Shown here: piece after piece, positions 1 through 64,000 of the stretch
Layout: each line of letters begins with the position of its first letter
Position numbering within the stretch: the first letter of the stretch is position 1
DNA from: Rapidithrix thailandica
GTDB taxonomy: Bacteria > Bacteroidota > Bacteroidia > Cytophagales > Flammeovirgaceae
Direction of reading: 5' to 3'
Assembly: GCF_039710355.1 (NCBI RefSeq)
Contig: NZ_JBDKWZ010000026.1
Coordinates: 1-64,000 of the forward strand
Length of the DNA stretch: 64,000 nucleotides
Translations under genes and position numbers: made by a program
The notes under the pieces: model-generated
What the model was told of the DNA's origin: nothing
Databases searched by the model: none
Seen by the model: the letters and a program-made list of their open reading frames with translations, nothing else

Positions 1-187
1 AATGCTTGGCAAAATGACCGCAACAACAAAGAAAGTCGGATAAACTGGCAGTTTACCACCAAGGAATCAAGAGTGAAACTAAAAAGACTTTATCCGTCAT
101 TTAATGATTAACATAACACTAGACAAATTTGTATAGCAGTTATGATGGTAGAGCGTTCTCATGACTGAAGCCAGCAAGCGGCTTCAG

Positions 188-604
188 TCAACAACTGGAA
201 AGTATTTCGAGGGCTTGTTGGGTGGAGTTGACAAAATTGACAAGCCCTGTTTTATTGCTTTCAAATATAAAATCCCGAAGGCTTTGGCTATCCACTTGCG
301 TAAAATCCCCTACAATTGCCAGCCGGACCCGGTAATTTGAAAACTTTTGCAAAATCTCACCTGCCATTTGGGTTTTCAAGTCAAAAAAATCAGGTGTTAT
401 GTTCTGTTGATGAAGTACTAAGCTATCAAACCCCTGATAATACACATTACCTAATACATCCAATCCCTCTTCTGCCGATGCTATTACAATACGGTCTGAG
501 ATGATTTCGGCTATTTTTGAACCGTTAAAGAGATGAGTTTTAATTTCCATGGTACCGTGAAGTAAGTTGTCAGAAGAATATGCTCCAAAAGGTAACAAAC
601 TCAA
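188..604 (-). CDS. DUF4180-like small protein
   Basis: 138-aa ORF. The ...RVRLAIVGDF... region resembles the DUF4180 family. No catalytic motifs seen. Confidence 0.45.
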   Translation of the reverse strand: MSLLPFGAYSSDNLLHGTMEIKTHLFNGSKIAEIISDRIVIASAEEGLDVLGNVYYQGFDSLVLHQQNITPDFFDLKTQMAGEILQKFSNYRVRLAIVGDFTQVDSQSLRDFIFESNKTGLVNFVNSTQQALEILSSC

Positions 605-764
605 AGCTATCTAAATTATTTAAGAATTAATTGGTAATTAGCTTTATTAACTCCAAGTATAGGGTGAGGGTTTTTCAGTTGTAAAAACAAATAAATGCCA
701 GATCTGTAAAAAATAAAATCCCCCGGAAGACCTAAGCCGGGGGATTGGTTATGATACAGGCAAA

Positions 765-1541
765 TTAACTTTTCGGTATTTTTTTTAATTCCTCCAGTCC
801 CTTGTCAAACAGTTCTTGGGCCAGGGCATCCCCCAAATCGAAATGCACAAAAACGGCATTTTGTTTTTCCGGCTCGGAATAAGAGAAGTCCTCATAGTGC
901 TGAATTCCTGCTTGTTTTAACATGTCCCGGATATCTTCCCAAAACTGCTTGTCCATGCAAATCAGCCCCTCCTGTTTTACATACCATTCCATAGGATCAA
1001 AAATAGCGTGCAGAGACCCCACTACTTTTTTTTCTGGAGATACGCAGGTATTGGCTTCCAAAGACACCCCGATGGTCTTTTGGGTTTGGGTATGTCCCCC
1101 ACTCCGCCCATCGGTAGATGCGGAGCCGCTTATCAAATAGAACTGCCTTTCTACAAAGCCTTTTACATACAGTTCTTCGGCCAGATCAGGTCCCAAATCA
1201 AAATCCACAAAGTCATCTCCTTGCATGCCCTGTTCTGAGTAACAAATATCTTCATAGTGTTGTAAGCCAGCGTTTTTTAACAAATCCCGGACATCCTTTT
1301 CAAACTGTGCATCGGTATAAATCAACCCTTCCTGTTTCACATCCCATTCTTTGGGGTCAAAATAAGCCATCAAATGCCCCATAACTCCTAAATCCTCGTC
1401 CAAGTAGATGCCACTAGGCACCAATTCTACTGTGAGGGTTCTTTGCGTTTGCGAAAAATAACCACTCTGTCCGTCAGTGGATGCGGGTCCTTTGGCAAGA
1501 TAATCCATAGTTTTTGTTTTGGTTCGAAATTGAGAATTCAA
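765..1541 (-). CDS. hypothetical protein made of two tandem copies of a ~125-aa domain
   Basis: 258-aa ORF. Residues ~20-135 and ~145-258 are clearly paralogous (ASTDGxSG..TQxT..V.L....DP.EW.VKQEGLI..D.QF..D.RD.LK.AG.QHYED.YSE.....FV.FDLG..LA.EL..KG). Confidence 0.5.
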   Translation of the reverse strand: MNSQFRTKTKTMDYLAKGPASTDGQSGYFSQTQRTLTVELVPSGIYLDEDLGVMGHLMAYFDPKEWDVKQEGLIYTDAQFEKDVRDLLKNAGLQHYEDICYSEQGMQGDDFVDFDLGPDLAEELYVKGFVERQFYLISGSASTDGRSGGHTQTQKTIGVSLEANTCVSPEKKVVGSLHAIFDPMEWYVKQEGLICMDKQFWEDIRDMLKQAGIQHYEDFSYSEPEKQNAVFVHFDLGDALAQELFDKGLEELKKIPKS

Positions 1542-1649
1542 ATGTAAACAGCCTTTGGAAAAGATACCTCCTTGTTTCCGGGGATTTTATGATTTACCTG
1601 AGAATAGCAGTAGAAACAAGGGCCAACAAACTCTTTACAACCGATAAAA

Positions 1650-2747
1650 TCAGCGTTTCAATTTTTCCATCTCTTGCTTATATACCCTGTTGAGGTAGTG
1701 AATGACCGCTCCTCTTTTTTCTTGGTCTTCCCCCATCAAAAGGGCCCTCAATAAGGCATAATGCGAATGAATGAAAAGAAGCTCCGTACTATTACTGGCA
1801 AAGTAAAGGTAATTAGCACATAATGTTCGATCATCGAGATGCGCATTCGCAAAATCACCTACATAGCGGTTTGCTGCCTTATCAAAGCGATAGTGTATTT
1901 CAGTAGAGTCATTGACAATTGAAATAAAATGATTTTCCTTACTTGTCAACTGACAATCATAAACAAATTGAAGGCGTAACGGGTCGGTACTAATTAGTGT
2001 TGCTTGCATTCTGTATGCTCTTATACCCCACGGAAATTGGAGGTTTGCCTCTTTAAGTTCCGTCAACACAGGCAGCAATGCGTTATCCGAATATTTATAA
2101 AAATTGAATTGAAACCACCACGTTCCCGAGCCACTGCCATAATTTACAGGATAATAAATAAGCGTCTCATTTTTCTGATTTTTAAAGTGTTTCAACGCCA
2201 ATCCGTACCGGTGATAGACTTGGTGTTTGGCGATGAGTGTATTTTTGGAAAAGAAATACACATCATTTTCCCACATACCCGGATAACCAATCGATATGGC
2301 AAATTTGTCAAAGTCAAACCTGTTTTTATCAAATGAAATCAACTCGGCCGGGATATGTCCCTCATGAACCATATTCAAGTATATGCTATCTTTTTCAAAG
2401 TCCGGAAAAATTCTCTTTGCCAAGGTCAATGCCAACTTTCCCTTCCGGCAAGCTTCTTTTAATTGAGCCATATCCGCATCGTTTATTTTCATATTCAACA
2501 CCTCTTGCCCGTTCAATGTCGAATCGACTTTAACGGATACTTCCTTTATCCAGGTTTCCGGATCAAGCCCCTGAATACTATCAAGGAAATCAGTAAGTCT
2601 TTTTTCTCCAAGAAAAGTATTTTTGGTCGATTCTGTTGAAGCCGAAATAGACTGTGCGTTCAATATTTCACCGTTAAAAACGATGAAACTGTATAGTACG
2701 ATGAACCATAGATTTTTTTTCATAAATACCAGTACTTTTTTCATCAA
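1650..2747 (-). CDS. secreted hypothetical protein
   Basis: 365-aa ORF with an N-terminal hydrophobic signal peptide (MMKKVLVFMKKNLWFIVLYSFIVFNG). No recognisable catalytic motif. Confidence 0.5.
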   Translation of the reverse strand: MMKKVLVFMKKNLWFIVLYSFIVFNGEILNAQSISASTESTKNTFLGEKRLTDFLDSIQGLDPETWIKEVSVKVDSTLNGQEVLNMKINDADMAQLKEACRKGKLALTLAKRIFPDFEKDSIYLNMVHEGHIPAELISFDKNRFDFDKFAISIGYPGMWENDVYFFSKNTLIAKHQVYHRYGLALKHFKNQKNETLIYYPVNYGSGSGTWWFQFNFYKYSDNALLPVLTELKEANLQFPWGIRAYRMQATLISTDPLRLQFVYDCQLTSKENHFISIVNDSTEIHYRFDKAANRYVGDFANAHLDDRTLCANYLYFASNSTELLFIHSHYALLRALLMGEDQEKRGAVIHYLNRVYKQEMEKLKR

Positions 2748-3885
2748 AGCACTTATTCGCTTTTATCAATAATTTACAAGGCTTGAGGTTGAGTTTTTCT
2801 GATCTCTCCGTCCAAATTTACATCACGATACGGGTTTATTTACCCACGAAGCAAAATTTCATGAGTCCTCTATCGACACAGACAAGCCTTAATATAACAA
2901 TCAACCGACGAAAATTCTTTACTTGTAACAAGTAACGGGGCAGACAGGATGAATTGTAAAATAAAGTACTTTACCGAATGCCCTCAAACAAAAAACTTAC
3001 AAGAGAACAGTTAAGCGCAATCTGATTTTTGCCTATAAAGAACATTTCTCTTTTGCACAATCATGAAACATTGCAACAGCCAGATAAAGCAATACCATAT
3101 TATAGTTAATTTATATTAAATTAGCACATTGCACTTTTAATTCGCTTTTTGAATGAGAAGCCGCGAACAAGGGGCATATAGGGAAATGATCACAATTTGT
3201 AAGAAATAAAGGGTGTAAGCTTGGAAACCACCCTGCCTGACAAAGACTCCAATGACCTCTAATACGTTCTTTGATACTTAGCAGTACATTTTGGGGAAAA
3301 TGAACAAAATATGAACTTCTGTAAATATTTATATTTTTATGTAACCTCCGTATTATTTTTTCAGTAAAATAATAATGTGAATATGGTAGTAAAACAGGAA
3401 AGAATTCAGGGCAAACAAATTACGGCTACTCCTCTCATCATTCTTTTGCCATAGAAGTATTTAACAGAATTATTTTAATTCTTATTAATGATCGACAACA
3501 ATTAGATCTGTTTTAACTGCAATACGTCAAGTTTTGCAGATTGGAAAGTAAAAAGGCTTTCCCTTACCAAGGACATACTCTCATCAAACATCTTAAAATA
3601 GTGATAAATGGAGACGGACCCGTCTCATAGGGGAGTACTTTGTCATTCATTTCACAAAAAGAAAAGTAATTGTCATCATTCATACCAGAATCTTATAAAA
3701 CTTACGTTTAAAAACTTTTAACTAACAGTAATCTATGGATAAATTTTTTGTACGCTCAAGCTCCTCCGGAAAGGTCGGTTTTTTATACACACCCAAGGAG
3801 AAAAATCATTAAATACCGTATTGGGTCATTCATTGATAAAAAGAGGCTCACTCCTCTTCCGGAAATACTATGTCTAACTCTTTAA

Positions 3886-4530
3886 GTGAAGGTAATGGAA
3901 TTTTTAAAATATGCTTTAGAGTCAGTAAACCTGCCTTATACCTTTCTGATGATACTGATCTCGCTGTATTGGCTGGCTACATTTATTGGCATACTCGACC
4001 TCAGCAGTTTTGATTTGGATGCTGATGCAGATGTAGACATTGATGCAGATACAGACGTAGGTGTTTCCGGTGGAAGTGCTCTGAGTGGTGTACTACATTT
4101 TTTCCACATCGGTGAAATACCCGTTATGATCATCATCAGCTTCTTTGCCTTGTTTGCCTGGGTCGGGTCGGTCCTTGCCAACTATTACCTTGGCAATACT
4201 TCCTGGGGAATCGCAGCACTTTTAAGCATTCCGCTTTGTATCGGGAGTTTGTTGATCACCAAAGTGGCCTGTATGCCTTTTGTAAAAGTCTTTCAACACA
4301 TCAACAAGCCCGATGATATAGAGGTGGTAGGAAAGGTATGTACTTTACGCAGTCAGGCCGATGGGGAAAATATGGGCTTGGCAGAAGTAAAACTGGATGG
4401 AATCACCCAAACAGTATATGTAATTACTCACGATGGTTTGCCGCTTTCCAAAGGCGATCAGGCACTGGTGCTTCTGCGCAAAGAAAGCAAAAACTGCTAT
4501 GTGGTAGAGGCGTATCACGCTTCAATTTGA
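3886..4530 (+). CDS. yqiJ: YqiJ/NfeD-like inner-membrane protein (DUF1449-like), partner of flotillin
   Basis: 214-aa ORF. N-terminal TM helices with an acidic DADADVDIDADTDV loop, C-terminal soluble OB-like segment. Sits 55 bp upstream of a flotillin gene, as in the E. coli yqiJK arrangement. Confidence 0.6.
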   Translation: MKVMEFLKYALESVNLPYTFLMILISLYWLATFIGILDLSSFDLDADADVDIDADTDVGVSGGSALSGVLHFFHIGEIPVMIIISFFALFAWVGSVLANYYLGNTSWGIAALLSIPLCIGSLLITKVACMPFVKVFQHINKPDDIEVVGKVCTLRSQADGENMGLAEVKLDGITQTVYVITHDGLPLSKGDQALVLLRKESKNCYVVEAYHASI

Positions 4531-4585
4531 ATGAAACATTTTACTTATATCAAACTGAATTACAAATTTTTAATTTCTAAAACGT

Positions 4586-6643
4586 ATGCTTGGAGAAACT
4601 CTAATTATTATTTTGATTGTCGCTGCAGTCATTGTCTTTGGTACGATTGCCCTAGTCGCCAGTTTTTACAAAAAGATCCCACAGGGAAAAGTCATTGTCC
4701 GTACAGGGGTTGGCGGTTCTAAAGTCTTTTTTAACGGAGGGATGGTTGTACCAATATTGCACAGAATGGAAGTGATGGATATTTCCGTGCAGAATTTTGA
4801 AATTAACAGGGAAGGCAAAAACGGATTGATTTGTAAAGATCACCTCCGTGCAGATATACGGGTCGCATTCTTTGTGAGGGTCAACCGCGACAATGTGATG
4901 GATGTGGCTCAAGCTATCGGTTGCGAACGGGCTTCGGATACCAGTCTGTTGATTAATCTGTTTGAAGCAAAGTTTTCAGAAGCGCTAAAAACCGTGGGTA
5001 AACAATTCGACTTCATCGATCTATACAACTCCAGAGATGAGTTGAACAACATGGTCAGAAAAGCCATCGGTACCGATCTGAACGGATACATTTTGGAAGA
5101 CTGTGCCATTGATCACTTAGAGCAAACACCTCCTTCTTTCCTGGATCCCGACAATATTCTGGATTCCGAAGGTATCAAAAAGATTACCGAAAAAACGGCT
5201 GAACAAAAAATATTGGCCAACAAAATCCGGAACGATGAGGTGAAAACCATCAAAAAGCAGGATGTGGAAAGAAAGGAAGCCGTATTGGAATTGGAAAAAC
5301 AACAATCGGAAGCCGAAGAGAAGCAAAAAAGGGAAATTGCCAACATTCGCTCAAGAGAAAATTCTGCGGCCTCCATGGTAGAACAAGAGGAAAGGTTGAA
5401 AGCTGAGAATGCCCGTATCCGTGTAGATGAAGAGCTGGAAATTGCCAACCAAAATAAAGAACGGCAGGTAATCATTGCGCAAAAGAACAAAGAGAAAGTA
5501 GATGCGGTAGAGTCCGAGCGCCTGGAAAAAGAAAGAATGCTGGAAGAAACCGAAAGAGAAAAAATCGTTTCGCTGGCACAAATTGCCAAAGAAAAAGCGC
5601 TCGAAGAGGAAAAACGCAATATTCAGGATGTCATTAAAGAGCGGATCATTCTTGAAAAATCCGTAGTGGAAGAGCAAGAGAAAATCAAAGATACTCAAGC
5701 CTTTGCAGAAGCAGAGCGTCTCAAAAAGGTATCCATCACCAAGGCAGAACAAGAAGCCGAAGAAGAGTTACTGAAAGAAGTAAAATCTGCGGAAGCGCAA
5801 AGGCAAGCGGCTGAAATCAAAGCGAAACAAAAACGTATTGATGCAGATGCGGACTTCATGATTGCCGAAAAGCAAGCGGAAGCGACCAAAGTACTGGCCA
5901 AAGCGAAAGTGGAAGACGAAGCTGCCCAAGGTCTGGCCGAAGCCAAAGTGATCGAATCCAAAGCGCAAGCGCAGGAATTGCAGGCCACGGCCGATGCGAA
6001 AACCATCGAAGAAACCGCCATTGCAGAAGCAAAAGGAATGGAAGCCAAAGCTCAGGCCATCGAAAAACAAGGAATGGCCGAAGCCAAAGTGGCACAAGAG
6101 AAAGCCTTGGTGGAAGCACAAAGAATCAAAGCCGAAGCAGAAGCCAACAAATTGCTGGATGAAGCCGGTAGAGATTTGGAAGAGTTCCGCTTGAAATTGC
6201 AAATGGAAAAAGACTTGGAAATGGCAAAAGTCAACGTACAGAAAGACATTGCCTTGGCACAAGCCCAAATCATGAGTGAAGGCTTGAAAGCCGCCAACAT
6301 CGATATTGTGGGTGGAGATAGCATGTTCTTTGAGAAAATCATTCAATCCATTACCAGCAGCAAGTCCGTAGACCGGTTTGTCAATCACAGCCAGACGGTT
6401 CAGGAAATCAAACATAACTTGCTTGATTCTGAGAATGGCAACATGCTTGAAAATGTAAAAAACATGATTGCAAAATTTGGCTTGACCTCCGAAGATATTC
6501 GCAACCTGAGTGTATCCGCTTTGTTACTGAAGCTCTCCAGCTATACCAATGACAGCAAGGAGAAGAATATGTTGGAAAATCTGATGGAACACGCTAAAAA
6601 TACGGGCCTTGCCGATATACCGGTGAAGACCTTGGGTATCTAA
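4586..6643 (+). CDS. yqiK: flotillin family SPFH/band-7 protein (YqiK-like)
   Basis: 685-aa ORF. N-terminal TM helix, then an SPFH core (KIPQGKVIVRTGVGGSKVFFNGGMVVPILHRMEVMDISVQNFEINREG...), then a ~350-aa E/A/K/Q-rich coiled-coil flotillin tail and a C-terminal globular part. Confidence 0.85.
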   Translation: MLGETLIIILIVAAVIVFGTIALVASFYKKIPQGKVIVRTGVGGSKVFFNGGMVVPILHRMEVMDISVQNFEINREGKNGLICKDHLRADIRVAFFVRVNRDNVMDVAQAIGCERASDTSLLINLFEAKFSEALKTVGKQFDFIDLYNSRDELNNMVRKAIGTDLNGYILEDCAIDHLEQTPPSFLDPDNILDSEGIKKITEKTAEQKILANKIRNDEVKTIKKQDVERKEAVLELEKQQSEAEEKQKREIANIRSRENSAASMVEQEERLKAENARIRVDEELEIANQNKERQVIIAQKNKEKVDAVESERLEKERMLEETEREKIVSLAQIAKEKALEEEKRNIQDVIKERIILEKSVVEEQEKIKDTQAFAEAERLKKVSITKAEQEAEEELLKEVKSAEAQRQAAEIKAKQKRIDADADFMIAEKQAEATKVLAKAKVEDEAAQGLAEAKVIESKAQAQELQATADAKTIEETAIAEAKGMEAKAQAIEKQGMAEAKVAQEKALVEAQRIKAEAEANKLLDEAGRDLEEFRLKLQMEKDLEMAKVNVQKDIALAQAQIMSEGLKAANIDIVGGDSMFFEKIIQSITSSKSVDRFVNHSQTVQEIKHNLLDSENGNMLENVKNMIAKFGLTSEDIRNLSVSALLLKLSSYTNDSKEKNMLENLMEHAKNTGLADIPVKTLGI

Positions 6644-6652
6644 CCATCAGTA

Positions 6653-6725
6653 ACAGTTGTGCATTCAAACCGGCCCTTCGTAAACCTCCGGATGCCGGTT
6701 TGGATGCCGGCACAACTGTCTTTTT
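6653..6725 (+). terminator. long imperfect hairpin plus T-tract between the flotillin and giant ATPase genes (possible partial terminator or attenuator)
   Basis: acagttgtgc (6653-6662) pairs with gcacaactgt (6710-6719). The internal ccggc...gccgg region can also pair. Followed by cttttt. Confidence 0.4.
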
Positions 6726-6791
6726 AACCTGTTAGAACACTTCTTACAGTACTTAAAATTTGATAATGGTACTTATATTTATCATCTGCTA

Positions 6792-9700
6792 ATGGAAGAA
6801 AATTCAACACCACAAGCTTCGGAAGCGCCACAAATTGATGCGGGTACCTATGAGATCCTGAGGCAGAGGCTGAAGCAAAGTGGCAATACACTACAGGAAA
6901 AATTAAATCAACTCAACCAGGTCCGGAAAGATACCTTCGGAAATATCCCCACTACTTTACTTAAAAACGAGCGGATCAGTACGGAAAACAACTGTATCCC
7001 CCGTGATATGATTGCCGTTGGAGACCATTTCCTTTTTGGGTACAATGTGCATATCGGTTTAAAATCCGAAGTGGAAGTCTCCGATGTTTTCAGTGTGTAT
7101 CAATTCCGTTCGGAAGATCATAGTTTCCATCTAAAAGAGCTGTCACTATTATCTGACGAGCGTTTTTCCGAAGATTTCCGCCAACTCTACAAGTACTATA
7201 AACATACAACCTTTGCAAAATTTGTGGTTATCGGGCCACACCTTTATCTCAAGTTTCAGACTTCCAAAAACACCAACAGTGTAAAAGCTTTCAAGTTTTT
7301 AATGGAAGACGGAGAGCTACAGTACATCGACAACCGTAGCGACCATGAAATAAAATACCCGGAGCAACACGAACTGGAATGGAAAAGGGCCAGCCGTGAC
7401 CACCACCGGGAAGGGGATCACCCTCATATTTCCATTCTGGACAAGGTGTTTGTGGAAACTATTGGTGGTGACCTCACCATCAAAATTGAAGACAACACCG
7501 AGTCAGGCGAGGGAATTTATCAGGAAGAGGTCAGCCATCACGAGCAAACACTGGACGATGCGGAAATTTACTTTGCCGATTTGGGTAACTTGATCTTGCT
7601 GAAGATCAAGCCGTACATGGAAGAACATTTTCGCTTTTTCGTGTTTAACCACAAACTGGGCGAAGTACACCGGATCGACAGCATTAAAGACACTTGCGTA
7701 CTGCTACCCGATGAGCAGGGGATTATCTTTTCCCAAGGCTATTACTTGCAAACCGGAGAATTAAAGGTATATGACGAAAGCCTTACCGGAATGCGCTTTG
7801 AGAAAAAAATCATTTCTCCCAATGGAGAAGACTTTCTCTTTGTCTATTACAACCCGGCAGTAGGCGACTATGTTTTGCTCTCTTACAACAGGATAGAACA
7901 AGCTGTGGAAAGTCCGGTGACTTGTAGCGGTTTTTCCTTCTTCCGAAATGGAGAGTTGATATACTTCAGAGCTGACCACGAGCCTAAAAAGCACCATGCG
8001 CTTCAGCTTTGGCAAACTCCGTATGTACACCCTGACTACGAAGTCCCTACCCAAAACGAAAGCTATCTGTACAAGGTAGGAAACAAAGATATTGTAAGGG
8101 CGATGGCAGAATGTAACGAGTTGATGAAACTCTTACAAAAAGAAGATGCTTACGCCACCCTTTACCAGGATGTAGCCAAAAAATCCAGCGAGATCGGTGA
8201 CAGTTATTACTGGATCAGTCATGAGGAAGCCTATCAGATCGATACGGTTTTGACGGAAATCCACCAGAATGCCGTAGTGGCTATTGAGGAATTCGAAAAG
8301 GTAAGGAGAATAAAAAAGGCGACCCTCGAAGCCGTAGGGCAAATATCGCAGCAGGCAAAGGAGCTGATCGATAAGGTCAGAAGAAGACAATACAAGGAAA
8401 TAGATGATTTTGTGCAAACTCTTGCCAGCATTCGCAAACTTCGGGGAGACACGATCTCTTTAAAAGAACTGCGCTATGCGGATATTCCGGCCATTGAAGC
8501 TTTAGAGCAACAACTGGCCGAAAAAAATGAAGATGTTTCTCAAAAATGCGTACTCTTCCTTTTACAGGAAGACTCCTTACTTCCTTATCAGCAAAAAGTA
8601 GCCGGACAAAACGACAAGATCGAAGAGGTTAGTAAAGTCGCTGAAGCGGATGCCATTCAGGGGGAAAATGACCAGATCGGCCAGGAACTGGAAATGTTAA
8701 TCGAGATTGTCAGTAATCTTAAAATCGAAGATGCGACACAGACTACCGAAATCATCGATAGCATTTCCGACATTTATGCCTCACTCAACCAGGTAAAAGC
8801 CAAGTTAAAACAGGTGCGCAAAAACCTGTTGGGCACCGAAGCCAAAGCCGAGTTTGCGGCACAACTCCGCCTGATTGGTCAGTCTGTAGTCAACTACCTG
8901 GATGTAAGTGACTCTCCTCAGCGCTGTGAGGAATACATGACCCGGCTAATGGTACAATTGGAGGAATTGGAAGGTAAGTTTGCGGATTTCGATGAATTCA
9001 TCCCGCAACTGGCAGACAAAAGAGACGAAGTTTACCAAGCTTTTGAAAGTAGAAAACTCAACCTTGTTGAACAGCGAAACAAAAAAGCAACTTCGCTGCA
9101 AACAGCTGCCGAACGAATCTTAAAAAGCATTGAACACAAGGTAAAATCCTTTAAAGAGGTAAGCGAAATCAATGCCTACTTTGCCGCTGACATCATGGTG
9201 CACAAAGTGCAGGAAATGATTACGCAACTGCAATCGCTGGAGGATAACGTGAAGGCAGATGACTTGCAAAGTAAGTTGAATGCCACCAAGGAAGAAGCTG
9301 TCAGACAATTAAAAGACCGGAAGGATTTATTTGCCGAAGGTGAAAATGTCATCACACTGGGCAAGCACCGCTTCTCCGTGAATGTACAAGCCTTGGATGT
9401 GAGTCTGGTGCAACGTGACGGTGATTTGTATTACCACCTCTCCGGGACCAACTTCTTCGAAAAAGCGGATTTGGTTGACCATCAATTTCAGCCGGCCATC
9501 CTCACCCAGGAGATTGTTTCCGAAAACCGGGAGGTGTACCGGGGGGAATACTTGGCTTATCAATATTTGAAACAAATCAAGCAAGAGCAAACCTTGGACG
9601 CACATGCAGGCTTACCTGTAAAAGAGCTTGCGGAAAAAATCCAGGCATTTATGGCTCCTCGTTACCAAGAAGGTTATCAGAAAGGGGTTCATGATGCGGA

Positions 9701-11708
9701 TGCCGCCATTCTGCTTCAAAAGTTGATTGACTTGGAAAGCCGGATTGCCCTGTTGCGATTTACACCCGTAGCCCGCGCTTGTGCGGCTTTATGGTGGCAG
9801 GTATTTGCCGAAAACACGGAACAAGCCAACTCTAAAGAACTGTTGTTACACCGGATTCGTGGACAAGCAGTCATCAGAAAGCTTTTCCCTAATAGTGAAG
9901 ACCAGCAAGAGCTAATTGGCGATCTGGCTACAGAAATAGAGGCTTTTGTGGAACGTTCCGGATTGTTCTCACCTACTATTGTGGAAGATGCCGCTACCTA
10001 CCTGAGCCTTGAATTAGCGGAAAAAGACACCTTTACGATCAGTAGGGAAGCAGCCATCATCTATGAAGGATTTACCAATGACTTGCAAGCCAAAAATGCA
10101 AAAGAGGCCTATGTTCAATCGGTAAATGCGCTGAAAAACACGCCTGAAGATGCCTTTAGCCTGATCGTTGATTGGCTAAAAGCTTGGCTGCAAATGCAAC
10201 AAACAGAAGGCAAAGAACATCTGGCAAACAGCCTTGAAGAAGCGGCGGTACTGCTGTTCACCAATACCTTCAACAACCTAAATGTTTTGAATGTAGAAGT
10301 AGAACAGATGGTTGAAGGCTTGAGTGGCGAACATACTTCTATCGAAAAAGGGAATTACACACTCAATTATCACACTTTCATCGATAAACTTAAGCATTTT
10401 GAAACACATGTAGTCCCTGACTTCCTGAAATTTCAGTCGCTGAAGAAGTCGATGGTAGAAGATTTCCGCAAACAAATCAGGTTAGATGAGTTTAAGCCCA
10501 GAGTGTTGAGTTCTTTTGTAAGAAACCAATTGGTAGACCAGGTGTATTTACCCCTTATCGGAGATAACCTGGCCAAGCAAATCGGGGTGGTAGGCCATAA
10601 CAAGCGTACGGACTTGATGGGGATGCTCTTGTTAATTTCCCCTCCCGGATACGGGAAAACAACCCTGATGGAATACATTGCCAACCGGGTAGGATTGATT
10701 TTCATGAAAATCAACGGACCGGCTATCGGACACCAGGTCACTTCTCTCGACCCCGATGATGCCGGCAACGCCAGTGCCAGAGAAGAATTGAAAAAGCTCA
10801 ACCTGGCCTTTGAAATGGGTGACAATGTCATGGTGTACCTGGATGATATTCAGCACTGTAACCCGGAGTTTTTACAAAAATTCATTTCCCTTTGTGACGG
10901 TCAGCGTAAGATCGAAGGGGTATACAAAGGCGTGCCTCAAACCTATGATCTGAGAGGAAAAAGGGTATGTGTGGTAATGGCAGGTAACCCGTATACGGAA
11001 AGTGGAGAAAAATTCAGAATCCCGGATATGTTGGCCAACCGTGCAGATACATACAACCTGGGAGATATCATTGGAGATACGGAAGAACAATTCAGACTGA
11101 GCTATATCGAAAATGCATTGACTTCCAATCCGGTATTAACCAAACTGGCCGTAAGAAGTCGTAAAGATATCCATACCGTGGTTCGCTATGCGGAAACCGG
11201 AAACCGGGAAGGATTGGACTTCGAAGCCAACATGGAAGCGGATGAGCTCAACGAATATGTAGGGGTACTTTCTAAATTGCTCAAAATTCGCGATGCCATT
11301 TTGAAGGTTAACCTGAAGTATATTGAGTCGGCCGCACAAGCGGACGAATACCGTACCGAGCCTCCATTTAAATTACAGGGTTCGTACCGTAACATGAACA
11401 AGCTGGCCGAAAAAGTGATGCCGGTGATGAACGATAGGGAGTTACAAACCTTATTGCTCTCTCATTATGAAAACGAATCGCAAACGCTCACTACCGGTGC
11501 AGAAGCCAATATGCTGATCTTTAAACATATGATGAGTTGGTTGGATGAAACTTCTACCATGCGTTGGGAGGAGATCAAACAAGTATTTATGAAAAACCAA
11601 AAGCAAAAAGGCTATGGTAAAAACAATCAATTAGCCGCTTTATTGGAACAACTGGAAGGTTTTGCTGAAAACCTGAAAGGCATTAAAGAAGCCATTGAAA
11701 AGCGGTGA
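6792..11708 (+). CDS. giant (1638-aa) protein with a C-terminal AAA+ P-loop ATPase module (MoxR/AAA_5-like) and a central coiled-coil region; function unknown
   Basis: Uninterrupted 4.9-kb ORF. Walker A-like LLLISPPGYGKTTLMEYIANR (~aa 1275), Walker B-like NVMVYLDDIQHCNPEFLQKF, and sensor-like VCVVMAGNPYTESGEKFRIPDMLANRADT. Residues ~600-850 are heptad-rich. Same strand as and 148 bp downstream of yqiK. Confidence 0.7.
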   Translation: MEENSTPQASEAPQIDAGTYEILRQRLKQSGNTLQEKLNQLNQVRKDTFGNIPTTLLKNERISTENNCIPRDMIAVGDHFLFGYNVHIGLKSEVEVSDVFSVYQFRSEDHSFHLKELSLLSDERFSEDFRQLYKYYKHTTFAKFVVIGPHLYLKFQTSKNTNSVKAFKFLMEDGELQYIDNRSDHEIKYPEQHELEWKRASRDHHREGDHPHISILDKVFVETIGGDLTIKIEDNTESGEGIYQEEVSHHEQTLDDAEIYFADLGNLILLKIKPYMEEHFRFFVFNHKLGEVHRIDSIKDTCVLLPDEQGIIFSQGYYLQTGELKVYDESLTGMRFEKKIISPNGEDFLFVYYNPAVGDYVLLSYNRIEQAVESPVTCSGFSFFRNGELIYFRADHEPKKHHALQLWQTPYVHPDYEVPTQNESYLYKVGNKDIVRAMAECNELMKLLQKEDAYATLYQDVAKKSSEIGDSYYWISHEEAYQIDTVLTEIHQNAVVAIEEFEKVRRIKKATLEAVGQISQQAKELIDKVRRRQYKEIDDFVQTLASIRKLRGDTISLKELRYADIPAIEALEQQLAEKNEDVSQKCVLFLLQEDSLLPYQQKVAGQNDKIEEVSKVAEADAIQGENDQIGQELEMLIEIVSNLKIEDATQTTEIIDSISDIYASLNQVKAKLKQVRKNLLGTEAKAEFAAQLRLIGQSVVNYLDVSDSPQRCEEYMTRLMVQLEELEGKFADFDEFIPQLADKRDEVYQAFESRKLNLVEQRNKKATSLQTAAERILKSIEHKVKSFKEVSEINAYFAADIMVHKVQEMITQLQSLEDNVKADDLQSKLNATKEEAVRQLKDRKDLFAEGENVITLGKHRFSVNVQALDVSLVQRDGDLYYHLSGTNFFEKADLVDHQFQPAILTQEIVSENREVYRGEYLAYQYLKQIKQEQTLDAHAGLPVKELAEKIQAFMAPRYQEGYQKGVHDADAAILLQKLIDLESRIALLRFTPVARACAALWWQVFAENTEQANSKELLLHRIRGQAVIRKLFPNSEDQQELIGDLATEIEAFVERSGLFSPTIVEDAATYLSLELAEKDTFTISREAAIIYEGFTNDLQAKNAKEAYVQSVNALKNTPEDAFSLIVDWLKAWLQMQQTEGKEHLANSLEEAAVLLFTNTFNNLNVLNVEVEQMVEGLSGEHTSIEKGNYTLNYHTFIDKLKHFETHVVPDFLKFQSLKKSMVEDFRKQIRLDEFKPRVLSSFVRNQLVDQVYLPLIGDNLAKQIGVVGHNKRTDLMGMLLLISPPGYGKTTLMEYIANRVGLIFMKINGPAIGHQVTSLDPDDAGNASAREELKKLNLAFEMGDNVMVYLDDIQHCNPEFLQKFISLCDGQRKIEGVYKGVPQTYDLRGKRVCVVMAGNPYTESGEKFRIPDMLANRADTYNLGDIIGDTEEQFRLSYIENALTSNPVLTKLAVRSRKDIHTVVRYAETGNREGLDFEANMEADELNEYVGVLSKLLKIRDAILKVNLKYIESAAQADEYRTEPPFKLQGSYRNMNKLAEKVMPVMNDRELQTLLLSHYENESQTLTTGAEANMLIFKHMMSWLDETSTMRWEEIKQVFMKNQKQKGYGKNNQLAALLEQLEGFAENLKGIKEAIEKR

Positions 11709-11733
11709 TAGATTAAATATGTTGTTGTAAATC

Positions 11734-11776
11734 AATCAGGCTATTGACGAAATTTTGTCGGTAGCCTGATTTTTTA
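11734..11776 (+). terminator. rho-independent terminator after the giant ATPase gene
   Basis: aatcaggcta ...loop... tagcctgatt followed by tttttt. Confidence 0.6.
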
Positions 11777-11794
11777 TTTCTAAAAAACCGTCTA

Positions 11795-12376
11795 TATGCG
11801 ATTCAAAATAAAACCACAGTAGGCACATAGGACACAGTAGAAATGAAATAACGAACTCCTTAAAAACTATGTAACCTTATGTTCCTATGCGATTCAAAAA
11901 CAAAACCACAGTAGGTACATAGGGCACAGTAGAAATGAAATAACGAACTCCTTAAAAACTATATGATCTTATGTTCCTATGGGGTTCAAAAACAAAACCA
12001 CAGTAGGCACATAGGGCACAATAGAAATGAAATAACGAACTCCTTAAAAACTATGTAACCTTATGTTCCTATGCGATTCAAAAACAAAACCACAGTAGGT
12101 ACATAGGGCACAGTAGAAATGAAATGACAAGCTCCTAATAACTTATGTGATCTTATGTTCCTATGGGGTTCAAAAACAAAACCACAGTAGGCACATAGGG
12201 CACAATAGAAATGAAATAACGAACTCCTTAAAAACTATGTGATCTTATGTTCCTATGCGATTCAAAAATAAAACCACAGTAGGTACATAGAACACAATAG
12301 AAATAAAATAACGAACTCCTTAAAAACTATGTGATCTTATGTTCCTATGCGATTCAAAAACAAAACCACAGTAGGA
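11795..12376. repeat. tandem array of a 92-bp unit, ~6.3 copies, with two alternating subtypes
   Basis: Units start at 11795, 11886, 11978, 12070, 12162, 12254 and 12346 (the last one partial). Units are >90% identical. Odd and even units differ at diagnostic positions (cgattc vs gggttc; ggcacatagg vs ggtacatagg; gtaacc vs gtgatc). Confidence 0.9.
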
Positions 12377-12400
12377 AAGAACTAAGCCTTACTCCTGAAC

Positions 12401-13285
12401 TTACTTACCCTTCTTCGCCTTAATCATTGCTTCAAGTTTGTCCCACATATCTTTGGGAACAAGATGCTCCAAAAAGTTAAACTCCCCGGCACCGTTTAGC
12501 CACTCACCACCGTCAATGGTAATCACCTCCCCGTTGATGTAAGCTGAAAAGTCCGACACCAAATAAGCCGCCAGGTTGGCTAATTCCTGATGATCTCCCA
12601 CCCGGTTAAGCGGCACCTTCTGAGCCAGATCAAATTTATCTTTCAAATTGCCCGGTAAGAGCCTGTCCCAGGCTCCTTTGGTCGGGAAAGGTCCCGGAGC
12701 TATGGCATTACTTCTGATACCGTACTTTGCCCATTCCACTGCCAGACTTTTGGTCATGGCCAATACGCCGGCTTTTGCCGTAGCACTGGGAACCACATAA
12801 CCCGAACCCGTCCAGGCGTAGGTGGTGACAATGTTCAAAATCACCGTGTTTTTCTGCTGAGTATTGATCCAATGTTTTCCAAAAGCCAACGTACAGTTTT
12901 TACTTCCTTTCAGTACGATATCAATAATGGTATCAAATGCGTTGGCCGATAGGCGTTCGGTAGGAGAGATAAAATTTCCCGCAGCATTGTTCAACAGCAC
13001 GTCTACTTTACCGAAGGTGTTTAAAACCTCCTGAAGCATGGCCTCCACCTGATCATAATGACGCACATCACATTGTACAGCCAAGCAATTTCCACCTGTT
13101 TCCTTTTCCAATTCCGTGGCGGTATTTTGCAACTTTTCCAAATTACGGGAAGTGATGGCTACCTTAGCCCCTAATTCGAGAAAATATTTTGTCATGGATT
13201 TTCCCAAGCCACTTCCTCCCCCAGTCACAACAATTACCTTATTTTCAAGCGCATCTTCGCGAAGCATTTTTGAAGAGTAGTTCAT
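12401..13285 (-). CDS. SDR family oxidoreductase (2,4-dienoyl-CoA reductase-like)
   Basis: VIVVTGGGSGLGKSM Rossmann motif. NNAAG, and a YxxxK-type catalytic region (SATAKAGVLAMTKSLAVEWAKYGIRSNAIAPGP). Confidence 0.8.
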   Translation of the reverse strand: MNYSSKMLREDALENKVIVVTGGGSGLGKSMTKYFLELGAKVAITSRNLEKLQNTATELEKETGGNCLAVQCDVRHYDQVEAMLQEVLNTFGKVDVLLNNAAGNFISPTERLSANAFDTIIDIVLKGSKNCTLAFGKHWINTQQKNTVILNIVTTYAWTGSGYVVPSATAKAGVLAMTKSLAVEWAKYGIRSNAIAPGPFPTKGAWDRLLPGNLKDKFDLAQKVPLNRVGDHQELANLAAYLVSDFSAYINGEVITIDGGEWLNGAGEFNFLEHLVPKDMWDKLEAMIKAKKGK

Positions 13286-13419
13286 AGGATTTTCATTTAA
13301 TAAAATTAATTAAAAACAGGTTGAATACTCAAACGCCCCCGCCCTATTATAGTCATTTCGCAATTTGAGTTATCCTCACAAAAGTTAACAGATACGGGGA
13401 ATGAAACAATGAACCCAAG

Positions 13420-13986
13420 TTAATTAATTCGTCTGCGGATCCGGCTCAATGCCTGTGGAGTCACCCCTATATAAGAGGCGATGTATTTTAACGGAACTTG
13501 TTGAAAAAGATGTGGGTACTCGGTGAGCAGTTTTAAATACCGCTGCTCGGCAGTATGGTTCAACAGGGAGAGCTCCCGTCTGGATTTTTTCAAAAACAAT
13601 TCTTCGCTGGCATGCCTGCCAATGGTATTCCCTATCTCCGTTTCTTGGTAAATTGCCTGTAAATCCTCATAGGTCAAGCGCCAAAGTACGGTAGTTGTCA
13701 GCGTTTCTATATGATAGGTAGAAGGGATTTGCATCAAGAAAGAATCGTATGCGCTGACAAAACTGTTGTGAAAGACAAAACTAAACGTCAGGTCATTTCC
13801 TTCTTTTGGTACGTAAAATCGTAAAATACCTTTTTCGACAAAAGACAAATGTTTTTCCGTCTGTCCTACTTCTAAAAGATAGGTCTTTTTAGAAAACTCT
13901 TGCCGTACCAATTTGGAAGAAATAACTTGCCAATCCTTGTCGGTAACCCGGGCGGTTCGTTCAAGGTATTTTCGGATTTGTTCCAT
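13420..13986 (-). CDS. Crp/Fnr family transcriptional regulator
   Basis: 188 aa. N-terminal cNMP-binding-like beta-roll and C-terminal HTH (LKYIASYIGVTPQALSRIRRRI). Confidence 0.75.
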   Translation of the reverse strand: MEQIRKYLERTARVTDKDWQVISSKLVRQEFSKKTYLLEVGQTEKHLSFVEKGILRFYVPKEGNDLTFSFVFHNSFVSAYDSFLMQIPSTYHIETLTTTVLWRLTYEDLQAIYQETEIGNTIGRHASEELFLKKSRRELSLLNHTAEQRYLKLLTEYPHLFQQVPLKYIASYIGVTPQALSRIRRRIN

Positions 13987-14112
13987 ACATAAAAAGTTCG
14001 CTTTGTTAGATACCTGAGCGCAACAATACTTTGTCTATATTGCGCTTTTCAACACTCCTTTCCATCATTTTACGGGTTGCAGCGGCTATTATCTTCAGTG
14101 GATTCTAAAAAG

Positions 14113-14910
14113 TCATTTCTTTTGATAATTCTCCGGCCGTTCTTTCAAAAGACCCCATTTCAGTTTAGGCAGCGCTACCAGTTCTTCGTATATTTTTTTA
14201 ACGTTCCGTTCACTTCTCAGGCTTAAATGCTCCACATTCCTTAAGGCTAACACCGGAGTGTAATCTTTACTTTTTAAACGAGCGGTCAAAAGCCTGAAAA
14301 AACGCAATTGCGAAAGGTCCTTTAAAAATTCAAGAGAATCCAATTGTATGTATTGCGGGCCTAAGCCATCCCCTTCAATACTCAGGCTTTCCAAACCCTT
14401 CATCGAGGACAGAGGTGAATAATCCGGAATTTTCCGGAAGTTTTCGACAGATAAACCCACCAGGTTTTTCAGCTGGGTGATAGGAACAATACTTTCCACT
14501 CCGGCCCCGGAGCCTATATGTAATAAGTTCAGTTTTTGGAGGTTTGCAATAGCCGATATATCTTTATAAACACCCCATTTTATATTCAGACGGGTTAAAT
14601 TTTCCTGATGACAAACCGCATCAAATAATTCCTGAGGCATCCGGGTACCAAAAGTTAGCTCTGTGAACTGTGTAGGATTACTTTTTAGGAAATCACACCA
14701 TTCCATTACAATTCTTTTCCTCTCTTTTTGAGAAAGTGAAGGATCGTCCAGTTGGGTACAATGGATAACTAAATTCGTTTCACCTTGATATTCAGACAAT
14801 GCAACTACGCTTCTAACTTTACCGGTATCCTCTTTAAAAAAGTAATTGAAACCATATCTGATTTGCTTTTCACTCAATATCATTCTTATACGTTCTATTT
14901 TGTTCTTCAA
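14113..14910 (-). CDS. hypothetical protein with leucine-rich-repeat-like segments
   Basis: 265 aa. Repeated LxxLxxLxL-type segments (LQKLNLLHIGSG..., LKNLVGLSVENF..., LESLSIEGDGL..., LSQLRFFRLL...). Confidence 0.4.
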   Translation of the reverse strand: MKNKIERIRMILSEKQIRYGFNYFFKEDTGKVRSVVALSEYQGETNLVIHCTQLDDPSLSQKERKRIVMEWCDFLKSNPTQFTELTFGTRMPQELFDAVCHQENLTRLNIKWGVYKDISAIANLQKLNLLHIGSGAGVESIVPITQLKNLVGLSVENFRKIPDYSPLSSMKGLESLSIEGDGLGPQYIQLDSLEFLKDLSQLRFFRLLTARLKSKDYTPVLALRNVEHLSLRSERNVKKIYEELVALPKLKWGLLKERPENYQKK

Positions 14911-15078
14911 TGCTCTTCCCCTCCCCTGACATACAGATTTTCAATCAATAAAATCTCATTAAGTAACGACAGAGCGGAGATGATGCCAATATCCATTGGT
15001 AATTATCAAATACTCATTCGGCTTGTTTTTAGAAATCCTTTCAAGTAATTCATACGGCTGCCTATCTCTTCTCAGAAA

Positions 15079-15621
15079 CTAACCGATTTCATTTTGCAGA
15101 ACTTCAAGTCTTTTTTCAAAACACACGCTATTCTCTACACCTGCATACTGGCCGTAATTCGGAATAACCTTATATCCATTCTTTGTATATAACCCAATCG
15201 CTTCCGGTTGTTTTTGCCCTGTTTCTAAGATGCATTTTTCAAAAGACATTTCGCTTGCCCACTTCTCCAGTTCAGCCAATACCCGGGAAGCAATTCCTTT
15301 TCCTCTTCCGGTGGGTAAAGTAAACATTCGCTTCACCTCCATCACATTCGGTTCATAAACTTTGATGGCTCCACATCCCAAAGCGATTCCGTCCTCATAA
15401 GCCAGCACCACATGGCCGATATGATCAAGGGTATTGAACTGAGCGTAAAAGGAATGATCCTCTCCGTCTCTTTTTTTCAGCTCTGCATCAAGCAGTTGAA
15501 CAAGCGCAATAAAATCGTGATTTCCCGAATGAGTTCTTATGGCTTTGATCATACTTCTCTTTGTTTTCTTATCCGGTTTCAAAATCGTAAATCTACTACG
15601 ATTTTTCAACAAGTCGGACAT
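15079..15621 (-). CDS. GNAT family N-acetyltransferase
   Basis: 180 aa. Acetyl-CoA-binding motif A (RGKGIASRVLAELEKWASE). Terminates with TAG. Confidence 0.8.
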   Translation of the reverse strand: MSDLLKNRSRFTILKPDKKTKRSMIKAIRTHSGNHDFIALVQLLDAELKKRDGEDHSFYAQFNTLDHIGHVVLAYEDGIALGCGAIKVYEPNVMEVKRMFTLPTGRGKGIASRVLAELEKWASEMSFEKCILETGQKQPEAIGLYTKNGYKVIPNYGQYAGVENSVCFEKRLEVLQNEIG

Positions 15622-15712
15622 ATATTCTGATTCCTACAGGGCTGTCACTGCGGCTTTTACACTCATCCAGCCTTTGGATCTCACCTTTCCGGTCAAACAA
15701 TGTTATTATTTT

Positions 15713-15760
15713 CCGATATGTCGGACCACCGATATGTCGGACCACCGAAGTGTCGGACCA
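15713..15760. promoter_or_regulatory. three tandem 16-bp direct repeats (ccgatatgtcggacca x2, ccgaagtgtcggacca) about 90 bp upstream of the GNAT gene start
   Basis: Exact or near-exact head-to-tail repeats read directly from the sequence. Positioned in the promoter region of the minus-strand GNAT gene. Confidence 0.5.
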
Positions 15761-15863
15761 TAAAAATGATCTTCTGAGAACCCTAAACTGAAAATTTTTA
15801 TCACCAAAGGGGCAGCCCCCGCAACGAATTTTAAACATGCGCTAAATTATATGTTTCATTTCT

Positions 15864-16418
15864 CTAAAATACTTCTAATAAAGAAGTATTTTCATTACTC
15901 TGGCCCCAAGCTCCCTTCGTAAATTCAACCTTGCCCAAGCAATTCAAATATTGCCTCAACTCTTCCTCGTTAATATTAGTGTCCATACTTCTGATCTGGG
16001 AATAAAGATTTTCAACGTCACATCCGGAACTTTCGATTAACGTTTTCAAGTTGGCTTTTACCTTGTTTTCATGATTCAAATACGTTTTCCGGAAAAGAAT
16101 TTCTCGTTCAATCCAACTATCTTCTACACCTAGCTTTTTCATTTCTTTTGCAAAGGCTTCAAAATCGTAAAAAGAATCGCGATCAGGAGTCTTGTACTCA
16201 AAATAGATAGTACTACACCCTCCGGCATTTGGCCCTTGCCAAACAATGTCTTTTTCTTCTATGGAAATCATTGTACAATGGCTGTTCCCCCATTTTGCTA
16301 ATACATTACCTATTTCATTGACTTGTTCATCCGTAACTCGAATGGATGGGTCGTCCTTTTTACAGGAACTCACCATCAAAAACAACCCTGCAATCAAAAG
16401 TAATTTTAAACTGTTCAT
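15864..16418 (-). CDS. lipoprotein, function unknown
   Basis: 184 aa. Signal peptide with lipobox (LFLMVSSCKKDD). Confidence 0.55.
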   Translation of the reverse strand: MNSLKLLLIAGLFLMVSSCKKDDPSIRVTDEQVNEIGNVLAKWGNSHCTMISIEEKDIVWQGPNAGGCSTIYFEYKTPDRDSFYDFEAFAKEMKKLGVEDSWIEREILFRKTYLNHENKVKANLKTLIESSGCDVENLYSQIRSMDTNINEEELRQYLNCLGKVEFTKGAWGQSNENTSLLEVF

Positions 16419-16916
16419 TGTATTAGATTTAGTTTCAAACTTAATATCCAGTTGTTACAACTTAGACATCTTTCAATTATAGCCTCCTAAAGTTAGAGAA
16501 GCTAAAATGAAAAACGTACAAACATTTGGCTATTTTTAATTTTGATAAAGTATCGGTACAAATCCCCAAAAAGCAAACCGGATACTTATAAATCATAAAA
16601 ATAAAGCTTTGCAATACCCTCCCCAGGCACTTCAAAATCTCCAATACAATTGTTTATGCCTTATGCTAGATGCTAAAAGAGTTTGTAACAACATTTACCT
16701 GTTTTTGTACTTTTTCAAGATAACAAAGGCCCTCTTGGTATAAAATATGCAAAACATTAACCATTATCACAGTACAATGTATTGAGGTTATCACGTATGA
16801 AAATTCGCCATAGTTCAGGAAGCTTTTATAATTATACCCTATGGCTTATTCTAAAAATTACACCTCGCGCATTCACATGTGGTAATCTTTATTATTTACA
16901 CTAAAAAAGTACACTT

Positions 16917-18269
16917 ATGCAACCATCAAAAAATGGAATCAGGCGACTGGTAGTAGCGCTTGTATTTATTACTTTATTACTTCCCCTGCATGTCTTTGCT
17001 AATGGAAAAGGGTTCTTTGCTATTCAATTTACCTGGGACAATGGCTCTTACAACCCGGAATACAAAGTTGGAGTAAATTTTACAAAGGGGAGTATTATCA
17101 GCAAAAACTTTAAAGAAATCACTGCCAAAAATAATATTTTGATCGCAGAATTTTCGCCCGGAGATTATGAGATTGAATCATTGGAATTTACCGGAGGAGA
17201 CTTGTATGGCCAAAAACTCACTTTAGACTTTAAACGAAAAATTACCATAGAGGATGGAAAAATTACCAACGGAGGATTGGTGTTTATTGGCAAAGGAAGC
17301 CAAAAGAACAAAAAGCGCCATGAGATTTACTTTTTGACGCTTAACAACCAAGCAGACCTTCAATGGTACCTGCAAAATAAGTATGTCAGTCCTAATGTAT
17401 CCAGGACTTCCCCCGTTCAAACCGCTTGGGAATTTACCAAACAAGAAACCATAGACAGGGTGATTGCCTTTTTCGAAAAGAGTTATGTAGAACGGGAAAC
17501 TCAACATCCTCAAAAAGGCGTAAAATATCTCTATGGCATGTTGGGTATGTTGATCAAGCTGCAAAAAGATCAAAACGGAACCGTTGTGGGAAGCCAGCGG
17601 CTACATACCGGAACTTACCGACAGGTTCAATCCTCTCAATCCTATCAGGGAAAAAAGATTGTGGATTTAGGCCAGGGTCACTATTTATACGGTCCCGATG
17701 AAGATCTTCAACCGGTTAAGTATCCGGAAGGCCTCACAACGGACTCTCAATTCAAATTCATTGGAAATAATAAATTTTTAGTTGTGGACGGCAATTTCAA
17801 TATTTACGTTTCGGAGGGAAAACCCTTTCAATGGAAAAAACAGGATGATTTCCACAGGAAATATGATCCTTATAACCGCCCTCATATCAGTTTTGGTGCA
17901 AACCATATCTATATTTTTACCTATCATATTGAAGATGACTGGAGTTTGTTAAGAGCTCCTTATGACAAGGTTCAATTTGAAGCTGTCGAAATCAGTCCGG
18001 AAATCAAGAAAGTTTCCGAAGTGCAAGAAACCCAAAACAAACTGGTCATCGGGCCAAGAACCACCAACTTTGTAAAGAAGGGCGCATTTATACATGTACA
18101 AGATTTAAATTCAGGCAATTGGGAATTAGTGCGGGCTCCCCGGGGAGACTGTGGCGGCTTGTACGTGGATAGTAAAAATGATAACCGTTTTCAGGCTGTT
18201 TGTGGAAAGCTTGTTTATATCAGTGAAGATGCCGGGCATACATGGGTGTTGATCAAAGATAAAAAGTAA
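16917..18269 (+). CDS. secreted hypothetical protein
   Basis: 450 aa. Signal peptide (RRLVVALVFITLLLPLHVFANG). No recognised motifs. Confidence 0.5.
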   Translation: MQPSKNGIRRLVVALVFITLLLPLHVFANGKGFFAIQFTWDNGSYNPEYKVGVNFTKGSIISKNFKEITAKNNILIAEFSPGDYEIESLEFTGGDLYGQKLTLDFKRKITIEDGKITNGGLVFIGKGSQKNKKRHEIYFLTLNNQADLQWYLQNKYVSPNVSRTSPVQTAWEFTKQETIDRVIAFFEKSYVERETQHPQKGVKYLYGMLGMLIKLQKDQNGTVVGSQRLHTGTYRQVQSSQSYQGKKIVDLGQGHYLYGPDEDLQPVKYPEGLTTDSQFKFIGNNKFLVVDGNFNIYVSEGKPFQWKKQDDFHRKYDPYNRPHISFGANHIYIFTYHIEDDWSLLRAPYDKVQFEAVEISPEIKKVSEVQETQNKLVIGPRTTNFVKKGAFIHVQDLNSGNWELVRAPRGDCGGLYVDSKNDNRFQAVCGKLVYISEDAGHTWVLIKDKK

Positions 18270-18294
18270 CAGTCAAGGATCGTATAACTTATGA

Positions 18295-18330
18295 AAAGGG
18301 AATCGAAAAAAGATTCCCTTTTTCCTTTTT
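18295..18330 (+). terminator. rho-independent terminator after 16917..18269
   Basis: aaagggaatc - gaaaaaa - gattcccttt followed by ttttccttttt. Confidence 0.6.
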
Positions 18331-18453
18331 CAAAGTCTTGTTTTTCTTTCCTCAAAGACATAAAACTAATACCGGATTACCGCAGATGATGATTAAAAGA
18401 CCTCTCTTGTACTCAAGCCCATTCACTACTAAGAGCGGAACTGTAAATACGCA

Positions 18454-18813
18454 TTACTTTTCCAAGATTTCCACTTCCTCCGGAACGATCAGTAGCAACA
18501 CACATCCTTTTTCTGTAGCAACCGAATGTTTGAATTGGGGAGGTGTGTACAGGTAATCTCCGCCGGTAAGTTTTGCGCCTTCGATGATAGCCTCTCCTTC
18601 CAGCACAAACAGTTCCTCTCCGGCCGGGTGATTATGATACGGGTATTGGGCTCCGGGTTCAAACTTCAATAAGATAGAGGGAGGTCTTTGTGTTTGTTCA
18701 TCAAAGCGCAATGCTTTCACAAATATCCCCTGGGTATTAATCCCCTCTTCTTGTAAAGGACTCCAATCTTGCTGCTGGCTACGGAGGATATAATTTTCAA
18801 TATTCGAGTTCAT
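18454..18813 (-). CDS. cupin domain protein
   Basis: 119 aa. Cupin motif (YPYHNHPAGEELFVLEGEAIIEG) and a second His motif (PPQFKHSV). Confidence 0.7.
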   Translation of the reverse strand: MNSNIENYILRSQQQDWSPLQEEGINTQGIFVKALRFDEQTQRPPSILLKFEPGAQYPYHNHPAGEELFVLEGEAIIEGAKLTGGDYLYTPPQFKHSVATEKGCVLLLIVPEEVEILEK

Positions 18814-18961
18814 GATTTTTCAATTAAGGTTGATAATTTAATGTTGAAATTTCTGTTCAGCACCTGTTATTTCTACCTGTACCGGAGATCTTACTTGAAA
18901 ACAAAGGTAGGCCGCAGCATCTCTTCAGAACATAGACAATTTGGTGAAAAGCATGTAAAAT

Positions 18962-19756
18962 TTACAAAGCGTATTGGATCTGATAGGCTTTCGGAGATTG
19001 CAGGGTATGTTTTTTAAAGAAATTGGAAAAGTAAAAAGGATCGTTAAAACCTAAGGAGTAAGCCACTTCTTTGACGGAAAGCTTTTGATATGTAAGCAAA
19101 CGCTTGGCCTCCGAAACCACCAACCCGTAAATCACATTTTGAGCCGTTTTGCCGGTATGGAGTTTGGCCTGTTCGTTTAGTTTGGCTTCGGTAGTACTGA
19201 GTAATGCAGCATATTGGCTCAAGGAGTAGTTGTGCTCAAAGTTCGATCGCACCAGCTCCAAAAATTTCAGGAATAAGGCATCCGGTTTATAAATTTCATC
19301 TCCCCGGTTCACTTTGGACCGGTTGATTTCCACCAAGATCAATTCGATTCTGGAATGTACGGAAATCAAATATTGATAGGGTTGCTCAAGCAGTTCTTCC
19401 CGGATTTGCTCCAATTGCCTTTCGATAACCGCATAATTTCGAACCGGAACCACTTCGTTCATTGCAAAATGACAAAACATACCATTGTGAAAAATCAGCT
19501 CTATGTCTTTGTCATCTTTACAGAAAAAATCCAAGGTAAATTCAAGGATGATTCCCTTCGTACCCGCTTGTAACTTTTTAAAATAGTGCACCTGTCCTGA
19601 GGTAATGGTTAACACATGCTTGGCGGGAACGTCCAATGCCATTTCATCCACCACCAACTCAGCACACCCTTCGGCACACCAAATCAACACATATTTCATC
19701 AAGCGTTTAGGCGTGGTCAAACGCTCATAGTCTTCAAAGGTTTTCAGGTTGATCAT
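18962..19756 (-). CDS. AraC family transcriptional regulator
   Basis: 264 aa. C-terminal AraC-type HTH (SLSQYAALLSTTEAKLNE...VAYSLGFNDPFYFSNFFKKHT). Confidence 0.8.
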   Translation of the reverse strand: MINLKTFEDYERLTTPKRLMKYVLIWCAEGCAELVVDEMALDVPAKHVLTITSGQVHYFKKLQAGTKGIILEFTLDFFCKDDKDIELIFHNGMFCHFAMNEVVPVRNYAVIERQLEQIREELLEQPYQYLISVHSRIELILVEINRSKVNRGDEIYKPDALFLKFLELVRSNFEHNYSLSQYAALLSTTEAKLNEQAKLHTGKTAQNVIYGLVVSEAKRLLTYQKLSVKEVAYSLGFNDPFYFSNFFKKHTLQSPKAYQIQYAL

Positions 19757-19815
19757 ATTCCGGATACTAAAAATTTACCTGACTAAAATAAGGAAAAAAG
19801 CTTGTTAAGCGAATT

Positions 19816-20451
19816 TTAAGTAGACGTGATCATTGTTCTAAAGGTCAGGTTCACTCTTGGTGTTTTTACTTTTTTGGTTTTGGGCAGACTGTGCAACCAG
19901 TGGGTTTGCGTACTCCCTTTCATTTCCAACAGACTGCCTCTTTCCAGTATTACCGATACGGTCGTTTTATCTTGTTTGTGCTTGAAGGCAAACTTCCGGT
20001 CTGCTCCCAAACTCAACGAAGCAATGCTTGTATTTTTGCCCAATTCCTTTTCATCGTCACTATGCCAGGCCATTCCCTCCTCGCCATTGTGGTACAGGTT
20101 TAGTAAACAAGAATTGTATGGTGTTCCGGTATAGGATTCGACCAAAGCTTTTAACTCCAGCAATTCTTTTGTCCAAGGCAATGCTTGTTTGGTGGTGTTG
20201 GAATAAGTATAGGCATAGTTACGGTCGCCATACCAGGCGGCCTTTCGTTTGGTAATAATATGTTTGCCAAAGATCACCGCTTCATCGTTTTTCCAGGCAA
20301 TGGTATCCAACAAGCGTTCAAAATAATGTTGGGCCTTATCAACCGGTAGAATTTTTCCAAAGTAGAGTGCGGTACCGTCCTTTGGCAGTAAGTTGTTGGC
20401 AGGCCCGGTATGAAATAAGCTCGTTTTTATCGGTTGTTTTTTGTTTTCCAT
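19816..20451 (-). CDS. alkB: alpha-ketoglutarate-dependent dioxygenase AlkB (alkylated DNA/RNA repair)
   Basis: AlkB-like 2OG-Fe(II) fold with HSDDE...H motif (MAWHSDDEKELGKNTSIASLSLGADRKFAFKHK...HWLHSLP). Start placed at internal MENKKQ. The longer ORF (to 20484) overlaps the upstream gene. Confidence 0.8.
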   Translation of the reverse strand: MENKKQPIKTSLFHTGPANNLLPKDGTALYFGKILPVDKAQHYFERLLDTIAWKNDEAVIFGKHIITKRKAAWYGDRNYAYTYSNTTKQALPWTKELLELKALVESYTGTPYNSCLLNLYHNGEEGMAWHSDDEKELGKNTSIASLSLGADRKFAFKHKQDKTTVSVILERGSLLEMKGSTQTHWLHSLPKTKKVKTPRVNLTFRTMITST

Positions 20452-20675
20452 TGTTTGTATTTTTCTGACATACAATGCCCACAAGGGCGGTATCCTTCCT
20501 CAAGTGCTTCTGCTTCCGAGGCAAAAAACACACGGGTTTCCCTGCGCATTCTTTTGCCCGATTTACAGTGAAGACTCCCATAAATTTTTAACTTTTGATT
20601 TCCCCCATAGCAAAGCTCCTGATGCTTGATTTTCATCAATAAATCGAAAGAGTGAATTTCCTTGTGATAAATCAT
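20427..20675 (-). CDS. stand-alone Ada N-terminal Zn-binding (methylphosphotriester-sensor) domain protein
   Basis: 82 aa with four Cys spaced as in Ada_Zn_binding (ELCYGG...LHCKSG...RVFFASEAEALEEGYRPCGHCM). Confidence 0.65.
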   Translation of the reverse strand: MIYHKEIHSFDLLMKIKHQELCYGGNQKLKIYGSLHCKSGKRMRRETRVFFASEAEALEEGYRPCGHCMSEKYKQWKTKNNR

Positions 20676-20678
20676 AAC

Positions 20679-21392
20679 TCAACTCAATGCATCGTGAAAA
20701 ATAATTCCCAAGGTGTACCTTTCACCCTGATGGATTTCGCTTACCCCATGCTTCACCGTAACCTTATAATACCCTCTGTTCCCTTTATGGGGTCGAAAGT
20801 TGGTGGTGAATATCAAAACATCCCCTTTTTGAGGACGTAATACCTTAGCTTGGGACTGGGCCATATAGTTTTGTTGTGTCAACACAAATTCTCCTCCGGT
20901 ATAGTCGTCTTCCGGCTCACTTAAAAACAAAACAAGCTGAAAGGGAAAATAAATTTCTCCGTACAAATCTTGGTGAAGCGTGTTATATCCTCCTTCCCCG
21001 TATTTCAAAATCAGAGGAGTCGGTTTTAATTGATTCTTTTGATGACACGCTTCTTGCAAAGCTTGTAAAGTACCGGGATACACCCGGTTTATGTTTAACT
21101 TCTTCATCCACTGATTGGCAAGAGGCACCAACCGGGGATAGACTTCCTCCCGGAGGGTTTGAACCAAAGGCGGCAGAGGGTAATCAAAATATTTGTATTC
21201 TCCCAAACCAAAGCGATAACGCTCCATGGCCACCGTTTTGCGATAAATCCCTTGTTTGTCATACAACTGTCGAAGCTCCTCACATTGGATATCTGACAGC
21301 ATGCGGGAAATCGTTGCATATCCTTTTTGATGAATACGCGAAGTAGTGGCTTGCCAATCAATGTTGACAAGCTGTGCCCTTAAGTTTTCCAT
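20679..21392 (-). CDS. 2OG-Fe(II) oxygenase superfamily protein (non-AlkB)
   Basis: 237 aa. HxD...H iron-binding triad candidates (TLHQDLYGE ... KHGVSEIHQGERYTLGIIFH). Jelly-roll-like C-terminal half. Confidence 0.6.
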   Translation of the reverse strand: MENLRAQLVNIDWQATTSRIHQKGYATISRMLSDIQCEELRQLYDKQGIYRKTVAMERYRFGLGEYKYFDYPLPPLVQTLREEVYPRLVPLANQWMKKLNINRVYPGTLQALQEACHQKNQLKPTPLILKYGEGGYNTLHQDLYGEIYFPFQLVLFLSEPEDDYTGGEFVLTQQNYMAQSQAKVLRPQKGDVLIFTTNFRPHKGNRGYYKVTVKHGVSEIHQGERYTLGIIFHDALS

Positions 21393-21407
21393 GGTTTTCG
21401 TTTCGAA

Positions 21408-22250
21408 TTATGAATTGGTTTTCGCAGCTTCCCATCCGATGATGGCCGTTTTACGAGTATTGCCCCACATATAGCCCCCAATTGCACCACTGGACTGGAT
21501 CACTCTGTGACAGGGAATTAAAAAAGCAACCGGGTTACTTCCTATGGCCGTGCCCACGGCTCTGGAAGCTTTGGGATTTTGTATCTCTTCTGCAATTTTG
21601 CCATAGGTAGACAATTGTCCCATAGGAATTTTCAAAAGGGATTCCCATACTTTTAACTGAAAGGCCGTTCCTTTTAAGTGTAATTTGATTTGGTCAATTT
21701 TATTCCAGTCATGTGAAAAGATATACAAGGCATTTTGCTGAATGAGGTCCACTTTCTGTTTGAACCGGGCATTGGGAAAGTGCTTTTGCAAATCGGCTAG
21801 CGATTGAGACTCACTGTTTGTAAAAGCCATATGGCAGATACCTTTGGCCGTAGAAGCTACGAGGATATCGCCAAACGGACTTTCGGCAAAGCTGTAATGA
21901 ATAGAAAGGCTTTCTCCTCCGTTCTTAAATTCACCGGGCGACATCCCTTCTATTTTCACAAATAAATCATGCAACCTGCCCGTACCGGAAAGTCCCGTTT
22001 CATATGCGGCCTCCATCAAGCTTGTTTGCTTCTCTTTCAGAATTTGCTTGGCATATTTCACACTGATAAACTGCAAAAATTTTTTAGGACTGACTCCTGC
22101 CCAATCGGTAAACATCCGTTGAAAATGAAAAGGGCTCAGGTGCACTTTGTCAGCCACTTCTTCCAGGTTGGGTTGCGTTTTAAAATTCGCCTGAATGTAT
22201 TCAATGGCTTGCGCAATCCGCTTATAATTGATATGTTCGTTCTGTTCCAT
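21408..22250 (-). CDS. ada: AraC-type HTH fused to methylated-DNA-protein-cysteine methyltransferase (Ada/AdaB-like regulator-repair protein)
   Basis: N-terminal AraC HTH (LEEVADKVHLSPFHFQRMFTDWAGVSPKKF). C-terminal MGMT domain with active-site PCHRV (VAFLIPCHRVIQSSGAIGGY). Confidence 0.8.
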   Translation of the reverse strand: MEQNEHINYKRIAQAIEYIQANFKTQPNLEEVADKVHLSPFHFQRMFTDWAGVSPKKFLQFISVKYAKQILKEKQTSLMEAAYETGLSGTGRLHDLFVKIEGMSPGEFKNGGESLSIHYSFAESPFGDILVASTAKGICHMAFTNSESQSLADLQKHFPNARFKQKVDLIQQNALYIFSHDWNKIDQIKLHLKGTAFQLKVWESLLKIPMGQLSTYGKIAEEIQNPKASRAVGTAIGSNPVAFLIPCHRVIQSSGAIGGYMWGNTRKTAIIGWEAAKTNS

Positions 22251-22364
22251 AGTGCTTGGGTTTTCTCTATGACAAATGTAGAAAGCATTGCCTCAGTTAA
22301 AAACCCGGAACTTGCTCAATTCTCTATCCGGCTCGGGAAGCTTAGGTTTATGTATCTACTTGTA

Positions 22365-22859
22365 TCATTCGCTTTTATCATAAAGCTTTTGCTTTTTCGA
22401 CAACTTCTCCATCATCTTGACGATGCGCGAAACTTTGGTTTCGTCGGTTTTGGCGGCATAAATCCAATCCAGATAAGCCTTTTGTTCGCTCTCGGTAAAG
22501 CTGACAAACGCTTCATAGACCTTTTTAGGTTCGTTTTCAAAACAGAGAATAACCTCCTCCGGAATTTCCAGGGGCGAATGGTCCGCATACAGTGTAATTT
22601 TGACCATGTCCCCGGCTTCTTTCTTGATTTCCTTTCGGATGGCCGCTTTCACCGGAAGAAACAATTTGCCATTGCCCATGGGCATAAGTTTTACATGTTT
22701 TAAGGCATATCCGTCAATGGTACCGCTAACGGTCCTCCATCCGAAAGGTACTTTTTTAGCCTGTGGAATTTCAGGAATAAGGGCATAGGTCCATCCTCCT
22801 TTTCCAGAGAATTTTTCCAACAAGTACCTTTGCTCTACCAATGGGTTTTCTTCAGGCAT
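22365..22859 (-). CDS. DUF1905 + YdeI/OmpD-associated (bacteriocin-protection-like) family protein
   Basis: 164 aa. N-terminal beta-rich DUF1905-like segment (KGGWTYALIPEIP...FGWRTVSGTIDG). C-terminal helical YdeI-like segment (KKVYEAFVSFTESEQKAYLDWIYAAKTDETKVSRI). Confidence 0.55.
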   Translation of the reverse strand: MPEENPLVEQRYLLEKFSGKGGWTYALIPEIPQAKKVPFGWRTVSGTIDGYALKHVKLMPMGNGKLFLPVKAAIRKEIKKEAGDMVKITLYADHSPLEIPEEVILCFENEPKKVYEAFVSFTESEQKAYLDWIYAAKTDETKVSRIVKMMEKLSKKQKLYDKSE

Positions 22860-22962
22860 ATCGGTGTTTTTTTAACTCTTCAAGGTTTCCAAAATAGTAC
22901 GGTATAGCAAGTATATAAGTCTATCGTAAAAACCTTGAAGGGTTAATTTCAGATCAATTCAC

Positions 22963-23838
22963 TCAATTATCTATCAGTTTATTTTCTATGGCCCAAGCCA
23001 ACAGTTTTTCATCGAATTCAGCCGGTTGCTCGAATTGCGGGTAATGCGCGCTTTCTTCAAAAAGCTCCACCTGTATATGCTTGAACACAGGTACTACTTT
23101 ATCCCATAGAGAAGGAGGTCCGGTGACGTAATCGTATTTACCCAAGGCCAAAAGTACGGGCTTTTCGAGTTTGTCCAAGTCCTTTGTAATGTCGATGTCC
23201 CTGAACACTTTGCCCCATACATAATCGATCATTTGCATATTGGTTTCCACGCCTTCCCATAAAGCTGCCGCATCAAAGTCATATTGAAACCAGTTGCGGG
23301 GTCCGGCACACAGGCAGTAATCGACAAAGCGTTTTTCGGGCTTGGCTTGAATCAGGCCGGGTAGTTTTGCCATATTCTTTGCATACAAATCTTTTCTTTC
23401 AGCCGAAGCGGTAGTTTCAAAAAAAGCATCGGTGGCTTGGTGCATGGCCTCGCTGTAATCGGGACTGACACCAATCATAACGCTCCCCAGTACATGCTGT
23501 GGGAATTTTTTGGCATATTCCAGGGCCATAAAGGCATGCCCCGAATGCCCGACAATCAAAAATTGCTCAAGGTTTAAATGCCGTCTAAGCGCTTCGATAT
23601 CCTGTAGCAAAATGTCCAACGCGTAAGCACTGTTTTCAAGCGGCTCTTCCGGTGGAGCCACAAAGCCCCTATGATCCATAAAAATCAATTGAAGGTGTTC
23701 TCTTAATTCTTTGGAAAAGGCTCTTGCATAAAAACGATTGCTTCCGATAATGAGCGTAGGTATTCCACGGCCTTCCATACAGTAATCTAGTGAAAAGCCA
23801 TCAACGACTACTGTTCCTTTTGTTTGGTTGGATATCAT
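22963..23838 (-). CDS. alpha/beta hydrolase (proline iminopeptidase-like)
   Basis: 291 aa. Nucleophile elbow (IVGHSGHAF). HRGF near the N-terminus, typical of the alpha/beta fold. Confidence 0.75.
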   Translation of the reverse strand: MISNQTKGTVVVDGFSLDYCMEGRGIPTLIIGSNRFYARAFSKELREHLQLIFMDHRGFVAPPEEPLENSAYALDILLQDIEALRRHLNLEQFLIVGHSGHAFMALEYAKKFPQHVLGSVMIGVSPDYSEAMHQATDAFFETTASAERKDLYAKNMAKLPGLIQAKPEKRFVDYCLCAGPRNWFQYDFDAAALWEGVETNMQMIDYVWGKVFRDIDITKDLDKLEKPVLLALGKYDYVTGPPSLWDKVVPVFKHIQVELFEESAHYPQFEQPAEFDEKLLAWAIENKLIDN

Positions 23839-24075
23839 ATTAGTATAACATCTGTGTCATTAAAAGTACAAAAATAGAGGATCACCCGAAGTTCCTTTTA
23901 CAGAAGAGTAGAAAATTCCCTTATAAAATCACCGCTTTTGGCACTTGAACAGCGGAAGTTTGTGTTTTTGTCCCCTTAAATGTCGTATTCGCCCCTCAAG
24001 ACGCATTGCAATAGCCCTTACCTTTGTTATATCACCAACATTTCAAAAACTTAAACTATTCTAATCCCAAATACT

Positions 24076-24651
24076 ATGAAAAAATTGAAATTACAAGTAC
24101 AAATGTCACTGGACGGATTTGTAGCAGGCCCTAACGGAGAAATGGATTGGATGACCTGGAACTGGAGCGAGGATATCAAAAATTATGTAAGTGAACTCAC
24201 AGAATCTGTAGATACCATTCTTTTAGGCAGAAAAATGGCCGGGGGGTTTATCGCTCACTGGACCAATACAATGAACAACCCGGATGAACCGGAACAACAT
24301 CCCTTTGCCAGAAAGATGGTGAAATATTCTAAAGTAGTTTTTTCGCAAACCTTACAATCTTCAGAATGGGACAATACCGAACTCGCCATAGGAGAGCTGA
24401 ATGAAGATGTAAAAGCGATCAAAAACCGCAGTGGGAAAGACATCATCGTATATGGAGGAGCCAGTTTTAATGCTTCGCTGATTAAGGCAGGTCTTATTGA
24501 TGAGTTTCACTTGTTTGTCAACCCGACAGTGATCGGAAAAGGCTTGAGCATTTTTAAAGAAATTGAAGAAAAACAAAATTTACAACTGAAAAAAGCCATT
24601 CCTTTTGATTGCGGTATTGTGTTAATGCATTACGAACCCAAAAAAGGATAA
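24076..24651 (+). CDS. dihydrofolate reductase family protein (RibD C-terminal domain-like)
   Basis: 191 aa. KLQVQMSLDGFVAGPNGEMDW... and GRKM..., typical of the YwjB/RibD_C reductase fold. Confidence 0.75.
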   Translation: MKKLKLQVQMSLDGFVAGPNGEMDWMTWNWSEDIKNYVSELTESVDTILLGRKMAGGFIAHWTNTMNNPDEPEQHPFARKMVKYSKVVFSQTLQSSEWDNTELAIGELNEDVKAIKNRSGKDIIVYGGASFNASLIKAGLIDEFHLFVNPTVIGKGLSIFKEIEEKQNLQLKKAIPFDCGIVLMHYEPKKG

Positions 24652-24981
24652 GAAATTCAAGCTGTCGCCAACGATCAATGAAGAAACAGTGAATGAGTGA
24701 TGGGGTGAAATCGTGAGCGAATAGTGATAACTTTTCTCTGAAAAGATGAACAATAGTTGATAAAGGGTCAATTAAAAACTTAACCAGAGCCTTGTATACG
24801 ATTGTTTTGCCACTTTCACGCTCATTCGCCATTTCACTCATTCACTAAAGTACATGACCACTTGAATGACCATTGCATATAATCTACAGTTCCGTAGATG
24901 CTTCGCAAGTTTATCATTTTTGAAAATACCGGATAGATAAACCGGTTTGTCCAAGGGTCGTTTGGTGAAGCGAAAATGAGA

Positions 24982-25554
24982 TTAAAAAAATAACTCCTTG
25001 AGTTGCCCTGTCCAGTGCTCCACCATTTCGTTCGAAGGATGGTCTGCTTTATCAAAGAAGAAATGCTTGACAATTTCTAAACCGCAGTAGGTGTAAATCC
25101 CCATATCCGAAGTTAATGACAATGCTTGATCCATGCCGGACGCTCCGTATTCGGGCTTTGATTTCCCATGAGTGTTGATGATCAAAACCTGTTTACCCGT
25201 CAACAAACCTTTTTGAACGCCTTGATCGTAACGATAGGCAAACCCATAACTGAAGACTCTGTCGATATATCCTTTTAGAATAGCCGGCAATCCCGTCCAC
25301 CAGATCGGATGTATAAAGGTCAGGCAATCCGCCCATAAGATAAACTCTTGCTCCCGTTTTACATCCTCCGCTACCTGCCCTTGGCGTTGTCCGTCTAGGT
25401 CTTCCGGGGAGAGTATGGGATTGAAACCTAGTTGGTACAAATCCCTCATCACTACTTCGTGGCCATAGTTCCATAAATGTTCGGCCAGGATCTCTTTCAA
25501 ATAGCCATTCAAACTGTTTTGATACGGATGTGCATAAATGATCAGATGTCTCAT
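24982..25554 (-). CDS. NAD(P)H dehydrogenase (quinone)/flavodoxin-like FMN reductase
   Basis: MRHLIIYAHPYQNSLNGYLKEILAEHL... flavodoxin_2/NQO1-like N-terminus. Start placed at internal Met; the ORF extends to 25584. Confidence 0.75.
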   Translation of the reverse strand: MRHLIIYAHPYQNSLNGYLKEILAEHLWNYGHEVVMRDLYQLGFNPILSPEDLDGQRQGQVAEDVKREQEFILWADCLTFIHPIWWTGLPAILKGYIDRVFSYGFAYRYDQGVQKGLLTGKQVLIINTHGKSKPEYGASGMDQALSLTSDMGIYTYCGLEIVKHFFFDKADHPSNEMVEHWTGQLKELFF

Positions 25555-25626
25555 AATTGTTCCTTTTAAAATTTGATATTCCAAAAGTAGGCAGACACCT
25601 TTCGTAAAAATTGTAAGAAAACGAAA

Positions 25627-26448
25627 TCAGGATTTAGGATTACAAATATCCTGTTGGAATTTGAGGTAATTGGTAGGACTGAGGTTCAGATAATACTTAA
25701 AATCCCGGATCAACTGGCTTTGATCGTAGTAATTACACCTACTGACAATTTCAAGCCAATCGACTTTGGAAGCGGTGGAGGCCATATGTTGCACATGCTC
25801 GATGGCTGTTAAAAAGCGTTGATAACGGCTCAGTTCTTTTGCGGAATAGCCCAAGTGCATTTTATGCCGGAGTTGGATGTTGCGTTCGCTCTGTTTGTTT
25901 TGATAAGCAATGGTTTTAACCGGATTTAACAAGTTATTCTCAAAACCAGACAACTGTTTTACAATGGAGTTTTGCTCTCCCAAATAAGGTCTGCAAAATG
26001 CAAGGATACGGTTCACCCGGTCACTGGTATTTTCTATTTTGTTGAGTTCATACCACAAGGCAGTAAAGCAATTTTCCTCCGATAATTCATCCGGATTCAC
26101 CGGTAAGCTTTCCCTCACAGCCGCTACTCCAAAAAAGCGAAAGAAAGCGTCATTTTTAAAATTTACCACCAATATTTCCGAAGCAACGGGTAAGGAATAG
26201 GCAAAGGCCTGTTTTATCGGCCCCAATACCAGGCATCTGCCCATTTCGATATGCGTATTTTGTGGCGAGTGCAACAGCGCTTTGGCTCCGAAGTTAAAAA
26301 CCATAATTGTTTGATAAGAAGGTAATAACGTTTTGGTAACCGTCTGATCCGATTGGTTTACGGCATAATAAAAGTGGGAAAATACTTCTTCGAATTCTCC
26401 CGGAACGGCAATTCTTCTGTTGAGATAGGCTTGATGCTTTTCCTTCAT
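25627..26448 (-). CDS. AraC-family-like transcriptional regulator
   Basis: 273 aa. C-terminal HTH-like segment (...SQLIRDFKYYLNLSPTNYLK). Weak N-terminal similarity only. Confidence 0.5.
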   Translation of the reverse strand: MKEKHQAYLNRRIAVPGEFEEVFSHFYYAVNQSDQTVTKTLLPSYQTIMVFNFGAKALLHSPQNTHIEMGRCLVLGPIKQAFAYSLPVASEILVVNFKNDAFFRFFGVAAVRESLPVNPDELSEENCFTALWYELNKIENTSDRVNRILAFCRPYLGEQNSIVKQLSGFENNLLNPVKTIAYQNKQSERNIQLRHKMHLGYSAKELSRYQRFLTAIEHVQHMASTASKVDWLEIVSRCNYYDQSQLIRDFKYYLNLSPTNYLKFQQDICNPKS

Positions 26449-26757
26449 TGACTTTACCCAAAAAGGATTTAATATTTTATAAAGACTTTATACAAAGGTA
26501 GTTTCTTTTTGGAAGTAAAGAGGGATCGGCATGTCATACGGATACCGCATCCGGCACCCTTCGTTTTTTCCATTTACGGTAATTTCCAAACATGATAAGC
26601 AAACTGATACTCGTAAAACAAACGGCTATGAGATAAGGAGCACCGGGGAAATATTTTTTAAATTATTCTGCCTGGCCCCTATGATGTTGATGGTTTTCAT
26701 GGCTTTGTATAGTTGCCGAAGATTATGTCGCCTTTTTTAAGACCGGGCAAAAACACT

Positions 26758-27132
26758 TTATTCAACAGGCGGCCACTTCCCTTTTTGTTTGGCAATATCA
26801 ATTAGCCGTTGTCCCTGTTCGGTCATCAAGCCCGCTTGAGTCAGTCTTTCCACTCTTTCTATATTGGGTTTGCTCCAATGGCTGTTGGGTCTGCGGGGAG
26901 AAAACCGCTGATAAAAACTTTCATCGTCCCGTTTGTTTGCCAAAGAATCGATCTAGCCAAAACACAGTGCTTCCTCCACTGCTTCGTGGTGAGGGATTCC
27001 TTCCATTTTGCTTTTTTTGCGGCAAATAATCAGACAAACTTCTTTTTTGGATTGGCTATTTTGCTCCAGCCATTTGCGCCATTGCGAGCGGGTTTTGGCA
27101 TAAAAAGTTTCAATACCTCTGTTGGTTTCCAT
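26758..27132 (-). pseudogene. YdeI/OmpD-associated family ORF interrupted by an in-frame TAG at a conserved Trp position
   Basis: Minus-strand translation METNRGIETFYAKTRSQWRKWLEQNSQSKKEVCLIICRKK..EALCFG*IDSLANKRDDESFYQRFSPRRPNSHWSKPNIERVERL... stays in one frame across a TAG (plus-strand cta at 26953-26955). Family members carry GWIDS there (TGG to TAG). Confidence 0.5.
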
Positions 27133-27150
27133 GATGCTTTCCGGTTACGT

Positions 27151-27597
27151 TTAATTTTTATCGGTTGAATTGAGTATCTCGAGGTAATGGCGGTTGTACA
27201 TAATGCCCAACACATTTCCGAAAGGGTCTATAACTGATGCCGTCACAAAGCCCTCTCCCCGTTCGATAACAGGTTGGTATTCCTTGGCCCCCATGGCAAT
27301 GAGCTTTTCCATGATTCCCTCTAAATCCTCCACATGCCAGTAGATAATAGCCCCGCCCGGAGAATGCATGGCTCCATTTGGCGCGTACTTGCTGTCGATA
27401 ATGCCCAACTCGTGTTGATAGTCGCCCAGACGGAATTCTATATAGCCTGGCACTTCAAAGTAAGGAGAGACCTCCAGTAATTCAGTATACCATTTCTTAG
27501 CTGCGTCCAGGTCGGATGCATAAAAACTCACCGTTGAAAGTCCTCGTAAGACGGATGATTTAGCCATTGAATTTTTGTTTAAAATTGATCTATTCAA
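27151..27597 (-). CDS. VOC family protein (glyoxalase/bleomycin-resistance fold)
   Basis: 148 aa with two beta-alpha-beta-beta-beta modules (LSTVSFYASDLDAAKKWYTELLEV ... GAIIYWHVEDLEGIMEKLIAMGAKE). Confidence 0.8.
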   Translation of the reverse strand: MNRSILNKNSMAKSSVLRGLSTVSFYASDLDAAKKWYTELLEVSPYFEVPGYIEFRLGDYQHELGIIDSKYAPNGAMHSPGGAIIYWHVEDLEGIMEKLIAMGAKEYQPVIERGEGFVTASVIDPFGNVLGIMYNRHYLEILNSTDKN

Positions 27598-27896
27598 AAG
27601 TAAAATGGCCGGGTGACAGCCCTATGTCAGTAGGGAGATACAGTTTGTTAAAAAAACTTTGAGGCACTACCAGGAAAGACTTATTCTCGTTGAAAAATGT
27701 CAGCGTATGTTTAGTAGTCGTTCGGAATTTCTTATCTGTTAAAACAACTTCTTTTTACCAGTAAAAAGCCTTAAGATGAAATCTAACTCCGTTTCCCATC
27801 TATAGTTAAGAATGGCCCCGTATGAATGGCTCACAAAACAAGAAGGCAAGAGCCGTAGGACTCTTGCTGTGTATCATGATGCCGTAGCTCCACGGG

Positions 27897-28583
27897 TCAA
27901 ACCGAGTGATTCCGCAGCGTGAGCATTTCATTGCCACCCTTTTGAAACTCGTAGTTCACCTTTGAAACGATCAATTCATAATCGGTCCCGAATGTTTCCA
28001 ATATACCGTCAAGTACTTCTGATTTTCCGGCATTCAGATTCACGATCGGAAAGATTCTCACTTCTTTACAAAGCCGCAGCATTTCGCGGATGGATTGCAG
28101 GTGAAAATCAAGCCCGAGTTGTGCGTAGAGTATTAAAAAATGAGAACTAAGCCCCAGGTCGAAGGCTTGATCTGCAAACTCGGTTTTAGCCGGTAATTCA
28201 TGATAAAGGTACCTGCTTTTACTGCTTTCCTTTTCGAAATCAGCCAAAAAACTCGCCATCGCTTCCATGCGTATTCTTTCCAGTTCGTCAATGCTTTTGA
28301 TGCTTGTCCAGACAAAGTTATCTCGGTTCTCTTGCATCTGCCGGATGATCGTGTCTTTGGTTTCGTGGATCCGCTCCCGCAGCTCATCGGCTGTAAACTG
28401 GTAAACCGGGTCCAAGGAGGTCACTTCTTTACCTTGCCGGTGCATTTCCAAATTGAAACTAGCCGGCCCGTCACCAAAGCTGATGATCCGTTTACTTAAG
28501 TCATGGGCTGTCAACGCAAACATATTGGTGTACTCTTCCAGGTTTCTCCCCCAGGGGACAACATTTTTTAATTCGAAGGCCAT
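27897..28583 (-). CDS. hypothetical protein (possible Rossmann/SAM-methyltransferase-like N-terminus)
   Basis: ORF 27897..28658. Start placed at internal MAFELKN. ISFGDGPASFNLE resembles a motif-I glycine loop, but this is weak. Confidence 0.4.
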   Translation of the reverse strand: MAFELKNVVPWGRNLEEYTNMFALTAHDLSKRIISFGDGPASFNLEMHRQGKEVTSLDPVYQFTADELRERIHETKDTIIRQMQENRDNFVWTSIKSIDELERIRMEAMASFLADFEKESSKSRYLYHELPAKTEFADQAFDLGLSSHFLILYAQLGLDFHLQSIREMLRLCKEVRIFPIVNLNAGKSEVLDGILETFGTDYELIVSKVNYEFQKGGNEMLTLRNHSV

Positions 28584-28662
28584 CGTTTTCTGTATTAAAT
28601 GTTTGTAGGGATTAGATTTCCGGTGGAAAACAGTTGATTTTTGCCTGTTACCTATCAAGCGC

Positions 28663-30036
28663 TTATTCTTTAATCTTCACAAAAGGACTTTCTCCCTTTT
28701 TCAGTAGTTCCACAAACTTAACATGGTCAAACTCATCCTCCTCGTTCCACACGGCCGGAGCTAAGAGTAGTTGCGGGTTTTCTAATCCAAAGCGCTCTCT
28801 TGGGTTTACGTAAGGGTAAAAGAAAACATTCTCCCGGCTGTTGCAAAAGCTGTCAATGACAATGGTTTCCTCAGAGGCCACGATGTTGATATCATGGTCA
28901 TTATTAAATACGAAAGGCACCTGTGTTTCTCCGTAAATTCCGATATGTCCGTCATTGTATTCACCGGCAAGGCCGTATTTGATGTCTCCTTTTCCCAGGA
29001 CATCGATATATCCATCAGCCGAGAAAATATAGTCGCAACGGAGGTTACCCGTGATAAATAAAAAATTTAACCCGTCATCTATCAAATTACCCTCAATCGT
29101 TACATTGCCATCTATCAGTACCATATAGCTGTCCTTGTCAAGGTCTTTTATCTGTGTCTTCAGCCATTGGCTATCCAGGTCCCCGTTGACCGTCACATCT
29201 CCCATGAGTACGACTACAGAACAATCCTTTCGTTGATAGGGAAATTCAACAATACCGTATTTACCAATGGCTTCCTGGTATGACATCACTTGTTTGGAAA
29301 TTTCCTTGGAAGGTGTTTCCGGTAGAGTGGCCGGCTCAGCCTGTTGTCGGATCTGCTCGATCATCCCCTCCATCTTCCTCAAAAAAGCTTTCTCTTCCTC
29401 CTTTAAGTTTGCCAATAGCCCTTCATTTTTCGCGCGTAACCATTGGAGATAATCCGGGTCGGATTTGAATTCTTGAAAGTCACCGAAATCCCGGTCTTTG
29501 ATAAGCGTGACCCTGATCACTTCATAGGCTGTTTCTTTTCTGTCCAGGGCCAGTAATATCCGCACTTTGGTGTCAATCACATAGAAATATTCCGGACTTT
29601 CCACATAAGAACAAGCCATTTCCGCAAAGCCCAAGGCTGTTTCCAAGTTTTCAGGCGTTTTGGCTTTTTGGAGTTGATTCCAGGCCAGGGTATTGCCGGC
29701 CACCCTGATGACTTCTTCTTCAAACTGCCCCATTTCGGTAAAATGCCAGACAGTGCGTAAATGGCCGTTAGGCGCTAAAATATCCATGCATTTCCGCGCA
29801 GCAGCCTCCCCCTGTTGATGAAAATCCTGACGCTGTTTCTTTTTATACCCGGTATTGTATTCCAAATGCGTGCACATATGCATGATCGAATAGTGCGAAA
29901 ACAGCAGGTTGTAGTCATCGTCTTCCGTTTTACAAAGGTCGATGGCCTGGTAGTAATAAGTTAAAACCTCTTTGGGATTGTATTCTCCCTTTTGTTGAAG
30001 TTTTTGAGCTTTTTTTATCAACTTGTTTGCGGTCAT
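28663..30036 (-). CDS. hypothetical protein with C-terminal beta-helix-like repeat domain (paralog of 30155..30913)
   Basis: 457 aa. C-terminal ~200 aa contain short V/I-x-G-N/D repeats (VVLMGDVTVNGDLD, MVLIDGNVTIEGNLIDDG, FITGNLRCDYI, IGIYGETQV) shared with the downstream gene. Confidence 0.5.
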   Translation of the reverse strand: MTANKLIKKAQKLQQKGEYNPKEVLTYYYQAIDLCKTEDDDYNLLFSHYSIMHMCTHLEYNTGYKKKQRQDFHQQGEAAARKCMDILAPNGHLRTVWHFTEMGQFEEEVIRVAGNTLAWNQLQKAKTPENLETALGFAEMACSYVESPEYFYVIDTKVRILLALDRKETAYEVIRVTLIKDRDFGDFQEFKSDPDYLQWLRAKNEGLLANLKEEEKAFLRKMEGMIEQIRQQAEPATLPETPSKEISKQVMSYQEAIGKYGIVEFPYQRKDCSVVVLMGDVTVNGDLDSQWLKTQIKDLDKDSYMVLIDGNVTIEGNLIDDGLNFLFITGNLRCDYIFSADGYIDVLGKGDIKYGLAGEYNDGHIGIYGETQVPFVFNNDHDINIVASEETIVIDSFCNSRENVFFYPYVNPRERFGLENPQLLLAPAVWNEEDEFDHVKFVELLKKGESPFVKIKE

Positions 30037-30154
30037 GATACTAAAGGTGATTTTGACAGATATTTATACACACGCCTCAACGATCCGGTACAAACGAATC
30101 TGCGATAGATCCGGCCGGGTGAGAGAATCAGTGTTTGCTGTGAAGAAGTATTTT

Positions 30155-30913
30155 TTATTTCAACACGGGTTTTCCACTCCTCACATATTTTAAAAAGTTG
30201 CGCCACTCCATAAACTCCCATATGGCGTCCGTTTCCGCTTCCTCTAAGATTTCCAAATACTCCGGATCCAATAAGGCAAGTACATCAGGGTGTAATATAT
30301 CGATCAGTTCCGCGAGTGGTTTATCATTCAAATTGAACAGCTTCTTTTGGGCATTGTCATTTAACCGGTACGTGTTTCCCAAAGCGTAGTCAAAATGAAT
30401 AGGGCCTTCTATTTGAAAAAAATACTCCTCCGGACAGAAGAATCTGGCCTTGGCACTTCCGTAAACCCCGGTCATTCCATGATTATAGTCACCCAACAGG
30501 CATTGTCCAACCTCCAGGTTCCCGTTGACATGTAAAGTCCCGCTGGTCACCATATTGGTAGCGCGGACATTACCCGTTACAAAAACAAAGGTTTCCGGGT
30601 CATCATAAATGGACAAACAACCATCCACAATTAAGTTTCCGTCCACGATCAGATTACAAATATTGCATTCAAACAAATTCAGATCCTCTGTGAGGGTGAG
30701 GTCCCCTTGGTGATAGACTGTGTCCAAATGATCACTGTCCAACTCACTCAGGTAGGTCTTTACGGCTGAGTGGCTGTTTTTATGGGCCAGGGAAAGCACC
30801 TGTTGGAGCAAGGCTTTGCTGTCGAGTTCGCCTTTCAATACACTTTTTCCGTTTTTGTAGATGGTTTCTTTGATTTCCATGGTATTGGATTTAATATAAG
30901 TATAGATTTTCAA
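30155..30913 (-). CDS. hypothetical protein, beta-helix-like repeat domain (paralog of 28663..30036)
   Basis: 252 aa. LIVDGNLIVDGCLSIYDD, FVTGNVRATNMV, LHVNGNLEVGQCLLGDYNHGMTGVYG parallel the upstream paralog. Confidence 0.5.
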   Translation of the reverse strand: MKIYTYIKSNTMEIKETIYKNGKSVLKGELDSKALLQQVLSLAHKNSHSAVKTYLSELDSDHLDTVYHQGDLTLTEDLNLFECNICNLIVDGNLIVDGCLSIYDDPETFVFVTGNVRATNMVTSGTLHVNGNLEVGQCLLGDYNHGMTGVYGSAKARFFCPEEYFFQIEGPIHFDYALGNTYRLNDNAQKKLFNLNDKPLAELIDILHPDVLALLDPEYLEILEEAETDAIWEFMEWRNFLKYVRSGKPVLK

Positions 30914-31240
30914 GTTTATTGATGCAAGTCACGATCTCATCACAACAATGTCAATTCAGCAAAACCGGGAATAAACGATGATGTCATTTGAGATGGAGTC
31001 ATTGGAACAGTAAAGATCAATTTCCATTACATATTTCCACTATATAAATATAGCGACCCGGGCTATCTATACAAGCATTTCTCCCAAGAATTTATTCTCC
31101 AACGAGGCAGAGTAGGTGAATTTGTCATTCAAGGCATATTGCAAAAACTTAGCGCCAATATTTAATGCGTGAAAAAGGGAGGAAAAAGCCTTAAAAGTTA
31201 TTCCGTTCGTTTCATCATTCCTTCTCCCAATTGTTGCGTC

Positions 31241-31846
31241 TCACCTTACACAGCCTAAGCGGAAAAATAGCTCTTCGGAAATGGGATATTCTTTTTCTTC
31301 CGGCACACCGGGAAAGTTGGTGGCCCCTCCCTTTTTGATCCGGCTGATTTCATGTGCTAATGAGGAAACATCTTCCACTCCTATGATATAATCGCTTACA
31401 TACTTTTTGATTACCTCTCCTCTGATGCCAATTTGTATAGCTTGACGCTCCAGCCTTCTCCCTATTAAATCCCGCTCCGGGTCCCACTGGTGAATCACAT
31501 CCGAGGAGTTGAGACGGTTTCTCCATACATCTTCACTTGCAAACACATTCTGATTCCAGTGAGACTCAATGGACTGGCTTATAATTTCGTGAAAGGCTTG
31601 ATGAGAGAGTTTGATTTTGGCAATTCCCTGCATGCGGTTTTTCGTTCCGTATTTGGTCCTTCTCAATACCCATCCAAACGAAGGTTTAATCCAACTGATT
31701 CTATCCAACCCAAAGCCTTTGCCAAAAGTCCCTAACGCTACAGCTGTCTGTACTGTCTGGGGTTTGAACGCCTGATAAACATACACTCCTTCTTCGTCAT
31801 AATCCGCATATATTAGTTTGCTTACACTTTCGCCAGTTGATTCCAT
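31241..31846 (-). CDS. DUF4291-like hypothetical protein
   Basis: 201 aa. WIKPSFGW and HQWDPERD segments. Assignment to DUF4291 is from memory and not verified. Confidence 0.4.
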   Translation of the reverse strand: MESTGESVSKLIYADYDEEGVYVYQAFKPQTVQTAVALGTFGKGFGLDRISWIKPSFGWVLRRTKYGTKNRMQGIAKIKLSHQAFHEIISQSIESHWNQNVFASEDVWRNRLNSSDVIHQWDPERDLIGRRLERQAIQIGIRGEVIKKYVSDYIIGVEDVSSLAHEISRIKKGGATNFPGVPEEKEYPISEELFFRLGCVR

Positions 31847-32247
31847 AGAGTTGTTTTTGATAATTTTTAATACAAATAAGACTTGTAAAAATAAACTTTT
31901 ACCTAAAGATTGGAAATAAGATTGTTATTTGAAGGACTTCATATATCTCATTTTCTTCCCCATAAGCCATTGCGCTTTTCTTACCATACCGAATCGATAA
32001 AAGCCCGTCCCTGAACCACATAAAAAATAATTTAACTTGGAATATTACTATTTTTCTAAGCATTTTATAGTATTTTTAAACGAATCATCAAAAGATGCTT
32101 TGGCAAACCATGGAACGGGCCTGCTAATTAACGGGAAATAGCTTATAAATGGTTTTATACTCACTGATGCGTATTTTTTTGTGCAATGTCATCAGATGAG
32201 AAGGCACAAACATGGTATTTTTTTAAAAAAAATTTGAGAGTGGTAAA

Positions 32248-35151
32248 ATGAGGTTCTTCAATCAAGGGGTAGAATTAACGGAATACACGGATTCAATACC
32301 ATTACTGAAGTTTCATAAGAGACAGATGGTTTATGTTTTCCTGTTGTGCTTTGGTATGGGCATTTCTTTACAGGCCGCCGCTCAAGGTATCTCGCAACAA
32401 GACAGTATATTGTTGGATTCGCTTAATGCACAACCCGGCCGGCTTCTTCAAGACAGTACACAAGCAACAATTCTGGAAAGAGCACAGCAAATGCAAGTAC
32501 TGAACAAGTATCAAGAATGTCGTCACTTTTTAAAAAGTATCGAGGACGTAATTGACAAAGCCCCCTCTAAAAACGATTACTTTCAAGCCCGGATCCGGCA
32601 GCAATTAAGTACTACAGAAGCGCACATGGGTAATGCACAGGCCTGTTATCGTTATGGCAAACAAGTACTGTCGGCTTTTGAAAATTTACCGGAACCGGAT
32701 ACGGCTCTTTTAAGAAATAACTACCAAATCCTCGCTTCGGCAAGCAAGCAATTAGGTTACCGGGAAGAGGCCTTGCACTATTGCGACCGCTGGTTACAAA
32801 TGACTGATGAAAAGGAAACCCCACTGCAAAAAGCCCATGTATTGAACATGATGGGACTCATACATTCTCACTTATTTAACCAACGGGCTGCACAGGAATA
32901 CTTCCGGCAATGCTATGATCTCCGTGCGCAACATGCACCCGAATCGCTACCTTCCGTCATAAATGATATAGGCTTGATGTATTTACACTTTCAGCGCTAT
33001 GATTCGGCGATTGTATGGCTGAAAAAGGGTCTTGAGTTTCGCCATTCTAACCTGGATGAGCAGATTTTAATCCACGCCACATTATCGACACATATGTCAG
33101 ATGCCTATTTCCAACTGGGGAAAAAAGATTCTGCGTTACAGTATTCGGAAAATGCATTAGTCATACGGGCACAATACCAATCTCTTAAAGTAGATACGAT
33201 GCAAATGGCGGTGTTGGATCATATCGATATACTGATGAACTCCGAAAACAGACAACTGGCTCAAGCCTTTATTGAGGAGGTTACTCCTTTTATTCAATCA
33301 AATAAAAATCCTGCACTTGAAAGCCGCCTGTATGTCTCAAAAGCAAAAATGAGTATGCATTTTCAACAAGTGGACAATGCAATCAGATATTATAACCTTG
33401 CTCTTCACACCCTGGATACTTCCTTTATAAAAGGATCCGCTTTATTTCCCGATTCACTTTATATACCCCTACAACCTGACCTCTCTTTAATCAACACCCT
33501 GGAGAGCAAGGCGGATGCACTGGATCAACAATATACAGGTCAAAAAGACAAAACATTTCTGTTGGCCGCCATTGCCAATATGGAAAAGGCGGTGGAATAT
33601 ATGAACCGGTACATGTACAGGCACCCTGGCAGCATATCCGACCCGGTTGTTTATTACCATCAAAAAAGGCTGGTGGACAAAAGCCTTTCTCTATTGTATC
33701 AACTGTACCGGCTGGACAAAGAACAAGTTTCCTTACAAACCCTCTCCCGGTTGTTGGAAATAGAAAGGATCAATTCCGTTAGGAAAAACCTGATTTACCA
33801 ACAGTTGATTTTACAAAACCCACAAGCTGACAGCCTGCAAAAGGAATGGCAATACCTCAATGAAGCGCTAAGAATACAAGCAAGCCGAAACGCATCCGAT
33901 TCGTCTGTTACTTACGATTCCCTAACCGAAATACTCCACACGACCGATATACAATTTCAACAACAATTCGGTAACTATCACCGGTTGGCAATAGAAGAAA
34001 GTACGACCATTCCGGCACCCTTGCCCGGTTCGCTCTCTGAGAACAAAGCTTTGGTCCAATACTTTTTTGCAGGGGATGTATTGCATTGCATTTTTGCTAC
34101 CGGACCGCAATTTAAATGGTACGCCATCCCATGGGAAAGCGAGCAAAAAAAACTATTACATGAGGTACAGGTAATGCTGAGAAATCCTCAAGTACAGACG
34201 TACGACCGTTTAAGTGATTTGGGACGAGTTCTTCTTCCTTTTTTAAAGAACGTACAACCGGAAGAGTTGGTGATCATGCCCCATGGGCCATTGCATCACT
34301 TGCCTTTTGAAGCGCTGAAAATCCGCGAGGACTATTTAATACAGCACCATAGCATCGCTTATCTGCAAAGCTTGGCCAGAACCGCAGGCCCAGAGAGAAA
34401 GCCACGATATTTTTTGGGTTTTGCTCCCTTCTACTCCTCCGGTACAAAAACTTCCATCGGAAAGGTTGGTGTTGCGTATCACGCTCAACCCGTTTACCTG
34501 ACACTTCACAATAGTCAGGATGAAATCACCCTTACCGGAGGTTTTTTCGAAAGTTCGTACTTCCAAGGCCCACAAGCCACCGAATTCGCTTTCCGGCAAT
34601 CGTTAGCGAAACAGGATATCATCCACTTGGCGACCCATACACTCTTAGACGATGAAAATCCTTTGTTTAGCCGGATTCTTTTGGCAAAGGATTCCCTGCA
34701 CGATGGCAAGCTCTATATTCACGAATTGTTTACCTTGCCTTTACAAGCCCAGTTGGTCGTATTGAGTGCCTGTAACCAAATCAACCAAGACAAAGGGGAA
34801 GGACTCACTAGCCTGGCTACAGGCTTTTATATGGCAGGCGTCAACAAGCTAATGCTTACGCATTGGCCAGTACCCGAAGGAGAAAACACAGCGGTATTGG
34901 AAGACTTTTATAAACATTGGCGAAAGCAAGGAGAGGCAATGCCCCAGGCCTTACAAAGTGCCAAAAGGGAATACCTGACAACGAACGATGAGGCAAGCCA
35001 ACACCCTTATTATTGGGCGGGACTTGTATTACATCAAAACCAATATCTCTCAGACAAGGGGTTTGGCATCCCTTGGAAAACCCTATTCTCAATCATGGCA
35101 GTGCTTACAGGTCTCGCATTTTTGTTTATTTTTTACAAAAGACGTTCATAA
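32248..35151 (+). CDS. TPR-repeat + CHAT (caspase-like) protease domain protein with C-terminal transmembrane anchor
   Basis: 967 aa. The likely true start is the internal Met at 32326, giving a signal peptide (MVYVFLLCFGMGISLQAAAQG). TPR-like helical repeats in the N-terminal 600 aa. CHAT His/Cys dyad context (IIHLATHTLLDDENP ... LVVLSACNQINQDKGEG...TGFYMAGV). Terminal TM helix (LFSIMAVLTGLAFLFIFYKRRS). Confidence 0.75.
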   Translation: MRFFNQGVELTEYTDSIPLLKFHKRQMVYVFLLCFGMGISLQAAAQGISQQDSILLDSLNAQPGRLLQDSTQATILERAQQMQVLNKYQECRHFLKSIEDVIDKAPSKNDYFQARIRQQLSTTEAHMGNAQACYRYGKQVLSAFENLPEPDTALLRNNYQILASASKQLGYREEALHYCDRWLQMTDEKETPLQKAHVLNMMGLIHSHLFNQRAAQEYFRQCYDLRAQHAPESLPSVINDIGLMYLHFQRYDSAIVWLKKGLEFRHSNLDEQILIHATLSTHMSDAYFQLGKKDSALQYSENALVIRAQYQSLKVDTMQMAVLDHIDILMNSENRQLAQAFIEEVTPFIQSNKNPALESRLYVSKAKMSMHFQQVDNAIRYYNLALHTLDTSFIKGSALFPDSLYIPLQPDLSLINTLESKADALDQQYTGQKDKTFLLAAIANMEKAVEYMNRYMYRHPGSISDPVVYYHQKRLVDKSLSLLYQLYRLDKEQVSLQTLSRLLEIERINSVRKNLIYQQLILQNPQADSLQKEWQYLNEALRIQASRNASDSSVTYDSLTEILHTTDIQFQQQFGNYHRLAIEESTTIPAPLPGSLSENKALVQYFFAGDVLHCIFATGPQFKWYAIPWESEQKKLLHEVQVMLRNPQVQTYDRLSDLGRVLLPFLKNVQPEELVIMPHGPLHHLPFEALKIREDYLIQHHSIAYLQSLARTAGPERKPRYFLGFAPFYSSGTKTSIGKVGVAYHAQPVYLTLHNSQDEITLTGGFFESSYFQGPQATEFAFRQSLAKQDIIHLATHTLLDDENPLFSRILLAKDSLHDGKLYIHELFTLPLQAQLVVLSACNQINQDKGEGLTSLATGFYMAGVNKLMLTHWPVPEGENTAVLEDFYKHWRKQGEAMPQALQSAKREYLTTNDEASQHPYYWAGLVLHQNQYLSDKGFGIPWKTLFSIMAVLTGLAFLFIFYKRRS

Positions 35152-35361
35152 GGATTTGTACAAATGTGAAGACATAAGGAATGCTCCTTTGGATTTTGCT
35201 TCGATGGTCTCCTCTCCCTTTTGACCGACATACACTAAAGCTATATATCAAGTACTCCTATCATTTTTGGAGCTTTGCTCACTGAAAATCAACTCCTTCC
35301 ATTGACCATAGGCAATTCTCTACAGAGCATAAGTTGAACATCCTTGTATCTATCCCAATAC

Positions 35362-36336
35362 CTAAAAACCCAGCTTGATCTGTTTATTTTCACCTTGTAC
35401 CATACTCTTCACCCTATGAGATTTTACTTTTTCAATAAAGCGCAATATATCCTCTTTGTTGCCTAATGGAATGGCCTTTTTTTGCTCAATCAGGTATTGG
35501 TTTCCCATGGACTTCTCATTCAATTTATCCACGGGATGTTGCAGTACGGAAGTGAGTCTTCCCTGCTCTGTCGCAAACCGGAACGTATGCATAGTACCTC
35601 CTTTCACAGCTGTTTCCACAATACAAATGGCATCACTCAGGCCACTTTGCAGCCGGTCACGTTCTACAAAATAATTATGCCGGGGAAGCGTCCCCATGGC
35701 GTATTCGGAGAGAATGGTTCCGTCATGGTCCAATATTTTCTCTACCAAATAGCCATTTTGCTTAGGATAAATTTGATCCACTCCCCCAGCCAACACCGCT
35801 ACAGTTATTCCCTTGTTTTTAAGACAAGCATTGTGTGCTACCGTATCACATCCGATGGCCAGGCCACTTACAATGGTACATCCTGCCTCCACAAAATATT
35901 TCGTCAACTTGTCTCCTGCTTTGATGCCAAAGTTGCTGGGTCCTCTTGTTCCGATCACAGCCAAGGCATGTTCACTGTTCAGCGCCTTCAAGTTTCCCTT
36001 TACAAACAATACCAGTGGCTTGTCTTGAATTGTATGATACCTTTGAGGATAGGCATCATCCGTTTCAGAGATAATTTTCACATGCTTCTTTTCAGCCATT
36101 TCCATAATTTCCCGGGCTTGTCCATGCGCTTTTTCCAAGACATTTTTTTCAGGAAGCGGAATTCGCCTGTTTGCCTGGTGTGCCTCAAGCAAAGTCTCCC
36201 ACAGGTCTTCCGTACTTTTTATTTCCGGCTTGGAAAACCCGATGATCGCCCTTGCCGTTTGTCTGCCTATTTTGGGAAGTTGTAATAAGGTTAGTTTCAA
36301 TAAAGTATCCATAATTCGTTGCACAAGCCTTTTCAC
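35362..36336 (-). CDS. dprA: DNA-processing protein DprA (Smf)
   Basis: 324 aa. Rossmann-like DprA core (LAVIGTRGPSNFGIKAGDKL...GCTIVSGLAIGCDTVAHNACLKNKGITVAVLAGGVDQIYPKQN). Confidence 0.9.
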   Translation of the reverse strand: MKRLVQRIMDTLLKLTLLQLPKIGRQTARAIIGFSKPEIKSTEDLWETLLEAHQANRRIPLPEKNVLEKAHGQAREIMEMAEKKHVKIISETDDAYPQRYHTIQDKPLVLFVKGNLKALNSEHALAVIGTRGPSNFGIKAGDKLTKYFVEAGCTIVSGLAIGCDTVAHNACLKNKGITVAVLAGGVDQIYPKQNGYLVEKILDHDGTILSEYAMGTLPRHNYFVERDRLQSGLSDAICIVETAVKGGTMHTFRFATEQGRLTSVLQHPVDKLNEKSMGNQYLIEQKKAIPLGNKEDILRFIEKVKSHRVKSMVQGENKQIKLGF

Positions 36337-36464
36337 CCGGTGGATAAGACAGGCCTTGTCTATGCGTTTAGCTTATTTATAATTCAAAAAATCATCTCAA
36401 ACACTAAAAAATACAAGCCATCGCCTTTCAACACTTAGCAAGCTTCTATTCAGTATTTCATCAC

Positions 36465-37355
36465 CTATTCCATCTTATATAAAATAGGGTTAAATGCCTT
36501 GGAAGCCACCATTACCTTGTCTCCCACGGCCAAGCCCTTTACTTCCTCTTCCTGGGCAATAACTTTGACCACGTTGTTTTGAATCAGTACAGTGACGATA
36601 AATACCACTTCCTGTTGCTCGATTTTCAGTACTTCCCCGGTAAATTTAAACTTACCGCTAATTCTCCGGTTAATGAAAATTTCGTCCGGGGTCCCTTGCC
36701 GGGTGATGGTTCCGTTTTCAATCATAAACACCCGGTCTGACAGTTTGATAATTTCTCCCGTATCATGACTGATCAAAAGGGTCGTCAACTGAAATTCACG
36801 GTGTACAGTCAACAGATAATCCTGTAATTTCAAGCGGATTTTCATATCCAATGCGGCAAGAGGTTCGTCCAGTAGCAAAATCCCGGGCCGTTGAACCAAG
36901 GCTCTCGCCAAAGCGACCCGTTGCTTTTGCCCTCCTGACAAGGTCTCCGGTTTGCGGTTTTGTAACTCACCCAGTTCGATGATCTCTATCAAATCCGAGA
37001 TGTTCTCCCGGCCAGTCTGGCGATCCGAATGTTTGGTACGCAAAGCAAATTCCAGGTTCTGGCGCACAGTCATGTTAGGAAACAAGGCGTAATCCTGAAA
37101 TACGTAGCCGATCCTGCGCTGTTGTGGGCTGAGATGAATATTTCTTTTGGCATCAAACCAAGTTTCTCCGTTAACGGTGATCGTTCCTTTGTCGGGCTTT
37201 AACAAACCGGAAAGAATTCTCAAGGTAGAAGTTTTGCCCGCACCCGATTCTCCGTACAGGGTAATAAACTGTCCGTTTTCCACCTTCAGGTTCACCCGGA
37301 GGTTCATTTTCCCGTCAGCCGCTTGTAAGACTTTTTCAATATCGAGTGTAATCAT
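36465..37355 (-). CDS. modC: molybdate ABC transporter ATP-binding protein ModC (with C-terminal TOBE domain)
   Basis: Walker A GESGAGKTSTL. Signature LSGGQKQRVALARAL. Walker B ILLLDEPLAALD. C-terminal TOBE-like domain. Start set at internal MITLDI so that its ATG overlaps the modB TGA as ATGA. Confidence 0.8.
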   Translation of the reverse strand: MITLDIEKVLQAADGKMNLRVNLKVENGQFITLYGESGAGKTSTLRILSGLLKPDKGTITVNGETWFDAKRNIHLSPQQRRIGYVFQDYALFPNMTVRQNLEFALRTKHSDRQTGRENISDLIEIIELGELQNRKPETLSGGQKQRVALARALVQRPGILLLDEPLAALDMKIRLKLQDYLLTVHREFQLTTLLISHDTGEIIKLSDRVFMIENGTITRQGTPDEIFINRRISGKFKFTGEVLKIEQQEVVFIVTVLIQNNVVKVIAQEEEVKGLAVGDKVMVASKAFNPILYKME

Positions 37356-38026
37356 TTCCAAAATCTTCTTAAGTGTCCCCCATTCACCAGGTAAACCGTG
37401 AGAAGAATACAAAATGTAATGATAAAAAGTATGGTGGAATACACATTGGCTGCCTGATAATTCAAGGCTTCTACTTCGTCATAGATGGCGATGGAAGCCA
37501 CCTTTGTCTTTCCCGGAATATTTCCTCCGATCATCAACACTACGCCAAACTCACCCACCGTATGGGCAAAGGCAAGGACAATTCCGGTCAGTAAAGAGGC
37601 TTTGATATTAGGTAACTGTACTTTCCATAAGGTAGTGATTTTTGATTTTCCCATCACATAAGCCGCTTCGGTGAGTGAAGCCGGAAGGCCGGCCAAACCG
37701 GATTGAATAGGATGCACCATAAATGGCAAACTGTACAAAACCGAAGCGATGACAAGCCCTGTAAAAGAAAAGACCAACTTGATGCCCAACCATTCGTTTA
37801 ACCAAGCGCCAAAAGCATTGCCGGGACTAAAAGCCAGCAAAAAGTAAAAACCCAACACTGTGGGGGGAAGTACCAAGGGCATGCTGACCAAGGCTTCGAT
37901 GACGGGCTTGATCCGTGAGCGTGTACTCACCAGCCAAAATGCCAAAGGAATGGACAGCAGCAATAAAATGCCGGTGGTCACCAAAGCCAGTTGAAAGGTT
38001 AAGAATAAAGGTTCCCAATCGATCAT
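37352..38026 (-). CDS. modB: molybdate ABC transporter permease ModB
   Basis: 224 aa, 5-6 TM helices. EAA-like loop (EAAYVMGKSKITTLWKVQLPN) typical of ModB/CysT permeases. Confidence 0.85.
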   Translation of the reverse strand: MIDWEPLFLTFQLALVTTGILLLLSIPLAFWLVSTRSRIKPVIEALVSMPLVLPPTVLGFYFLLAFSPGNAFGAWLNEWLGIKLVFSFTGLVIASVLYSLPFMVHPIQSGLAGLPASLTEAAYVMGKSKITTLWKVQLPNIKASLLTGIVLAFAHTVGEFGVVLMIGGNIPGKTKVASIAIYDEVEALNYQAANVYSTILFIITFCILLTVYLVNGGHLRRFWK

Positions 38027-38424
38027 TCTGAAAGCATAATTTCGTTTAACTTGATCATTGCCACCACTTCCATGCCCTCCTCCAATGCTAATTGTTCCAG
38101 GGCGTTGGTACTGATTATAGCCGTGACCTCTCCTACAACAGTATATAAAACCACCTTGCTGAGAATCGTGCCCCGTTCTATCTTTTTTACCGGCCCGGTG
38201 ATTTTGTTTTGTAGACTGATAGCAGGATGTTCATCTGTTCCGAGGATCACCTCTGTTTCTTTAAACAAAAGCTTGATGGGGTTGCCTGTTTTCAAATAAG
38301 AAGCGGTTTCAGGGGTTTCGATCACAATGACTTCTACCTTTACCTCCGGATGGAGGCGAATAAAAACCAGCGAAAGACATCCACTGACGTTTATTTCTTC
38401 TATATGTCCGTGTAAGCTATTCAT
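38023..38424 (-). CDS. di-TOBE molybdopterin/molybdate-binding protein (Mop-like)
   Basis: 133 aa. Two ~65-aa TOBE-like halves (NSLHGHIEEIN...; NKITGPVKKIERG...). Embedded between modA and modB. Confidence 0.65.
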   Translation of the reverse strand: MNSLHGHIEEINVSGCLSLVFIRLHPEVKVEVIVIETPETASYLKTGNPIKLLFKETEVILGTDEHPAISLQNKITGPVKKIERGTILSKVVLYTVVGEVTAIISTNALEQLALEEGMEVVAMIKLNEIMLSE

Positions 38425-39229
38425 CTACCGAATACCCAAAACTTTCCAGTATTTGCCTGGCTTCTTTCGAAAACAGAAATTCGTAAAACTTTTGTGCCTG
38501 GGCAGTATCCACCGCTTTTTCCCGTTGAATCACCACCACGCCCTGTTCAATGGGGGTGTAAATACCTTCTTCCAAAGCCACCCAATGCCCTTTTCCTTGC
38601 ATGTCCGGAGATAAAACCACAGACATGGCCGTAAAGCCCAGTTCGGCTGATTTGGAGATAATAAACTGGTTGGTTTGCGCAATGCTTTCTCCGTAGACTA
38701 ATTTGCCTTCCAATTTATCCGACAGTTGGTAATGCTTTAAAACTTCGATTGCGGCTACCCCGTAAGGAGCTGTTTTTGGATTGGCCAGGGCAATATGTTC
38801 AATCATTTCACTGGAAAGCGACTCCACCGACGGAGTGATCTCCTTAAACATAGACCATAAGACCAGCTTCCCATACGCATAAATTTTGGTTGGCTCTCTG
38901 GCCAAACCACTCTTGTAGAGTTCATCAGGGTACTTCCGGTTTGCCGAGACAAACACATCATAAGGAGCTCCCTCTTTGATTTGAGCCGTAAGTTTGCCGG
39001 ACGAACTGATCACTACTTCACAGTCAATACCGGTGCTCTTGGTGAATTGCCCGGTCAGTTCTTGCATGGCAAACTGCATATTGGCCGCAGTGGCAATTAC
39101 GATTGGATGTGCTTCACCTGTTTGTTCATTTTGCGAATGCTCTCTATGGCTACAAGCCAACAACCCTGCCGTCCAAGTAGCCAGAATAAAATGTATCAGC
39201 AGAGTCCGTTTTCTTCTTTTGGTATTCAT
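38417..39229 (-). CDS. modA: molybdate ABC transporter substrate-binding lipoprotein ModA
   Basis: 270 aa. Lipoprotein signal (LLACSHRE). ModA-like motifs (IVIATAANMQFAMQEL...; VFVSANRKYPDEL; GVAAIEVLKHYQL). Confidence 0.85.
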   Translation of the reverse strand: MNTKRRKRTLLIHFILATWTAGLLACSHREHSQNEQTGEAHPIVIATAANMQFAMQELTGQFTKSTGIDCEVVISSSGKLTAQIKEGAPYDVFVSANRKYPDELYKSGLAREPTKIYAYGKLVLWSMFKEITPSVESLSSEMIEHIALANPKTAPYGVAAIEVLKHYQLSDKLEGKLVYGESIAQTNQFIISKSAELGFTAMSVVLSPDMQGKGHWVALEEGIYTPIEQGVVVIQREKAVDTAQAQKFYEFLFSKEARQILESFGYSVDE

Positions 39230-39543
39230 TCAATTTAGTTTAGATCCGTTGGGAGAAAGCACGATTTTCCCATGGCTTTTTACTCAAGATCCCAATTGTA
39301 ACGGCTTGGTTCATGAGTAGCTACCGGGTATACTTTGTAAGTTTTATCTCGGCTTCTCCCTGAGGTACAAGTACTATTTCATGTTACAATCATCAAATAT
39401 AATCAGATTGAAAATGTAAGCAAGGGCATTCCTTCAAGCATTTGCTGGAAAGTTATTATGCCCTTGTACGGATTTCTACCATCTTTCAAAAGATTGACAG
39501 GTCTGTCGAAAGTCTTATTCAAAAACCGGAGTGTGTTCATCCT

Positions 39544-39950
39544 TATTCCGCCAAAGCCTCCGATACGGCATGGCTGTCTTCCAATAAGCGGTATTTTACA
39601 ATTTGATCATTTTCTACCGTCATCTGAATGCAAAAAGGCGAATCTACCACCTGTTGGGTTTGTAGCACTTTTGTTGAAAACGCTCCAACAATGGCCGCCT
39701 TATCAGCATCTATAAATAAATGTTCAATGCTAGCAGATACCGGTTCCGCATTACTCTATAACAACTCGTAAAACGCGCCAATATCTTCCCGGTTCTTCCT
39801 TCTCCCCAGCCAGACTGCGCGTTGTTGATTGCCGGGGATATACCAATCGATTTCTTCTGAAAACAGCTTGACCAATCCGGATAAATTCCGATGGGTTAAA
39901 TGCTGTAAAAATTGTCGGACAACCTGTTTTGTTTTTTCGGTTTGCATCAT
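39544..39950 (-). pseudogene. SnoaL/NTF2-like family ORF interrupted by an in-frame TAG
   Basis: Minus-strand translation MMQTEKTKQVVRQFLQHL...EDIGAFYELL*SNAEPVSASIEHLFIDADKAAIVGAFSTKVLQTQQVVDSPFCIQMTVENDQIVKYRLLEDSHAVSEALAE stays in one frame across a TAG (plus cta at 39756-39758). Combined length (~135 aa) is typical for the fold. Confidence 0.5.
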
Positions 39951-40381
39951 TATTCTATGATTTGATTTTCTCTTGTACCGATACCGGTTTAGATGTAAAA
40001 ATCACTTCCAAATGCATAAGAAAAGGTGAGCGTATTTTTTACATGCCTCCTTCCCTTCAATCAATCTTCCTAATAAAGCTTTCAAGCTTCCCGGACAGTC
40101 GCTAAAATAAGGAAAAAGCACATACCTTTTCTCTTGGATAAAAAGCTATTTAAAAGAAAGTGATTTTCTGAAAAATTGTATTCAATAAAAACAAGTAAAG
40201 ATCCCTAAAAAATTGTATATTAAACAAATAAGCTTTAGTAATCCGCCAAAATAGTACTTGTCTAATAAGAAGTAAGAAAGAAGAGTGATAATTTCAAATT
40301 ATAACGTATAAGCGGTAGTACACCGGAATTTAAATTGTCGCTTTTTTTACAAACATTTATCGTCTTTCAAGCACCGTAATA

Positions 40382-41017
40382 TTGAAACACAAGACGGCAA
40401 ATAGTGTAAAGAAGAAACTCTTTGGTCAAAAGACATTGCAAAAGCGATTTGAAGCTGTATACAATCAACATTTTGACAAATTGTATACCTATGCCAAAAT
40501 CATCACCAAGTCGGAAGAAATGGCCAAAGATATTGTCGCTGATGTATTTTTTTACCTTTGGAAAAGGCAACCCGATTTCACTTCCATCAAGGAACTGGAT
40601 GCCTACCTCTTTATTTCAGTCAAAAACTTATCCATCCGGGCGGTAGCTAAAAAAACGAAAAGAGCCGTAAGTCTGAACCGGCATCATGCGACACAATGGA
40701 TAGAAGAACTCAACCCGGAAAAATTGCTGTTGGAGAAGGAATTGATGGAAGTCATGGACGGAGCCATTGATACGTTACCGGATCAATGCCAGCTTGTGTT
40801 TGACCTGGTAAAGGGCAAACACCTAAAATACAGTGAGGTAGCCAATGAATTAGGCATATCGGAAGGAACGGTAAAAAACCATATCATCAAAGCCCTAAAC
40901 CGAATCCGAAACAGGGTTACTGCTTACCTGGAACAAGACCAACAACCTATGTATGAACGCTCCGCATATTTAGGCTTACTAGCAGTATTTTTCACAAAAA
41001 TCATAGACTTGATATAG
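40382..41017 (+). CDS. RNA polymerase sigma-70 factor, ECF subfamily
   Basis: Region 2 (FEAVYNQHFDKLYTYAKIITKSEEMAKDIVADVFFYLW) and region 4 HTH (LKYSEVANELGISEGTVKNHIIKALNRIR). The start is a TTG in the ORF track and is uncertain. Confidence 0.85.
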   Translation: MKHKTANSVKKKLFGQKTLQKRFEAVYNQHFDKLYTYAKIITKSEEMAKDIVADVFFYLWKRQPDFTSIKELDAYLFISVKNLSIRAVAKKTKRAVSLNRHHATQWIEELNPEKLLLEKELMEVMDGAIDTLPDQCQLVFDLVKGKHLKYSEVANELGISEGTVKNHIIKALNRIRNRVTAYLEQDQQPMYERSAYLGLLAVFFTKIIDLI

Positions 41018-41207
41018 AAAAAACTACCTTTTAAAGGGTAATAAAAAAATAAACATCTCATAAAAAATATACCTATTTATTACGAACTATCTAATCCTCC
41101 CACCAAATAATTTCTGCCATTGTATTTATTCAAAGAAGGGTATGCCTTTTTACGTCCATTATACTTTTTAAAATAACTCCTGAACATTTTTACAAATGTA
41201 GATTCTA

Positions 41208-42188
41208 ATGGACGAGATCATTCTAAAATACCTTCGAAATAACATGCGTATTGAGGACCAATATAAATTGGCAGAATGGCTGAAACTAAACCAAAACAAC
41301 CGGCAAGTTCTCAACATGCTCAAGCACTATTGGGAAACACGGCAACAAGAGACGGAAGAGGCCAAAATCGAGGTTTGGGAACGGCTAAACAACCGCATCC
41401 ATAAAACACAGAAAACGGGAAAACAAATCAGGATCCGCTTGGGAGTAAACTTACTCCGTATCGCAGCAGTTCTGGCCATTGCATTATCCGTATCGATCTT
41501 CATGATCCGGTATGCCAACCAACCTCCACCTGAAACAGCATCCGTTCGACGGATCGAAAAGATTTGTTCTTATGGCCAACAACTCCGCCTTCAGTTGCCC
41601 GATGGAAGTAAAGTGCAACTCAATGCAGGGAGCAAATTATCCTTTCCGGAAAAGTTTACAGGCAATGTCCGAAAAGTGAAGCTAACAGGAGAAGCTTATT
41701 TTGAAATAGAAAAAAATGCCGGACAGCCTTTTACCGTACGCTCCGGAGAACTGGAAGTAACCGTACTCGGAACCTCCTTTAACCTCCGGGCCTACCAAGA
41801 AGAAGAAAACATTCAGGTGGCTGTTAACAACGGAAAAGTGGCGGTCAGGCCAAAACCATCAGAGAAGACGATCATTCTGACAGATATGGAGATGGCCATT
41901 TATGATAAAATACTGAAAACTACAGAAAAAAGCCCTTGTGAAAACCCGAAAGCAGTTTTTAGTTGGAAAGAGAAAGTACTCTATTTTGAGAAGGCAAATT
42001 TTGCGGAAATCATCAAACGGTTAGAAAAGTGGTATGGTGTCCGGTTTCAAATCGATAAAAAAGTGGATATGAAAAAAGATGTTTCCGGTGAATTTCAAAA
42101 GAAGTCCTTAGAGGATGTGTTAGAAGGACTCTCTTTTATCTATGAGTTTGAATTTGAAATACAAGATAATGTAGTCATCATAAATTGA
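41208..42188 (+). CDS. FecR family anti-sigma factor
   Basis: 326 aa. Single TM (LLRIAAVLAIALSVSIFMI). Periplasmic FecR domain (VQLNAGSKLSFPEKF...VKLTGEAYFEIEKNAGQPFTVRSGELEVTVLGTSFNL) and DUF4974-like C-terminus. Confidence 0.85.
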   Translation: MDEIILKYLRNNMRIEDQYKLAEWLKLNQNNRQVLNMLKHYWETRQQETEEAKIEVWERLNNRIHKTQKTGKQIRIRLGVNLLRIAAVLAIALSVSIFMIRYANQPPPETASVRRIEKICSYGQQLRLQLPDGSKVQLNAGSKLSFPEKFTGNVRKVKLTGEAYFEIEKNAGQPFTVRSGELEVTVLGTSFNLRAYQEEENIQVAVNNGKVAVRPKPSEKTIILTDMEMAIYDKILKTTEKSPCENPKAVFSWKEKVLYFEKANFAEIIKRLEKWYGVRFQIDKKVDMKKDVSGEFQKKSLEDVLEGLSFIYEFEFEIQDNVVIIN

Positions 42189-42504
42189 AAACCATGAACC
42201 TGATCTATGACAGCAGTTAAAGTAGGAAAAATACTGTAATGGAGGCCAGACGCAACAGAGGCCGGAGAGCGAAAGAAAGTCACGCTTTTAAGGAAACAGG
42301 AAAAACGCATAAGGCTGAAAGGAGCTACCTAAAAAGCCAAAAGTACATAAAATGCCACGAAGATTCTAAATCACAAATTTTTGATTTACAATCGGCCAAC
42401 CTAGTGCCTTTGTGGTTATATCTCGGCTTTTTAGACAGCCTCATTCTACAAGTAAAAGCGTTAGATGTCTCTGATCATATCAAATTACTTAAAAAACTAA
42501 CCCC

Positions 42505-45500
42505 ATGAAAACAAACTTACCAGGTGTTCTATTCAGAATCAATAAATGTGCTTTGTATAGCATCGTGTTTCAAGTTCTGTTTCATTCATTTGCCATTGCC
42601 ACCGACAAAGTTTCCCCCAAAGAAAGCCTGGAAGAAATCACAACTTCCATAGGTTTTGATAAAGTAAAACTCGGAGAAGCTCTCCGGGTACTTGAAAAAG
42701 CTACCGGTTTTCAATTTACTTACCGCGAAAGCAAAATCCCAAAAACCACCGTCACGATTAAGAAAGAGAAAAGGTCTTTGGCCGATTTGCTCCGATCCAT
42801 TTCCGGGCAATCCGGAGTGGCTTTCAAACGGGTGGACAACATTATCTATGTAAAACCAATAGAAAAAGCCGGGGAAATCATTATAGAACTGCCCACGGAA
42901 AAAGAAGTAAGTATTTCAGGAAAAGTAACGGATGAAGGCGGAGAGCCCTTGCCCGGGGTCAATATCTTGGTAAAGCAAACGACCATTGGAACGGTGACGG
43001 ATATCGATGGCAATTACCGCTTAAGTGTACCGGAGGATGCAACCACATTAGTCTTTTCATCTGTGGGATACATGAGCAAAGAAGTGGAAATCAATCACCG
43101 GAAAGTGATTGATATGGTGATGGATACAGACACGAAAACGCTAGACGAGATTGTGGTCGTCGGATATGGAACACAGAGAAAAGTAAACCTCACAGGAGCC
43201 GTCAGCACGGTAAATACCGAAGAATTGGAAGGCCAGCCGGCGATCAATGTCGCCTCTTCACTGCAAGGACGTATGCCCGGGGTCTATATCACCCAAAGCT
43301 CCGGTTTGCCCGGGCGGGAAGGTGTGGATATATTGATCCGGGGAGTGGGCACGATGAACAATTCCAACCCCATGATTTTAATTGACGGGCTGGAGTCTAC
43401 ACAAGCCGCCTTGTCTGCCATCAATCCCAATGATATCGAAAACCTGAGTGTGTTAAAAGATGCCGCGGCAGCTTCTATTTACGGCACCCGGGCCGCCAAT
43501 GGAGTCATACTGGTGACGACCAAACGGGGAAAAGGCAAACCCACCATCTCGTATAATGCCAGCTTTGGCGTGCAAAAAGCCACCCGGCTTCCCGACCACG
43601 TATCTTCCGCAGACTATGCCCGCTTGTTAAATGAAGCCAATATCAATGAAGGAAAGGCCCCGATATACACCGATGATGAAATCCGGAAATTTGAAACCGG
43701 CGAAGATCCCTTTAACTACCCTAATACTGACTGGGTTGATCTAATGTTTTCCAAAGCAGGCTTTTATCACAATCATGATGTAAGCCTTTCCGGAGGAAGC
43801 GACATGTCAAAATACAGAATTTCGCTGGAGTACCTTGATCAGGATGGGATTATGGAAGTCAGCAATCACAAACGCTACAACCTGCGGATCAATCTCGACA
43901 ATAAAGTTACGAAGTGGTTGAACATGGGTTTGAATGCCAGTCTCACACACAATGACTTTTTGGAGCCCGTGCCTTCCATTCAGAACGGAGTGCGAGAGTT
44001 TTTCAGACAGGCCAATATGATCCCGCCTACTGTTGCCAACAAGTATGAGGATGGCACCTTTCAAGCCTGGTCCAATGGCAATCCTATTGCCTGGTTAGAT
44101 GCCGGAAGTAATTTACGAAGAAAAAACTACAATTTTTTAGGCAGTATTTTCGGAGAAGTAACCTTAATGGAAGGCCTTACCTTGAAAGGAATAATGGGTG
44201 CTAACTTTAGTCTGGATGATGACAAAAGACATAAAAAGGTAGTGCACTATGGAGACGGTACTACACAAGGCCCTACCCAAGTCACCGATGTCAACAGGCG
44301 CAACCGGACCATTTACTTACAGAGTTATCTCAATTATGAAAAAACCATCCGGGCCCATGAATTCAAAGTGATGTTGGGGGTTTCCAGCCAGTCGGAAGAG
44401 TACAATGAAAATTCCGCTTTCCGGAATAACTTTCCGTCCAACGAGCTCAATCAACTGGATGTAGGAGATATTGAAGGAATGCGCAACGGAGGAAATGCCT
44501 TTGAAGTAAAGCTCGCTTCCTACTTCGGGAGGGTCAATTATATTCTGGCAGGCAAATACCTTTTCGAAATCAACACCCGGATAGACGGCTCTTCAAAATT
44601 TGCACCGGATTACCGTTGGGGAACCTTCCCTTCATTTTCCGTTGGTTGGAGGGTTTCCGAAGAGCGTTTTATGAAAGCTATCAACTGGGTGGAAGAACTG
44701 AAAATCAGGACTTCCTGGGGAAAATTAGGAAACCACAACATCGACAACTATCTCTACATTGCCCGGTTTGCCCTCGGTCAAAACTACCCCTTTGGCGGAG
44801 GGATGCACAGCGGTGCCGCCCAAGTAGTTGCAGATGTTCCGGACATTAGCTGGGAAACATCCACCGAATTTAACATCGGAATAGATGCCGGCTTTTTCAA
44901 CAACAAGCTTTCTCTAAGTCTTGATTACTACAACCGCCTTACCGAAGATATTTTAGTCAATGTACCGGTATCCGTAGTGTATGGCCTGCCGGCCCCCACT
45001 GTCAATGACGGTTCTATGAGAAACCGGGGAATAGAAGTCTTATTGACTCACCGAAATGCCATTGGCCAACTGAACTACAGTGTCTCCGTAAACGGCACTT
45101 ACAATAAAAACAAAGTGATACGCCTGGCAAACCCCTCCAAAGGCGGTTTGATTCGAGTAGAAGGAGAACCCTGGAACTCTTACTTCGGATACGAACATAT
45201 CGGCTTTCATCAGACGGATGACGATGCAGATTCAGAACCGCATATTGCCGGCTTGCCAGTGAAAGCCGGAGACTTGAAATACAAAGACCAGGACGGCAAT
45301 GGTGTAATTGATGACAACGACCGGGTAGTGTTGGGAAATACCATTCCGGAATTTACCTACGGATTGAGTATTACCATGGACTATAAGGGCTTTGACCTCT
45401 CAGCTTTCTTTCAAGGAGCCGAAAAGGTATACCGTACCTTGGGAGGTAATATAGAATGGCCTTTTGCCGACGGAGGTTCTGCTTTAGCAGCCCATTTGGA

Positions 45501-45855
45501 CCGTACCCTTGTAGAAAACGGAGCCATTGTAAAAGAAGGACATTACCCCCGCACCTTATTGGGAGGACCCAGAAATCTCAATGCCCAGATGAGTTCTTTT
45601 GTCGTGCACGATGCCAGTTACCTCCGGATGAAAAACTTGCAGATTGGCTATAACCTTCCCAAAACACTGCTTGAAAAAATTCACTTGTCCAAAGCCAGGA
45701 TCTATGTAAGCGGACAAAACCTGTTCACCATTACTTCGTTTCCTTCGGATTTCGATCCGGAAGTGTATGGCGACTGGACCACTGCAAGCGGCTCGGCCAA
45801 CTACCGGTACCCTCAAGTGAAATTTTATATGATGGGATTCAATCTAACCTTCTAA
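42505..45855 (+). CDS. SusC/RagA family TonB-dependent outer-membrane transporter with N-terminal STN signalling extension
   Basis: 1116 aa. STN-like segment (LEEITTSIGFDKVKLGEALRVLEKATGFQFTYRE), CarbopepD_reg-like domain (VSISGKVTDEGGEPLPGVNILVKQTTIGTVTDIDGNY), plug (TonB box DEIVVVGYGTQRK), and a C-terminal beta-barrel ending in F. Confidence 0.9.
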   Translation: MKTNLPGVLFRINKCALYSIVFQVLFHSFAIATDKVSPKESLEEITTSIGFDKVKLGEALRVLEKATGFQFTYRESKIPKTTVTIKKEKRSLADLLRSISGQSGVAFKRVDNIIYVKPIEKAGEIIIELPTEKEVSISGKVTDEGGEPLPGVNILVKQTTIGTVTDIDGNYRLSVPEDATTLVFSSVGYMSKEVEINHRKVIDMVMDTDTKTLDEIVVVGYGTQRKVNLTGAVSTVNTEELEGQPAINVASSLQGRMPGVYITQSSGLPGREGVDILIRGVGTMNNSNPMILIDGLESTQAALSAINPNDIENLSVLKDAAAASIYGTRAANGVILVTTKRGKGKPTISYNASFGVQKATRLPDHVSSADYARLLNEANINEGKAPIYTDDEIRKFETGEDPFNYPNTDWVDLMFSKAGFYHNHDVSLSGGSDMSKYRISLEYLDQDGIMEVSNHKRYNLRINLDNKVTKWLNMGLNASLTHNDFLEPVPSIQNGVREFFRQANMIPPTVANKYEDGTFQAWSNGNPIAWLDAGSNLRRKNYNFLGSIFGEVTLMEGLTLKGIMGANFSLDDDKRHKKVVHYGDGTTQGPTQVTDVNRRNRTIYLQSYLNYEKTIRAHEFKVMLGVSSQSEEYNENSAFRNNFPSNELNQLDVGDIEGMRNGGNAFEVKLASYFGRVNYILAGKYLFEINTRIDGSSKFAPDYRWGTFPSFSVGWRVSEERFMKAINWVEELKIRTSWGKLGNHNIDNYLYIARFALGQNYPFGGGMHSGAAQVVADVPDISWETSTEFNIGIDAGFFNNKLSLSLDYYNRLTEDILVNVPVSVVYGLPAPTVNDGSMRNRGIEVLLTHRNAIGQLNYSVSVNGTYNKNKVIRLANPSKGGLIRVEGEPWNSYFGYEHIGFHQTDDDADSEPHIAGLPVKAGDLKYKDQDGNGVIDDNDRVVLGNTIPEFTYGLSITMDYKGFDLSAFFQGAEKVYRTLGGNIEWPFADGGSALAAHLDRTLVENGAIVKEGHYPRTLLGGPRNLNAQMSSFVVHDASYLRMKNLQIGYNLPKTLLEKIHLSKARIYVSGQNLFTITSFPSDFDPEVYGDWTTASGSANYRYPQVKFYMMGFNLTF

Positions 45856-45862
45856 ACATCCG

Positions 45863-47446
45863 ATGACAATGAAAAAATATATATGCATATACATGGCTAT
45901 CATCGTACTTAATGCCTGTACTACGGATTACCTGGATGTATCGCCCTTAAATGAGGTTTCCGATGCAACTTTTTGGAAGACCGAAGAAGATGCGGAATTG
46001 GCCTTGGCCGGATGTTACAATATGTGGGAAACCTGGAGTAACATTATCTTTCTGGATGCCATGAGCGACAATGCCTACGATCAGCATTTTGCCTGGCAAT
46101 TGCTTGGGAACGGCCAATTCCTGCCTTCTACCTATTTCCCCAATTGGTACGACTCCAATACAGCCCGTTGGTTTTTGTACACTAAAATCAGAAAGTATAA
46201 CAGTTTTTTGATAAAAATTGACGGAGTAGAAATGGATGAAGATCTGAAAGAACAGTACAAAGCCGAAGTCCGTTTCCTCAGGGCTTACGACTATTTCAAC
46301 AAAGCCATGTTCTACGGAGACATTCCTTTGGTCACAAAAATATTGCCACCGGATGCCATTGTTGCACGAACGCCTGTTGCGGAAGTCAATCAATTTATCT
46401 TAGAGGAATTAGCAGAGATCAGCACGCTGTTACCGGCACAAAATAACATTGCATCGGGAGGGCATATTACTGCCGGTGCGGCCCTTGCTTTAAAAGCCCG
46501 CTTGGAATTGTACCTGGGTATGTACGAAGAAGCTATGGAAGATGCGCAAAAAGTCATAGACATGGATTATGAATTGTATCCGGACTACAGGAACCTGTTT
46601 TTACCGGGTAACGGAGAAAATAACAAGGAAGCGATTTTACAAATTAACTATATCAAAAACTTCATTCCCAATCGCTTTTTCCCTCAGTTATTTATGCCCC
46701 GGACAGAAGGGGGTTGGTCTACTCTGAATGGCACCAAAAGTTTGGTCGATACCTATGAAATGCTCAGTGGCAAACCCATTGACGACCCTACTTCCGGCTA
46801 TGATCCGGATCAACCTTTTGCCAACCGCGACCTCCGGCTGGCCATGACCTTGAACTATACCGGGCAAGAATGGAATGGCAGGTACTACAACGCCTTGGAT
46901 CAATTTCTACCGGATGGCAGTAAAAACCCTGATTATCACAACGAAGGAAATGCCTCCCGGGCAGGAATGAATATCAAAAAATATATCAAACCGATTTCAT
47001 TATCTGACAACCAACTGTACGATGTCAATGTACAGGTCATCCGGCTGGCGGAAATGTATCTTACCTATGCCGAAGCCGCGGTAGAACTGGGCAAAAATAC
47101 CGACTATGCCCTTACCTTGATTAACCAACTGAGAGACAGAGGGGGACTACCACCTGCCGCCAACCTCACCCAGGCATTGGTGCGCAGAGAAAGAAGGGTA
47201 GAATTGGCCTTGGAAGGTTTGAGGTTCTTTGACATCAAACGATGGGACATCGGTGCTACAGCACTGAATGGCCCTGTATACGGCAGCCCTTTGGGTTCCT
47301 TGAACTATAACACCGGTGAAGTAACCTGGTCTTCCGAACTCATCAAGCTAGAAGACCGCACTTTTTATCCCGAACGAAACTATCTGTTGCCTATTCCGCT
47401 CTATGAGATTGATGTTTCCGGCATGACACAAAACCCTGGTTATTAA
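45863..47446 (+). CDS. RagB/SusD family nutrient-binding outer-membrane lipoprotein
   Basis: 527 aa. Lipoprotein signal (IVLNACTTDY). SusD-like TPR helices (RFLRAYDYFNKAMFYGDIPL; IRLAEMYLTYAEAAVELGK). Immediately downstream of SusC. Confidence 0.9.
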   Translation: MTMKKYICIYMAIIVLNACTTDYLDVSPLNEVSDATFWKTEEDAELALAGCYNMWETWSNIIFLDAMSDNAYDQHFAWQLLGNGQFLPSTYFPNWYDSNTARWFLYTKIRKYNSFLIKIDGVEMDEDLKEQYKAEVRFLRAYDYFNKAMFYGDIPLVTKILPPDAIVARTPVAEVNQFILEELAEISTLLPAQNNIASGGHITAGAALALKARLELYLGMYEEAMEDAQKVIDMDYELYPDYRNLFLPGNGENNKEAILQINYIKNFIPNRFFPQLFMPRTEGGWSTLNGTKSLVDTYEMLSGKPIDDPTSGYDPDQPFANRDLRLAMTLNYTGQEWNGRYYNALDQFLPDGSKNPDYHNEGNASRAGMNIKKYIKPISLSDNQLYDVNVQVIRLAEMYLTYAEAAVELGKNTDYALTLINQLRDRGGLPPAANLTQALVRRERRVELALEGLRFFDIKRWDIGATALNGPVYGSPLGSLNYNTGEVTWSSELIKLEDRTFYPERNYLLPIPLYEIDVSGMTQNPGY

Positions 47447-47871
47447 ACTACAATTCCCTTGAAGCAAGAGAAAGGGAGTGTTGGGTGGTTAATAAAACAC
47501 ATATAAGTCGGTACCTATAATTAGAGAAAAGTAAGAATGTTAGCCACTTCAACCTTCCTTTCCTTGATAAGAAAAAACAAGCTTGTCAAGCGCTTTTTGC
47601 AATTATAAATCAACTAACTTCCTCTCCTTGGTCAGGGGCATATTTACAAAAGGTAATTAGCAAGGGGGCTAGAACAAACCCTTGTACAACCGTTGATTTC
47701 ACAGCCCCCTTTGCCCTTTTCTATATAGGAGGGGAAGTTTTGAACTTATTTTTTCAGGAACCTGAACCAGGGATACCGATGGACCTTAATCCGTTTGAAA
47801 AGATTTGTTCTACCAACCAAATAGCCAATTCCAGACTTCTCTAAATATTTTACCATTGCATCAACATCAGT

Positions 47872-49179
47872 ATGAAATGCTTCATAAAACAAACAATACT
47901 TCTCCTGACCGCCTCAAGTCTATACATTTCAGCAATGGGGCAACAAACCTCTCAAGCATCAGGTATTAAGGAAGAATATCCGGTCTTTCAAATGCAGGAG
48001 TTTCATCTACGTAACGGACTGCCCAATATCTTCCACAAAATAGAACATCAAAGGCAAGTCCGTATCGGGTATATTGGCGGCAGCATTACCGCAGCGGAAA
48101 ACGGCTGGCGTGCGCTTACCTTTCACTGGTTCCAACTGACGTTTCCCCATACGGCATTCTATCAGGTCGATGCAACGGTTGGAGGGACAGGTTCCGGCTT
48201 GGGTGTCTTTCGCATGGAAAGGGATGTACTTTCTCAAAAGCCGGACCTGCTTTTTGTGGAATTTGCCGTCAATGATGCCAGTGAAACCCGGGAGAGTATA
48301 CTCCGTTCCATGGAAGGCCTGATTCGCAAAACCCGGATTGCCCTTCCTCATACGGATATCTGCCTGGTATATACTACTGCAACTCCTTTTTGTGAAGACT
48401 TGGCAAAAGGCAAACCCCATCTTGCTTCGGAAGCCATGGAAGAACTTGCCCGGCATTATGGCATTCCGTCCATTCATATGGGAATGGAAATTGCCCGCTT
48501 ATATGCCCAAGGCAAGCTAACCCTCACCGCCCCCGCAGAGGAGAATGCCCGGACCATCGTTTTTACCGATGATAACTACCACCCTCTGACGGAATCGGGC
48601 CATCCCTTATACGCCAGTGTCGTTGTAAAATACCTGAACGAAATGCGTAAAGACTCCAGGAAAAAAAAGTATTTCCTCCCTTCTCCTTATGTAAAAGACC
48701 ATTGGCAACAAGCTCGTATGCTGGAAGTGTCGCAAACCGAATTACAAGGAGACTGGACAAGCCTTTCGGAAGAGCAAGATCTCAACAGAGAATTTGAAGC
48801 GTTTGTGGGAGGCTACCCACCTCTTGTGTATAAAGGGCAACCCGGAGCCGTGATGACGTTTTCTTTCAAAGGACATATCCTGGGGTTTTACGATTGTGTA
48901 GGTCCAAAAACCGGACTCATCGAGCTAAGCATCGATGGAGAAAAACAGGAAATCAGTCGGTTTGACCGCTGGTGCAAAGACTTTCGAAAACATAATTTCT
49001 TTGTAAAAGAACTCCACGAGGGGGTGCACAAAGTGGAAATAAAGGTACTTGACAAAACCATTGACAAAGCCGCAGAACTTCGGAAGAAGGGAGTCAAAAT
49101 GCAAAACCCGGAAAAATTCGCCGAAACCAACTGGTATCCGGTCAGCCTCTTGATCGTTGGAAAGCTCCTAAAACAGTAA
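47872..49179 (+). CDS. SGNH/GDSL-type hydrolase family protein (putative carbohydrate esterase)
   Basis: Signal peptide. Block I GYIGGSIT (catalytic Ser context). Block-III-like VEFAVNDAS. Extra C-terminal ~150-aa domain. Confidence 0.6.
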   Translation: MKCFIKQTILLLTASSLYISAMGQQTSQASGIKEEYPVFQMQEFHLRNGLPNIFHKIEHQRQVRIGYIGGSITAAENGWRALTFHWFQLTFPHTAFYQVDATVGGTGSGLGVFRMERDVLSQKPDLLFVEFAVNDASETRESILRSMEGLIRKTRIALPHTDICLVYTTATPFCEDLAKGKPHLASEAMEELARHYGIPSIHMGMEIARLYAQGKLTLTAPAEENARTIVFTDDNYHPLTESGHPLYASVVVKYLNEMRKDSRKKKYFLPSPYVKDHWQQARMLEVSQTELQGDWTSLSEEQDLNREFEAFVGGYPPLVYKGQPGAVMTFSFKGHILGFYDCVGPKTGLIELSIDGEKQEISRFDRWCKDFRKHNFFVKELHEGVHKVEIKVLDKTIDKAAELRKKGVKMQNPEKFAETNWYPVSLLIVGKLLKQ

Positions 49180-49216
49180 ATACAACAACATTTATTTCAT
49201 CAACCCGGTAGAGACT

Positions 49217-51061
49217 ATGAAGCTTCATAAGATTTCACCCAAAAAAAGAAACTCCATTCGAAAGCTCATTAATCCACTGTCATTCCGCTCGAAAAAGCAA
49301 TTAATACTTTTGACACTGACCATATGGTTCAACGGAATGGTCACTTTCGGACAAACCACCTTGTATGTATCTCCATCCGGTAATGGTCAGGAATTCGGCA
49401 AAGAGCAACCTGGCAACTTACTGGATTTACCGGAAAAACTCCGGACCTTGAATCAACGTGAAGAAGGAGTTATCCGGGTTTTATTTTATGGAGGAGAATA
49501 TGCTTTGTCAGCAACCTGGCACCTCACTGAAAAAGAAGCGGGGAATGAACTTAATACAATTATTCTTGAAGGCATAAAAGGAGAAAAAGTCAGCATCTAC
49601 GGGGGGCAAAGAGTGACGAAGTGGCAAAAAGCCGGAAAGGGGATTTACAAGGCTAAACTTCCGGCATCCGCTGAGTTCAGACAATTATATGTAAATGGCA
49701 AAATGGCCATCAGAGCCAGAACTCCCAACCGGGATAACGATCAGCATTTCGGCCCTTATTACCGGGTGCTAGGGTTTGACAAACAAACCATCTGGGTCAA
49801 TGCCTCCGAAATCAGTGCATGGCGCGACTTCCAAGAAGTGGAGTTGGTCTTGCACCAACATTGGTTTCATAGCCGGATCAAGCTTGCTTCGTTTGAAGTC
49901 ACAGGAGAAAAAGCTTTGATAACCCCGCTCCCCCCCACCGGGGAATATGTACTGCAATTGTACCCTTCTATGATGGAACCCGGCAAACCCTATTACTTTG
50001 AAAATTCCATTGAATTTTTAGACCAGGGAGGGGAATGGTATTTAAGCAAAGCAGAAAATACCTTGTACTATAAACCTCGCCCCAAAGAAGATATCCATAG
50101 CCTTGAAGTGGTTTACCCCCGGGTGAATACACTTTTTGCCATTAATGGAAAAGGCAAGGCCCCTGTCTACAATCTCACATTGAAAAACTTACAATTTGCA
50201 TATGGCAATTGGACATTGCCCGGTAAAGAAGGGGTTCTCTCCAATCAAGGAGTTCAAGCAAGGGGGTATTATGGGAAAAGAGGTTTTCCAGGCTTGGTAC
50301 AAGCGGCCTTTGTCCGGAATTTAAAAATTAAAAATTGCCACTTTACCGGGGCAGGAGCCAATGGCATTGTGTGGAACAAAGGCGTGCAAGACAGTGAAAT
50401 TGTTTCTTGTCATCTCGATCAGATCAGTGCCAACGGAATTATTATCGACACATATAAGCGACATACTCCTCCTGATAGTTTGGCCTGTAAAAACAATCGC
50501 ATTGATAACAACCTGATTGAAAATATTGGCTTGCATTACACCAATGGCATGGGAGTAATTGCCCACTTCGTGGAAAACCTTGTAGTGGAATCCAATGAAA
50601 TCCGCTATGGCAGATACACCGGAATACAAATAGGCAACCACCGGGGTAACCACCTGAGTTTGTTAAGCGACAACCTTATCAGGTCTAATAATATCCATCA
50701 TGTAATGCAGCTACACGATGACGGAGGAGCCATCTATACCCTCAGTCCTCAACCCGGGACGAAAATCCTCCGCAATTGGGTCCATGATTATGGCCGAAGC
50801 CCATGGGCAGATGACTTTCCGGTCAATGGCATTTTCCTGGATAACCATAGCTCTCATATTCTGGTACAGGACAACGTGTTATCCAACTTTGCCCCCGATA
50901 TTTTCCGCATCAAAGAACAATGCGCGGATGGGGCGGAAACCTGGGGTAATGTCTTGATCAATAACAATACACAAAATCAAGAAATCATTTCGCAGGCCGG
51001 CATAAAAGGCCAGGTCGGTCTATTGGACTTAAAGGAAAAGGAAGCGGAAGACAGCCAATAA
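49217..51061 (+). CDS. right-handed parallel beta-helix repeat protein (pectate-lyase-fold glycan-active enzyme)
   Basis: 614 aa. Multiple PbH1-like repeats (NCHFTGAGANGIVWN..., NNLIENIGLHYTNGMGVIA..., ESNEIRYGRYTGIQIGN..., SNNIHHVMQLHDDGGAIYT...). Confidence 0.6.
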   Translation: MKLHKISPKKRNSIRKLINPLSFRSKKQLILLTLTIWFNGMVTFGQTTLYVSPSGNGQEFGKEQPGNLLDLPEKLRTLNQREEGVIRVLFYGGEYALSATWHLTEKEAGNELNTIILEGIKGEKVSIYGGQRVTKWQKAGKGIYKAKLPASAEFRQLYVNGKMAIRARTPNRDNDQHFGPYYRVLGFDKQTIWVNASEISAWRDFQEVELVLHQHWFHSRIKLASFEVTGEKALITPLPPTGEYVLQLYPSMMEPGKPYYFENSIEFLDQGGEWYLSKAENTLYYKPRPKEDIHSLEVVYPRVNTLFAINGKGKAPVYNLTLKNLQFAYGNWTLPGKEGVLSNQGVQARGYYGKRGFPGLVQAAFVRNLKIKNCHFTGAGANGIVWNKGVQDSEIVSCHLDQISANGIIIDTYKRHTPPDSLACKNNRIDNNLIENIGLHYTNGMGVIAHFVENLVVESNEIRYGRYTGIQIGNHRGNHLSLLSDNLIRSNNIHHVMQLHDDGGAIYTLSPQPGTKILRNWVHDYGRSPWADDFPVNGIFLDNHSSHILVQDNVLSNFAPDIFRIKEQCADGAETWGNVLINNNTQNQEIISQAGIKGQVGLLDLKEKEAEDSQ

Positions 51062-51162
51062 CAGCACAAAACGGCAATAGAAAGGCCTTTCACTATTCAA
51101 AAAACCTTCAAGGGTTTTAGCGATTAACTATGGATCATCTACTTAATAACCATTTATGAATC

Positions 51163-52632
51163 ATGAAAAAAATAGTTGTCTTATTATTCGTTCTTTCACT
51201 TGCTTGTACGCCCAATGAGCAATACAAGCCTCCTAAAAAGTTGTATGAACCTACTTTAAAATCCATCCGGGCCCACCAAAGCCCCGAGTGGTTTGACGAT
51301 GCCAAATTCGGAATGTTCATCGATTATGGAATTTACTCGGTTCCCGGCTGGGCTCATCAACGGGAAGACGATGGCCCTATGTACCCCGATTGGTACTTAC
51401 ACGATATGTATAGAAAGGAGGAGTGGATCGACTATCACAAAAAAGCCTGGGGGGAGGACTTTCATCGCGATGATTTTATTCCCATGTTCACCGCCGAAAA
51501 TTTCGACCCGGAAGGCTTGGTACAACTGGCTGAAAAGGCAGGAATGAAATATGTCGTTCCCTTTTGTAAACATCACGATGGCTTTTGCCTATGGCCCAGC
51601 AGCTTTACCGAAAGAGATGCCAAAGACATGGGACCTAAAAAAGACCTGATCAAACCGATAGTAGAGGCATGTAAAAAAAGAGGCTTGAAATTCGGTTTTT
51701 ATTTTTCTTTGGAAGAATGGGAATACCCGGTTATCCAGAATGGGGAAAGCATGGTGCGTATTTGGGAAAACAAAGGAGTGCCTCCCATTTATGTACCGTT
51801 TGATGAAAAAGAAATGGAAGGTAAAATCTCCGGAAAAAAGCCTGTCGACAATTTTTTCAGCGATTATATCATCCCTCAGGCAAATGAGTTTATCGACCTG
51901 TACGACCCCGATTTGATTTGGTTTGATGGAGAATGGGACACCCCTATTGAGGATATGAAAACCCCGGAAATCGTAAGCTACTATTACAACCAGGCTGCAG
52001 GACGGAAAGAAGTGGCCGTCAATGACCGCATGGGAAAAGGGGTACGGTTCAGAGTGGGAGATTTTTTTTCCAGTGAATACCACTCCCTGGAATCCAACCA
52101 ACCCAAAATCGTACATAAATGGGAGGAGATTCGCGGTATCAGTCAGTCCTACGGCTACAACTGGCAAGATACGGATGAGAATGTACTGAGCATGGATGAG
52201 TTTATCGAGATGTTTGTCAAGATTGTCTCGGAAAACGGCAATTTGCTACTGATTGTCAACTTAGACGGCAAAGGGGCACTTCCGGATTATCAACGTACCA
52301 GGCTGGAAGAAATCGGTGAATGGTTAAAAATCAACGGAGAAGCGATTTATAAAACCAAACCCTGGCTGGTATCACATGAAGGAGACAACCTCCGGTTTAC
52401 CCAAAGTAAGGATGAAAAATATGTATATGTCATTTGTAATGAATGGCCGGGTCGGCAAGTCATCATTGAGTCGGTGTTCCTGGGTACAGAGTCGAAAATC
52501 AACATGTTGGGCTCAGACACCCCTCTTCAATGGAGCTATGACGGCAAAAAAGTAATTGTCGAAATCCCGGAATCCTTAGAGAATCAAAAACCCTGTAACT
52601 ATGCGTATGTATTAAAAATAGAATTAAGTTAA
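51163..52632 (+). CDS. alpha-L-fucosidase, glycoside hydrolase family 29
   Basis: Lipoprotein signal. GH29 signatures WFDDAKFGMFIDYGIYSVPGW and KHHDGFCLWPS. A C-terminal beta-sandwich domain. Confidence 0.85.
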   Translation: MKKIVVLLFVLSLACTPNEQYKPPKKLYEPTLKSIRAHQSPEWFDDAKFGMFIDYGIYSVPGWAHQREDDGPMYPDWYLHDMYRKEEWIDYHKKAWGEDFHRDDFIPMFTAENFDPEGLVQLAEKAGMKYVVPFCKHHDGFCLWPSSFTERDAKDMGPKKDLIKPIVEACKKRGLKFGFYFSLEEWEYPVIQNGESMVRIWENKGVPPIYVPFDEKEMEGKISGKKPVDNFFSDYIIPQANEFIDLYDPDLIWFDGEWDTPIEDMKTPEIVSYYYNQAAGRKEVAVNDRMGKGVRFRVGDFFSSEYHSLESNQPKIVHKWEEIRGISQSYGYNWQDTDENVLSMDEFIEMFVKIVSENGNLLLIVNLDGKGALPDYQRTRLEEIGEWLKINGEAIYKTKPWLVSHEGDNLRFTQSKDEKYVYVICNEWPGRQVIIESVFLGTESKINMLGSDTPLQWSYDGKKVIVEIPESLENQKPCNYAYVLKIELS

Positions 52633-52720
52633 ACCAACAGTTTCCCTCTTTGATTTGTAAAGAGGGAAACGTAACTTTTATCTCTCTGAACATCAGCACA
52701 CTTCACCAGAAATAAACACC

Positions 52721-54607
52721 ATGAAACGACTTACCATTCTTCTGTACATCTTCTCTTGTGTTGTCTATTTCCCGGAATCCAAGTCTCAAGCCCGTGCTCC
52801 TTCTCAAAGAAATACCTTGCACCTTTATGAAGTAAAAGAAATTACCCTGTATGCAAAACAAGCTTACCAAAGCCCCTACACAGAAGTTGAATGCTGGGTG
52901 GATTTAACAGGGCCGGGATTTCAAAAAAGGATTTATGGCTTTTGGAATGGCGGGAATGAATTCAGGGTCAGGGTAGTGGCTACAGCTCCGGGCAAATGGA
53001 CATGGCGAAGCGGCTCCAATCAGAATGACGAAGGCTTAAACCAACAGTTTGGCACTTTTAAAGCCCTTGACTGGAAAGAGTCCGACAAACAGATCAATTA
53101 TAATCGCCGCGGATTCCTCCGGCCAACGGCCAACGGACATGCCTTGGAATATGCAGACGGGACGCCTTATTTCATGATCGGAGACACTTGGTGGGCGGCA
53201 TCTACCTGGCGTTTTCCTTTCAAAGGCATCCAACCGGACCCTGACTACCAACCCAAAGAAGGAATCAGTTTTGAGGAAGCCTTGGCTTTTAGAAAAAAAC
53301 AAGGGTACAATACCATTGCCATGATCGCTTGTTTCCCCAATTGGAAAGCAGACGGTTATTCCCAACGGCATATGAATGCCGATTCCGTTTATGTGCGGCA
53401 AGCCTGGAAAAAGAATGGCCAGAACACCGCCAAAGACATGCATGACGAAGAGGGAAACATGCCCTTTGCGCCTTGGGACAAATCGGAAGTGATTGCGGAT
53501 TTTAATCAACTGAATCCGGAATACTTTCAAAACCTGGACAAGAAAATCCAGTACCTTCACCAACATGGCTTTGTGACCTTTCTGGAAACGGTCAGAAGAG
53601 ACCACGGACCTTCCTGGAAAAAATACTTTGACTGGCCGGAGACTTTTGTCAGATATGTACAATATATTTTTGCCCGGTACGGGGCCTATAATATCATCTT
53701 TACAGGAATTCACTTGGATTGGATCACCCTAAAATTCGGACTCAGTGCCGAAACCTTTAATGACGCACTCAAAGTTCACTATCAAAAATACGGAGGCTTG
53801 CCTTACGGACAACCGCATACTATCCTGATTTACGGTTCTACCTACGATGCTTTTGGCCATGGGGATAATGCTCCTTGGCTTACCATGCATTCCGTGGGCA
53901 ACAAACCCCGTGACCACCGTATTTATCCCATGATCGAAAAAATCTACCACCTCTCCCCTCCCTACCCGGCTGCCAACCTCGAACCTTACTACCCCGGGCT
54001 GGATTCCAAGTACTTTAATATCATTGCCGGAGAACGCCCTGAAGTAAACTCTCAAAGAGATAACTACTTTGGCAGGGCACAAATGTACGGAAGCGTATTG
54101 TCCGGTGGCTTGGCAGGGCATATGTATGGCAGTGGCGGTTATGACGGCAACACCACCGGAGAACCCAAACACAAAGGAGACCATCCTTATATTTGGGAAG
54201 CCTTAAAATATTCCTCCGCAGCCCAAATGCCTTATTTGGGCAAATTCATACTCTCGGAAGGAAAAGCTTATCAGAACTGTACTCCTCAACGCCAATTGCT
54301 CCTTCCTTGCAAAGCGCCCGGAGCTCCGGAAGACGGCCTGGACGGATGGGCTTTTTTCCTGGTTTCCCCGGCAAAAAAGCTTGGCTTCCTTTATTTCGAA
54401 AATCAATCGGAAATTCCTCTTATCACAGAGCTGGTTCCAGAAAAGAAATACTCTGTGGAATGGTTCAACCCTATTACCGGCCAATGGCTACCCAAGCCCA
54501 CAAGCATCACCACAGACCCAAAAGGGAATCTGCAATTAATAGAATTTCCGGGACAGGACAGGGTATCCCGACAAGACTGGTGCTTAAAAATCAAACTCAT
54601 GGAATAG
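52721..54607 (+). CDS. DUF4038/DUF5060-type glycoside hydrolase (GH140-like, apiosidase-related TIM barrel)
   Basis: 628 aa, signal peptide. N-terminal beta-sandwich, then TIM-barrel-like region with DGTPYFMIGDTWWAASTWRFPF. The GH140 assignment is from recall and not verified. Confidence 0.5.
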   Translation: MKRLTILLYIFSCVVYFPESKSQARAPSQRNTLHLYEVKEITLYAKQAYQSPYTEVECWVDLTGPGFQKRIYGFWNGGNEFRVRVVATAPGKWTWRSGSNQNDEGLNQQFGTFKALDWKESDKQINYNRRGFLRPTANGHALEYADGTPYFMIGDTWWAASTWRFPFKGIQPDPDYQPKEGISFEEALAFRKKQGYNTIAMIACFPNWKADGYSQRHMNADSVYVRQAWKKNGQNTAKDMHDEEGNMPFAPWDKSEVIADFNQLNPEYFQNLDKKIQYLHQHGFVTFLETVRRDHGPSWKKYFDWPETFVRYVQYIFARYGAYNIIFTGIHLDWITLKFGLSAETFNDALKVHYQKYGGLPYGQPHTILIYGSTYDAFGHGDNAPWLTMHSVGNKPRDHRIYPMIEKIYHLSPPYPAANLEPYYPGLDSKYFNIIAGERPEVNSQRDNYFGRAQMYGSVLSGGLAGHMYGSGGYDGNTTGEPKHKGDHPYIWEALKYSSAAQMPYLGKFILSEGKAYQNCTPQRQLLLPCKAPGAPEDGLDGWAFFLVSPAKKLGFLYFENQSEIPLITELVPEKKYSVEWFNPITGQWLPKPTSITTDPKGNLQLIEFPGQDRVSRQDWCLKIKLME

Positions 54608-54721
54608 GAGCACTTTCTGAAAAAATCAACAAGACGATACCGTTATGGAAAGGGCTTTTAACCACAAGGCCCTTTTTTATGCCTTCTTTTGTGTATATTA
54701 GGCAATTCAACCAGTAAAAAT

Positions 54722-55156
54722 ATGTACCTGATCAAAACGATTTTATTAGGAATAATACTTTGTTATTCCAACCTGGTATACAGCCAATATTCTACGGCTA
54801 AAAAAGAATATACAAAAGTGCAAATACCACCGGCTCCGGTAAAGGGTAAAGAAGCCTTTTTGCAATATTGCCTGAAAAATTCTTTCAAAAGAAGGTTCGC
54901 CATAAGCGACTATCTACAATGCTGGAAACGGGTGAATTTTAAAGTAAAAAAAAACGGGTGTTTGGTTTTTATGAATTGCTCTAAATGTAAAACCGGGGCA
55001 GTGAAAAGAAGTATAAAAAGAACCATCAACCAAGCACCCAAATGGCGCCCCGCTTCACACAACAAGGAAGCCGTTACCGTAGAAGTCGCCTTCGGAATCG
55101 GTCCGGATTATATGGCGGAAATTCGAAAAATATATCAAAAGTACCCCTTTAGATAA
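54722..55156 (+). CDS. small secreted TonB C-terminal-domain-like protein (paralog 1)
   Basis: Signal peptide (MYLIKTILLGIILCYSNLVYSQ). C-terminal TonB_C-like motif (INQAPKWRPASHNKEAVTVEVAFGI). ORF as given starts at 54689. Confidence 0.5.
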   Translation: MYLIKTILLGIILCYSNLVYSQYSTAKKEYTKVQIPPAPVKGKEAFLQYCLKNSFKRRFAISDYLQCWKRVNFKVKKNGCLVFMNCSKCKTGAVKRSIKRTINQAPKWRPASHNKEAVTVEVAFGIGPDYMAEIRKIYQKYPFR

Positions 55157-55240
55157 TGATTTTTCGAATTGAAACGAGTAGTAGTTATAAAGCTAACCGT
55201 GCTTGAAATGTTTTTCTTAAAAAGAGATTACTTCCCACTT

Positions 55241-55687
55241 ATGAAGTTCACAAAAATTATTTGTTTTGGTATCGTCTTACTTTATTCAAATATTCTTTAC
55301 AGCCAAACTAGAAGAGCAGAAACAGAAGATGACTCCATTGAAATTTTTATCATAATGGATAGGCTTCCGACTTATAGAGGAGGGTATGAAGGTTTTACAA
55401 ATTACTTTTTTTACTATATGCCAACAGGCTATCGTATTGAGAAATACTTACAGTGTTGGGAAACAATAAAATTCACAAGGGAAAAGTATGGCAACATCAC
55501 CGATGTAGATTGTTCAGGTTGTAAAATCAAAAAGTTGAGAAATAAGATTTGTAAAATAATAGAAGATTCGCCTGATTGGAATGAGGGTATGAGTAGAAGG
55601 TGGTTCAAAGGGCAAAATATAACTTTCTCGGCCAAATTCCGAATCGAAACCTTTGAAGTCAAAGGGATACCACGCAAGAAAAATTAA
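55241..55687 (+). CDS. small secreted TonB C-terminal-domain-like protein (paralog 2)
   Basis: Signal peptide (MKFTKIICFGIVLLYSNILYSQ). Shared YLQCW motif and DSPDWNEGMSRRWFKGQNITFSAKFRI. ORF as given starts at 55169. Confidence 0.5.
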   Translation: MKFTKIICFGIVLLYSNILYSQTRRAETEDDSIEIFIIMDRLPTYRGGYEGFTNYFFYYMPTGYRIEKYLQCWETIKFTREKYGNITDVDCSGCKIKKLRNKICKIIEDSPDWNEGMSRRWFKGQNITFSAKFRIETFEVKGIPRKKN

Positions 55688-55836
55688 AAAGTATTCATAA
55701 TCTTCATCTTTACGATTACTTCCTTAATAAACCTTAAACAGAGCCAAGTTGGACTATTACTTGCCGCTTTTAAACTACTAACCCCTTCCTTTTAAAACTC
55801 GACAAATGAACCGTTTCTGTTCTAACATATACAAAA

Positions 55837-56583
55837 ATGAAAATCAGCATTCTCCTATTCACGCTATTTGCTGGCCTCTTCTTTTGGAAAGCAACAAGTT
55901 TTAAAACAGAACAACTGAAATACTCCCGGGTACGGACAGCCTATCTGGAAAAAGAAAACCGGGTCAAATCCCTCCTCAAAAACAAAGGACTTGACAGCAA
56001 GCATTTGGAAATTTTTATCCGGGCATTCAAAAGTGAAAAGTGCTTGGAGTTATGGGGAAAGAATAAAACGGATGAGAAGTTTCAATTGATCACTAGTTAT
56101 GATTTTTGCACTACATCCGGCAATTTGGGTCCGAAAAGACAGGAGGGAGATTTGCAAATTCCCGAAGGGTTTTATCATATCAACCAATTCAATCCCTGGA
56201 GTAAATTTTATTTGTCCTTAGGTATCAACTACCCCAATGCCTCGGACAAAATCCTGGGAGTGCAGCAACGCCTTGGCAACCATATTTTCATCCATGGAAA
56301 TTGCATCACTATTGGTTGTATCCCGGTCACAGACGATAAAATCAAAGAACTATACCTCTTTGCCGTGGAAGCAAAGAACAATGGTCAGCACAAAATCCCG
56401 GTGCATATTTTCCCGGCCCGCCTGAACGAACAAAAGCTACAAGCCTTGCGCGAGCGCTACTCAACCCGCCAAACTCTGACAAGCTTTTGGCAAAACCTGA
56501 AAGATGGCTTTGATCATTTTGAAAATACGCATACCTTGCCCAAAGTGACAGTTGCACAAAACGGCTCCTACATGTTTCATTAA
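55837..56583 (+). CDS. L,D-transpeptidase (YkuD) family protein
   Basis: Catalytic-domain motif HIFIHGNCITIGCIPVTDDKIKELY (His...Cys). N-terminal signal peptide. Confidence 0.7.
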   Translation: MKISILLFTLFAGLFFWKATSFKTEQLKYSRVRTAYLEKENRVKSLLKNKGLDSKHLEIFIRAFKSEKCLELWGKNKTDEKFQLITSYDFCTTSGNLGPKRQEGDLQIPEGFYHINQFNPWSKFYLSLGINYPNASDKILGVQQRLGNHIFIHGNCITIGCIPVTDDKIKELYLFAVEAKNNGQHKIPVHIFPARLNEQKLQALRERYSTRQTLTSFWQNLKDGFDHFENTHTLPKVTVAQNGSYMFH

Positions 56584-56586
56584 ACA

Positions 56587-57079
56587 GTGGCAGGCATGAA
56601 AACCCAGCATTTGCGCTTGATGCCCTTTACCAGCCAAGACCTGACTCTCTTCCATGCCATCAACACAAATCCCTTTGTGCGGAAGTTTCTTTGGGACGGT
56701 CAGATCATTTCTCAAAAGACGGCCCGGGAGATTCCGGAAGAAAATGAACGCTCTTTTACTAAGAACAAATGGGGACTTTGGAAGGTATTTGAGCAAAATA
56801 GCAATACCTTTGTGGGCTATATAGGTTTATGGACCTCCTTTCAGGAGATTCAACCTCCCTTATTATTCGCTTTTTTACCTGAATTTACGGGGAAAGGGTA
56901 TGCCACAGAAGCCTCCCGAAAATTATTCGATATGCTTTTGAACAGTTAACTTTCAACTACCTGATCGCCAGTACAGACAAAGCCCATGTAAACTTAATAA
57001 ATCTTTGTAAAAAGACTTCATAGGAAAGCATTGGGCGAACGGAAGATGGAGGGAAAGCCCACTTTATTTTATCGAATAA
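56587..57079 (+). pseudogene. GNAT (RimJ/Acetyltransf_3-like) N-acetyltransferase disrupted by two -1 frameshifts in A-homopolymers
   Basis: Frame A (56587-56949) ends ...GKGYATEASRKLFDMLLNS*. Frame B from ~56922 reads IIRYAFEQLTFNYLIASTDKAHVNLINLCKK. Frame C from 57011 reads KDFIGKHWANGRWRESPLYFIE*. Junctions are at cgaaaatt (A4, about 56919-22) and tgtaaaaag (A5, 57009-13). Each restored frame matches the expected GNAT C-terminus. Confidence 0.6.
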
Positions 57080-57105
57080 ACCATGACAAAAAATAAACAC
57101 AGCCT

Positions 57106-57651
57106 ATGAATTATATAGTTCTGGATTTGGAAGCCACCTGTTGGGAAGGCTCAACCTCACATCATAATGAGATCATCGAAATCGGTGCGGTGTTGGTCAA
57201 CGAGCAGAAAGAAACCGTTTCCGAATTCGTACAATTCGTCAAACCACTGAAACATCCCCGTTTAAGTGATTTTTGCAAAGAACTCACTTCTATCCGACAA
57301 AACGATGTAGACCAGGCTCCGTATTTTGGAGAAGCTCTCGAAAAATTCCAAACATGGATAGGTTATGGCCAAGAGGAATATGTATTATGTTCCTGGGGCT
57401 TTTACGATAAGAAACAATTCGAAAGCGACTGCCAGTTGCACGGGCTTTCTACCGGTTGGTTAGAAAATCATATTAGCCTGAAACATCAATATGCAAAGTT
57501 TAAAAAGTTACGAAGAGCCATCGGGATGAAAAATGCCTTGCAAAACGAAAACATGAAGTTGACAGGTACCCATCACCGGGGGATTGATGATGCCCGGAAT
57601 ATTGCAAATATATTTATCAAGTATTTTGAGCAATGGAAAATGCCGGGTTAA
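57106..57651 (+). CDS. DEDDh 3'-5' exonuclease domain protein (KapD/ERI-1-like)
   Basis: Exo I (YIVLDLEATCWE), Exo II (CSWGFYDKKQF), Exo III (HHRGIDDARNIANIF). Confidence 0.8.
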   Translation: MNYIVLDLEATCWEGSTSHHNEIIEIGAVLVNEQKETVSEFVQFVKPLKHPRLSDFCKELTSIRQNDVDQAPYFGEALEKFQTWIGYGQEEYVLCSWGFYDKKQFESDCQLHGLSTGWLENHISLKHQYAKFKKLRRAIGMKNALQNENMKLTGTHHRGIDDARNIANIFIKYFEQWKMPG

Positions 57652-57732
57652 ATACATTTATCCCCTACCGTTACGATTTTTTGTACCTTTACACGGATAA
57701 AGAAACCATTGACAACCCAATAATCTTACTGT

Positions 57733-58086
57733 ATGAAAATTACTTTTCTTTTTTTAACCGGACTTCTGTTAGCAATGAAAGGCTGTAATTCCTCCGGTTC
57801 GGATGTATCTAAAGACATTCCATCCTGTATAGCCGGCAAAATCAAAGAAATCCAAAAGGAAGAGCTACGTAACCCTCCTGCTGAGATTTGGAAATGGGAA
57901 GTAGACAACAAAACGTACTTCTACATCACCTCCCCTTGTTGTGACCAGATGAACTTCCTCTATGATGAAGAATGCCAGGAAGTATGCGCTCCTGACGGAG
58001 GTTTTACCGGACAAGGCGATGGCAATTGCCCTGAATTCAAAGAGGAAATCAAAAAGACCTTGGTCTGGAAAGACGAACGGAAGTAA
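57733..58086 (+). CDS. small Cys-rich lipoprotein, function unknown
   Basis: 117 aa. Lipobox (LLLAMKGCNSS). Seven further Cys (SPCCDQMNFLYDEECQEVCAPDGGFTGQGDGNCPEF). Confidence 0.45.
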   Translation: MKITFLFLTGLLLAMKGCNSSGSDVSKDIPSCIAGKIKEIQKEELRNPPAEIWKWEVDNKTYFYITSPCCDQMNFLYDEECQEVCAPDGGFTGQGDGNCPEFKEEIKKTLVWKDERK

Positions 58087-58193
58087 CACTCAAGCCACCG
58101 GGTGACTGCCAAAAGCACCTCTTGTTTGGGTCGAACGATACAAGAACAGTCACCCGATGACTACAATTGATTTAAACAATTTAGCTAAGTTCA

Positions 58194-58700
58194 ATGAAAA
58201 TCATTATTGAATCCTATAACCCGGCTTGGAAAACCGCTTTTGAAAAAGAGCAAGCGCTTCTTTTAAATGCAATCAAGGAACCTGGGCTGACCATCGAGCA
58301 TATTGGAAGTACTTCGGTAGAAGGCTTAGGCGCCAAACCCATCATCGATATAATGATCGGGCTAAAAGATTTTCAAACAGCCAATACACATCTTTCCGCC
58401 ATCGAAAACCTGGGCTACGTGTACCTTTCGAAGTATGAAGATGAAATGCCCTACCGCAGATTCTTCTTCAAGGAAGAGAATGGAGTACGGACCCACCATA
58501 TCCATATGGTAGCACTTGGCACCGAATTCTGGGACAGGCATTTACAGTTCAGAGATCATTTGAGAACCCACGCACACGACCGGGAGCGTTACCATGCGTT
58601 AAAAATGGAACTAGCCGGAAATGAATGGGAACATATGAATGACTATGCAGATGCCAAAACCGGTTTTATACGGGCGATCGAACAGAAAACAATGAGCTAA
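58194..58700 (+). CDS. GrpB family protein (UPF0157, nucleotidyltransferase-like)
   Basis: 168 aa. IEHIGSTSVEGLGAKPIIDIMIGL and HIHMVALGTEFWDRHLQFRDHLRTH are typical of GrpB. Confidence 0.8.
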   Translation: MKIIIESYNPAWKTAFEKEQALLLNAIKEPGLTIEHIGSTSVEGLGAKPIIDIMIGLKDFQTANTHLSAIENLGYVYLSKYEDEMPYRRFFFKEENGVRTHHIHMVALGTEFWDRHLQFRDHLRTHAHDRERYHALKMELAGNEWEHMNDYADAKTGFIRAIEQKTMS

Positions 58701-58780
58701 TACCACCCCCCGTTTCAACCGAGGGAAGAAAAAAGCCTCCTGCACACAAGGAGGCTTGATTACTGACCTGTACGGTGGAC

Positions 58781-59188
58781 CTACAAAGTACCTTTGTGAG
58801 TGGCCACTTGTGAGTGAAAAGCATTCAACTCATCGAGTTGCCGTTGTACTAATTCGGCCTCGGCTTCTAAGACCAACAGTGCCGTAGGACCTAACTTGAC
58901 CAAACGTTGTTCGAGCCGGACCTTTTCCACTTCCAAAAGAGCCTTCCGACTTTCATACTGTTGTTTTAGTTGCCCTTCCAAGGATCCGATCAAGGAACTA
59001 ATGGTATCCAATTCGGCTTGGGTTTCCAACAGTTCCGTCTGGACTTTTGCAAGGCGCTGGGAATAGGACTTTTTCTTTCTTTCCAACACCAGCTTTTTAA
59101 ATTCCAGGTTTGACACCTCTTCCTCTGTTTTGGTGATCACTACATCACAATCCGATGTACTGGTCAATAAATTCAAGGAATAATTCAT
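58781..59188 (-). CDS. coiled-coil hypothetical protein
   Basis: 135 aa. Heptad-rich (LERKKKSYSQRLAKVQTELLETQAELDT...QLKQQYESRKALLEVEKVRLEQRL). Confidence 0.4.
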   Translation of the reverse strand: MNYSLNLLTSTSDCDVVITKTEEEVSNLEFKKLVLERKKKSYSQRLAKVQTELLETQAELDTISSLIGSLEGQLKQQYESRKALLEVEKVRLEQRLVKLGPTALLVLEAEAELVQRQLDELNAFHSQVATHKGTL

Positions 59189-59260
59189 TAATTGTTTAAA
59201 GGTTTGTGAAAAATATTAAAACCACAACGATACCCCTTTAATCAATTCATGTCAATAGGC

Positions 59261-59396
59261 TTTTCACTTATTTTCAGATATTTTCATTTATTTTCAGATA
59301 GCTTTTCACTTAGCGAGCGCTCGAAAAAAAAAATTTTGCGAACGCTCGCTAAGTGAAAATAAGTGAAAAAGTCCGTTAAGTGAAAATATCTGAAAA
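59261..59396. repeat. ~135-bp imperfect palindrome built from ttttca(c/g)(t/a)ta iteron-like 10-mers around an A10T4 centre
   Basis: Left arm ttttcacttattttcagata / ttttcatttattttcagata / gcttttcacttagcgagcgctcg. Centre aaaaaaaaaattttg. Right arm cgaacgctcgctaagtgaaaa..gtgaaaatatctgaaaa is the reverse complement of left-arm modules, with a 20/21 match on the innermost stem. Confidence 0.7.
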
Positions 59397-59564
59397 ACAC
59401 CTGGAAAAACTGCCACAAATCACGTTTTGGGGAGAGTGTTTACAGAAGCGGTACTCCTCTGGCTGCGGAACAGTTTTATAGGATATTTCCTATACAGAAC
59501 ACCTATTCACCAAAGTAACAAAAGACCTTTCTTTGAGGCTTATAAAGCCAATCGCCTGTTGGTA

Positions 59565-59936
59565 CTATATATGTTGGTCAATCAAGAGGGCATTCCCATC
59601 CGGATCGATGACCATCAAGCTTGCAGGGCCGGAAGCTTGCTCATCAGCTTCATTTACCAGAGCAACTCCTTTGCTTTTAAGTTGGCGCTGAATCTCCCTG
59701 ATGTCATCAAACGTATCGAGGGGATTGGCATTTTCGTCCCAACCCGGATTAAAGGTGAGGATATTGTGTTCAAACATTCCCTGAAACAACCCGATCAAGG
59801 CCTTCTCGTTTTTCATGATGAGGTAATTTTGCTCAAGGTCACCGGCCAAGACCCGGAAGCCCAGGTTTTCATAAAACTGCTGAGAAGTCTTCAGATCTTT
59901 GACACTCAGACTTACGGAAAATGCTCCTAATTTCAT
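59565..59936 (-). CDS. VOC family protein (glyoxalase/bleomycin-resistance fold)
   Basis: 123 aa (MKLGAFSVSLSVKDLKTSQQFYENLGFRV...LMVIDPDGNALLIDQ). Confidence 0.8.
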   Translation of the reverse strand: MKLGAFSVSLSVKDLKTSQQFYENLGFRVLAGDLEQNYLIMKNEKALIGLFQGMFEHNILTFNPGWDENANPLDTFDDIREIQRQLKSKGVALVNEADEQASGPASLMVIDPDGNALLIDQHI

Positions 59937-60355
59937 AAGGACTATCTTTTAAGAATGAAGGGTAAAGCAATAAATGTATAAGCTCTCACATCCAATCAAG
60001 AAGGACTAAACACCTTTTCAATACGGAATAGTCAGTTGTTTACCTTAAGTTGTAGAATTATCTCAAACATGTCAAGCTTTCCCGGGCTATTAACAAGGCA
60101 GCCTGCCTTTTACAATCCTGCCGGACATTTTTCTGACATAGTGCCGTCAAGCATAGAAGTGTCTACTTCAAACTGACCTGTCCTAATATTGCCTTTCCCT
60201 CTGTTCCGGTTTTCAAAATATCCGGCAGTATGGAATTTTATCATAGCACTAATATTTTTAATAAAAAATCAACGAAGCTCCAAACCATCCGGGCAAAGCA
60301 AGGTTAATTATATACCTTACAATACTTATAAAGTATACATCACTCCTTTAGCCGT

Positions 60356-60550
60356 TTGACAAGCATTTTTTCAATAAACCCTGTAGAACTAATGATCAGC
60401 AAGTCACAGCTAGCCATGATGTACAAAGTAAGCTTGCCCACCATGCGCAAAATGCTAAGAGAACTGGGCTTTGAGAAAGGCAAACGCCTCTTCAAACCCA
60501 AAGATGTTGCCTTTATTATTCGACAATTCGGCCCTCCCAAAAACTCCTGA
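60356..60550 (+). CDS. DUF4248-like small protein (Bacteroidota-specific, often near mobile DNA)
   Basis: 64 aa. KSQLAMMYKVSLPTMRKMLRELGFEKGKRLFKPKDVAFIIRQFGPP fits the DUF4248 pattern (..LA..Y......R....LGF...R.F.P..V..I....G.P). Confidence 0.5.
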   Translation: MTSIFSINPVELMISKSQLAMMYKVSLPTMRKMLRELGFEKGKRLFKPKDVAFIIRQFGPPKNS

Positions 60551-60737
60551 AAGACCAAACCCTAATACAAGTCAATGATCACTCCCCCACCTTCCGGTTT
60601 TTTAAATTACCGGAAGGTGTTTTTTATATTATCTCTGGATCCAACTTTAGCCTCTTGAATTTTTGACATTCCATCGAGTGTTGAAAATGATACACTGAGG
60701 TTCCTGAAATGGGAATTTCCAGCCCAAAAGGTGAAAT

Positions 60738-61596
60738 ATGAAATTAAAAGACCGATTAAAAGGATGTTTGATCTGTGGAACTATTGGCAATGCAATTGGG
60801 GGAAAATTTGAAGGGACAAAATCGAACCCAGAAGTTCATTTTGACTTTGTTTGGTCTATTTCGGACGATACACAATTAACTGTAGCAACTTGCGAAGCCA
60901 TTTTTGACTCGCAAAAAATTCATCCGGAAAGGGTTGCCCAACAATTCCTGGAATGGTATAACAACGGCATGTTAACAGGGCTGGGGGCAAGTACATTAAA
61001 GGCCTTAAGAGAAGACATTGGGCCTTGGTAGGCCGTACAGGAGAGTTTGCAGCGGGCAATGGGGCAGCAATGAAAATAGCGCCTCTGGCTTTTAAACAAA
61101 AAGTCGATAGACTGGCAATTAAAGATGTCAGCAACATCACTCATAAAAATGACGAGGCCTATACAGGGGCATTAGCGATATACTATGCTATTTTGAATGC
61201 AATTAAGGGTAAATGGAAGGGAGATACTGATCTGATAGACTTGATCTTACCAGAGCTACCGGATACAAGGGTGAAAGACAGATTGATAGCTTTTAGCAAA
61301 TTTTCTGAAATGTCAATTCTACAAATAGGTAAAAGATTTCCGTCAACAGGGTATGTCGTTGATGCCGTCCCTATTGCGATATTCGCAGCACAACAAATCG
61401 GTAAAACAGAATTTAAAACCTTGATGACTGACTTGATCAAAATCGGGGGGATACGGATACGGTTTGCTCTATGACCGGCCAAATCATCGGGTCTTTAGGA
61501 GGTACTGGAATTATTCCGGAAGATTGGATGGACAAATACAAGCAACTTAAAATCTCCAAATTGATTGAACAATTGACAAATAATTGGAACTTTTAA
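60738..61596 (+). pseudogene. ADP-ribosylglycohydrolase (DraG/ARH family) gene split into three frames by two -1 frameshifts
   Basis: Frame 1: GCLICGTIGNAIGG...SDDTQLTVATCEA...GLGASTLKAL. Frame 2 from ~61000: GRTGEFAAGNGAAMKIAPLAF.... Frame 3 from ~61446: IGGDTDTVCSMTGQIIGSLGGTGIIPEDWM...*. The second shift is at a G6 run (atcggggggatacggatacg), where a G7 run would restore GGDTDT. Confidence 0.65.
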
Positions 61597-61685
61597 CCTA
61601 TCTATTTCAAACATATATAGTAGTTTTCTCAATACAAATCCTTATTATTTTCACTTTGCAATACAATCAAGTAACCACAGAAAAA

Positions 61686-62144
61686 ATGAAAACCAAAATC
61701 CTAATCGTATTCACAAGTCTTCTTCTCTTATGGGGATGTGGCAGGAAATACCCTCTTATGAAAATCAACCCGGGTAAGGAAGGAGGCATTTACGAAATCG
61801 CTAACCAGGGGAAAGAATATACTTCTTACAATCCTGAACAAACCTATCTTTTAAACCCCTCTACCTGTATTTCCTTTGCGGACTTCGAAAGTGTACAACA
61901 AGAAGACTCTCCGTATGAAGGTGGTAGCTATAGGTTCATTTTTAAACTCAATGAAACAGGCACCTTGAAATTTAAGGAATTTACTCAAAGAAACCTGGGA
62001 AAACAGGTCTGCCTGGTAGTTAATAACAAGGTCATCGTTGCTCCGGTTATTCAAGAAGTCATTCCCTCCGGGCTGTTGAGCATCAGTATGAGTGACCCTC
62101 AATATGTGGAAGAGATCAAAGAATATTTCAGCAAGAAAGAGTGA
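61686..62144 (+). CDS. lipoprotein, function unknown
   Basis: Start at internal MKTKILIVFTSLLLLWGCG (lipobox). ORF as given starts at 61584. Confidence 0.5.
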   Translation: MKTKILIVFTSLLLLWGCGRKYPLMKINPGKEGGIYEIANQGKEYTSYNPEQTYLLNPSTCISFADFESVQQEDSPYEGGSYRFIFKLNETGTLKFKEFTQRNLGKQVCLVVNNKVIVAPVIQEVIPSGLLSISMSDPQYVEEIKEYFSKKE

Positions 62145-62372
62145 TGGGCACTCCATTAAAGGTAAGAAGAATCATGAAAGCAAGGGAATAAACGGATACG
62201 GAATCACAATACCGTATAGGGTAAAATTCAAAAGGTCAATATAGATCACCTGTAGTTGGCCGGTATCCCACATTCAATGAGAAATATTCAAATCATTCGT
62301 TTGACTTCCATCCAAAAATCCTTTAGCTTATATAAAATTCAGATTTTCTTCACCCTACAGTAATCCTTCAAA

Positions 62373-63152
62373 ATGCCCCGTATCCATCTTTTTGAATTTG
62401 AAGATTTCGCTTGGTTTCCGGATAATCTAAGAAACTACGGAACGGATTTTTTGCAATTTCTGGCCAATAAAACACAGATGTACAAACCCATTATCCCGGT
62501 TCTTAAAAAAGGAATTGAGCAGAATGGCCGGCACCAAATCATCGACCTGGCTTCGGGGGGAGGTGGAGGCTTGCTATGGATCAGCGAACAATTGAAAGCG
62601 GAATTCCCGGATTTAAAAATTACTCTGACGGATTACTTTCCCAATCTGGATGCTTTTGAATTTACCAAAAGGCAATCTGCTGTTTTTGAATACATCCATA
62701 CCTCTGTGGATGCCCGCAAAGTGCCCGGCCATTTGAAAGGACTCCGGACACAATTTCTTTCCTTGCACCATTTCCGCCCGGAAGATGCCCGTAAAATTTT
62801 GCAAAATGCGGTGGACAGTCAAAGTGCCATTGCCGTATTCGAAGCCCAGGAAAGAAGCATTCCGAGTATGTTACCCATCTTCTTCTCTCCTCTGACCGTA
62901 TTTTTTACCACTCCCTTTATCCGTCCTTTTAAATTGGGCAGATTGTTTTTTACCTACTTGTTGCCTCTGGTGCCTATGTTCATTTGGTGGGATGGCCTTG
63001 TCTCTTCTTTAAGAACGTATTCGGTCAAAGAAATGGAAGCCTTAGTCAAACAGGTCCGCGGTCACGATACCTTCGATTGGGAAATTGGCCGGGTAAAGTC
63101 CGGTCCGGGGGCAATTTTATACTTATTGGGGACTTTAAAGCGGCAGGAATGA
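62373..63152 (+). CDS. hypothetical membrane-associated protein with SAM-methyltransferase-like glycine loop
   Basis: 259 aa. QIIDLASGGGGGLLWIS resembles methyltransferase motif I. Hydrophobic segments in the C-terminal half. Confidence 0.45.
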   Translation: MPRIHLFEFEDFAWFPDNLRNYGTDFLQFLANKTQMYKPIIPVLKKGIEQNGRHQIIDLASGGGGGLLWISEQLKAEFPDLKITLTDYFPNLDAFEFTKRQSAVFEYIHTSVDARKVPGHLKGLRTQFLSLHHFRPEDARKILQNAVDSQSAIAVFEAQERSIPSMLPIFFSPLTVFFTTPFIRPFKLGRLFFTYLLPLVPMFIWWDGLVSSLRTYSVKEMEALVKQVRGHDTFDWEIGRVKSGPGAILYLLGTLKRQE

Positions 63153-63616
63153 TGCGCAAATGGTCCACGAATAGTTCTTCCCGTTTGGCTAAATCAATTT
63201 AATCCCACTCCCCAACTTGCCTCACCGGGTAGTTCACTTCCTTTCGGAGCAAGGTTTTCCGGAGCTATGTAATACGCTACCCCCCTCTTTGAAATCTAAT
63301 ATGGAAAGATAAACTAACTACTTTTCAAAAGGGCCCACCATCCCAATTGCTACCCTGTCAGTTTCTCAATAGTCGCCTATTTTAAACAGGTCCTTCCCAT
63401 GCGTTTCAAAGTGATATTCCAATAATGAAGTGAATTAAACTTTTTCTTTTTCCTAAAAAATGTTTCAAAAACGCCTCCTCTGTGTTACTTTTTTCAACAA
63501 TAGCTTTGGCTATTCTCTCCAAAAAGTGCCTTGATGAGCCGATTTTGATTCTATTTTCGGTCAAAAACTATAAGTTTAAATCACTTCAATGTTAAAATGC
63601 TAATGTCTTTACATCC

Positions 63617-63979
63617 TTATTTTAAGATGACAGCAAACAAGGCAAGTAATGCGGGAAGTGCCTGTACAAAAAAGATTTTTTTATCGGCTGTTGCTGTGCC
63701 ATACAAACCGGCTACCGAGACACAACCCAAAAAGAAAAGAGAAACATTCGTTTGCCACTCCGGATTCTCAATAAAAAAAGTCCAGATCAGCCCTGCGGCT
63801 AAAAAGCCATTGTAAAGCCCCTGATTGGCTGCCAGCACTTTCGTAGACTCGAACAATTCAGCCGGAAAACGTTTGAAGATTTTCCTTCCTTTGGTATTCC
63901 AGGCAAACATCTCAAACCATAAGATGTAACAATGAATTCCTGCAATTAAACCAATTAACATTTTACTAATCAATTCCAT
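63617..63979 (-). CDS. DUF1304 family membrane protein
   Basis: 120 aa, four TM helices (MLIGLIAGIHCYILWFEMFAW...). Confidence 0.7.
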   Translation of the reverse strand: MELISKMLIGLIAGIHCYILWFEMFAWNTKGRKIFKRFPAELFESTKVLAANQGLYNGFLAAGLIWTFFIENPEWQTNVSLFFLGCVSVAGLYGTATADKKIFFVQALPALLALFAVILK

Positions 63980-64000
63980 TTTTTCATTTTTTAAAAGGAG

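Follow-up and report, generated by a model that had tools for sequence, protein, structure and literature searches.

A giant DUF3686 AAA+ protein gene accompanies a YqiJ–flotillin pair in Rapidithrix thailandica and may encode a remodeller of membrane scaffolds

We analysed a stretch of Rapidithrix thailandica DNA of 64,000 nucleotides (hereafter the window) that carries three consecutive genes on the + strand. These encode a YqiJ-like protein (3886/3895–4530), a YqiK-like flotillin (4586–6643) and a 1638-aa ATPase (6792–11708), with intergenic gaps of 55 bp and 148 bp, respectively. A first-pass annotation of the same DNA had described this layout of three co-oriented ORFs, and its coordinates were exactly reproduced. 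It had also placed a 1.1-kb non-coding gap upstream and a terminator downstream. In agreement with this, no ORF of at least 60 aa was detected on either strand of the upstream spacer (2748–3885), and a hairpin with a T-run was located 26 nt past the ATPase stop codon. The genes that neighbour the cassette in the window encode SDR, cNMP-binding, GNAT and DUF4180 proteins and lie on the opposite strand. The features of the locus are the following.

3318..3489, + strand: candidate operator/promoter blocks in the upstream spacer (3318–3347 and 3461–3489), recognised by identity to the Chondrinema litorale spacer
3886..4530, + strand: YqiJ/YuaF-type (divergent NfeD) inner-membrane protein (Pfam YqiJ_N, BLASTP, predicted TM segments)
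4586..6643, + strand: flotillin (SPFH2/YqiK-like), 685 aa (Pfam Band_7, BLASTP to YqiK, composition)
6653..6719, + strand: candidate intrinsic terminator or attenuator in the flotillin/ATPase spacer, a long imperfect hairpin followed by CUUUUU
6792..11708, + strand: 1638-aa soluble DUF3686/DUF7902/AAA protein (Pfam; NCBI name 'DNA repair ATPase')
6954..8021, + strand: N-terminal β-propeller, residues ~55–410 (AlphaFold2 model me582e103aa19)
8064..9326, + strand: long antiparallel helices, residues ~425–845 (AlphaFold2), containing DUF7902 (594–677, 8571–8822)
9348..10226, + strand: small β domain (residues ~853–891) and all-helical domain (~917–1145) (AlphaFold2)
10518..11486, + strand: single C-terminal AAA+ module, residues ~1243–1565
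10638–10664, + strand: Walker A, SPPGYGKTT, residues 1283–1291
10827–10847, + strand: Walker B, VMVYLDD, residues 1346–1352, with the acidic pair DD, not DE
residues 1373–1386: pre-sensor-1 β-hairpin
residue N1399: sensor-1, in the MAGNPY motif
residue R1417: candidate arginine finger
residue R1533: candidate sensor-2 (GSYRN)
11734..11771, + strand: intrinsic-terminator-like hairpin, 17-bp stem and 4-nt loop, then TTTTATTT (promoter/terminator scan)

Whether the trio forms one operon, as the annotation had proposed, is uncertain. The single-operon inference is weakened because the 148-bp spacer holds the hairpin and CUUUUU tract at 6653–6719, which begin 10 nt past the flotillin stop codon. 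The predicted RNA fold of this element has an energy of -36.1 kcal/mol (z = -5.5), and 0 of 200 shuffled sequences folded as well. The element is not kept in Chondrinema. Terminator-like hairpins just 3’ of the flotillin stop codon were detected in 30 of 64 related loci by a crude hairpin-plus-T-run scan that included no chance control, and the flotillin-to-ATPase gap varies from 24 to 3060 bp across related loci, with inserted genes in some. Such hairpins, long spacers or unrelated genes often stand between the flotillin and ATPase genes, so that the latter may be expressed independently.

The two blocks in the upstream spacer match the orthologous spacer of Chondrinema litorale at 30/30 and 28/29 positions, while the remaining spacer has diverged. 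In this comparison the distance between the blocks is kept at ~144 bp, and the second block contains a perfect palindrome (AGAATTA-TTT-TAATTCT, 3466–3482). Neither a conserved small ORF nor an Rfam match was found, and the blocks were shared only with C. litorale among the related loci. We tentatively assign them to the cassette as putative operator/promoter elements.

The first gene encodes 214 aa if counted from the GTG at 3886. However, its true start is likely the ATG at 3895, as this codon aligns with the start called in Chondrinema litorale. The protein matched Pfam YqiJ_N (E 3e-7) and aligned with E. coli YqiJ over nearly the full length (residues 15–208, 24% identity, BLASTP E 6e-6). 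Partners of the YqiJ/YuaF type end in an OB-fold β domain; here, residues 119–214 had no Pfam family match, and the BLASTP alignment to YqiJ runs through residue 208. Three hydrophobic, predicted TM segments (approximately residues 19–37, 80–98 and 109–127) precede a soluble C-terminal part. The length of ~200 aa, the three N-terminal hydrophobic segments and the position just upstream of a flotillin gene are those of a YqiJ-type partner. The 55-bp gap to the flotillin gene compares with mostly 1–11 bp in relatives.

The flotillin is identical (100%) to an NCBI entry named 'flotillin family protein [Rapidithrix thailandica]'. A TM helix (residues 6–24) is followed by an SPFH/Band_7 domain (~30–200), a coiled coil rich in E, A and K (~200–560; 19% E, 17% A and 14% K) and a C-terminal region (~560–685). 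The first 238 residues matched Pfam Band_7 (E 1e-14) only when scanned alone; the full protein had no match. Homology to E. coli YqiK extends over ~410 residues (28% identity, BLASTP E 5e-41), and this, together with Band_7 after an N-terminal anchor and the E/A-rich coiled coil, identifies an SPFH2/flotillin protein. The earlier reading of the two genes as a yqiJK-type pair is thus borne out by both the Pfam and the E. coli matches. Two lysines (KK) directly follow the TM helix, which fits a location of the bulk of the protein on the cytoplasmic side. The idea that a C-terminal extension of the flotillin is the docking site was not cleanly borne out.

A search with the giant protein gave a 100% identical R. 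thailandica entry and scored over 5,700 homologues, among them full-length ones at 50–87% identity. Pfam searches revealed DUF3686 (E 8e-186, residues 34–473), DUF7902 (E 8e-28, 594–677) and AAA (E 5e-7, 1279–1399). This architecture, at ~1600–1900 aa, is kept down to ~26–30% identity among representatives. No hydrophobic TM-like segment was found. In the AlphaFold2 model, a long helix (residues 15–49) precedes a β-propeller with pLDDT mostly 85–92, which probably has seven blades, given that ~27 strands are predicted. Foldseek searches of the PDB with the propeller returned only generic propeller matches (top TM-score 0.36, even normalised to the target). The region previously described as a central heptad-rich stretch corresponds to ~420 residues of long antiparallel helical hairpins, with single helices of up to 58 residues, and had no solved relative by sequence or fold. 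Further on, the small β domain is modelled with low confidence (pLDDT 42–66 at residues 841–910) and values are mostly 73–92 past residue 970. The β and all-helical domains are the least conserved part of the protein, with conservation falling to 0.20–0.33 per 50-residue window at residues 1001–1200, and had no Pfam match.

We confidently assign the C-terminal fold to AAA+. The Walker A, Walker B and MAGNPY sensor motifs that the annotation had picked out lie at residues 1283–1291, 1346–1352 and N1399, and at least 97% of 70 diverse representatives retain the catalytic residues, with the candidate arginine finger R1417 invariant. The DD pair in Walker B, instead of DE, might indicate slow or regulatory hydrolysis. 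Members of the classic AAA clade (Cdc48/p97, Vps4, FtsH) have no pre-sensor-1 insertion, carry an aromatic pore loop 1 and lack a sensor-2 arginine. The giant protein has a pre-sensor-1 β-hairpin and a candidate sensor-2 arginine, and between β2 and α2 it carries the conserved sequence NGPAxGH…DP and no conserved aromatic pore-loop motif; we therefore rejected membership in the classic clade, as the annotation had anticipated. The nearest structural neighbours of the module are MoxR-type. Pfam AAA (PF00004) outscores AAA_5 on this protein, and the model shows no clear helix-2 β-hairpin insert.

We profiled the neighbourhood of the ATPase gene in 63 genome loci for which 3.5 kb or more of upstream DNA was available, from Bacteroidota, Planctomycetota and Polyangia. 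The yqiJ–flotillin pair was directly upstream on the same strand in 60 of these; three had no flotillin pair nearby. A flotillin gene also adjoins the ATPase gene in all six loci retrieved from the plasmid collection (Pseudomonas, Proteus, Vibrio, Deinococcus and two Streptomyces; 34–42% identity). The reverse look-up gave the same picture, as a DUF3686 gene lies downstream of all four flotillin homologues sampled. Chondrinema, the closest relative, carries the same trio. The trio has thus been co-inherited in at least six phyla, and the giant protein, which the annotation had named as the third partner of the pair, is conserved as such.

The related loci also revealed a link to PspA, a bacterial ESCRT-III homologue. 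A dyad of a CesT-like chaperone (CesT_Tir_1) and PspA_IM30 lies upstream of the trio in 29–34 related loci (about half). Most of the 34 PspA-bearing loci, L021, L051 and L054 being exceptions, have pspA in the same orientation as yqiJ and no more than ~1.1 kb upstream of it. The PspA-linked loci also carry a divergent CI/LexA-like HTH-Peptidase_S24 repressor gene, seen in 29 related loci, and on plasmid pQBR103 the trio closes a yjfI-pspA-gss-type operon. The role in membrane remodelling or envelope stress that the annotation had suggested is consistent with this linkage. In Streptomyces, Deinococcus, Chondrinema and the present window, the ATPase and flotillin genes occur without an adjacent PspA gene. 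No tblastn match to the dyad was found in the window, and the 1.1-kb spacer holds no detectable remnant of it. The locus therefore represents an abbreviated form, and any PspA partner would be encoded elsewhere in the genome.

On balance, we lean towards reading the cassette as a membrane-scaffold module served by its own AAA+ motor in the cytoplasm, and we infer an ATP-driven remodeller of flotillin and/or PspA assemblies. By analogy with solved SPFH complexes, the flotillin, anchored by its N-terminal helix and with its bulk in the cytoplasm, would form an oligomeric dome or ring together with the YqiJ-like protein. The AAA+ module would mediate oligomerisation of the giant protein; an invariant candidate arginine finger (R1417) points to an active site shared between subunits. 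Contacts to the flotillin assembly, and to PspA in loci that encode it, may be made by the propeller and the helical arms, a role that we purely infer, since Foldseek searches found no informative structural relative of the N-terminal 1200 residues. ATP would then be used to assemble, open, disassemble or recycle membrane-bound polymers under envelope stress, with Vps4 on ESCRT-III and FtsH inside HflK/C as possible functional analogues. As a conserved aromatic pore loop is absent and the nearest structural neighbours are MoxR-type, we consider conformational remodelling or assisted assembly more likely than processive unfolding. With the hairpin behind the flotillin gene, the structural pair could be made in excess over the ATPase. 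In a bolder and doubtful version of this reading, bacterial flotillin cages, and PspA/ESCRT-III polymers in loci that also encode them, would be taken apart or recycled by the DUF3686 AAA+ protein as the missing ATP-driven factor: a non-homologous counterpart of Vps4 with a MoxR-like core and a propeller-plus-helical-arm adaptor.

Two neighbouring explanations move the substrate away from the flotillin scaffold. The ATPase could act mainly on ESCRT-III-like PspA polymers as a Vps4 analogue, with flotillin and YqiJ only recruiting it or organising the membrane site. The CesT–PspA dyad that immediately precedes the trio in roughly half of the relatives and on pQBR103 would fit, as would two points from the literature: in B. 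subtilis, PspA is connected to the membrane by SPFH proteins, and archaeal ESCRT loci repeatedly combine SPFH genes with those for ESCRT-III and AAA+ (Vps4) proteins (PMC10936438); and according to a 2025 review, bacteria seem to have no Vps4-like regulator of PspA polymers (PMC7619361). However, the invariant partner is the flotillin, including in the lineages listed above that have no adjacent PspA, and the giant protein has neither an MIT-like domain nor a Vps4-type AAA+ module, which makes this explanation unlikely. Alternatively, the ATPase could be linked to the flotillin in function yet serve quality control, extracting or chaperoning client membrane proteins that reside in flotillin domains, comparable to FtsH with HflK/C and p97 with Erlin, and leave the scaffold itself unremodelled. 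We consider this improbable, as the protein is soluble, lacks a membrane anchor and a protease domain, and carries the NGPAxGH…DP sequence between β2 and α2 where a conserved aromatic pore-loop motif would be expected.

The other two explanations concern conflict and DNA repair. In the first, which the annotation had offered as an option, the ATPase would sense infection and the membrane proteins would be effectors of an anti-phage or abortive-infection module. Family members do occur on megaplasmids and linear plasmids, the near-equal identity between phyla (51–56%) suggests horizontal transfer, many of the operons have a CI/LexA-like HTH-S24 repressor gene transcribed away from them, and in Kaistella carnis an IS element interrupts the ATPase gene. 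Nevertheless, a PADLOC-DB 2.0 search with the three proteins gave a sole match, to TRIP13 (E 0.0046, a 35-residue stretch at the P-loop); searches turned up no phage homologue, the window offers ordinary neighbouring genes and no defence-island context, and no recognisable effector enzyme domain was detected. Conservation is very high for 1600 aa (~55% across phyla, ~80–87% in the AAA+ core), which is not expected of fast-evolving defence genes, and the cassette recurs in many Pontibacter and Hymenobacter species. The defence option did not hold up against these results and is very unlikely. Least probable is that the giant protein is a DNA-repair ATPase with incidental flotillin adjacency. 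What speaks for it is the inherited label (Pfam DUF3686, 'ATPase involved in DNA repair', and the NCBI names), weak RuvB_N/RuvB matches at the P-loop and the LexA-like repressor in some relatives, which could hint at SOS control. Yet the RuvB likeness spans ~45–70 residues around Walker A (20–23 bits against cut-offs of 282–299, with the models covering only ~50 residues), domain searches yielded nothing of a DNA-binding, nuclease or SMC/ABC type, and the consistent bidirectional linkage is to membrane-protein genes, not repair genes. There was also no match to SMC_N, AAA_23 or SbcC, the last of which the annotation had given as an example of a family whose full-length match would count against its view. 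We therefore rejected both the SbcC/Rad50/RecN type, with ABC-type head domains split by a coiled coil, and the RuvB type. We find no support for the 'DNA repair ATPase' name and regard it as a mislabel.

MoxR AAA+ proteins act together with a VWA/MIDAS-domain partner whose gene is usually close by. The giant protein differs from the MoxR family (NorQ, CbbQ, RavA) in its 1240-residue N-terminal extension, its Walker B DD and the lack of a VWA-domain partner gene at its locus; Pfam searches found no VWA domain in the window neighbours or in the three most widespread gene clusters of 80 related loci. The first two genes are homologous to the SPFH2–NfeD pairs yqiJK of E. coli and yuaFG(floT) of B. 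subtilis, with the same order and tight spacing (PMC2636767). In E. coli K-12, however, yqiK is followed by the sibD/ibsD loci and no ATPase gene, and ATPase-linked flotillins are longer (median 719 aa versus 553 aa).

Our literature searches found no experimental or functional study of the cassette, no work on physical interaction, ATPase activity, localisation or phenotype of any family member, and no mention of DUF3686 or PF12458. Contrary to the first impression that this is not a described system, the operon type is already known by comparative genomics (2020/2024). Ravi et al. (mSystems 2024; preprint 2020) reported operons that combine CesT/Tir-PspA, YqiJ/YuaF, Band-7/flotillin and a β-propeller+coiled-coil+AAA-ATPase, as well as abbreviated operons with Band-7/flotillin, YqiJ/YuaF and sometimes the ATPase but no PspA (PMC11237479). 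Their supplement includes Dokdonia donghaensis ANH61663.1, with the same architecture and a divergent cHTH+protease gene, and they had already drawn the idea of ATP-dependent remodelling from gene context; their study contains no experiments, leaves the AAA+ unclassified and uses no Pfam DUF names in text or supplement (PMC11237479). The present locus matches these operons in its three gene products and in how the genes are ordered and oriented; it has neither the CesT/PspA dyad nor the repressor gene and is an abbreviated form. Were the Vps4-counterpart reading true, the novelty would lie in its demonstration and the specific mechanism, the remodelling idea itself being that of Ravi et al. 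2024. The cassette follows the same logic as HflK/C–FtsH and ESCRT-III–Vps4, in which a membrane-bound oligomeric scaffold is combined with a ring ATPase.

ORF calling and terminator scanning bore out the three-gene cassette of the first-pass annotation: its coordinates, shared orientation, intergenic gaps (55 bp, then 148 bp), upstream spacer and downstream terminator. The cassette is real and had largely been read correctly.

3886..4530, + strand, YqiJ-like gene (ORF call)
4586..6643, + strand, flotillin gene (ORF call)
6792..11708, + strand, DUF3686 ATPase gene (ORF call)
11734-11771, downstream of the trio, hairpin with a 17-bp stem and a T-tail (terminator scan)

The 1138 bp upstream of the trio contain no ORF of at least 60 aa. 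For the YqiJ-like gene, the ATG at 3895 is the more probable start codon; it aligns with the annotated start of the Chondrinema litorale ortholog. Neighboring genes on both sides have the opposite orientation and no relation to the trio; they encode DUF4180, SDR, cNMP-binding, LRR and GNAT proteins, and two further ORFs have no significant Pfam match. Also unrelated to the trio are a polysaccharide-utilization-type locus at 42505-54607, with a SusC-like TonB-dependent receptor (42505-45855), SusD (45863-47446) and GDSL lipase-like, GH141-like β-helix, α-L-fucosidase and apiosidase-like proteins, and a 967-aa protein with TPR and CHAT (caspase-like protease) domains (32248-35151).

The yqiJK-like reading of the first two genes is sound, given Pfam matches, alignments to the E. 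coli proteins and the accepted pairing of YqiJ/YuaF, which are divergent NfeD homologs, with SPFH2 flotillins (PMC2636767). The YqiJ-like protein matches Pfam YqiJ_N (E 3e-7), has three hydrophobic segments and aligns over residues 15-208 with E. coli YqiJ (24% identity, E 6e-6). The flotillin, identical to the database entry "flotillin family protein [Rapidithrix thailandica]", has one TM helix at its N terminus, with KK after it, and a stretch of 360 residues rich in E, A and K; it aligns with E. coli YqiK (28% identity, E 5e-41). Scanned at full length it had no Pfam match, and a Band_7/SPFH match (E 1e-14) appeared when its first 238 residues were scanned alone. Precomputed Pfam domains are missing from most homologs of this flotillin in the protein database. 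Together, these observations suggest that the SPFH domain of this subfamily may be under-called by automated annotation. BLASTP left the last ~100 flotillin residues without a YqiK counterpart. We considered a C-terminal extension missing in YqiK as an ATPase docking site and dropped it as unsupported: a global alignment stretches YqiK to flotillin residue 660, which speaks against such an extension, and no C-terminal similarity was detected in the flotillin partners from Pseudomonas, Proteus, Deinococcus and Vibrio.

The third gene product matches the database entry "DNA repair ATPase [Rapidithrix thailandica]" at 100% identity and carries the Pfam domains DUF3686 (E 8e-186), DUF7902 and AAA. 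Full-length homologs number in the thousands, at ~50-87% identity, in Bacteroidota, Acidobacteriota (Sulfidibacter) and Desulfobacterota. Searching residues 1-1190 against 1.84 billion cluster representatives returned 433 representatives (50% identity clusters) with E-values no higher than 1e-30; the architecture, 1600-1900 aa long, persists down to ~26-30% identity. The closest genome-collection match (87% identity; locus L001, PBYL01000252.1) comes from a MAG labeled Thalassovita sp.; this contig is probably mis-binned, because the label (Thalassovita/Thalassobius) is alphaproteobacterial and the other close relatives all belong to Cytophagales-type Bacteroidota. No TM-like segment was found in the ATPase, a soluble protein. 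We modeled it with AlphaFold2 as two overlapping halves (pLDDT 81.9 and 80.7), which gave the following domain map, with conservation taken from a profile.

Residues 15-49, long N-terminal helix
Residues 55-410, β-propeller of ~27 strands
Residues 425-845, long antiparallel helices (~420 residues) with DUF7902 within
Residues 853-891, small β domain, poorly modeled
Residues 917-1145, all-helical domain with the lowest conservation in the protein
C-terminal end, single AAA+ module plus additional helices

In the PDB, neither single-sequence nor profile searches matched the N-terminal 1240 residues, and sequence and fold searches found no solved structure resembling them apart from generic propellers. 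In Foldseek, the N-terminal model retrieved nothing more specific than β-propeller or propeller-plus-helical proteins of generic type (IFT-A, nucleoporins, clathrin, Sec12); TM-scores were at most 0.13 when normalized to the query and at best 0.36 when normalized to the target. We do not take these matches to indicate a protocoatomer relationship.

The Walker A, Walker B and MAGNPY motifs quoted in the first-pass annotation are present in the ATPase. That annotation's view that the module is not a classic AAA domain holds in part. The module falls among the groups with a pre-sensor-1 hairpin, with MoxR-type proteins nearest, but the margin is modest, Pfam AAA outscores AAA_5 (which lies exactly at its cut-off) and, unlike MoxR-type proteins, the trio has no VWA partner. 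PDB matches are restricted to ~40-70 residues around Walker A, with the best scores to p97/VCP and RuvB. Residues K1289/T1290, D1351-D1352, N1399, R1417, R1521 and R1533 are each kept by 97% or more of a diverse set of 70 representatives; the acidic pair is unusual in being DD, not DE. This conservation of catalytic residues argues for an active and oligomeric ATPase.

Gene-neighborhood analyses revealed that the ATPase homologs consistently lie beside yqiJ and flotillin genes, as had been proposed for a check. We fetched 80 genome loci, 63 of which extend 3.5 kb or more upstream; yqiJ-like and flotillin genes are directly upstream of the ATPase gene on the same strand in 60 of these 63, including Planctomycetota and one Polyangia genome. 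Six more distant relatives (34-42% identity) were drawn from the plasmid collection: Pseudomonas fluorescens pQBR103, Proteus mirabilis, Vibrio campbellii, Deinococcus grandis plasmid pDEGR-1 and two Streptomyces. In each of these six loci the ATPase gene directly follows a flotillin gene, and searches also picked up a YqiJ-like gene in those of Pseudomonas and Proteus. The linkage runs both ways: a DUF3686 gene is downstream of 4/4 sampled flotillin homologs (Kaistella, Flavobacterium, Dysgonomonas and Flammeovirga). In Kaistella carnis (CP034159.1; locus L089, 10172-16013), a DDE transposase (IS) gene splits the DUF3686 ATPase gene into a 1240-aa N-terminal ORF and a 393-aa AAA ORF, and the upstream CesT-PspA-YqiJ-flotillin genes are intact. 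This strain is a natural ATPase knock-out that could be compared with its relatives.

Linkage to PspA is rarer. CesT_Tir_1/YbjN-like and PspA_IM30 genes are just upstream of yqiJ in 29-34 related loci, and in 29 an HTH_3-Peptidase_S24 gene is divergent from the CesT-PspA-YqiJ-flotillin-ATPase cluster (for example, related loci L008, 3894-4691; L089, 5201-5950; L090, 5141-5887). This gene is of the LexA/CI-like, self-cleaving repressor type, a hint that control of the full operon may depend on RecA or stress. The CesT-like, PspA and HTH-S24 genes are all absent from the window, and decayed copies in the 1.1-kb upstream spacer were rejected (best tblastn E 0.01-0.1, chance level). On pQBR103 of P. 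fluorescens SBW25 (locus L081, 84437-97641), the YqiJ-like/SPFH/ATPase trio ends a larger cluster, preceded by yjfI-pspA-rhomboid-DUF2491-DUF350-DUF1190-glutathionylspermidine synthase. This well-studied megaplasmid offers a genetically tractable test bed.

A long hairpin (6653-6719) begins 10 nt after the flotillin stop codon within the 148-bp spacer and is followed by CUUUUU. It is predicted at -36.1 kcal/mol (z = -5.5), and none of 200 shuffles was equally stable. The consensus terminator scan did not report it, probably through its criteria (simple hairpin only, loop of 3-8 nt). The orthologous Chondrinema spacer lacks a counterpart; in a crude scan of our own, made with no chance control, 30 of 64 related loci had terminator-like hairpins just past the stop codon of the flotillin gene. 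The yqiJ-to-flotillin gap in relatives is tight (mostly 1-11 bp), and the flotillin-to-ATPase gap is anywhere between 24 and 3060 bp and in some loci holds unrelated genes. The post-flotillin hairpins and this variable spacer suggest that yqiJ-flotillin is the tight transcription unit. On sequence grounds, the internal terminator-like element may uncouple scaffold-gene expression from the ATPase gene, which would be expressed via read-through or its own promoter; such an arrangement would fit a scaffold made in excess over the enzyme.

Promoter motif scans did not rise above chance: the Bacteroidetes-type -7 motif (TAnnTTTG) has no + strand match in either spacer and a window-wide count at chance, and a σ70-type scan was at chance level. 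Two blocks of the upstream spacer, 3318-3347 and 3461-3489, are identical at 30/30 and 28/29 positions to the orthologous Chondrinema litorale spacer (locus L088, 6497-6526 and 6641-6669), with their distance kept at ~144 bp and the remainder of the 1.1-kb spacer diverged. The second contains a perfect palindrome, AGAATTA-TTT-TAATTCT (3466-3482). We found no conserved small ORF or Rfam RNA in this spacer and no such blocks upstream of yqiJ in other relatives. The blocks may serve as operator or promoter, or encode a small RNA.

We propose, with a little better than even confidence, that the ATPase acts on membrane scaffolds. The flotillin/YqiJ pair would form a membrane-attached oligomeric assembly on the cytoplasmic face. 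An ATPase oligomer would bind this assembly, PspA or both by means of its propeller and helical arms, and under envelope stress would use ATP to assemble, open or recycle flotillin/PspA polymers. In variants of this model, the ATPase would act chiefly on PspA or would extract client proteins. That the trio is instead a defense module is improbable, as defense-system (PADLOC) and phage searches with the trio were both negative. We regard a DNA-repair enzyme, as in the database name, as highly improbable: the inherited label and P-loop-level matches to RuvB favor it, and nothing else does, but those matches score 20-23 bits against cut-offs near 290. The label "DNA repair ATPase" is unsupported and the family is mislabeled.

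The first-pass annotation could name no described system of this kind. The same arrangement was in fact reported by Ravi et al., mSystems 2024 (PMC11237479; preprint 2020), whose supplementary table lists this architecture for Dokdonia donghaensis, so the system counts as described. According to that study, abbreviated operons, which comprise just the flotillin and YqiJ/YuaF genes with or without the ATPase gene, have a wider distribution than the full operon and may work with PspA encoded elsewhere. Targeted searches gave only this comparative study and general SPFH/ESCRT literature; in the literature searched, we found no paper on DUF3686 or PF12458 and no experimental work on the trio or the ATPase family. 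SPFH-ESCRT links recur (Makarova et al., PMC10936438), and a Vps4-like regulator of PspA polymers/bacterial ESCRT-III proteins is apparently absent in bacteria (2025 review, PMC7619361). Bacterial ESCRT-III thus has no known Vps4-like ATPase. The size of the present ATPase family, its strong conservation and its tight cross-phylum linkage to flotillin therefore make it a concrete candidate for regulating bacterial membrane scaffolds with ATP, one that can be tested and that bears on how flotillin and PspA/Vipp1 assemblies are disassembled or regulated. The two PspA operon classes that Ravi et al. treated separately are merged in one cluster on pQBR103. The window locus is not a new kind of system but one more example of an operon type that computational work had described before; we add quantified linkage, a domain map, an AAA+ clade assignment and evidence for an internal terminator-like element.

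Follow-up and report, generated by a model that had tools for sequence, protein, structure and literature searches.

A 92-bp tandem array between two convergent genes of Rapidithrix thailandica as a probable cluster of a Bacteroidota palindromic repeat element

Modular repeats are a recurrent theme among the non-coding elements of bacteria, as in the pneumococcal BOX elements, in which the number of tandem boxB modules varies. RAYT transposases recognise REPs, as a transposase does MITE ends, and in the organisation known as BIME-2 they form tandemly reiterated pairs with alternating linkers. REP clusters of such a reiterated form have been described (PMC3733652), and for the Bacteroidetes, RAYT subclasses were reported whose REPs are atypical or of a long 'double foot' type (PMC6006769). 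In another line of work, the IVS of Coxiella has been presented as a selfish element with an ORF within its stem (PMC4990558). The array that we describe here lies in a 64-kb window (the whole stretch of DNA that was analysed) from Rapidithrix thailandica, and is probably a BIME/BOX-like cluster that arose by local amplification of a non-coding palindromic repeat element. The analysis defines a sequence-conserved palindromic family of the Bacteroidota, with a covariance model (R1), that has no counterpart in Rfam or in the two REP surveys that were checked.

Layout of the array and its genomic setting

TRF detected a single array at positions 11795-12375, with a period of 92, 6.3 copies, 91% matches, 1% indels and a score of 964, and a repeat search gave a spacing of 92 nt across its whole length (Table 1). 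The first-pass annotation, which had recognised a 92-bp head-to-tail repeat of 6.3 copies at >90% identity, is borne out by these figures, and the gene coordinates agree with its placement of the array between the convergent 3′ ends of an ATPase gene and an SDR gene. The array is non-coding, with no ORF of at least 60 aa crossing it, and its end falls 24 nt short of the SDR stop codon.

Table 1. Features of the locus in window coordinates, with the matches of covariance model R1 (all on the + strand), and tandem arrays detected by TRF in metagenome contigs
Feature	Position	Strand	Description	R1 match (E)
ATPase gene	6792..11708	+	DUF3686/DUF7902/AAA 'DNA repair ATPase', 1638 aa; 100% identical to Rapidithrix thailandica protein	
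Intrinsic terminator, ATPase gene	11734..11771	+	17-pair stem, then TTTTATTT; ordinary, outside the repeat family	
Tandem array	11795..12375	+	six full 92-bp units and a 31-nt partial seventh (TRF, repeat search, unit table)	
Unit 1	11795..11885	+	91 nt (linker minus one A); left arm 11812-11840, interior 11841-11866, right arm 11867-11895	11807-11898 (4.6e-08)
Unit 2	11886..11977	+	left arm 11904-11932; right arm 11959-11987	11899-11991 (1.8e-10)
Unit 3	11978..12069	+	left arm 11996-12024, AACCACAGTAGGCACATAGGGCACAATAG; right arm 12051-12079	11992-12082 (1.2e-06)
Unit 4	12070..12161	+	left arm 12088-12116; right arm 12143-12171	12083-12175 (2.4e-12)
Unit 5	12162..12253	+	left arm 12180-12208, interior 12209-12234, right arm 12235-12263, linker 12264-12271	12176-12266 (1.6e-07)
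Unit 6	12254..12345	+	left arm 12272-12300; right arm 12327-12355	12267-12359 (8.7e-12)
Partial unit 7	12346..12376	+	right-arm end, linker and first left-arm sub-repeat (CCACAGTAGG)	
SDR oxidoreductase gene	12401..13285	-	100% identical to Rapidithrix thailandica protein; ~87% to Flavobacterium SDRs	
L022 array			115 nt x5.0, plus a 221-nt double period	
L024 array			115 nt x4.0	
L018 array			107 nt x2.8	
L016 array			112 nt x2.9	
L015 array			107 nt x2.6	
L019 arrays			periods of 97, 77 and 73 nt	

Within each 92-bp unit, a left and a right arm of 29 nt each enclose an A/T-rich interior of 26 nt, and an A-rich linker of 8 nt follows the right arm. Three 8-9-nt sub-repeats of the form CACAnTAGG make up the left arm, and the right arm is an inverted copy of it, degenerate in all the window units. 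The short inverted motif cctatg...catagg pointed out in the first reading of the sequence is indeed present, but it is merely the core of these two 29-nt inverted arms. A CRP-type reading of the arms (TGTGA-N6-TCACA) was rejected by eye on account of a mismatch in spacing.

Between any two units there are 2-13 substitutions, distributed in a structured pattern, with 19 variable columns among the six full copies, and the most diverged of them is unit 4, with six private changes in the interior. A strict alternation of A and B subtypes with a 184-bp period had been proposed for the array, and the mean number of mismatches is in fact lower at lag 2 (7.0) than at lag 1 (9.0). Alternation over all six units is however found only in column 31 (C/T, GGCAC/GGTAC), whereas that of columns 5 and 7 (CGATTC/GGGTTC) is limited to units 2-6 and that of columns 80 and 82 (GTAACC/GTGATC) to units 1-4. 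In the hairpin register the units read A B A B A' B'. With one in 19 columns alternating throughout, the higher-order period is thus real but imperfect, and its strictness was overstated. No compensatory changes were found among the window units.

The closest sequenced relative is Chondrinema litorale, whose ATPase is 87% identical. There, a plain terminator comes after the ATPase gene, the SDR gene is absent, and R1 had no match in 25 kb. Since array, element and SDR gene are all missing from this site, the array is a lineage-specific insertion at a synteny break. Co-transfer of the array with the SDR gene was considered and rejected, as the 87% identical SDR homologue of Flavobacterium has an ordinary terminator and a different neighbourhood. 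A PADLOC search gave no matches for seven window proteins, taken from the ATPase operon and from others that lacked annotation.

The contig from which the window is taken is a draft of 69.9 kb, the gene order shared with the nearest relative stops exactly at the array, and the best foreign matches of the SDR gene are those of Flavobacterium at 87%. These points could speak for the copy number or the array itself being an artefact of short-read draft assembly, or for a chimeric join of the contig at the repeat. We consider such an artefact very unlikely, because collapsed or looped assemblies do not yield structured substitutions like those described above, base composition is even across the junction and similar arrays appear in independent assemblies.

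A palindromic element family in other Bacteroidota

Intergenic hairpins of ~60 nt in Prolixibacteraceae, Paludibacter and other Bacteroidia have arms nearly identical to the left arm of the window units. A 21-mer of this left arm was found in 12 loci of Prolixibacteraceae-type genomes, where it constitutes the 5′ arm of such a hairpin, and in a gene cluster conserved in several genera the arm is present in most of the intergenic gaps (4 or 5 per locus), in both arm orders. Covariance model R1, for which only hairpins from other genomes were used (17 in all), leaving the window units out, matched 6/6 units of the array end to end on the + strand (E 2.4e-12 to 1.2e-06), each with a loop insertion of ~26 nt, and nothing in the rest of the 64 kb better than E ~3. 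The array had initially been regarded as an unusual intergenic oddity, and the first-pass annotation had itself stated that a match of the unit to a repetitive element or REP family would refute its view. Such a match is what we obtained, as the unit belongs to a palindromic family of many Bacteroidota intergenic regions and of other tandem arrays. The suggestion of a satellite-like expansion made in that annotation holds in the sense of a local tandem amplification, but the amplified unit is not an oddity of this locus. A point against this reading is that the 64-kb window contains no second copy of the element, and 42 kb of two related Cytophagales loci likewise have none.

Metagenome contigs were scanned for pairs of left arms separated by 60-90 nt, which retrieved 11 of them, and in 10 of these TRF detected tandem arrays with periods of 73-115 nt and up to 5 copies. 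The alternating arm layout of the window array recurs in L022, L024, L018, L019 and L021. Altogether, the family occurs in Bacteroidia intergenic regions singly, as pairs and as tandem arrays, and its members sit inside operons and overlap the stop codons of upstream genes. In canonical hairpins the interior is 4 nt long, against 26-27 nt in both Paludibacter and the window, and it reaches ~100-130 nt in Sunxiuqinia. It also counts against the window array being part of the family that all the named carriers belong to the class Bacteroidia, whereas the window is of the Cytophagia. The array-interior 21-mer AATAACGAACTCCTTAAAAAC had no match in the metagenome contigs, three units gave no match in a plasmid collection (distant BLAST), and viral contigs contained no arm pairs, with one solo 17-mer match in a contig otherwise devoid of the family (L013) being probably due to chance. 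Equivalent Bacteroidota sites contain other types of sub-repeat, such as GTCATTGAT in L012, ATTTACC in L001 and GTTTGAANN in L022.

Among the foreign hairpins, nearly all of the 19 predicted pairs are invariant, with a double change in one pair only and a covariation term of -0.02. Paired positions that hardly vary and show no compensatory changes indicate that the sequence itself is constrained or has recently spread, and conservation at this level would fit recognition by a protein better than an RNA selected for its fold alone. In this regard, the array could be a set of reiterated DNA-level binding sites for a nucleoid-associated, partition-like or regulatory protein, as in sopC-type centromeres or iterons. 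A binding-site array for a nucleoid or partition-like protein had been among the suggestions of the first reading. Arms conserved by sequence and without covariation, three 8-9-nt sub-repeats per arm (a typical layout for multimeric protein binding) and the regular recurrence of A-rich linkers agree with this explanation, which we nevertheless judge improbable. A scan of the window proteins revealed no partition, replication or dedicated regulator genes adjoining the array, the plasmid collection gave no match, and the right arms are degenerate in every window unit. Moreover, the element is mostly found as single hairpins between unrelated genes and overlapping stop codons, and this scattering is how mobile or selfish repeats behave, and not what a set of sites dedicated to one locus would show.

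Some arm pairs enclose a small gene. A GxxExxY (PD-(D/E)XK) gene lies inside a left-arm...right-arm pair in L034 (2468-2497 and 2918-2947, 30 nt, 77% complementary), and others lie inside the arm pairs of L007 (21 nt, 95%) and L029 (35 nt, 80% complementary). Similarly, a four-helix-bundle gene of L022 is flanked by 34-nt arms with GTTTGAANN sub-repeats (97% complementary), and a 23S_rRNA_IVP gene of L035 by TAGGCGAAGGCAC.../...GTGCCTTCGTCTA. From genome to genome, moreover, the GxxExxY gene changes its place among the intergenic gaps of one operon, with three positions in all. These cases suggest that the window units may be ORF-less, tandemly amplified empty cassettes, with arms acting as ends or as RNA-processing stems, in analogy with the 23S rRNA IVS. 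This seems unlikely to us: all the GxxExxY cases come from one gene cluster and so represent few events, the gene of L030 and that of L035 have a complete hairpin on either side and are not enclosed by one, and many hairpins (L001, L004, L017, L020 and the arrays) are without such genes. No GxxExxY gene was found in the window or in the surroundings of the metagenome arrays, and the window units have no ORF. A literature search on GxxExxY and PDDEXK_3 returned almost nothing relevant.

A broader version of the same idea, which we put forward as a doubtful conjecture, is that the hairpins with CACAnTAGG arms, and sibling elements with arms of other 8-9-nt sub-repeats, are the ends of an undescribed class of Bacteroidota selfish cassettes, carrying small ORFs (for the GxxExxY PD-(D/E)XK nuclease or the four-helix-bundle '23S rRNA IVS protein') inside long stems between operon genes. 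If this were true, they would be the counterpart in mRNA operons of the rRNA intervening sequences, and their ORF-less copies would spread, supply stop codons to host genes and amplify into arrays like that of the window; the near-identity of left arms between Cytophagia and Bacteroidia would then reflect a trans-acting protein recognising the sequence, or horizontal spread.

Folding, transcript ends and origin of the array

Either strand of the array could fold into a run of long imperfect hairpins, by pairing of the left and right arms within a unit (26-nt loop) or of the right arm with the next left arm (7-nt loop), in both cases around an imperfect, AT-rich stem of ~28 bp with mismatches. 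Single units are more stable than their shuffles on the - strand (z -2.2 to -4.0) and on the + strand (z -2.0 to -3.6), and no consistent asymmetry of folding energy was seen between strands in 87 arm pairs. A U-rich tail, GGUUUUGUUUUUGAA, comes after every hairpin on the - (SDR) strand.

Such stability and the U-rich tails would suit tandem small-RNA genes, each encoding a hairpin RNA of ~90 nt as in the NsiR1/Qrr-type multi-copy loci, which was another suggestion of the first reading. The Rfam search proposed there gave 0 matches at gathering thresholds in the window, as well as in L007, L009 and L002, and a permissive search of the array returned only sub-threshold miRNA and snoRNA models, which are chance matches, with eukaryotic miRNA hairpins as the best weak ones. 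No promoter-like site is present inside the array on either strand, compensatory changes are absent among the units and in the family, and family members overlap stop codons and lie in operons. Small-RNA genes are therefore a highly improbable explanation, and the suggestion is left without support.

A terminator scan called none inside the array, as the loops are of 26 nt and the stems AT-rich and mismatched, which departs from the G+C-rich stem, 3-8-nt loop and U tract of intrinsic terminators. Between positions 11000 and 13500, the only terminator-like site is that of the ATPase gene (11734..11771), and downstream of the SDR stop codon the array is the sole structure. Together with the U-rich tails on the - strand, this makes a role at 3′ ends the likeliest effect of the array, which would contribute to the formation or protection of the 3′ end of the SDR transcript and to insulation between the convergent genes. 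The array may equally be neutral selfish DNA.

Coming back to a locally amplified repeat element as the preferred reading, we infer that a single copy would have been present at the start between the converging ATPase and SDR genes, and would have multiplied by slipped replication or unequal recombination between direct copies. One round duplicating a 184-bp dimer could have left the imperfect A/B pattern.

For the locus alone little is at stake, as an odd-looking array is explained as a cluster of repeat elements. It should be annotated neither as a CRISPR nor as a small-RNA locus, and it is predicted to be a copy-number-variable marker. The wider interest resides in the family, with its presence in operon gaps, its donation of stop codons, its bracketing of GxxExxY and four-helix-bundle genes and its tandem arrays. 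A cognate enzyme, if one came to light, would extend the REP/RAYT or MITE picture to a phylum in which such elements are poorly described.

Comparison with known repeat systems

The regular spacing and partial dyad symmetry of the array recall a CRISPR. It had already been argued that the array is not one, and rightly so, since in place of 24-48-nt repeats with unique spacers and cas genes the entire 92-bp period repeats at 91%, and no cas genes or domains were detected among the 30 window proteins scanned. Integron attC sites were also discarded: the outer ends (A)AAACCACA and TGTGGTTCAAA, taken from inspection of the alignment, do not fit RYYYAAC/GTTRRRY, and the neighbours of family elements are conserved housekeeping genes in fixed order.

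As in the 23S rRNA IVS, long inverted stems bracket small ORFs of the same families (the four-helix-bundle 23S_rRNA_IVP, and here also GxxExxY), although the elements described here lie between protein-coding genes and not in rRNA, and the window units lack an ORF. As in MITEs, terminal inverted repeats (~28 nt) surround a short non-coding interior (4 to ~130 nt) in many copies. On the other hand, no target-site duplication was identified, since orthologous sites with and without the element have diverged too far to define one, and no autonomous IS with the same ends was found, the only gene between matching arms being the small GxxExxY, which is not a known transposase.

By their general description, BOX, ERIC/IRU, Correia/NEMIS and the cyanobacterial Nezha elements are likewise non-coding, intergenic, foldable and modular with tandem reiteration. 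The mycobacterial MIRU-VNTR loci share units of 50-100 bp that are dispersed in intergenic regions and tandem at some loci, and the elements here overlap upstream stop codons; MIRUs, unlike the window element, are not palindromic. In the cyanobacterial STRRs, as they are usually described, intergenic hairpin arms are also formed from short tandem sub-repeats, but these are heptamers, whereas those described here are of 8-9 nt, with another sequence and in another phylum.

There are several parallels in form with the REP/BIME sequences of E. coli and Pseudomonas, a group in which REPINs and the 'double foot' long REPs of RAYT subclass 2.4 are included. Both are extragenic stem-loop palindromes found at many intergenic sites near gene 3′ ends, both exist as single, inverted-pair and tandemly reiterated-pair forms, and both are conserved in sequence and not by covariation. 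The order of left arm, 26 nt, right arm and 8 nt, repeated six times, reproduces their alternating orientation with recurrent linkers. The differences are that the stem of ~28 bp is longer than in classical 20-40-nt REPs, and that the 29-nt arms are not palindromes themselves but sets of three 8-9-nt sub-repeats. The left arm has a conserved GTAG (CCACAGTAGG), which recalls the GT[AG]G or CGTC tetranucleotide of the REP foot, but it lies 7 nt inside the stem and not at its foot, with ATAG in many copies. Dispersal over intergenic regions is seen in Bacteroidia genomes, whereas the 64-kb window has no second copy. A six-frame motif search of 310 kb of loci revealed no RAYT-like HUH/Y-motif ORF, RAYTs being usually single-copy. 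With these differences, the array is still closer to the clusters of REP/BIME, BOX and MITE elements known from other bacteria than to a new kind of locus.

The array and its repeat unit

Tandem Repeats Finder (TRF) detected in the draft assembly a single strong array in the window (11795-12375, period 92, 6.3 copies, 91% matches, score 964), which confirmed the tandem repeat of 92 bp and 6.3 copies described in the first-pass annotation. A second repeat search gave a start-to-start spacing of exactly 92 through the whole array, and with unit starts set by the anchor TATG[CG]G[AG]TTC (Table) the first unit has 91 nt and the last one is a stub of 31 nt. No ORFs of at least 60 aa were found across the array region. 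The strict alternation of A and B units claimed at the outset stands as a higher-order period of 184 bp, which is present and imperfect (mean mismatches between units of 7.0 at lag 2 and 9.0 at lag 1), and falls as strict: among 19 variable columns, the C/T of GGCAC/GGTAC is the sole one alternating in all six units, with CGATTC/GGGTTC alternating in units 2-6 only and GTAACC/GTGATC in units 1-4 only.

The 21-mer AAAACCACAGTAGGYACATAG, taken from the stretch where the unit is best conserved and scanned against one genome per species, matched 12 loci, 11 of them in genera or MAGs of the Prolixibacteraceae (Draconibacterium, Tangfeifania, Sunxiuqinia, Mariniphaga and Maribellus) and the other labelled only as 'Bacteroidetes bacterium'. 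In these foreign genomes, intergenic hairpins of ~60 nt (AACCACAGTAGGCACATAGgACACAATAG, a short loop and CTTATGTGcCCTATGTGCCTATGTGGTT) carry it as their 5' arm, each arm being composed of three sub-repeats CACAnTAGG of 8-9 nt; a 9-nt sub-period was also detected by TRF within the window unit. This unit comprises a 29-nt left arm, a 26-nt A/T-rich interior, a degenerate right arm of 29 nt (CTATGTGATCTTATGTTCCTATGCGATTC) and an 8-nt A-rich linker. A covariance model (R1), built from the alignment of 17 hairpins, all of them from other genomes, was searched through the whole window with filters off. R1 matched the six units at full length on the + strand (53.4 to 33.4 bits, E 2.4e-12 to 1.2e-06), with ~26 inserted bases in place of the model loop, and found nothing better than E ~3 in the rest of the 64 kb; within the window, the element is present only in the array. 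Since R1 matches all six units, the window unit belongs to the hairpin family; its loop is enlarged and its stem weakened.

On either strand, the fold predicted for a single unit is more stable than those of shuffled controls. Predicted pairing on the - strand versus the + strand reaches -21.2 vs -17.2 kcal/mol within a unit and -23.2 vs -14.9 kcal/mol across the linker, and a U-rich run (GGUUUUGUUUUUGAA) follows each hairpin on the - strand only; over the 87 arm pairs of all loci no consistent strand preference was found. Almost all of the 19 predicted pairs of the foreign hairpins are invariant, with a double change in one pair and a covariation term of -0.02, and the variable positions within the array show no compensatory changes. 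Therefore, conservation is of the sequence and not merely of the fold, and such a pattern points to protein recognition or recent spread rather than to an RNA under selection for structure alone. As read from the alignments, the variable 'n' of CACAnTAGG is a bulge or mismatch, so that the stem is broken about every 9 bp.

The element family in other genomes

In loci of the Prolixibacteraceae, a conserved PfkB / Lar_N / GFO-IDH-MocA / (GxxExxY) / pdxB-like / gnd cluster has the arm in most of its intergenic gaps (4 or 5 per locus), arranged as a hairpin (left arm-loop-right arm) or as a pair (right arm-linker-left arm). The arm is also found between unrelated genes in four further loci (L001, L004, L017 and L020). 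Upstream genes often have their stop codon in the TAG of the left arm, as expected of an element inserting at gene ends: the pdxB-like gene ends in ...KPQ* (AAA CCA CAG TAG) in six genomes, and more such stops occur in L029, L030 and L034. Interiors have 4 nt in canonical hairpins and 27 nt in Paludibacter. When metagenomes were scanned for two left arms separated by 60-90 nt, 11 contigs were found, 10 of which carry tandem arrays according to TRF (Table), and therefore tandem amplification of the element is recurrent; the 6.3-copy window array is the largest among the arrays of the family compared here.

On contig00027 of Sunxiuqinia dokdonensis, a GxxExxY gene is surrounded by five or more left-arm/right-arm elements in a loose cluster; their interiors measure about 100-130 nt and their linker, of ~55 nt, is conserved. 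Part of the interior, ATGAGAAATAAGTTTCTTTAATAAG, resembles the interior ATGAAATAACGAACTCCTTAAAAA of the window unit. At equivalent sites, further intergenic palindromes consist of other short tandem sub-repeats (Table).

The GxxExxY gene (PF13366) takes three different intergenic positions of the conserved PfkB / Lar_N / GFO-IDH / pdxB-like / gnd cluster across Bacteroidia (compared in L029, L030-L032, L033-L034 and L035-L037); one lineage also has an inserted 23S_rRNA_IVP/four-helix-bundle gene. Several small genes, either GxxExxY or four-helix-bundle/23S_rRNA_IVP (PF05635), are placed exactly between a left and a right arm (Table); these arms are long and inverted, and tandem sub-repeats of 8-9 nt (CACAnTAGG, GTTTGAANN or TAGGCnnAGGCA) make them up. 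The GxxExxY gene of Paludibacter (L030) stands between two direct copies of a block of ~170 nt, which consists of a left arm, 27 nt, a right arm, 62 nt and a second right arm. These arm-bracketed genes resemble the ORF-bearing 23S rRNA intervening sequences (PMC4990558), but unlike them are located between protein-coding genes. By this analogy, the arm hairpins could be the ends of selfish small-ORF cassettes akin to rRNA intervening sequences. We regard this as unlikely and do not adopt it as the explanation, because every arm-bracketed GxxExxY gene belongs to a single gene cluster, two lineages have the gene between hairpins and not inside one, and the 64-kb window has no GxxExxY gene.

Coordinates and periods of the features in the window and in numbered loci (L) of other genomes and metagenomes
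Feature	Locus	Position (strand)	Details
Unit starts	Window	11795, 11886, 11978, 12070, 12162, 12254, 12346	
Example of left arm	Window	12180-12208	
DUF3686/DUF7902/AAA protein ('DNA repair ATPase')	Window	6792-11708 (+)	1638 aa, left neighbour
Ordinary terminator of ATPase gene	Window	11734-11771	Sole terminator-like site in 11000-13500
SDR	Window	12401-13285 (-)	Right neighbour
Tandem repeat, 16 nt x3	Window	15713-15760	CCGATATGTCGGACCA, itself partly palindromic
Tandem repeat, 21 nt x2	Window	17236-17277	GAAAAATTACCACAGAGGATG
Small gene between 30-nt arms	L034	2468-2947	Arms 420 nt apart
Small gene between 21-nt arms	L007	3039-3513	95% complementary
Small gene between 35-nt arms	L029	2448-2996	80% complementary
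Four-helix-bundle gene between 34-nt arms	L022	1978-2526	97% complementary, different 9-nt sub-repeat
Small gene between inverted arms	L035	466-993	
S. dokdonensis loose cluster	L005 + L012	7100-8000 + 1-540	
Palindrome of GTCATTGAT x4	L012 (S. dokdonensis)	1675-1750	Between pdxB-like gene and gnd
Intergenic palindrome of ATTTAC(C/T) repeats	L001	4230-4330	Equivalent site
Array	L022		115 nt, 5.0 copies; also 221-nt double period, like the window array
Array	L024		115 nt, 4.0 copies
Array	L018		107 nt, 2.8 copies
Array	L016		112 nt, 2.9 copies
Array	L015		107 nt, 2.6 copies
Three arrays	L019		97, 77 and 73 nt; 2.5, 2.3 and 2.1 copies
Array	L021		102 nt, 2.3 copies
Array	L014		95 nt, 2.0 copies
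Array	L017 and L023		103 nt, 1.8 copies

History of the locus and origin of the array

The ATPase gene is on the + strand and the SDR gene on the - strand; they are therefore convergent, and the array lies between their 3' ends, as previously described. Both proteins are 100% identical to proteins encoded on a 69.9-kb contig of Rapidithrix thailandica, which belongs to the Cytophagales (class Cytophagia); the named carriers of the element are all of class Bacteroidia. Chondrinema litorale, whose ATPase is 87% identical, is the closest sequenced relative; it retains the YqiJ_N / 685-aa / ATPase cluster, and there a plain terminator and different genes follow the ATPase. R1 had no matches in this 25-kb locus, nor in the 17-kb locus of a 68%-identical relative. 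Thus, the array is specific to the lineage and located where synteny breaks. The next-best matches of the SDR are many Flavobacterium proteins (~87% identity), the host being a member of the Cytophagales; together with a synteny with the nearest relative that ends at the array, this suggests that the right-hand flank was acquired horizontally. The Flavobacterium SDR locus has an ordinary terminator, without the array element.

We consider it rather probable that the array is a tandemly amplified cluster of this family of palindromic repeat elements, and not a new kind of locus. Slippage or unequal exchange, acting on direct copies, would have multiplied a single element between the convergent genes; presumably, one of the steps duplicated a dimer. 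The array, which is the sole structured sequence after the SDR stop codon on the SDR strand, may help to form or protect the 3' end of the SDR transcript and to separate the convergent transcripts; a consensus terminator scan found nothing within it, so the case for a 3'-end role is a weak one. It may also be neutral selfish DNA.

Other features of the window include the three-gene cluster at 3895-11708 (a YqiJ_N-like membrane protein, a 685-aa protein without Pfam match and the 1638-aa ATPase), also conserved in a metagenome relative, and none of these three proteins matched the PADLOC defence models. At 19816-22250 (- strand) there is an alkylation-repair cluster, encoding an AlkB-like 2OG-Fe(II) oxygenase, an Oxygenase-NA (PF09859) and an Ada-like AraC-HTH/O6-methylguanine methyltransferase fusion. 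Within a 377-nt intergenic region, direct 10-nt repeats (TTTTCACTTA, 3.6 copies) and three inverted copies (TAAGTGAAAA) at 59260-59410 flank a 26-nt palindrome (59303-59359, 92% complementary), in what looks like a cluster of operator or iteron-like sites.

Comparison with known repeat systems

Several classes were discarded for the array and its units. The array failed the defining test for a CRISPR, in agreement with the first-pass annotation, and the element that for attC sites; as an intrinsic terminator the array also failed, with no site inside it in the scan. The Rfam comparison proposed at that stage matched no family for the whole window, the array or the related loci, and with it the suggestion of tandem small-RNA units was not borne out. 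The element is also absent from the plasmid collection and from the supplementary REP tables of the two surveys compared; the family is widespread in Bacteroidia and uncatalogued in the sources searched. The idea that the unit could match a known repeat or REP family holds in so far as it is a repeat element of many Bacteroidia loci, and fails for the REP tables compared. The weight of the finding lies mostly in this family, which may be linked to small selfish genes, and less in the array itself.

The nearest analogues of the array are REP elements and BIME clusters, which are likewise palindromic, extragenic and clustered in alternating orientation. The GTAG of the array element is inside the stem and not at the foot of the hairpin, where REP/BIME tags are found, and no RAYT-like ORF was detected in the 310 kb of loci examined. 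According to PMC6006769, RAYT subclasses associated with long 'double foot' or atypical REPs are present in Bacteroidetes.

Judged by the features generally attributed to other repeats, the element is similar to MITEs in its inverted arms around a variable interior, to BOX elements in its modular tandem reiteration and to MIRUs as an intergenic minisatellite. Finally, its arms of short sub-repeats resemble the STRR of cyanobacteria, and by analogy with these, hairpins with sub-repeat arms may be a general trait of the genomes that carry them.
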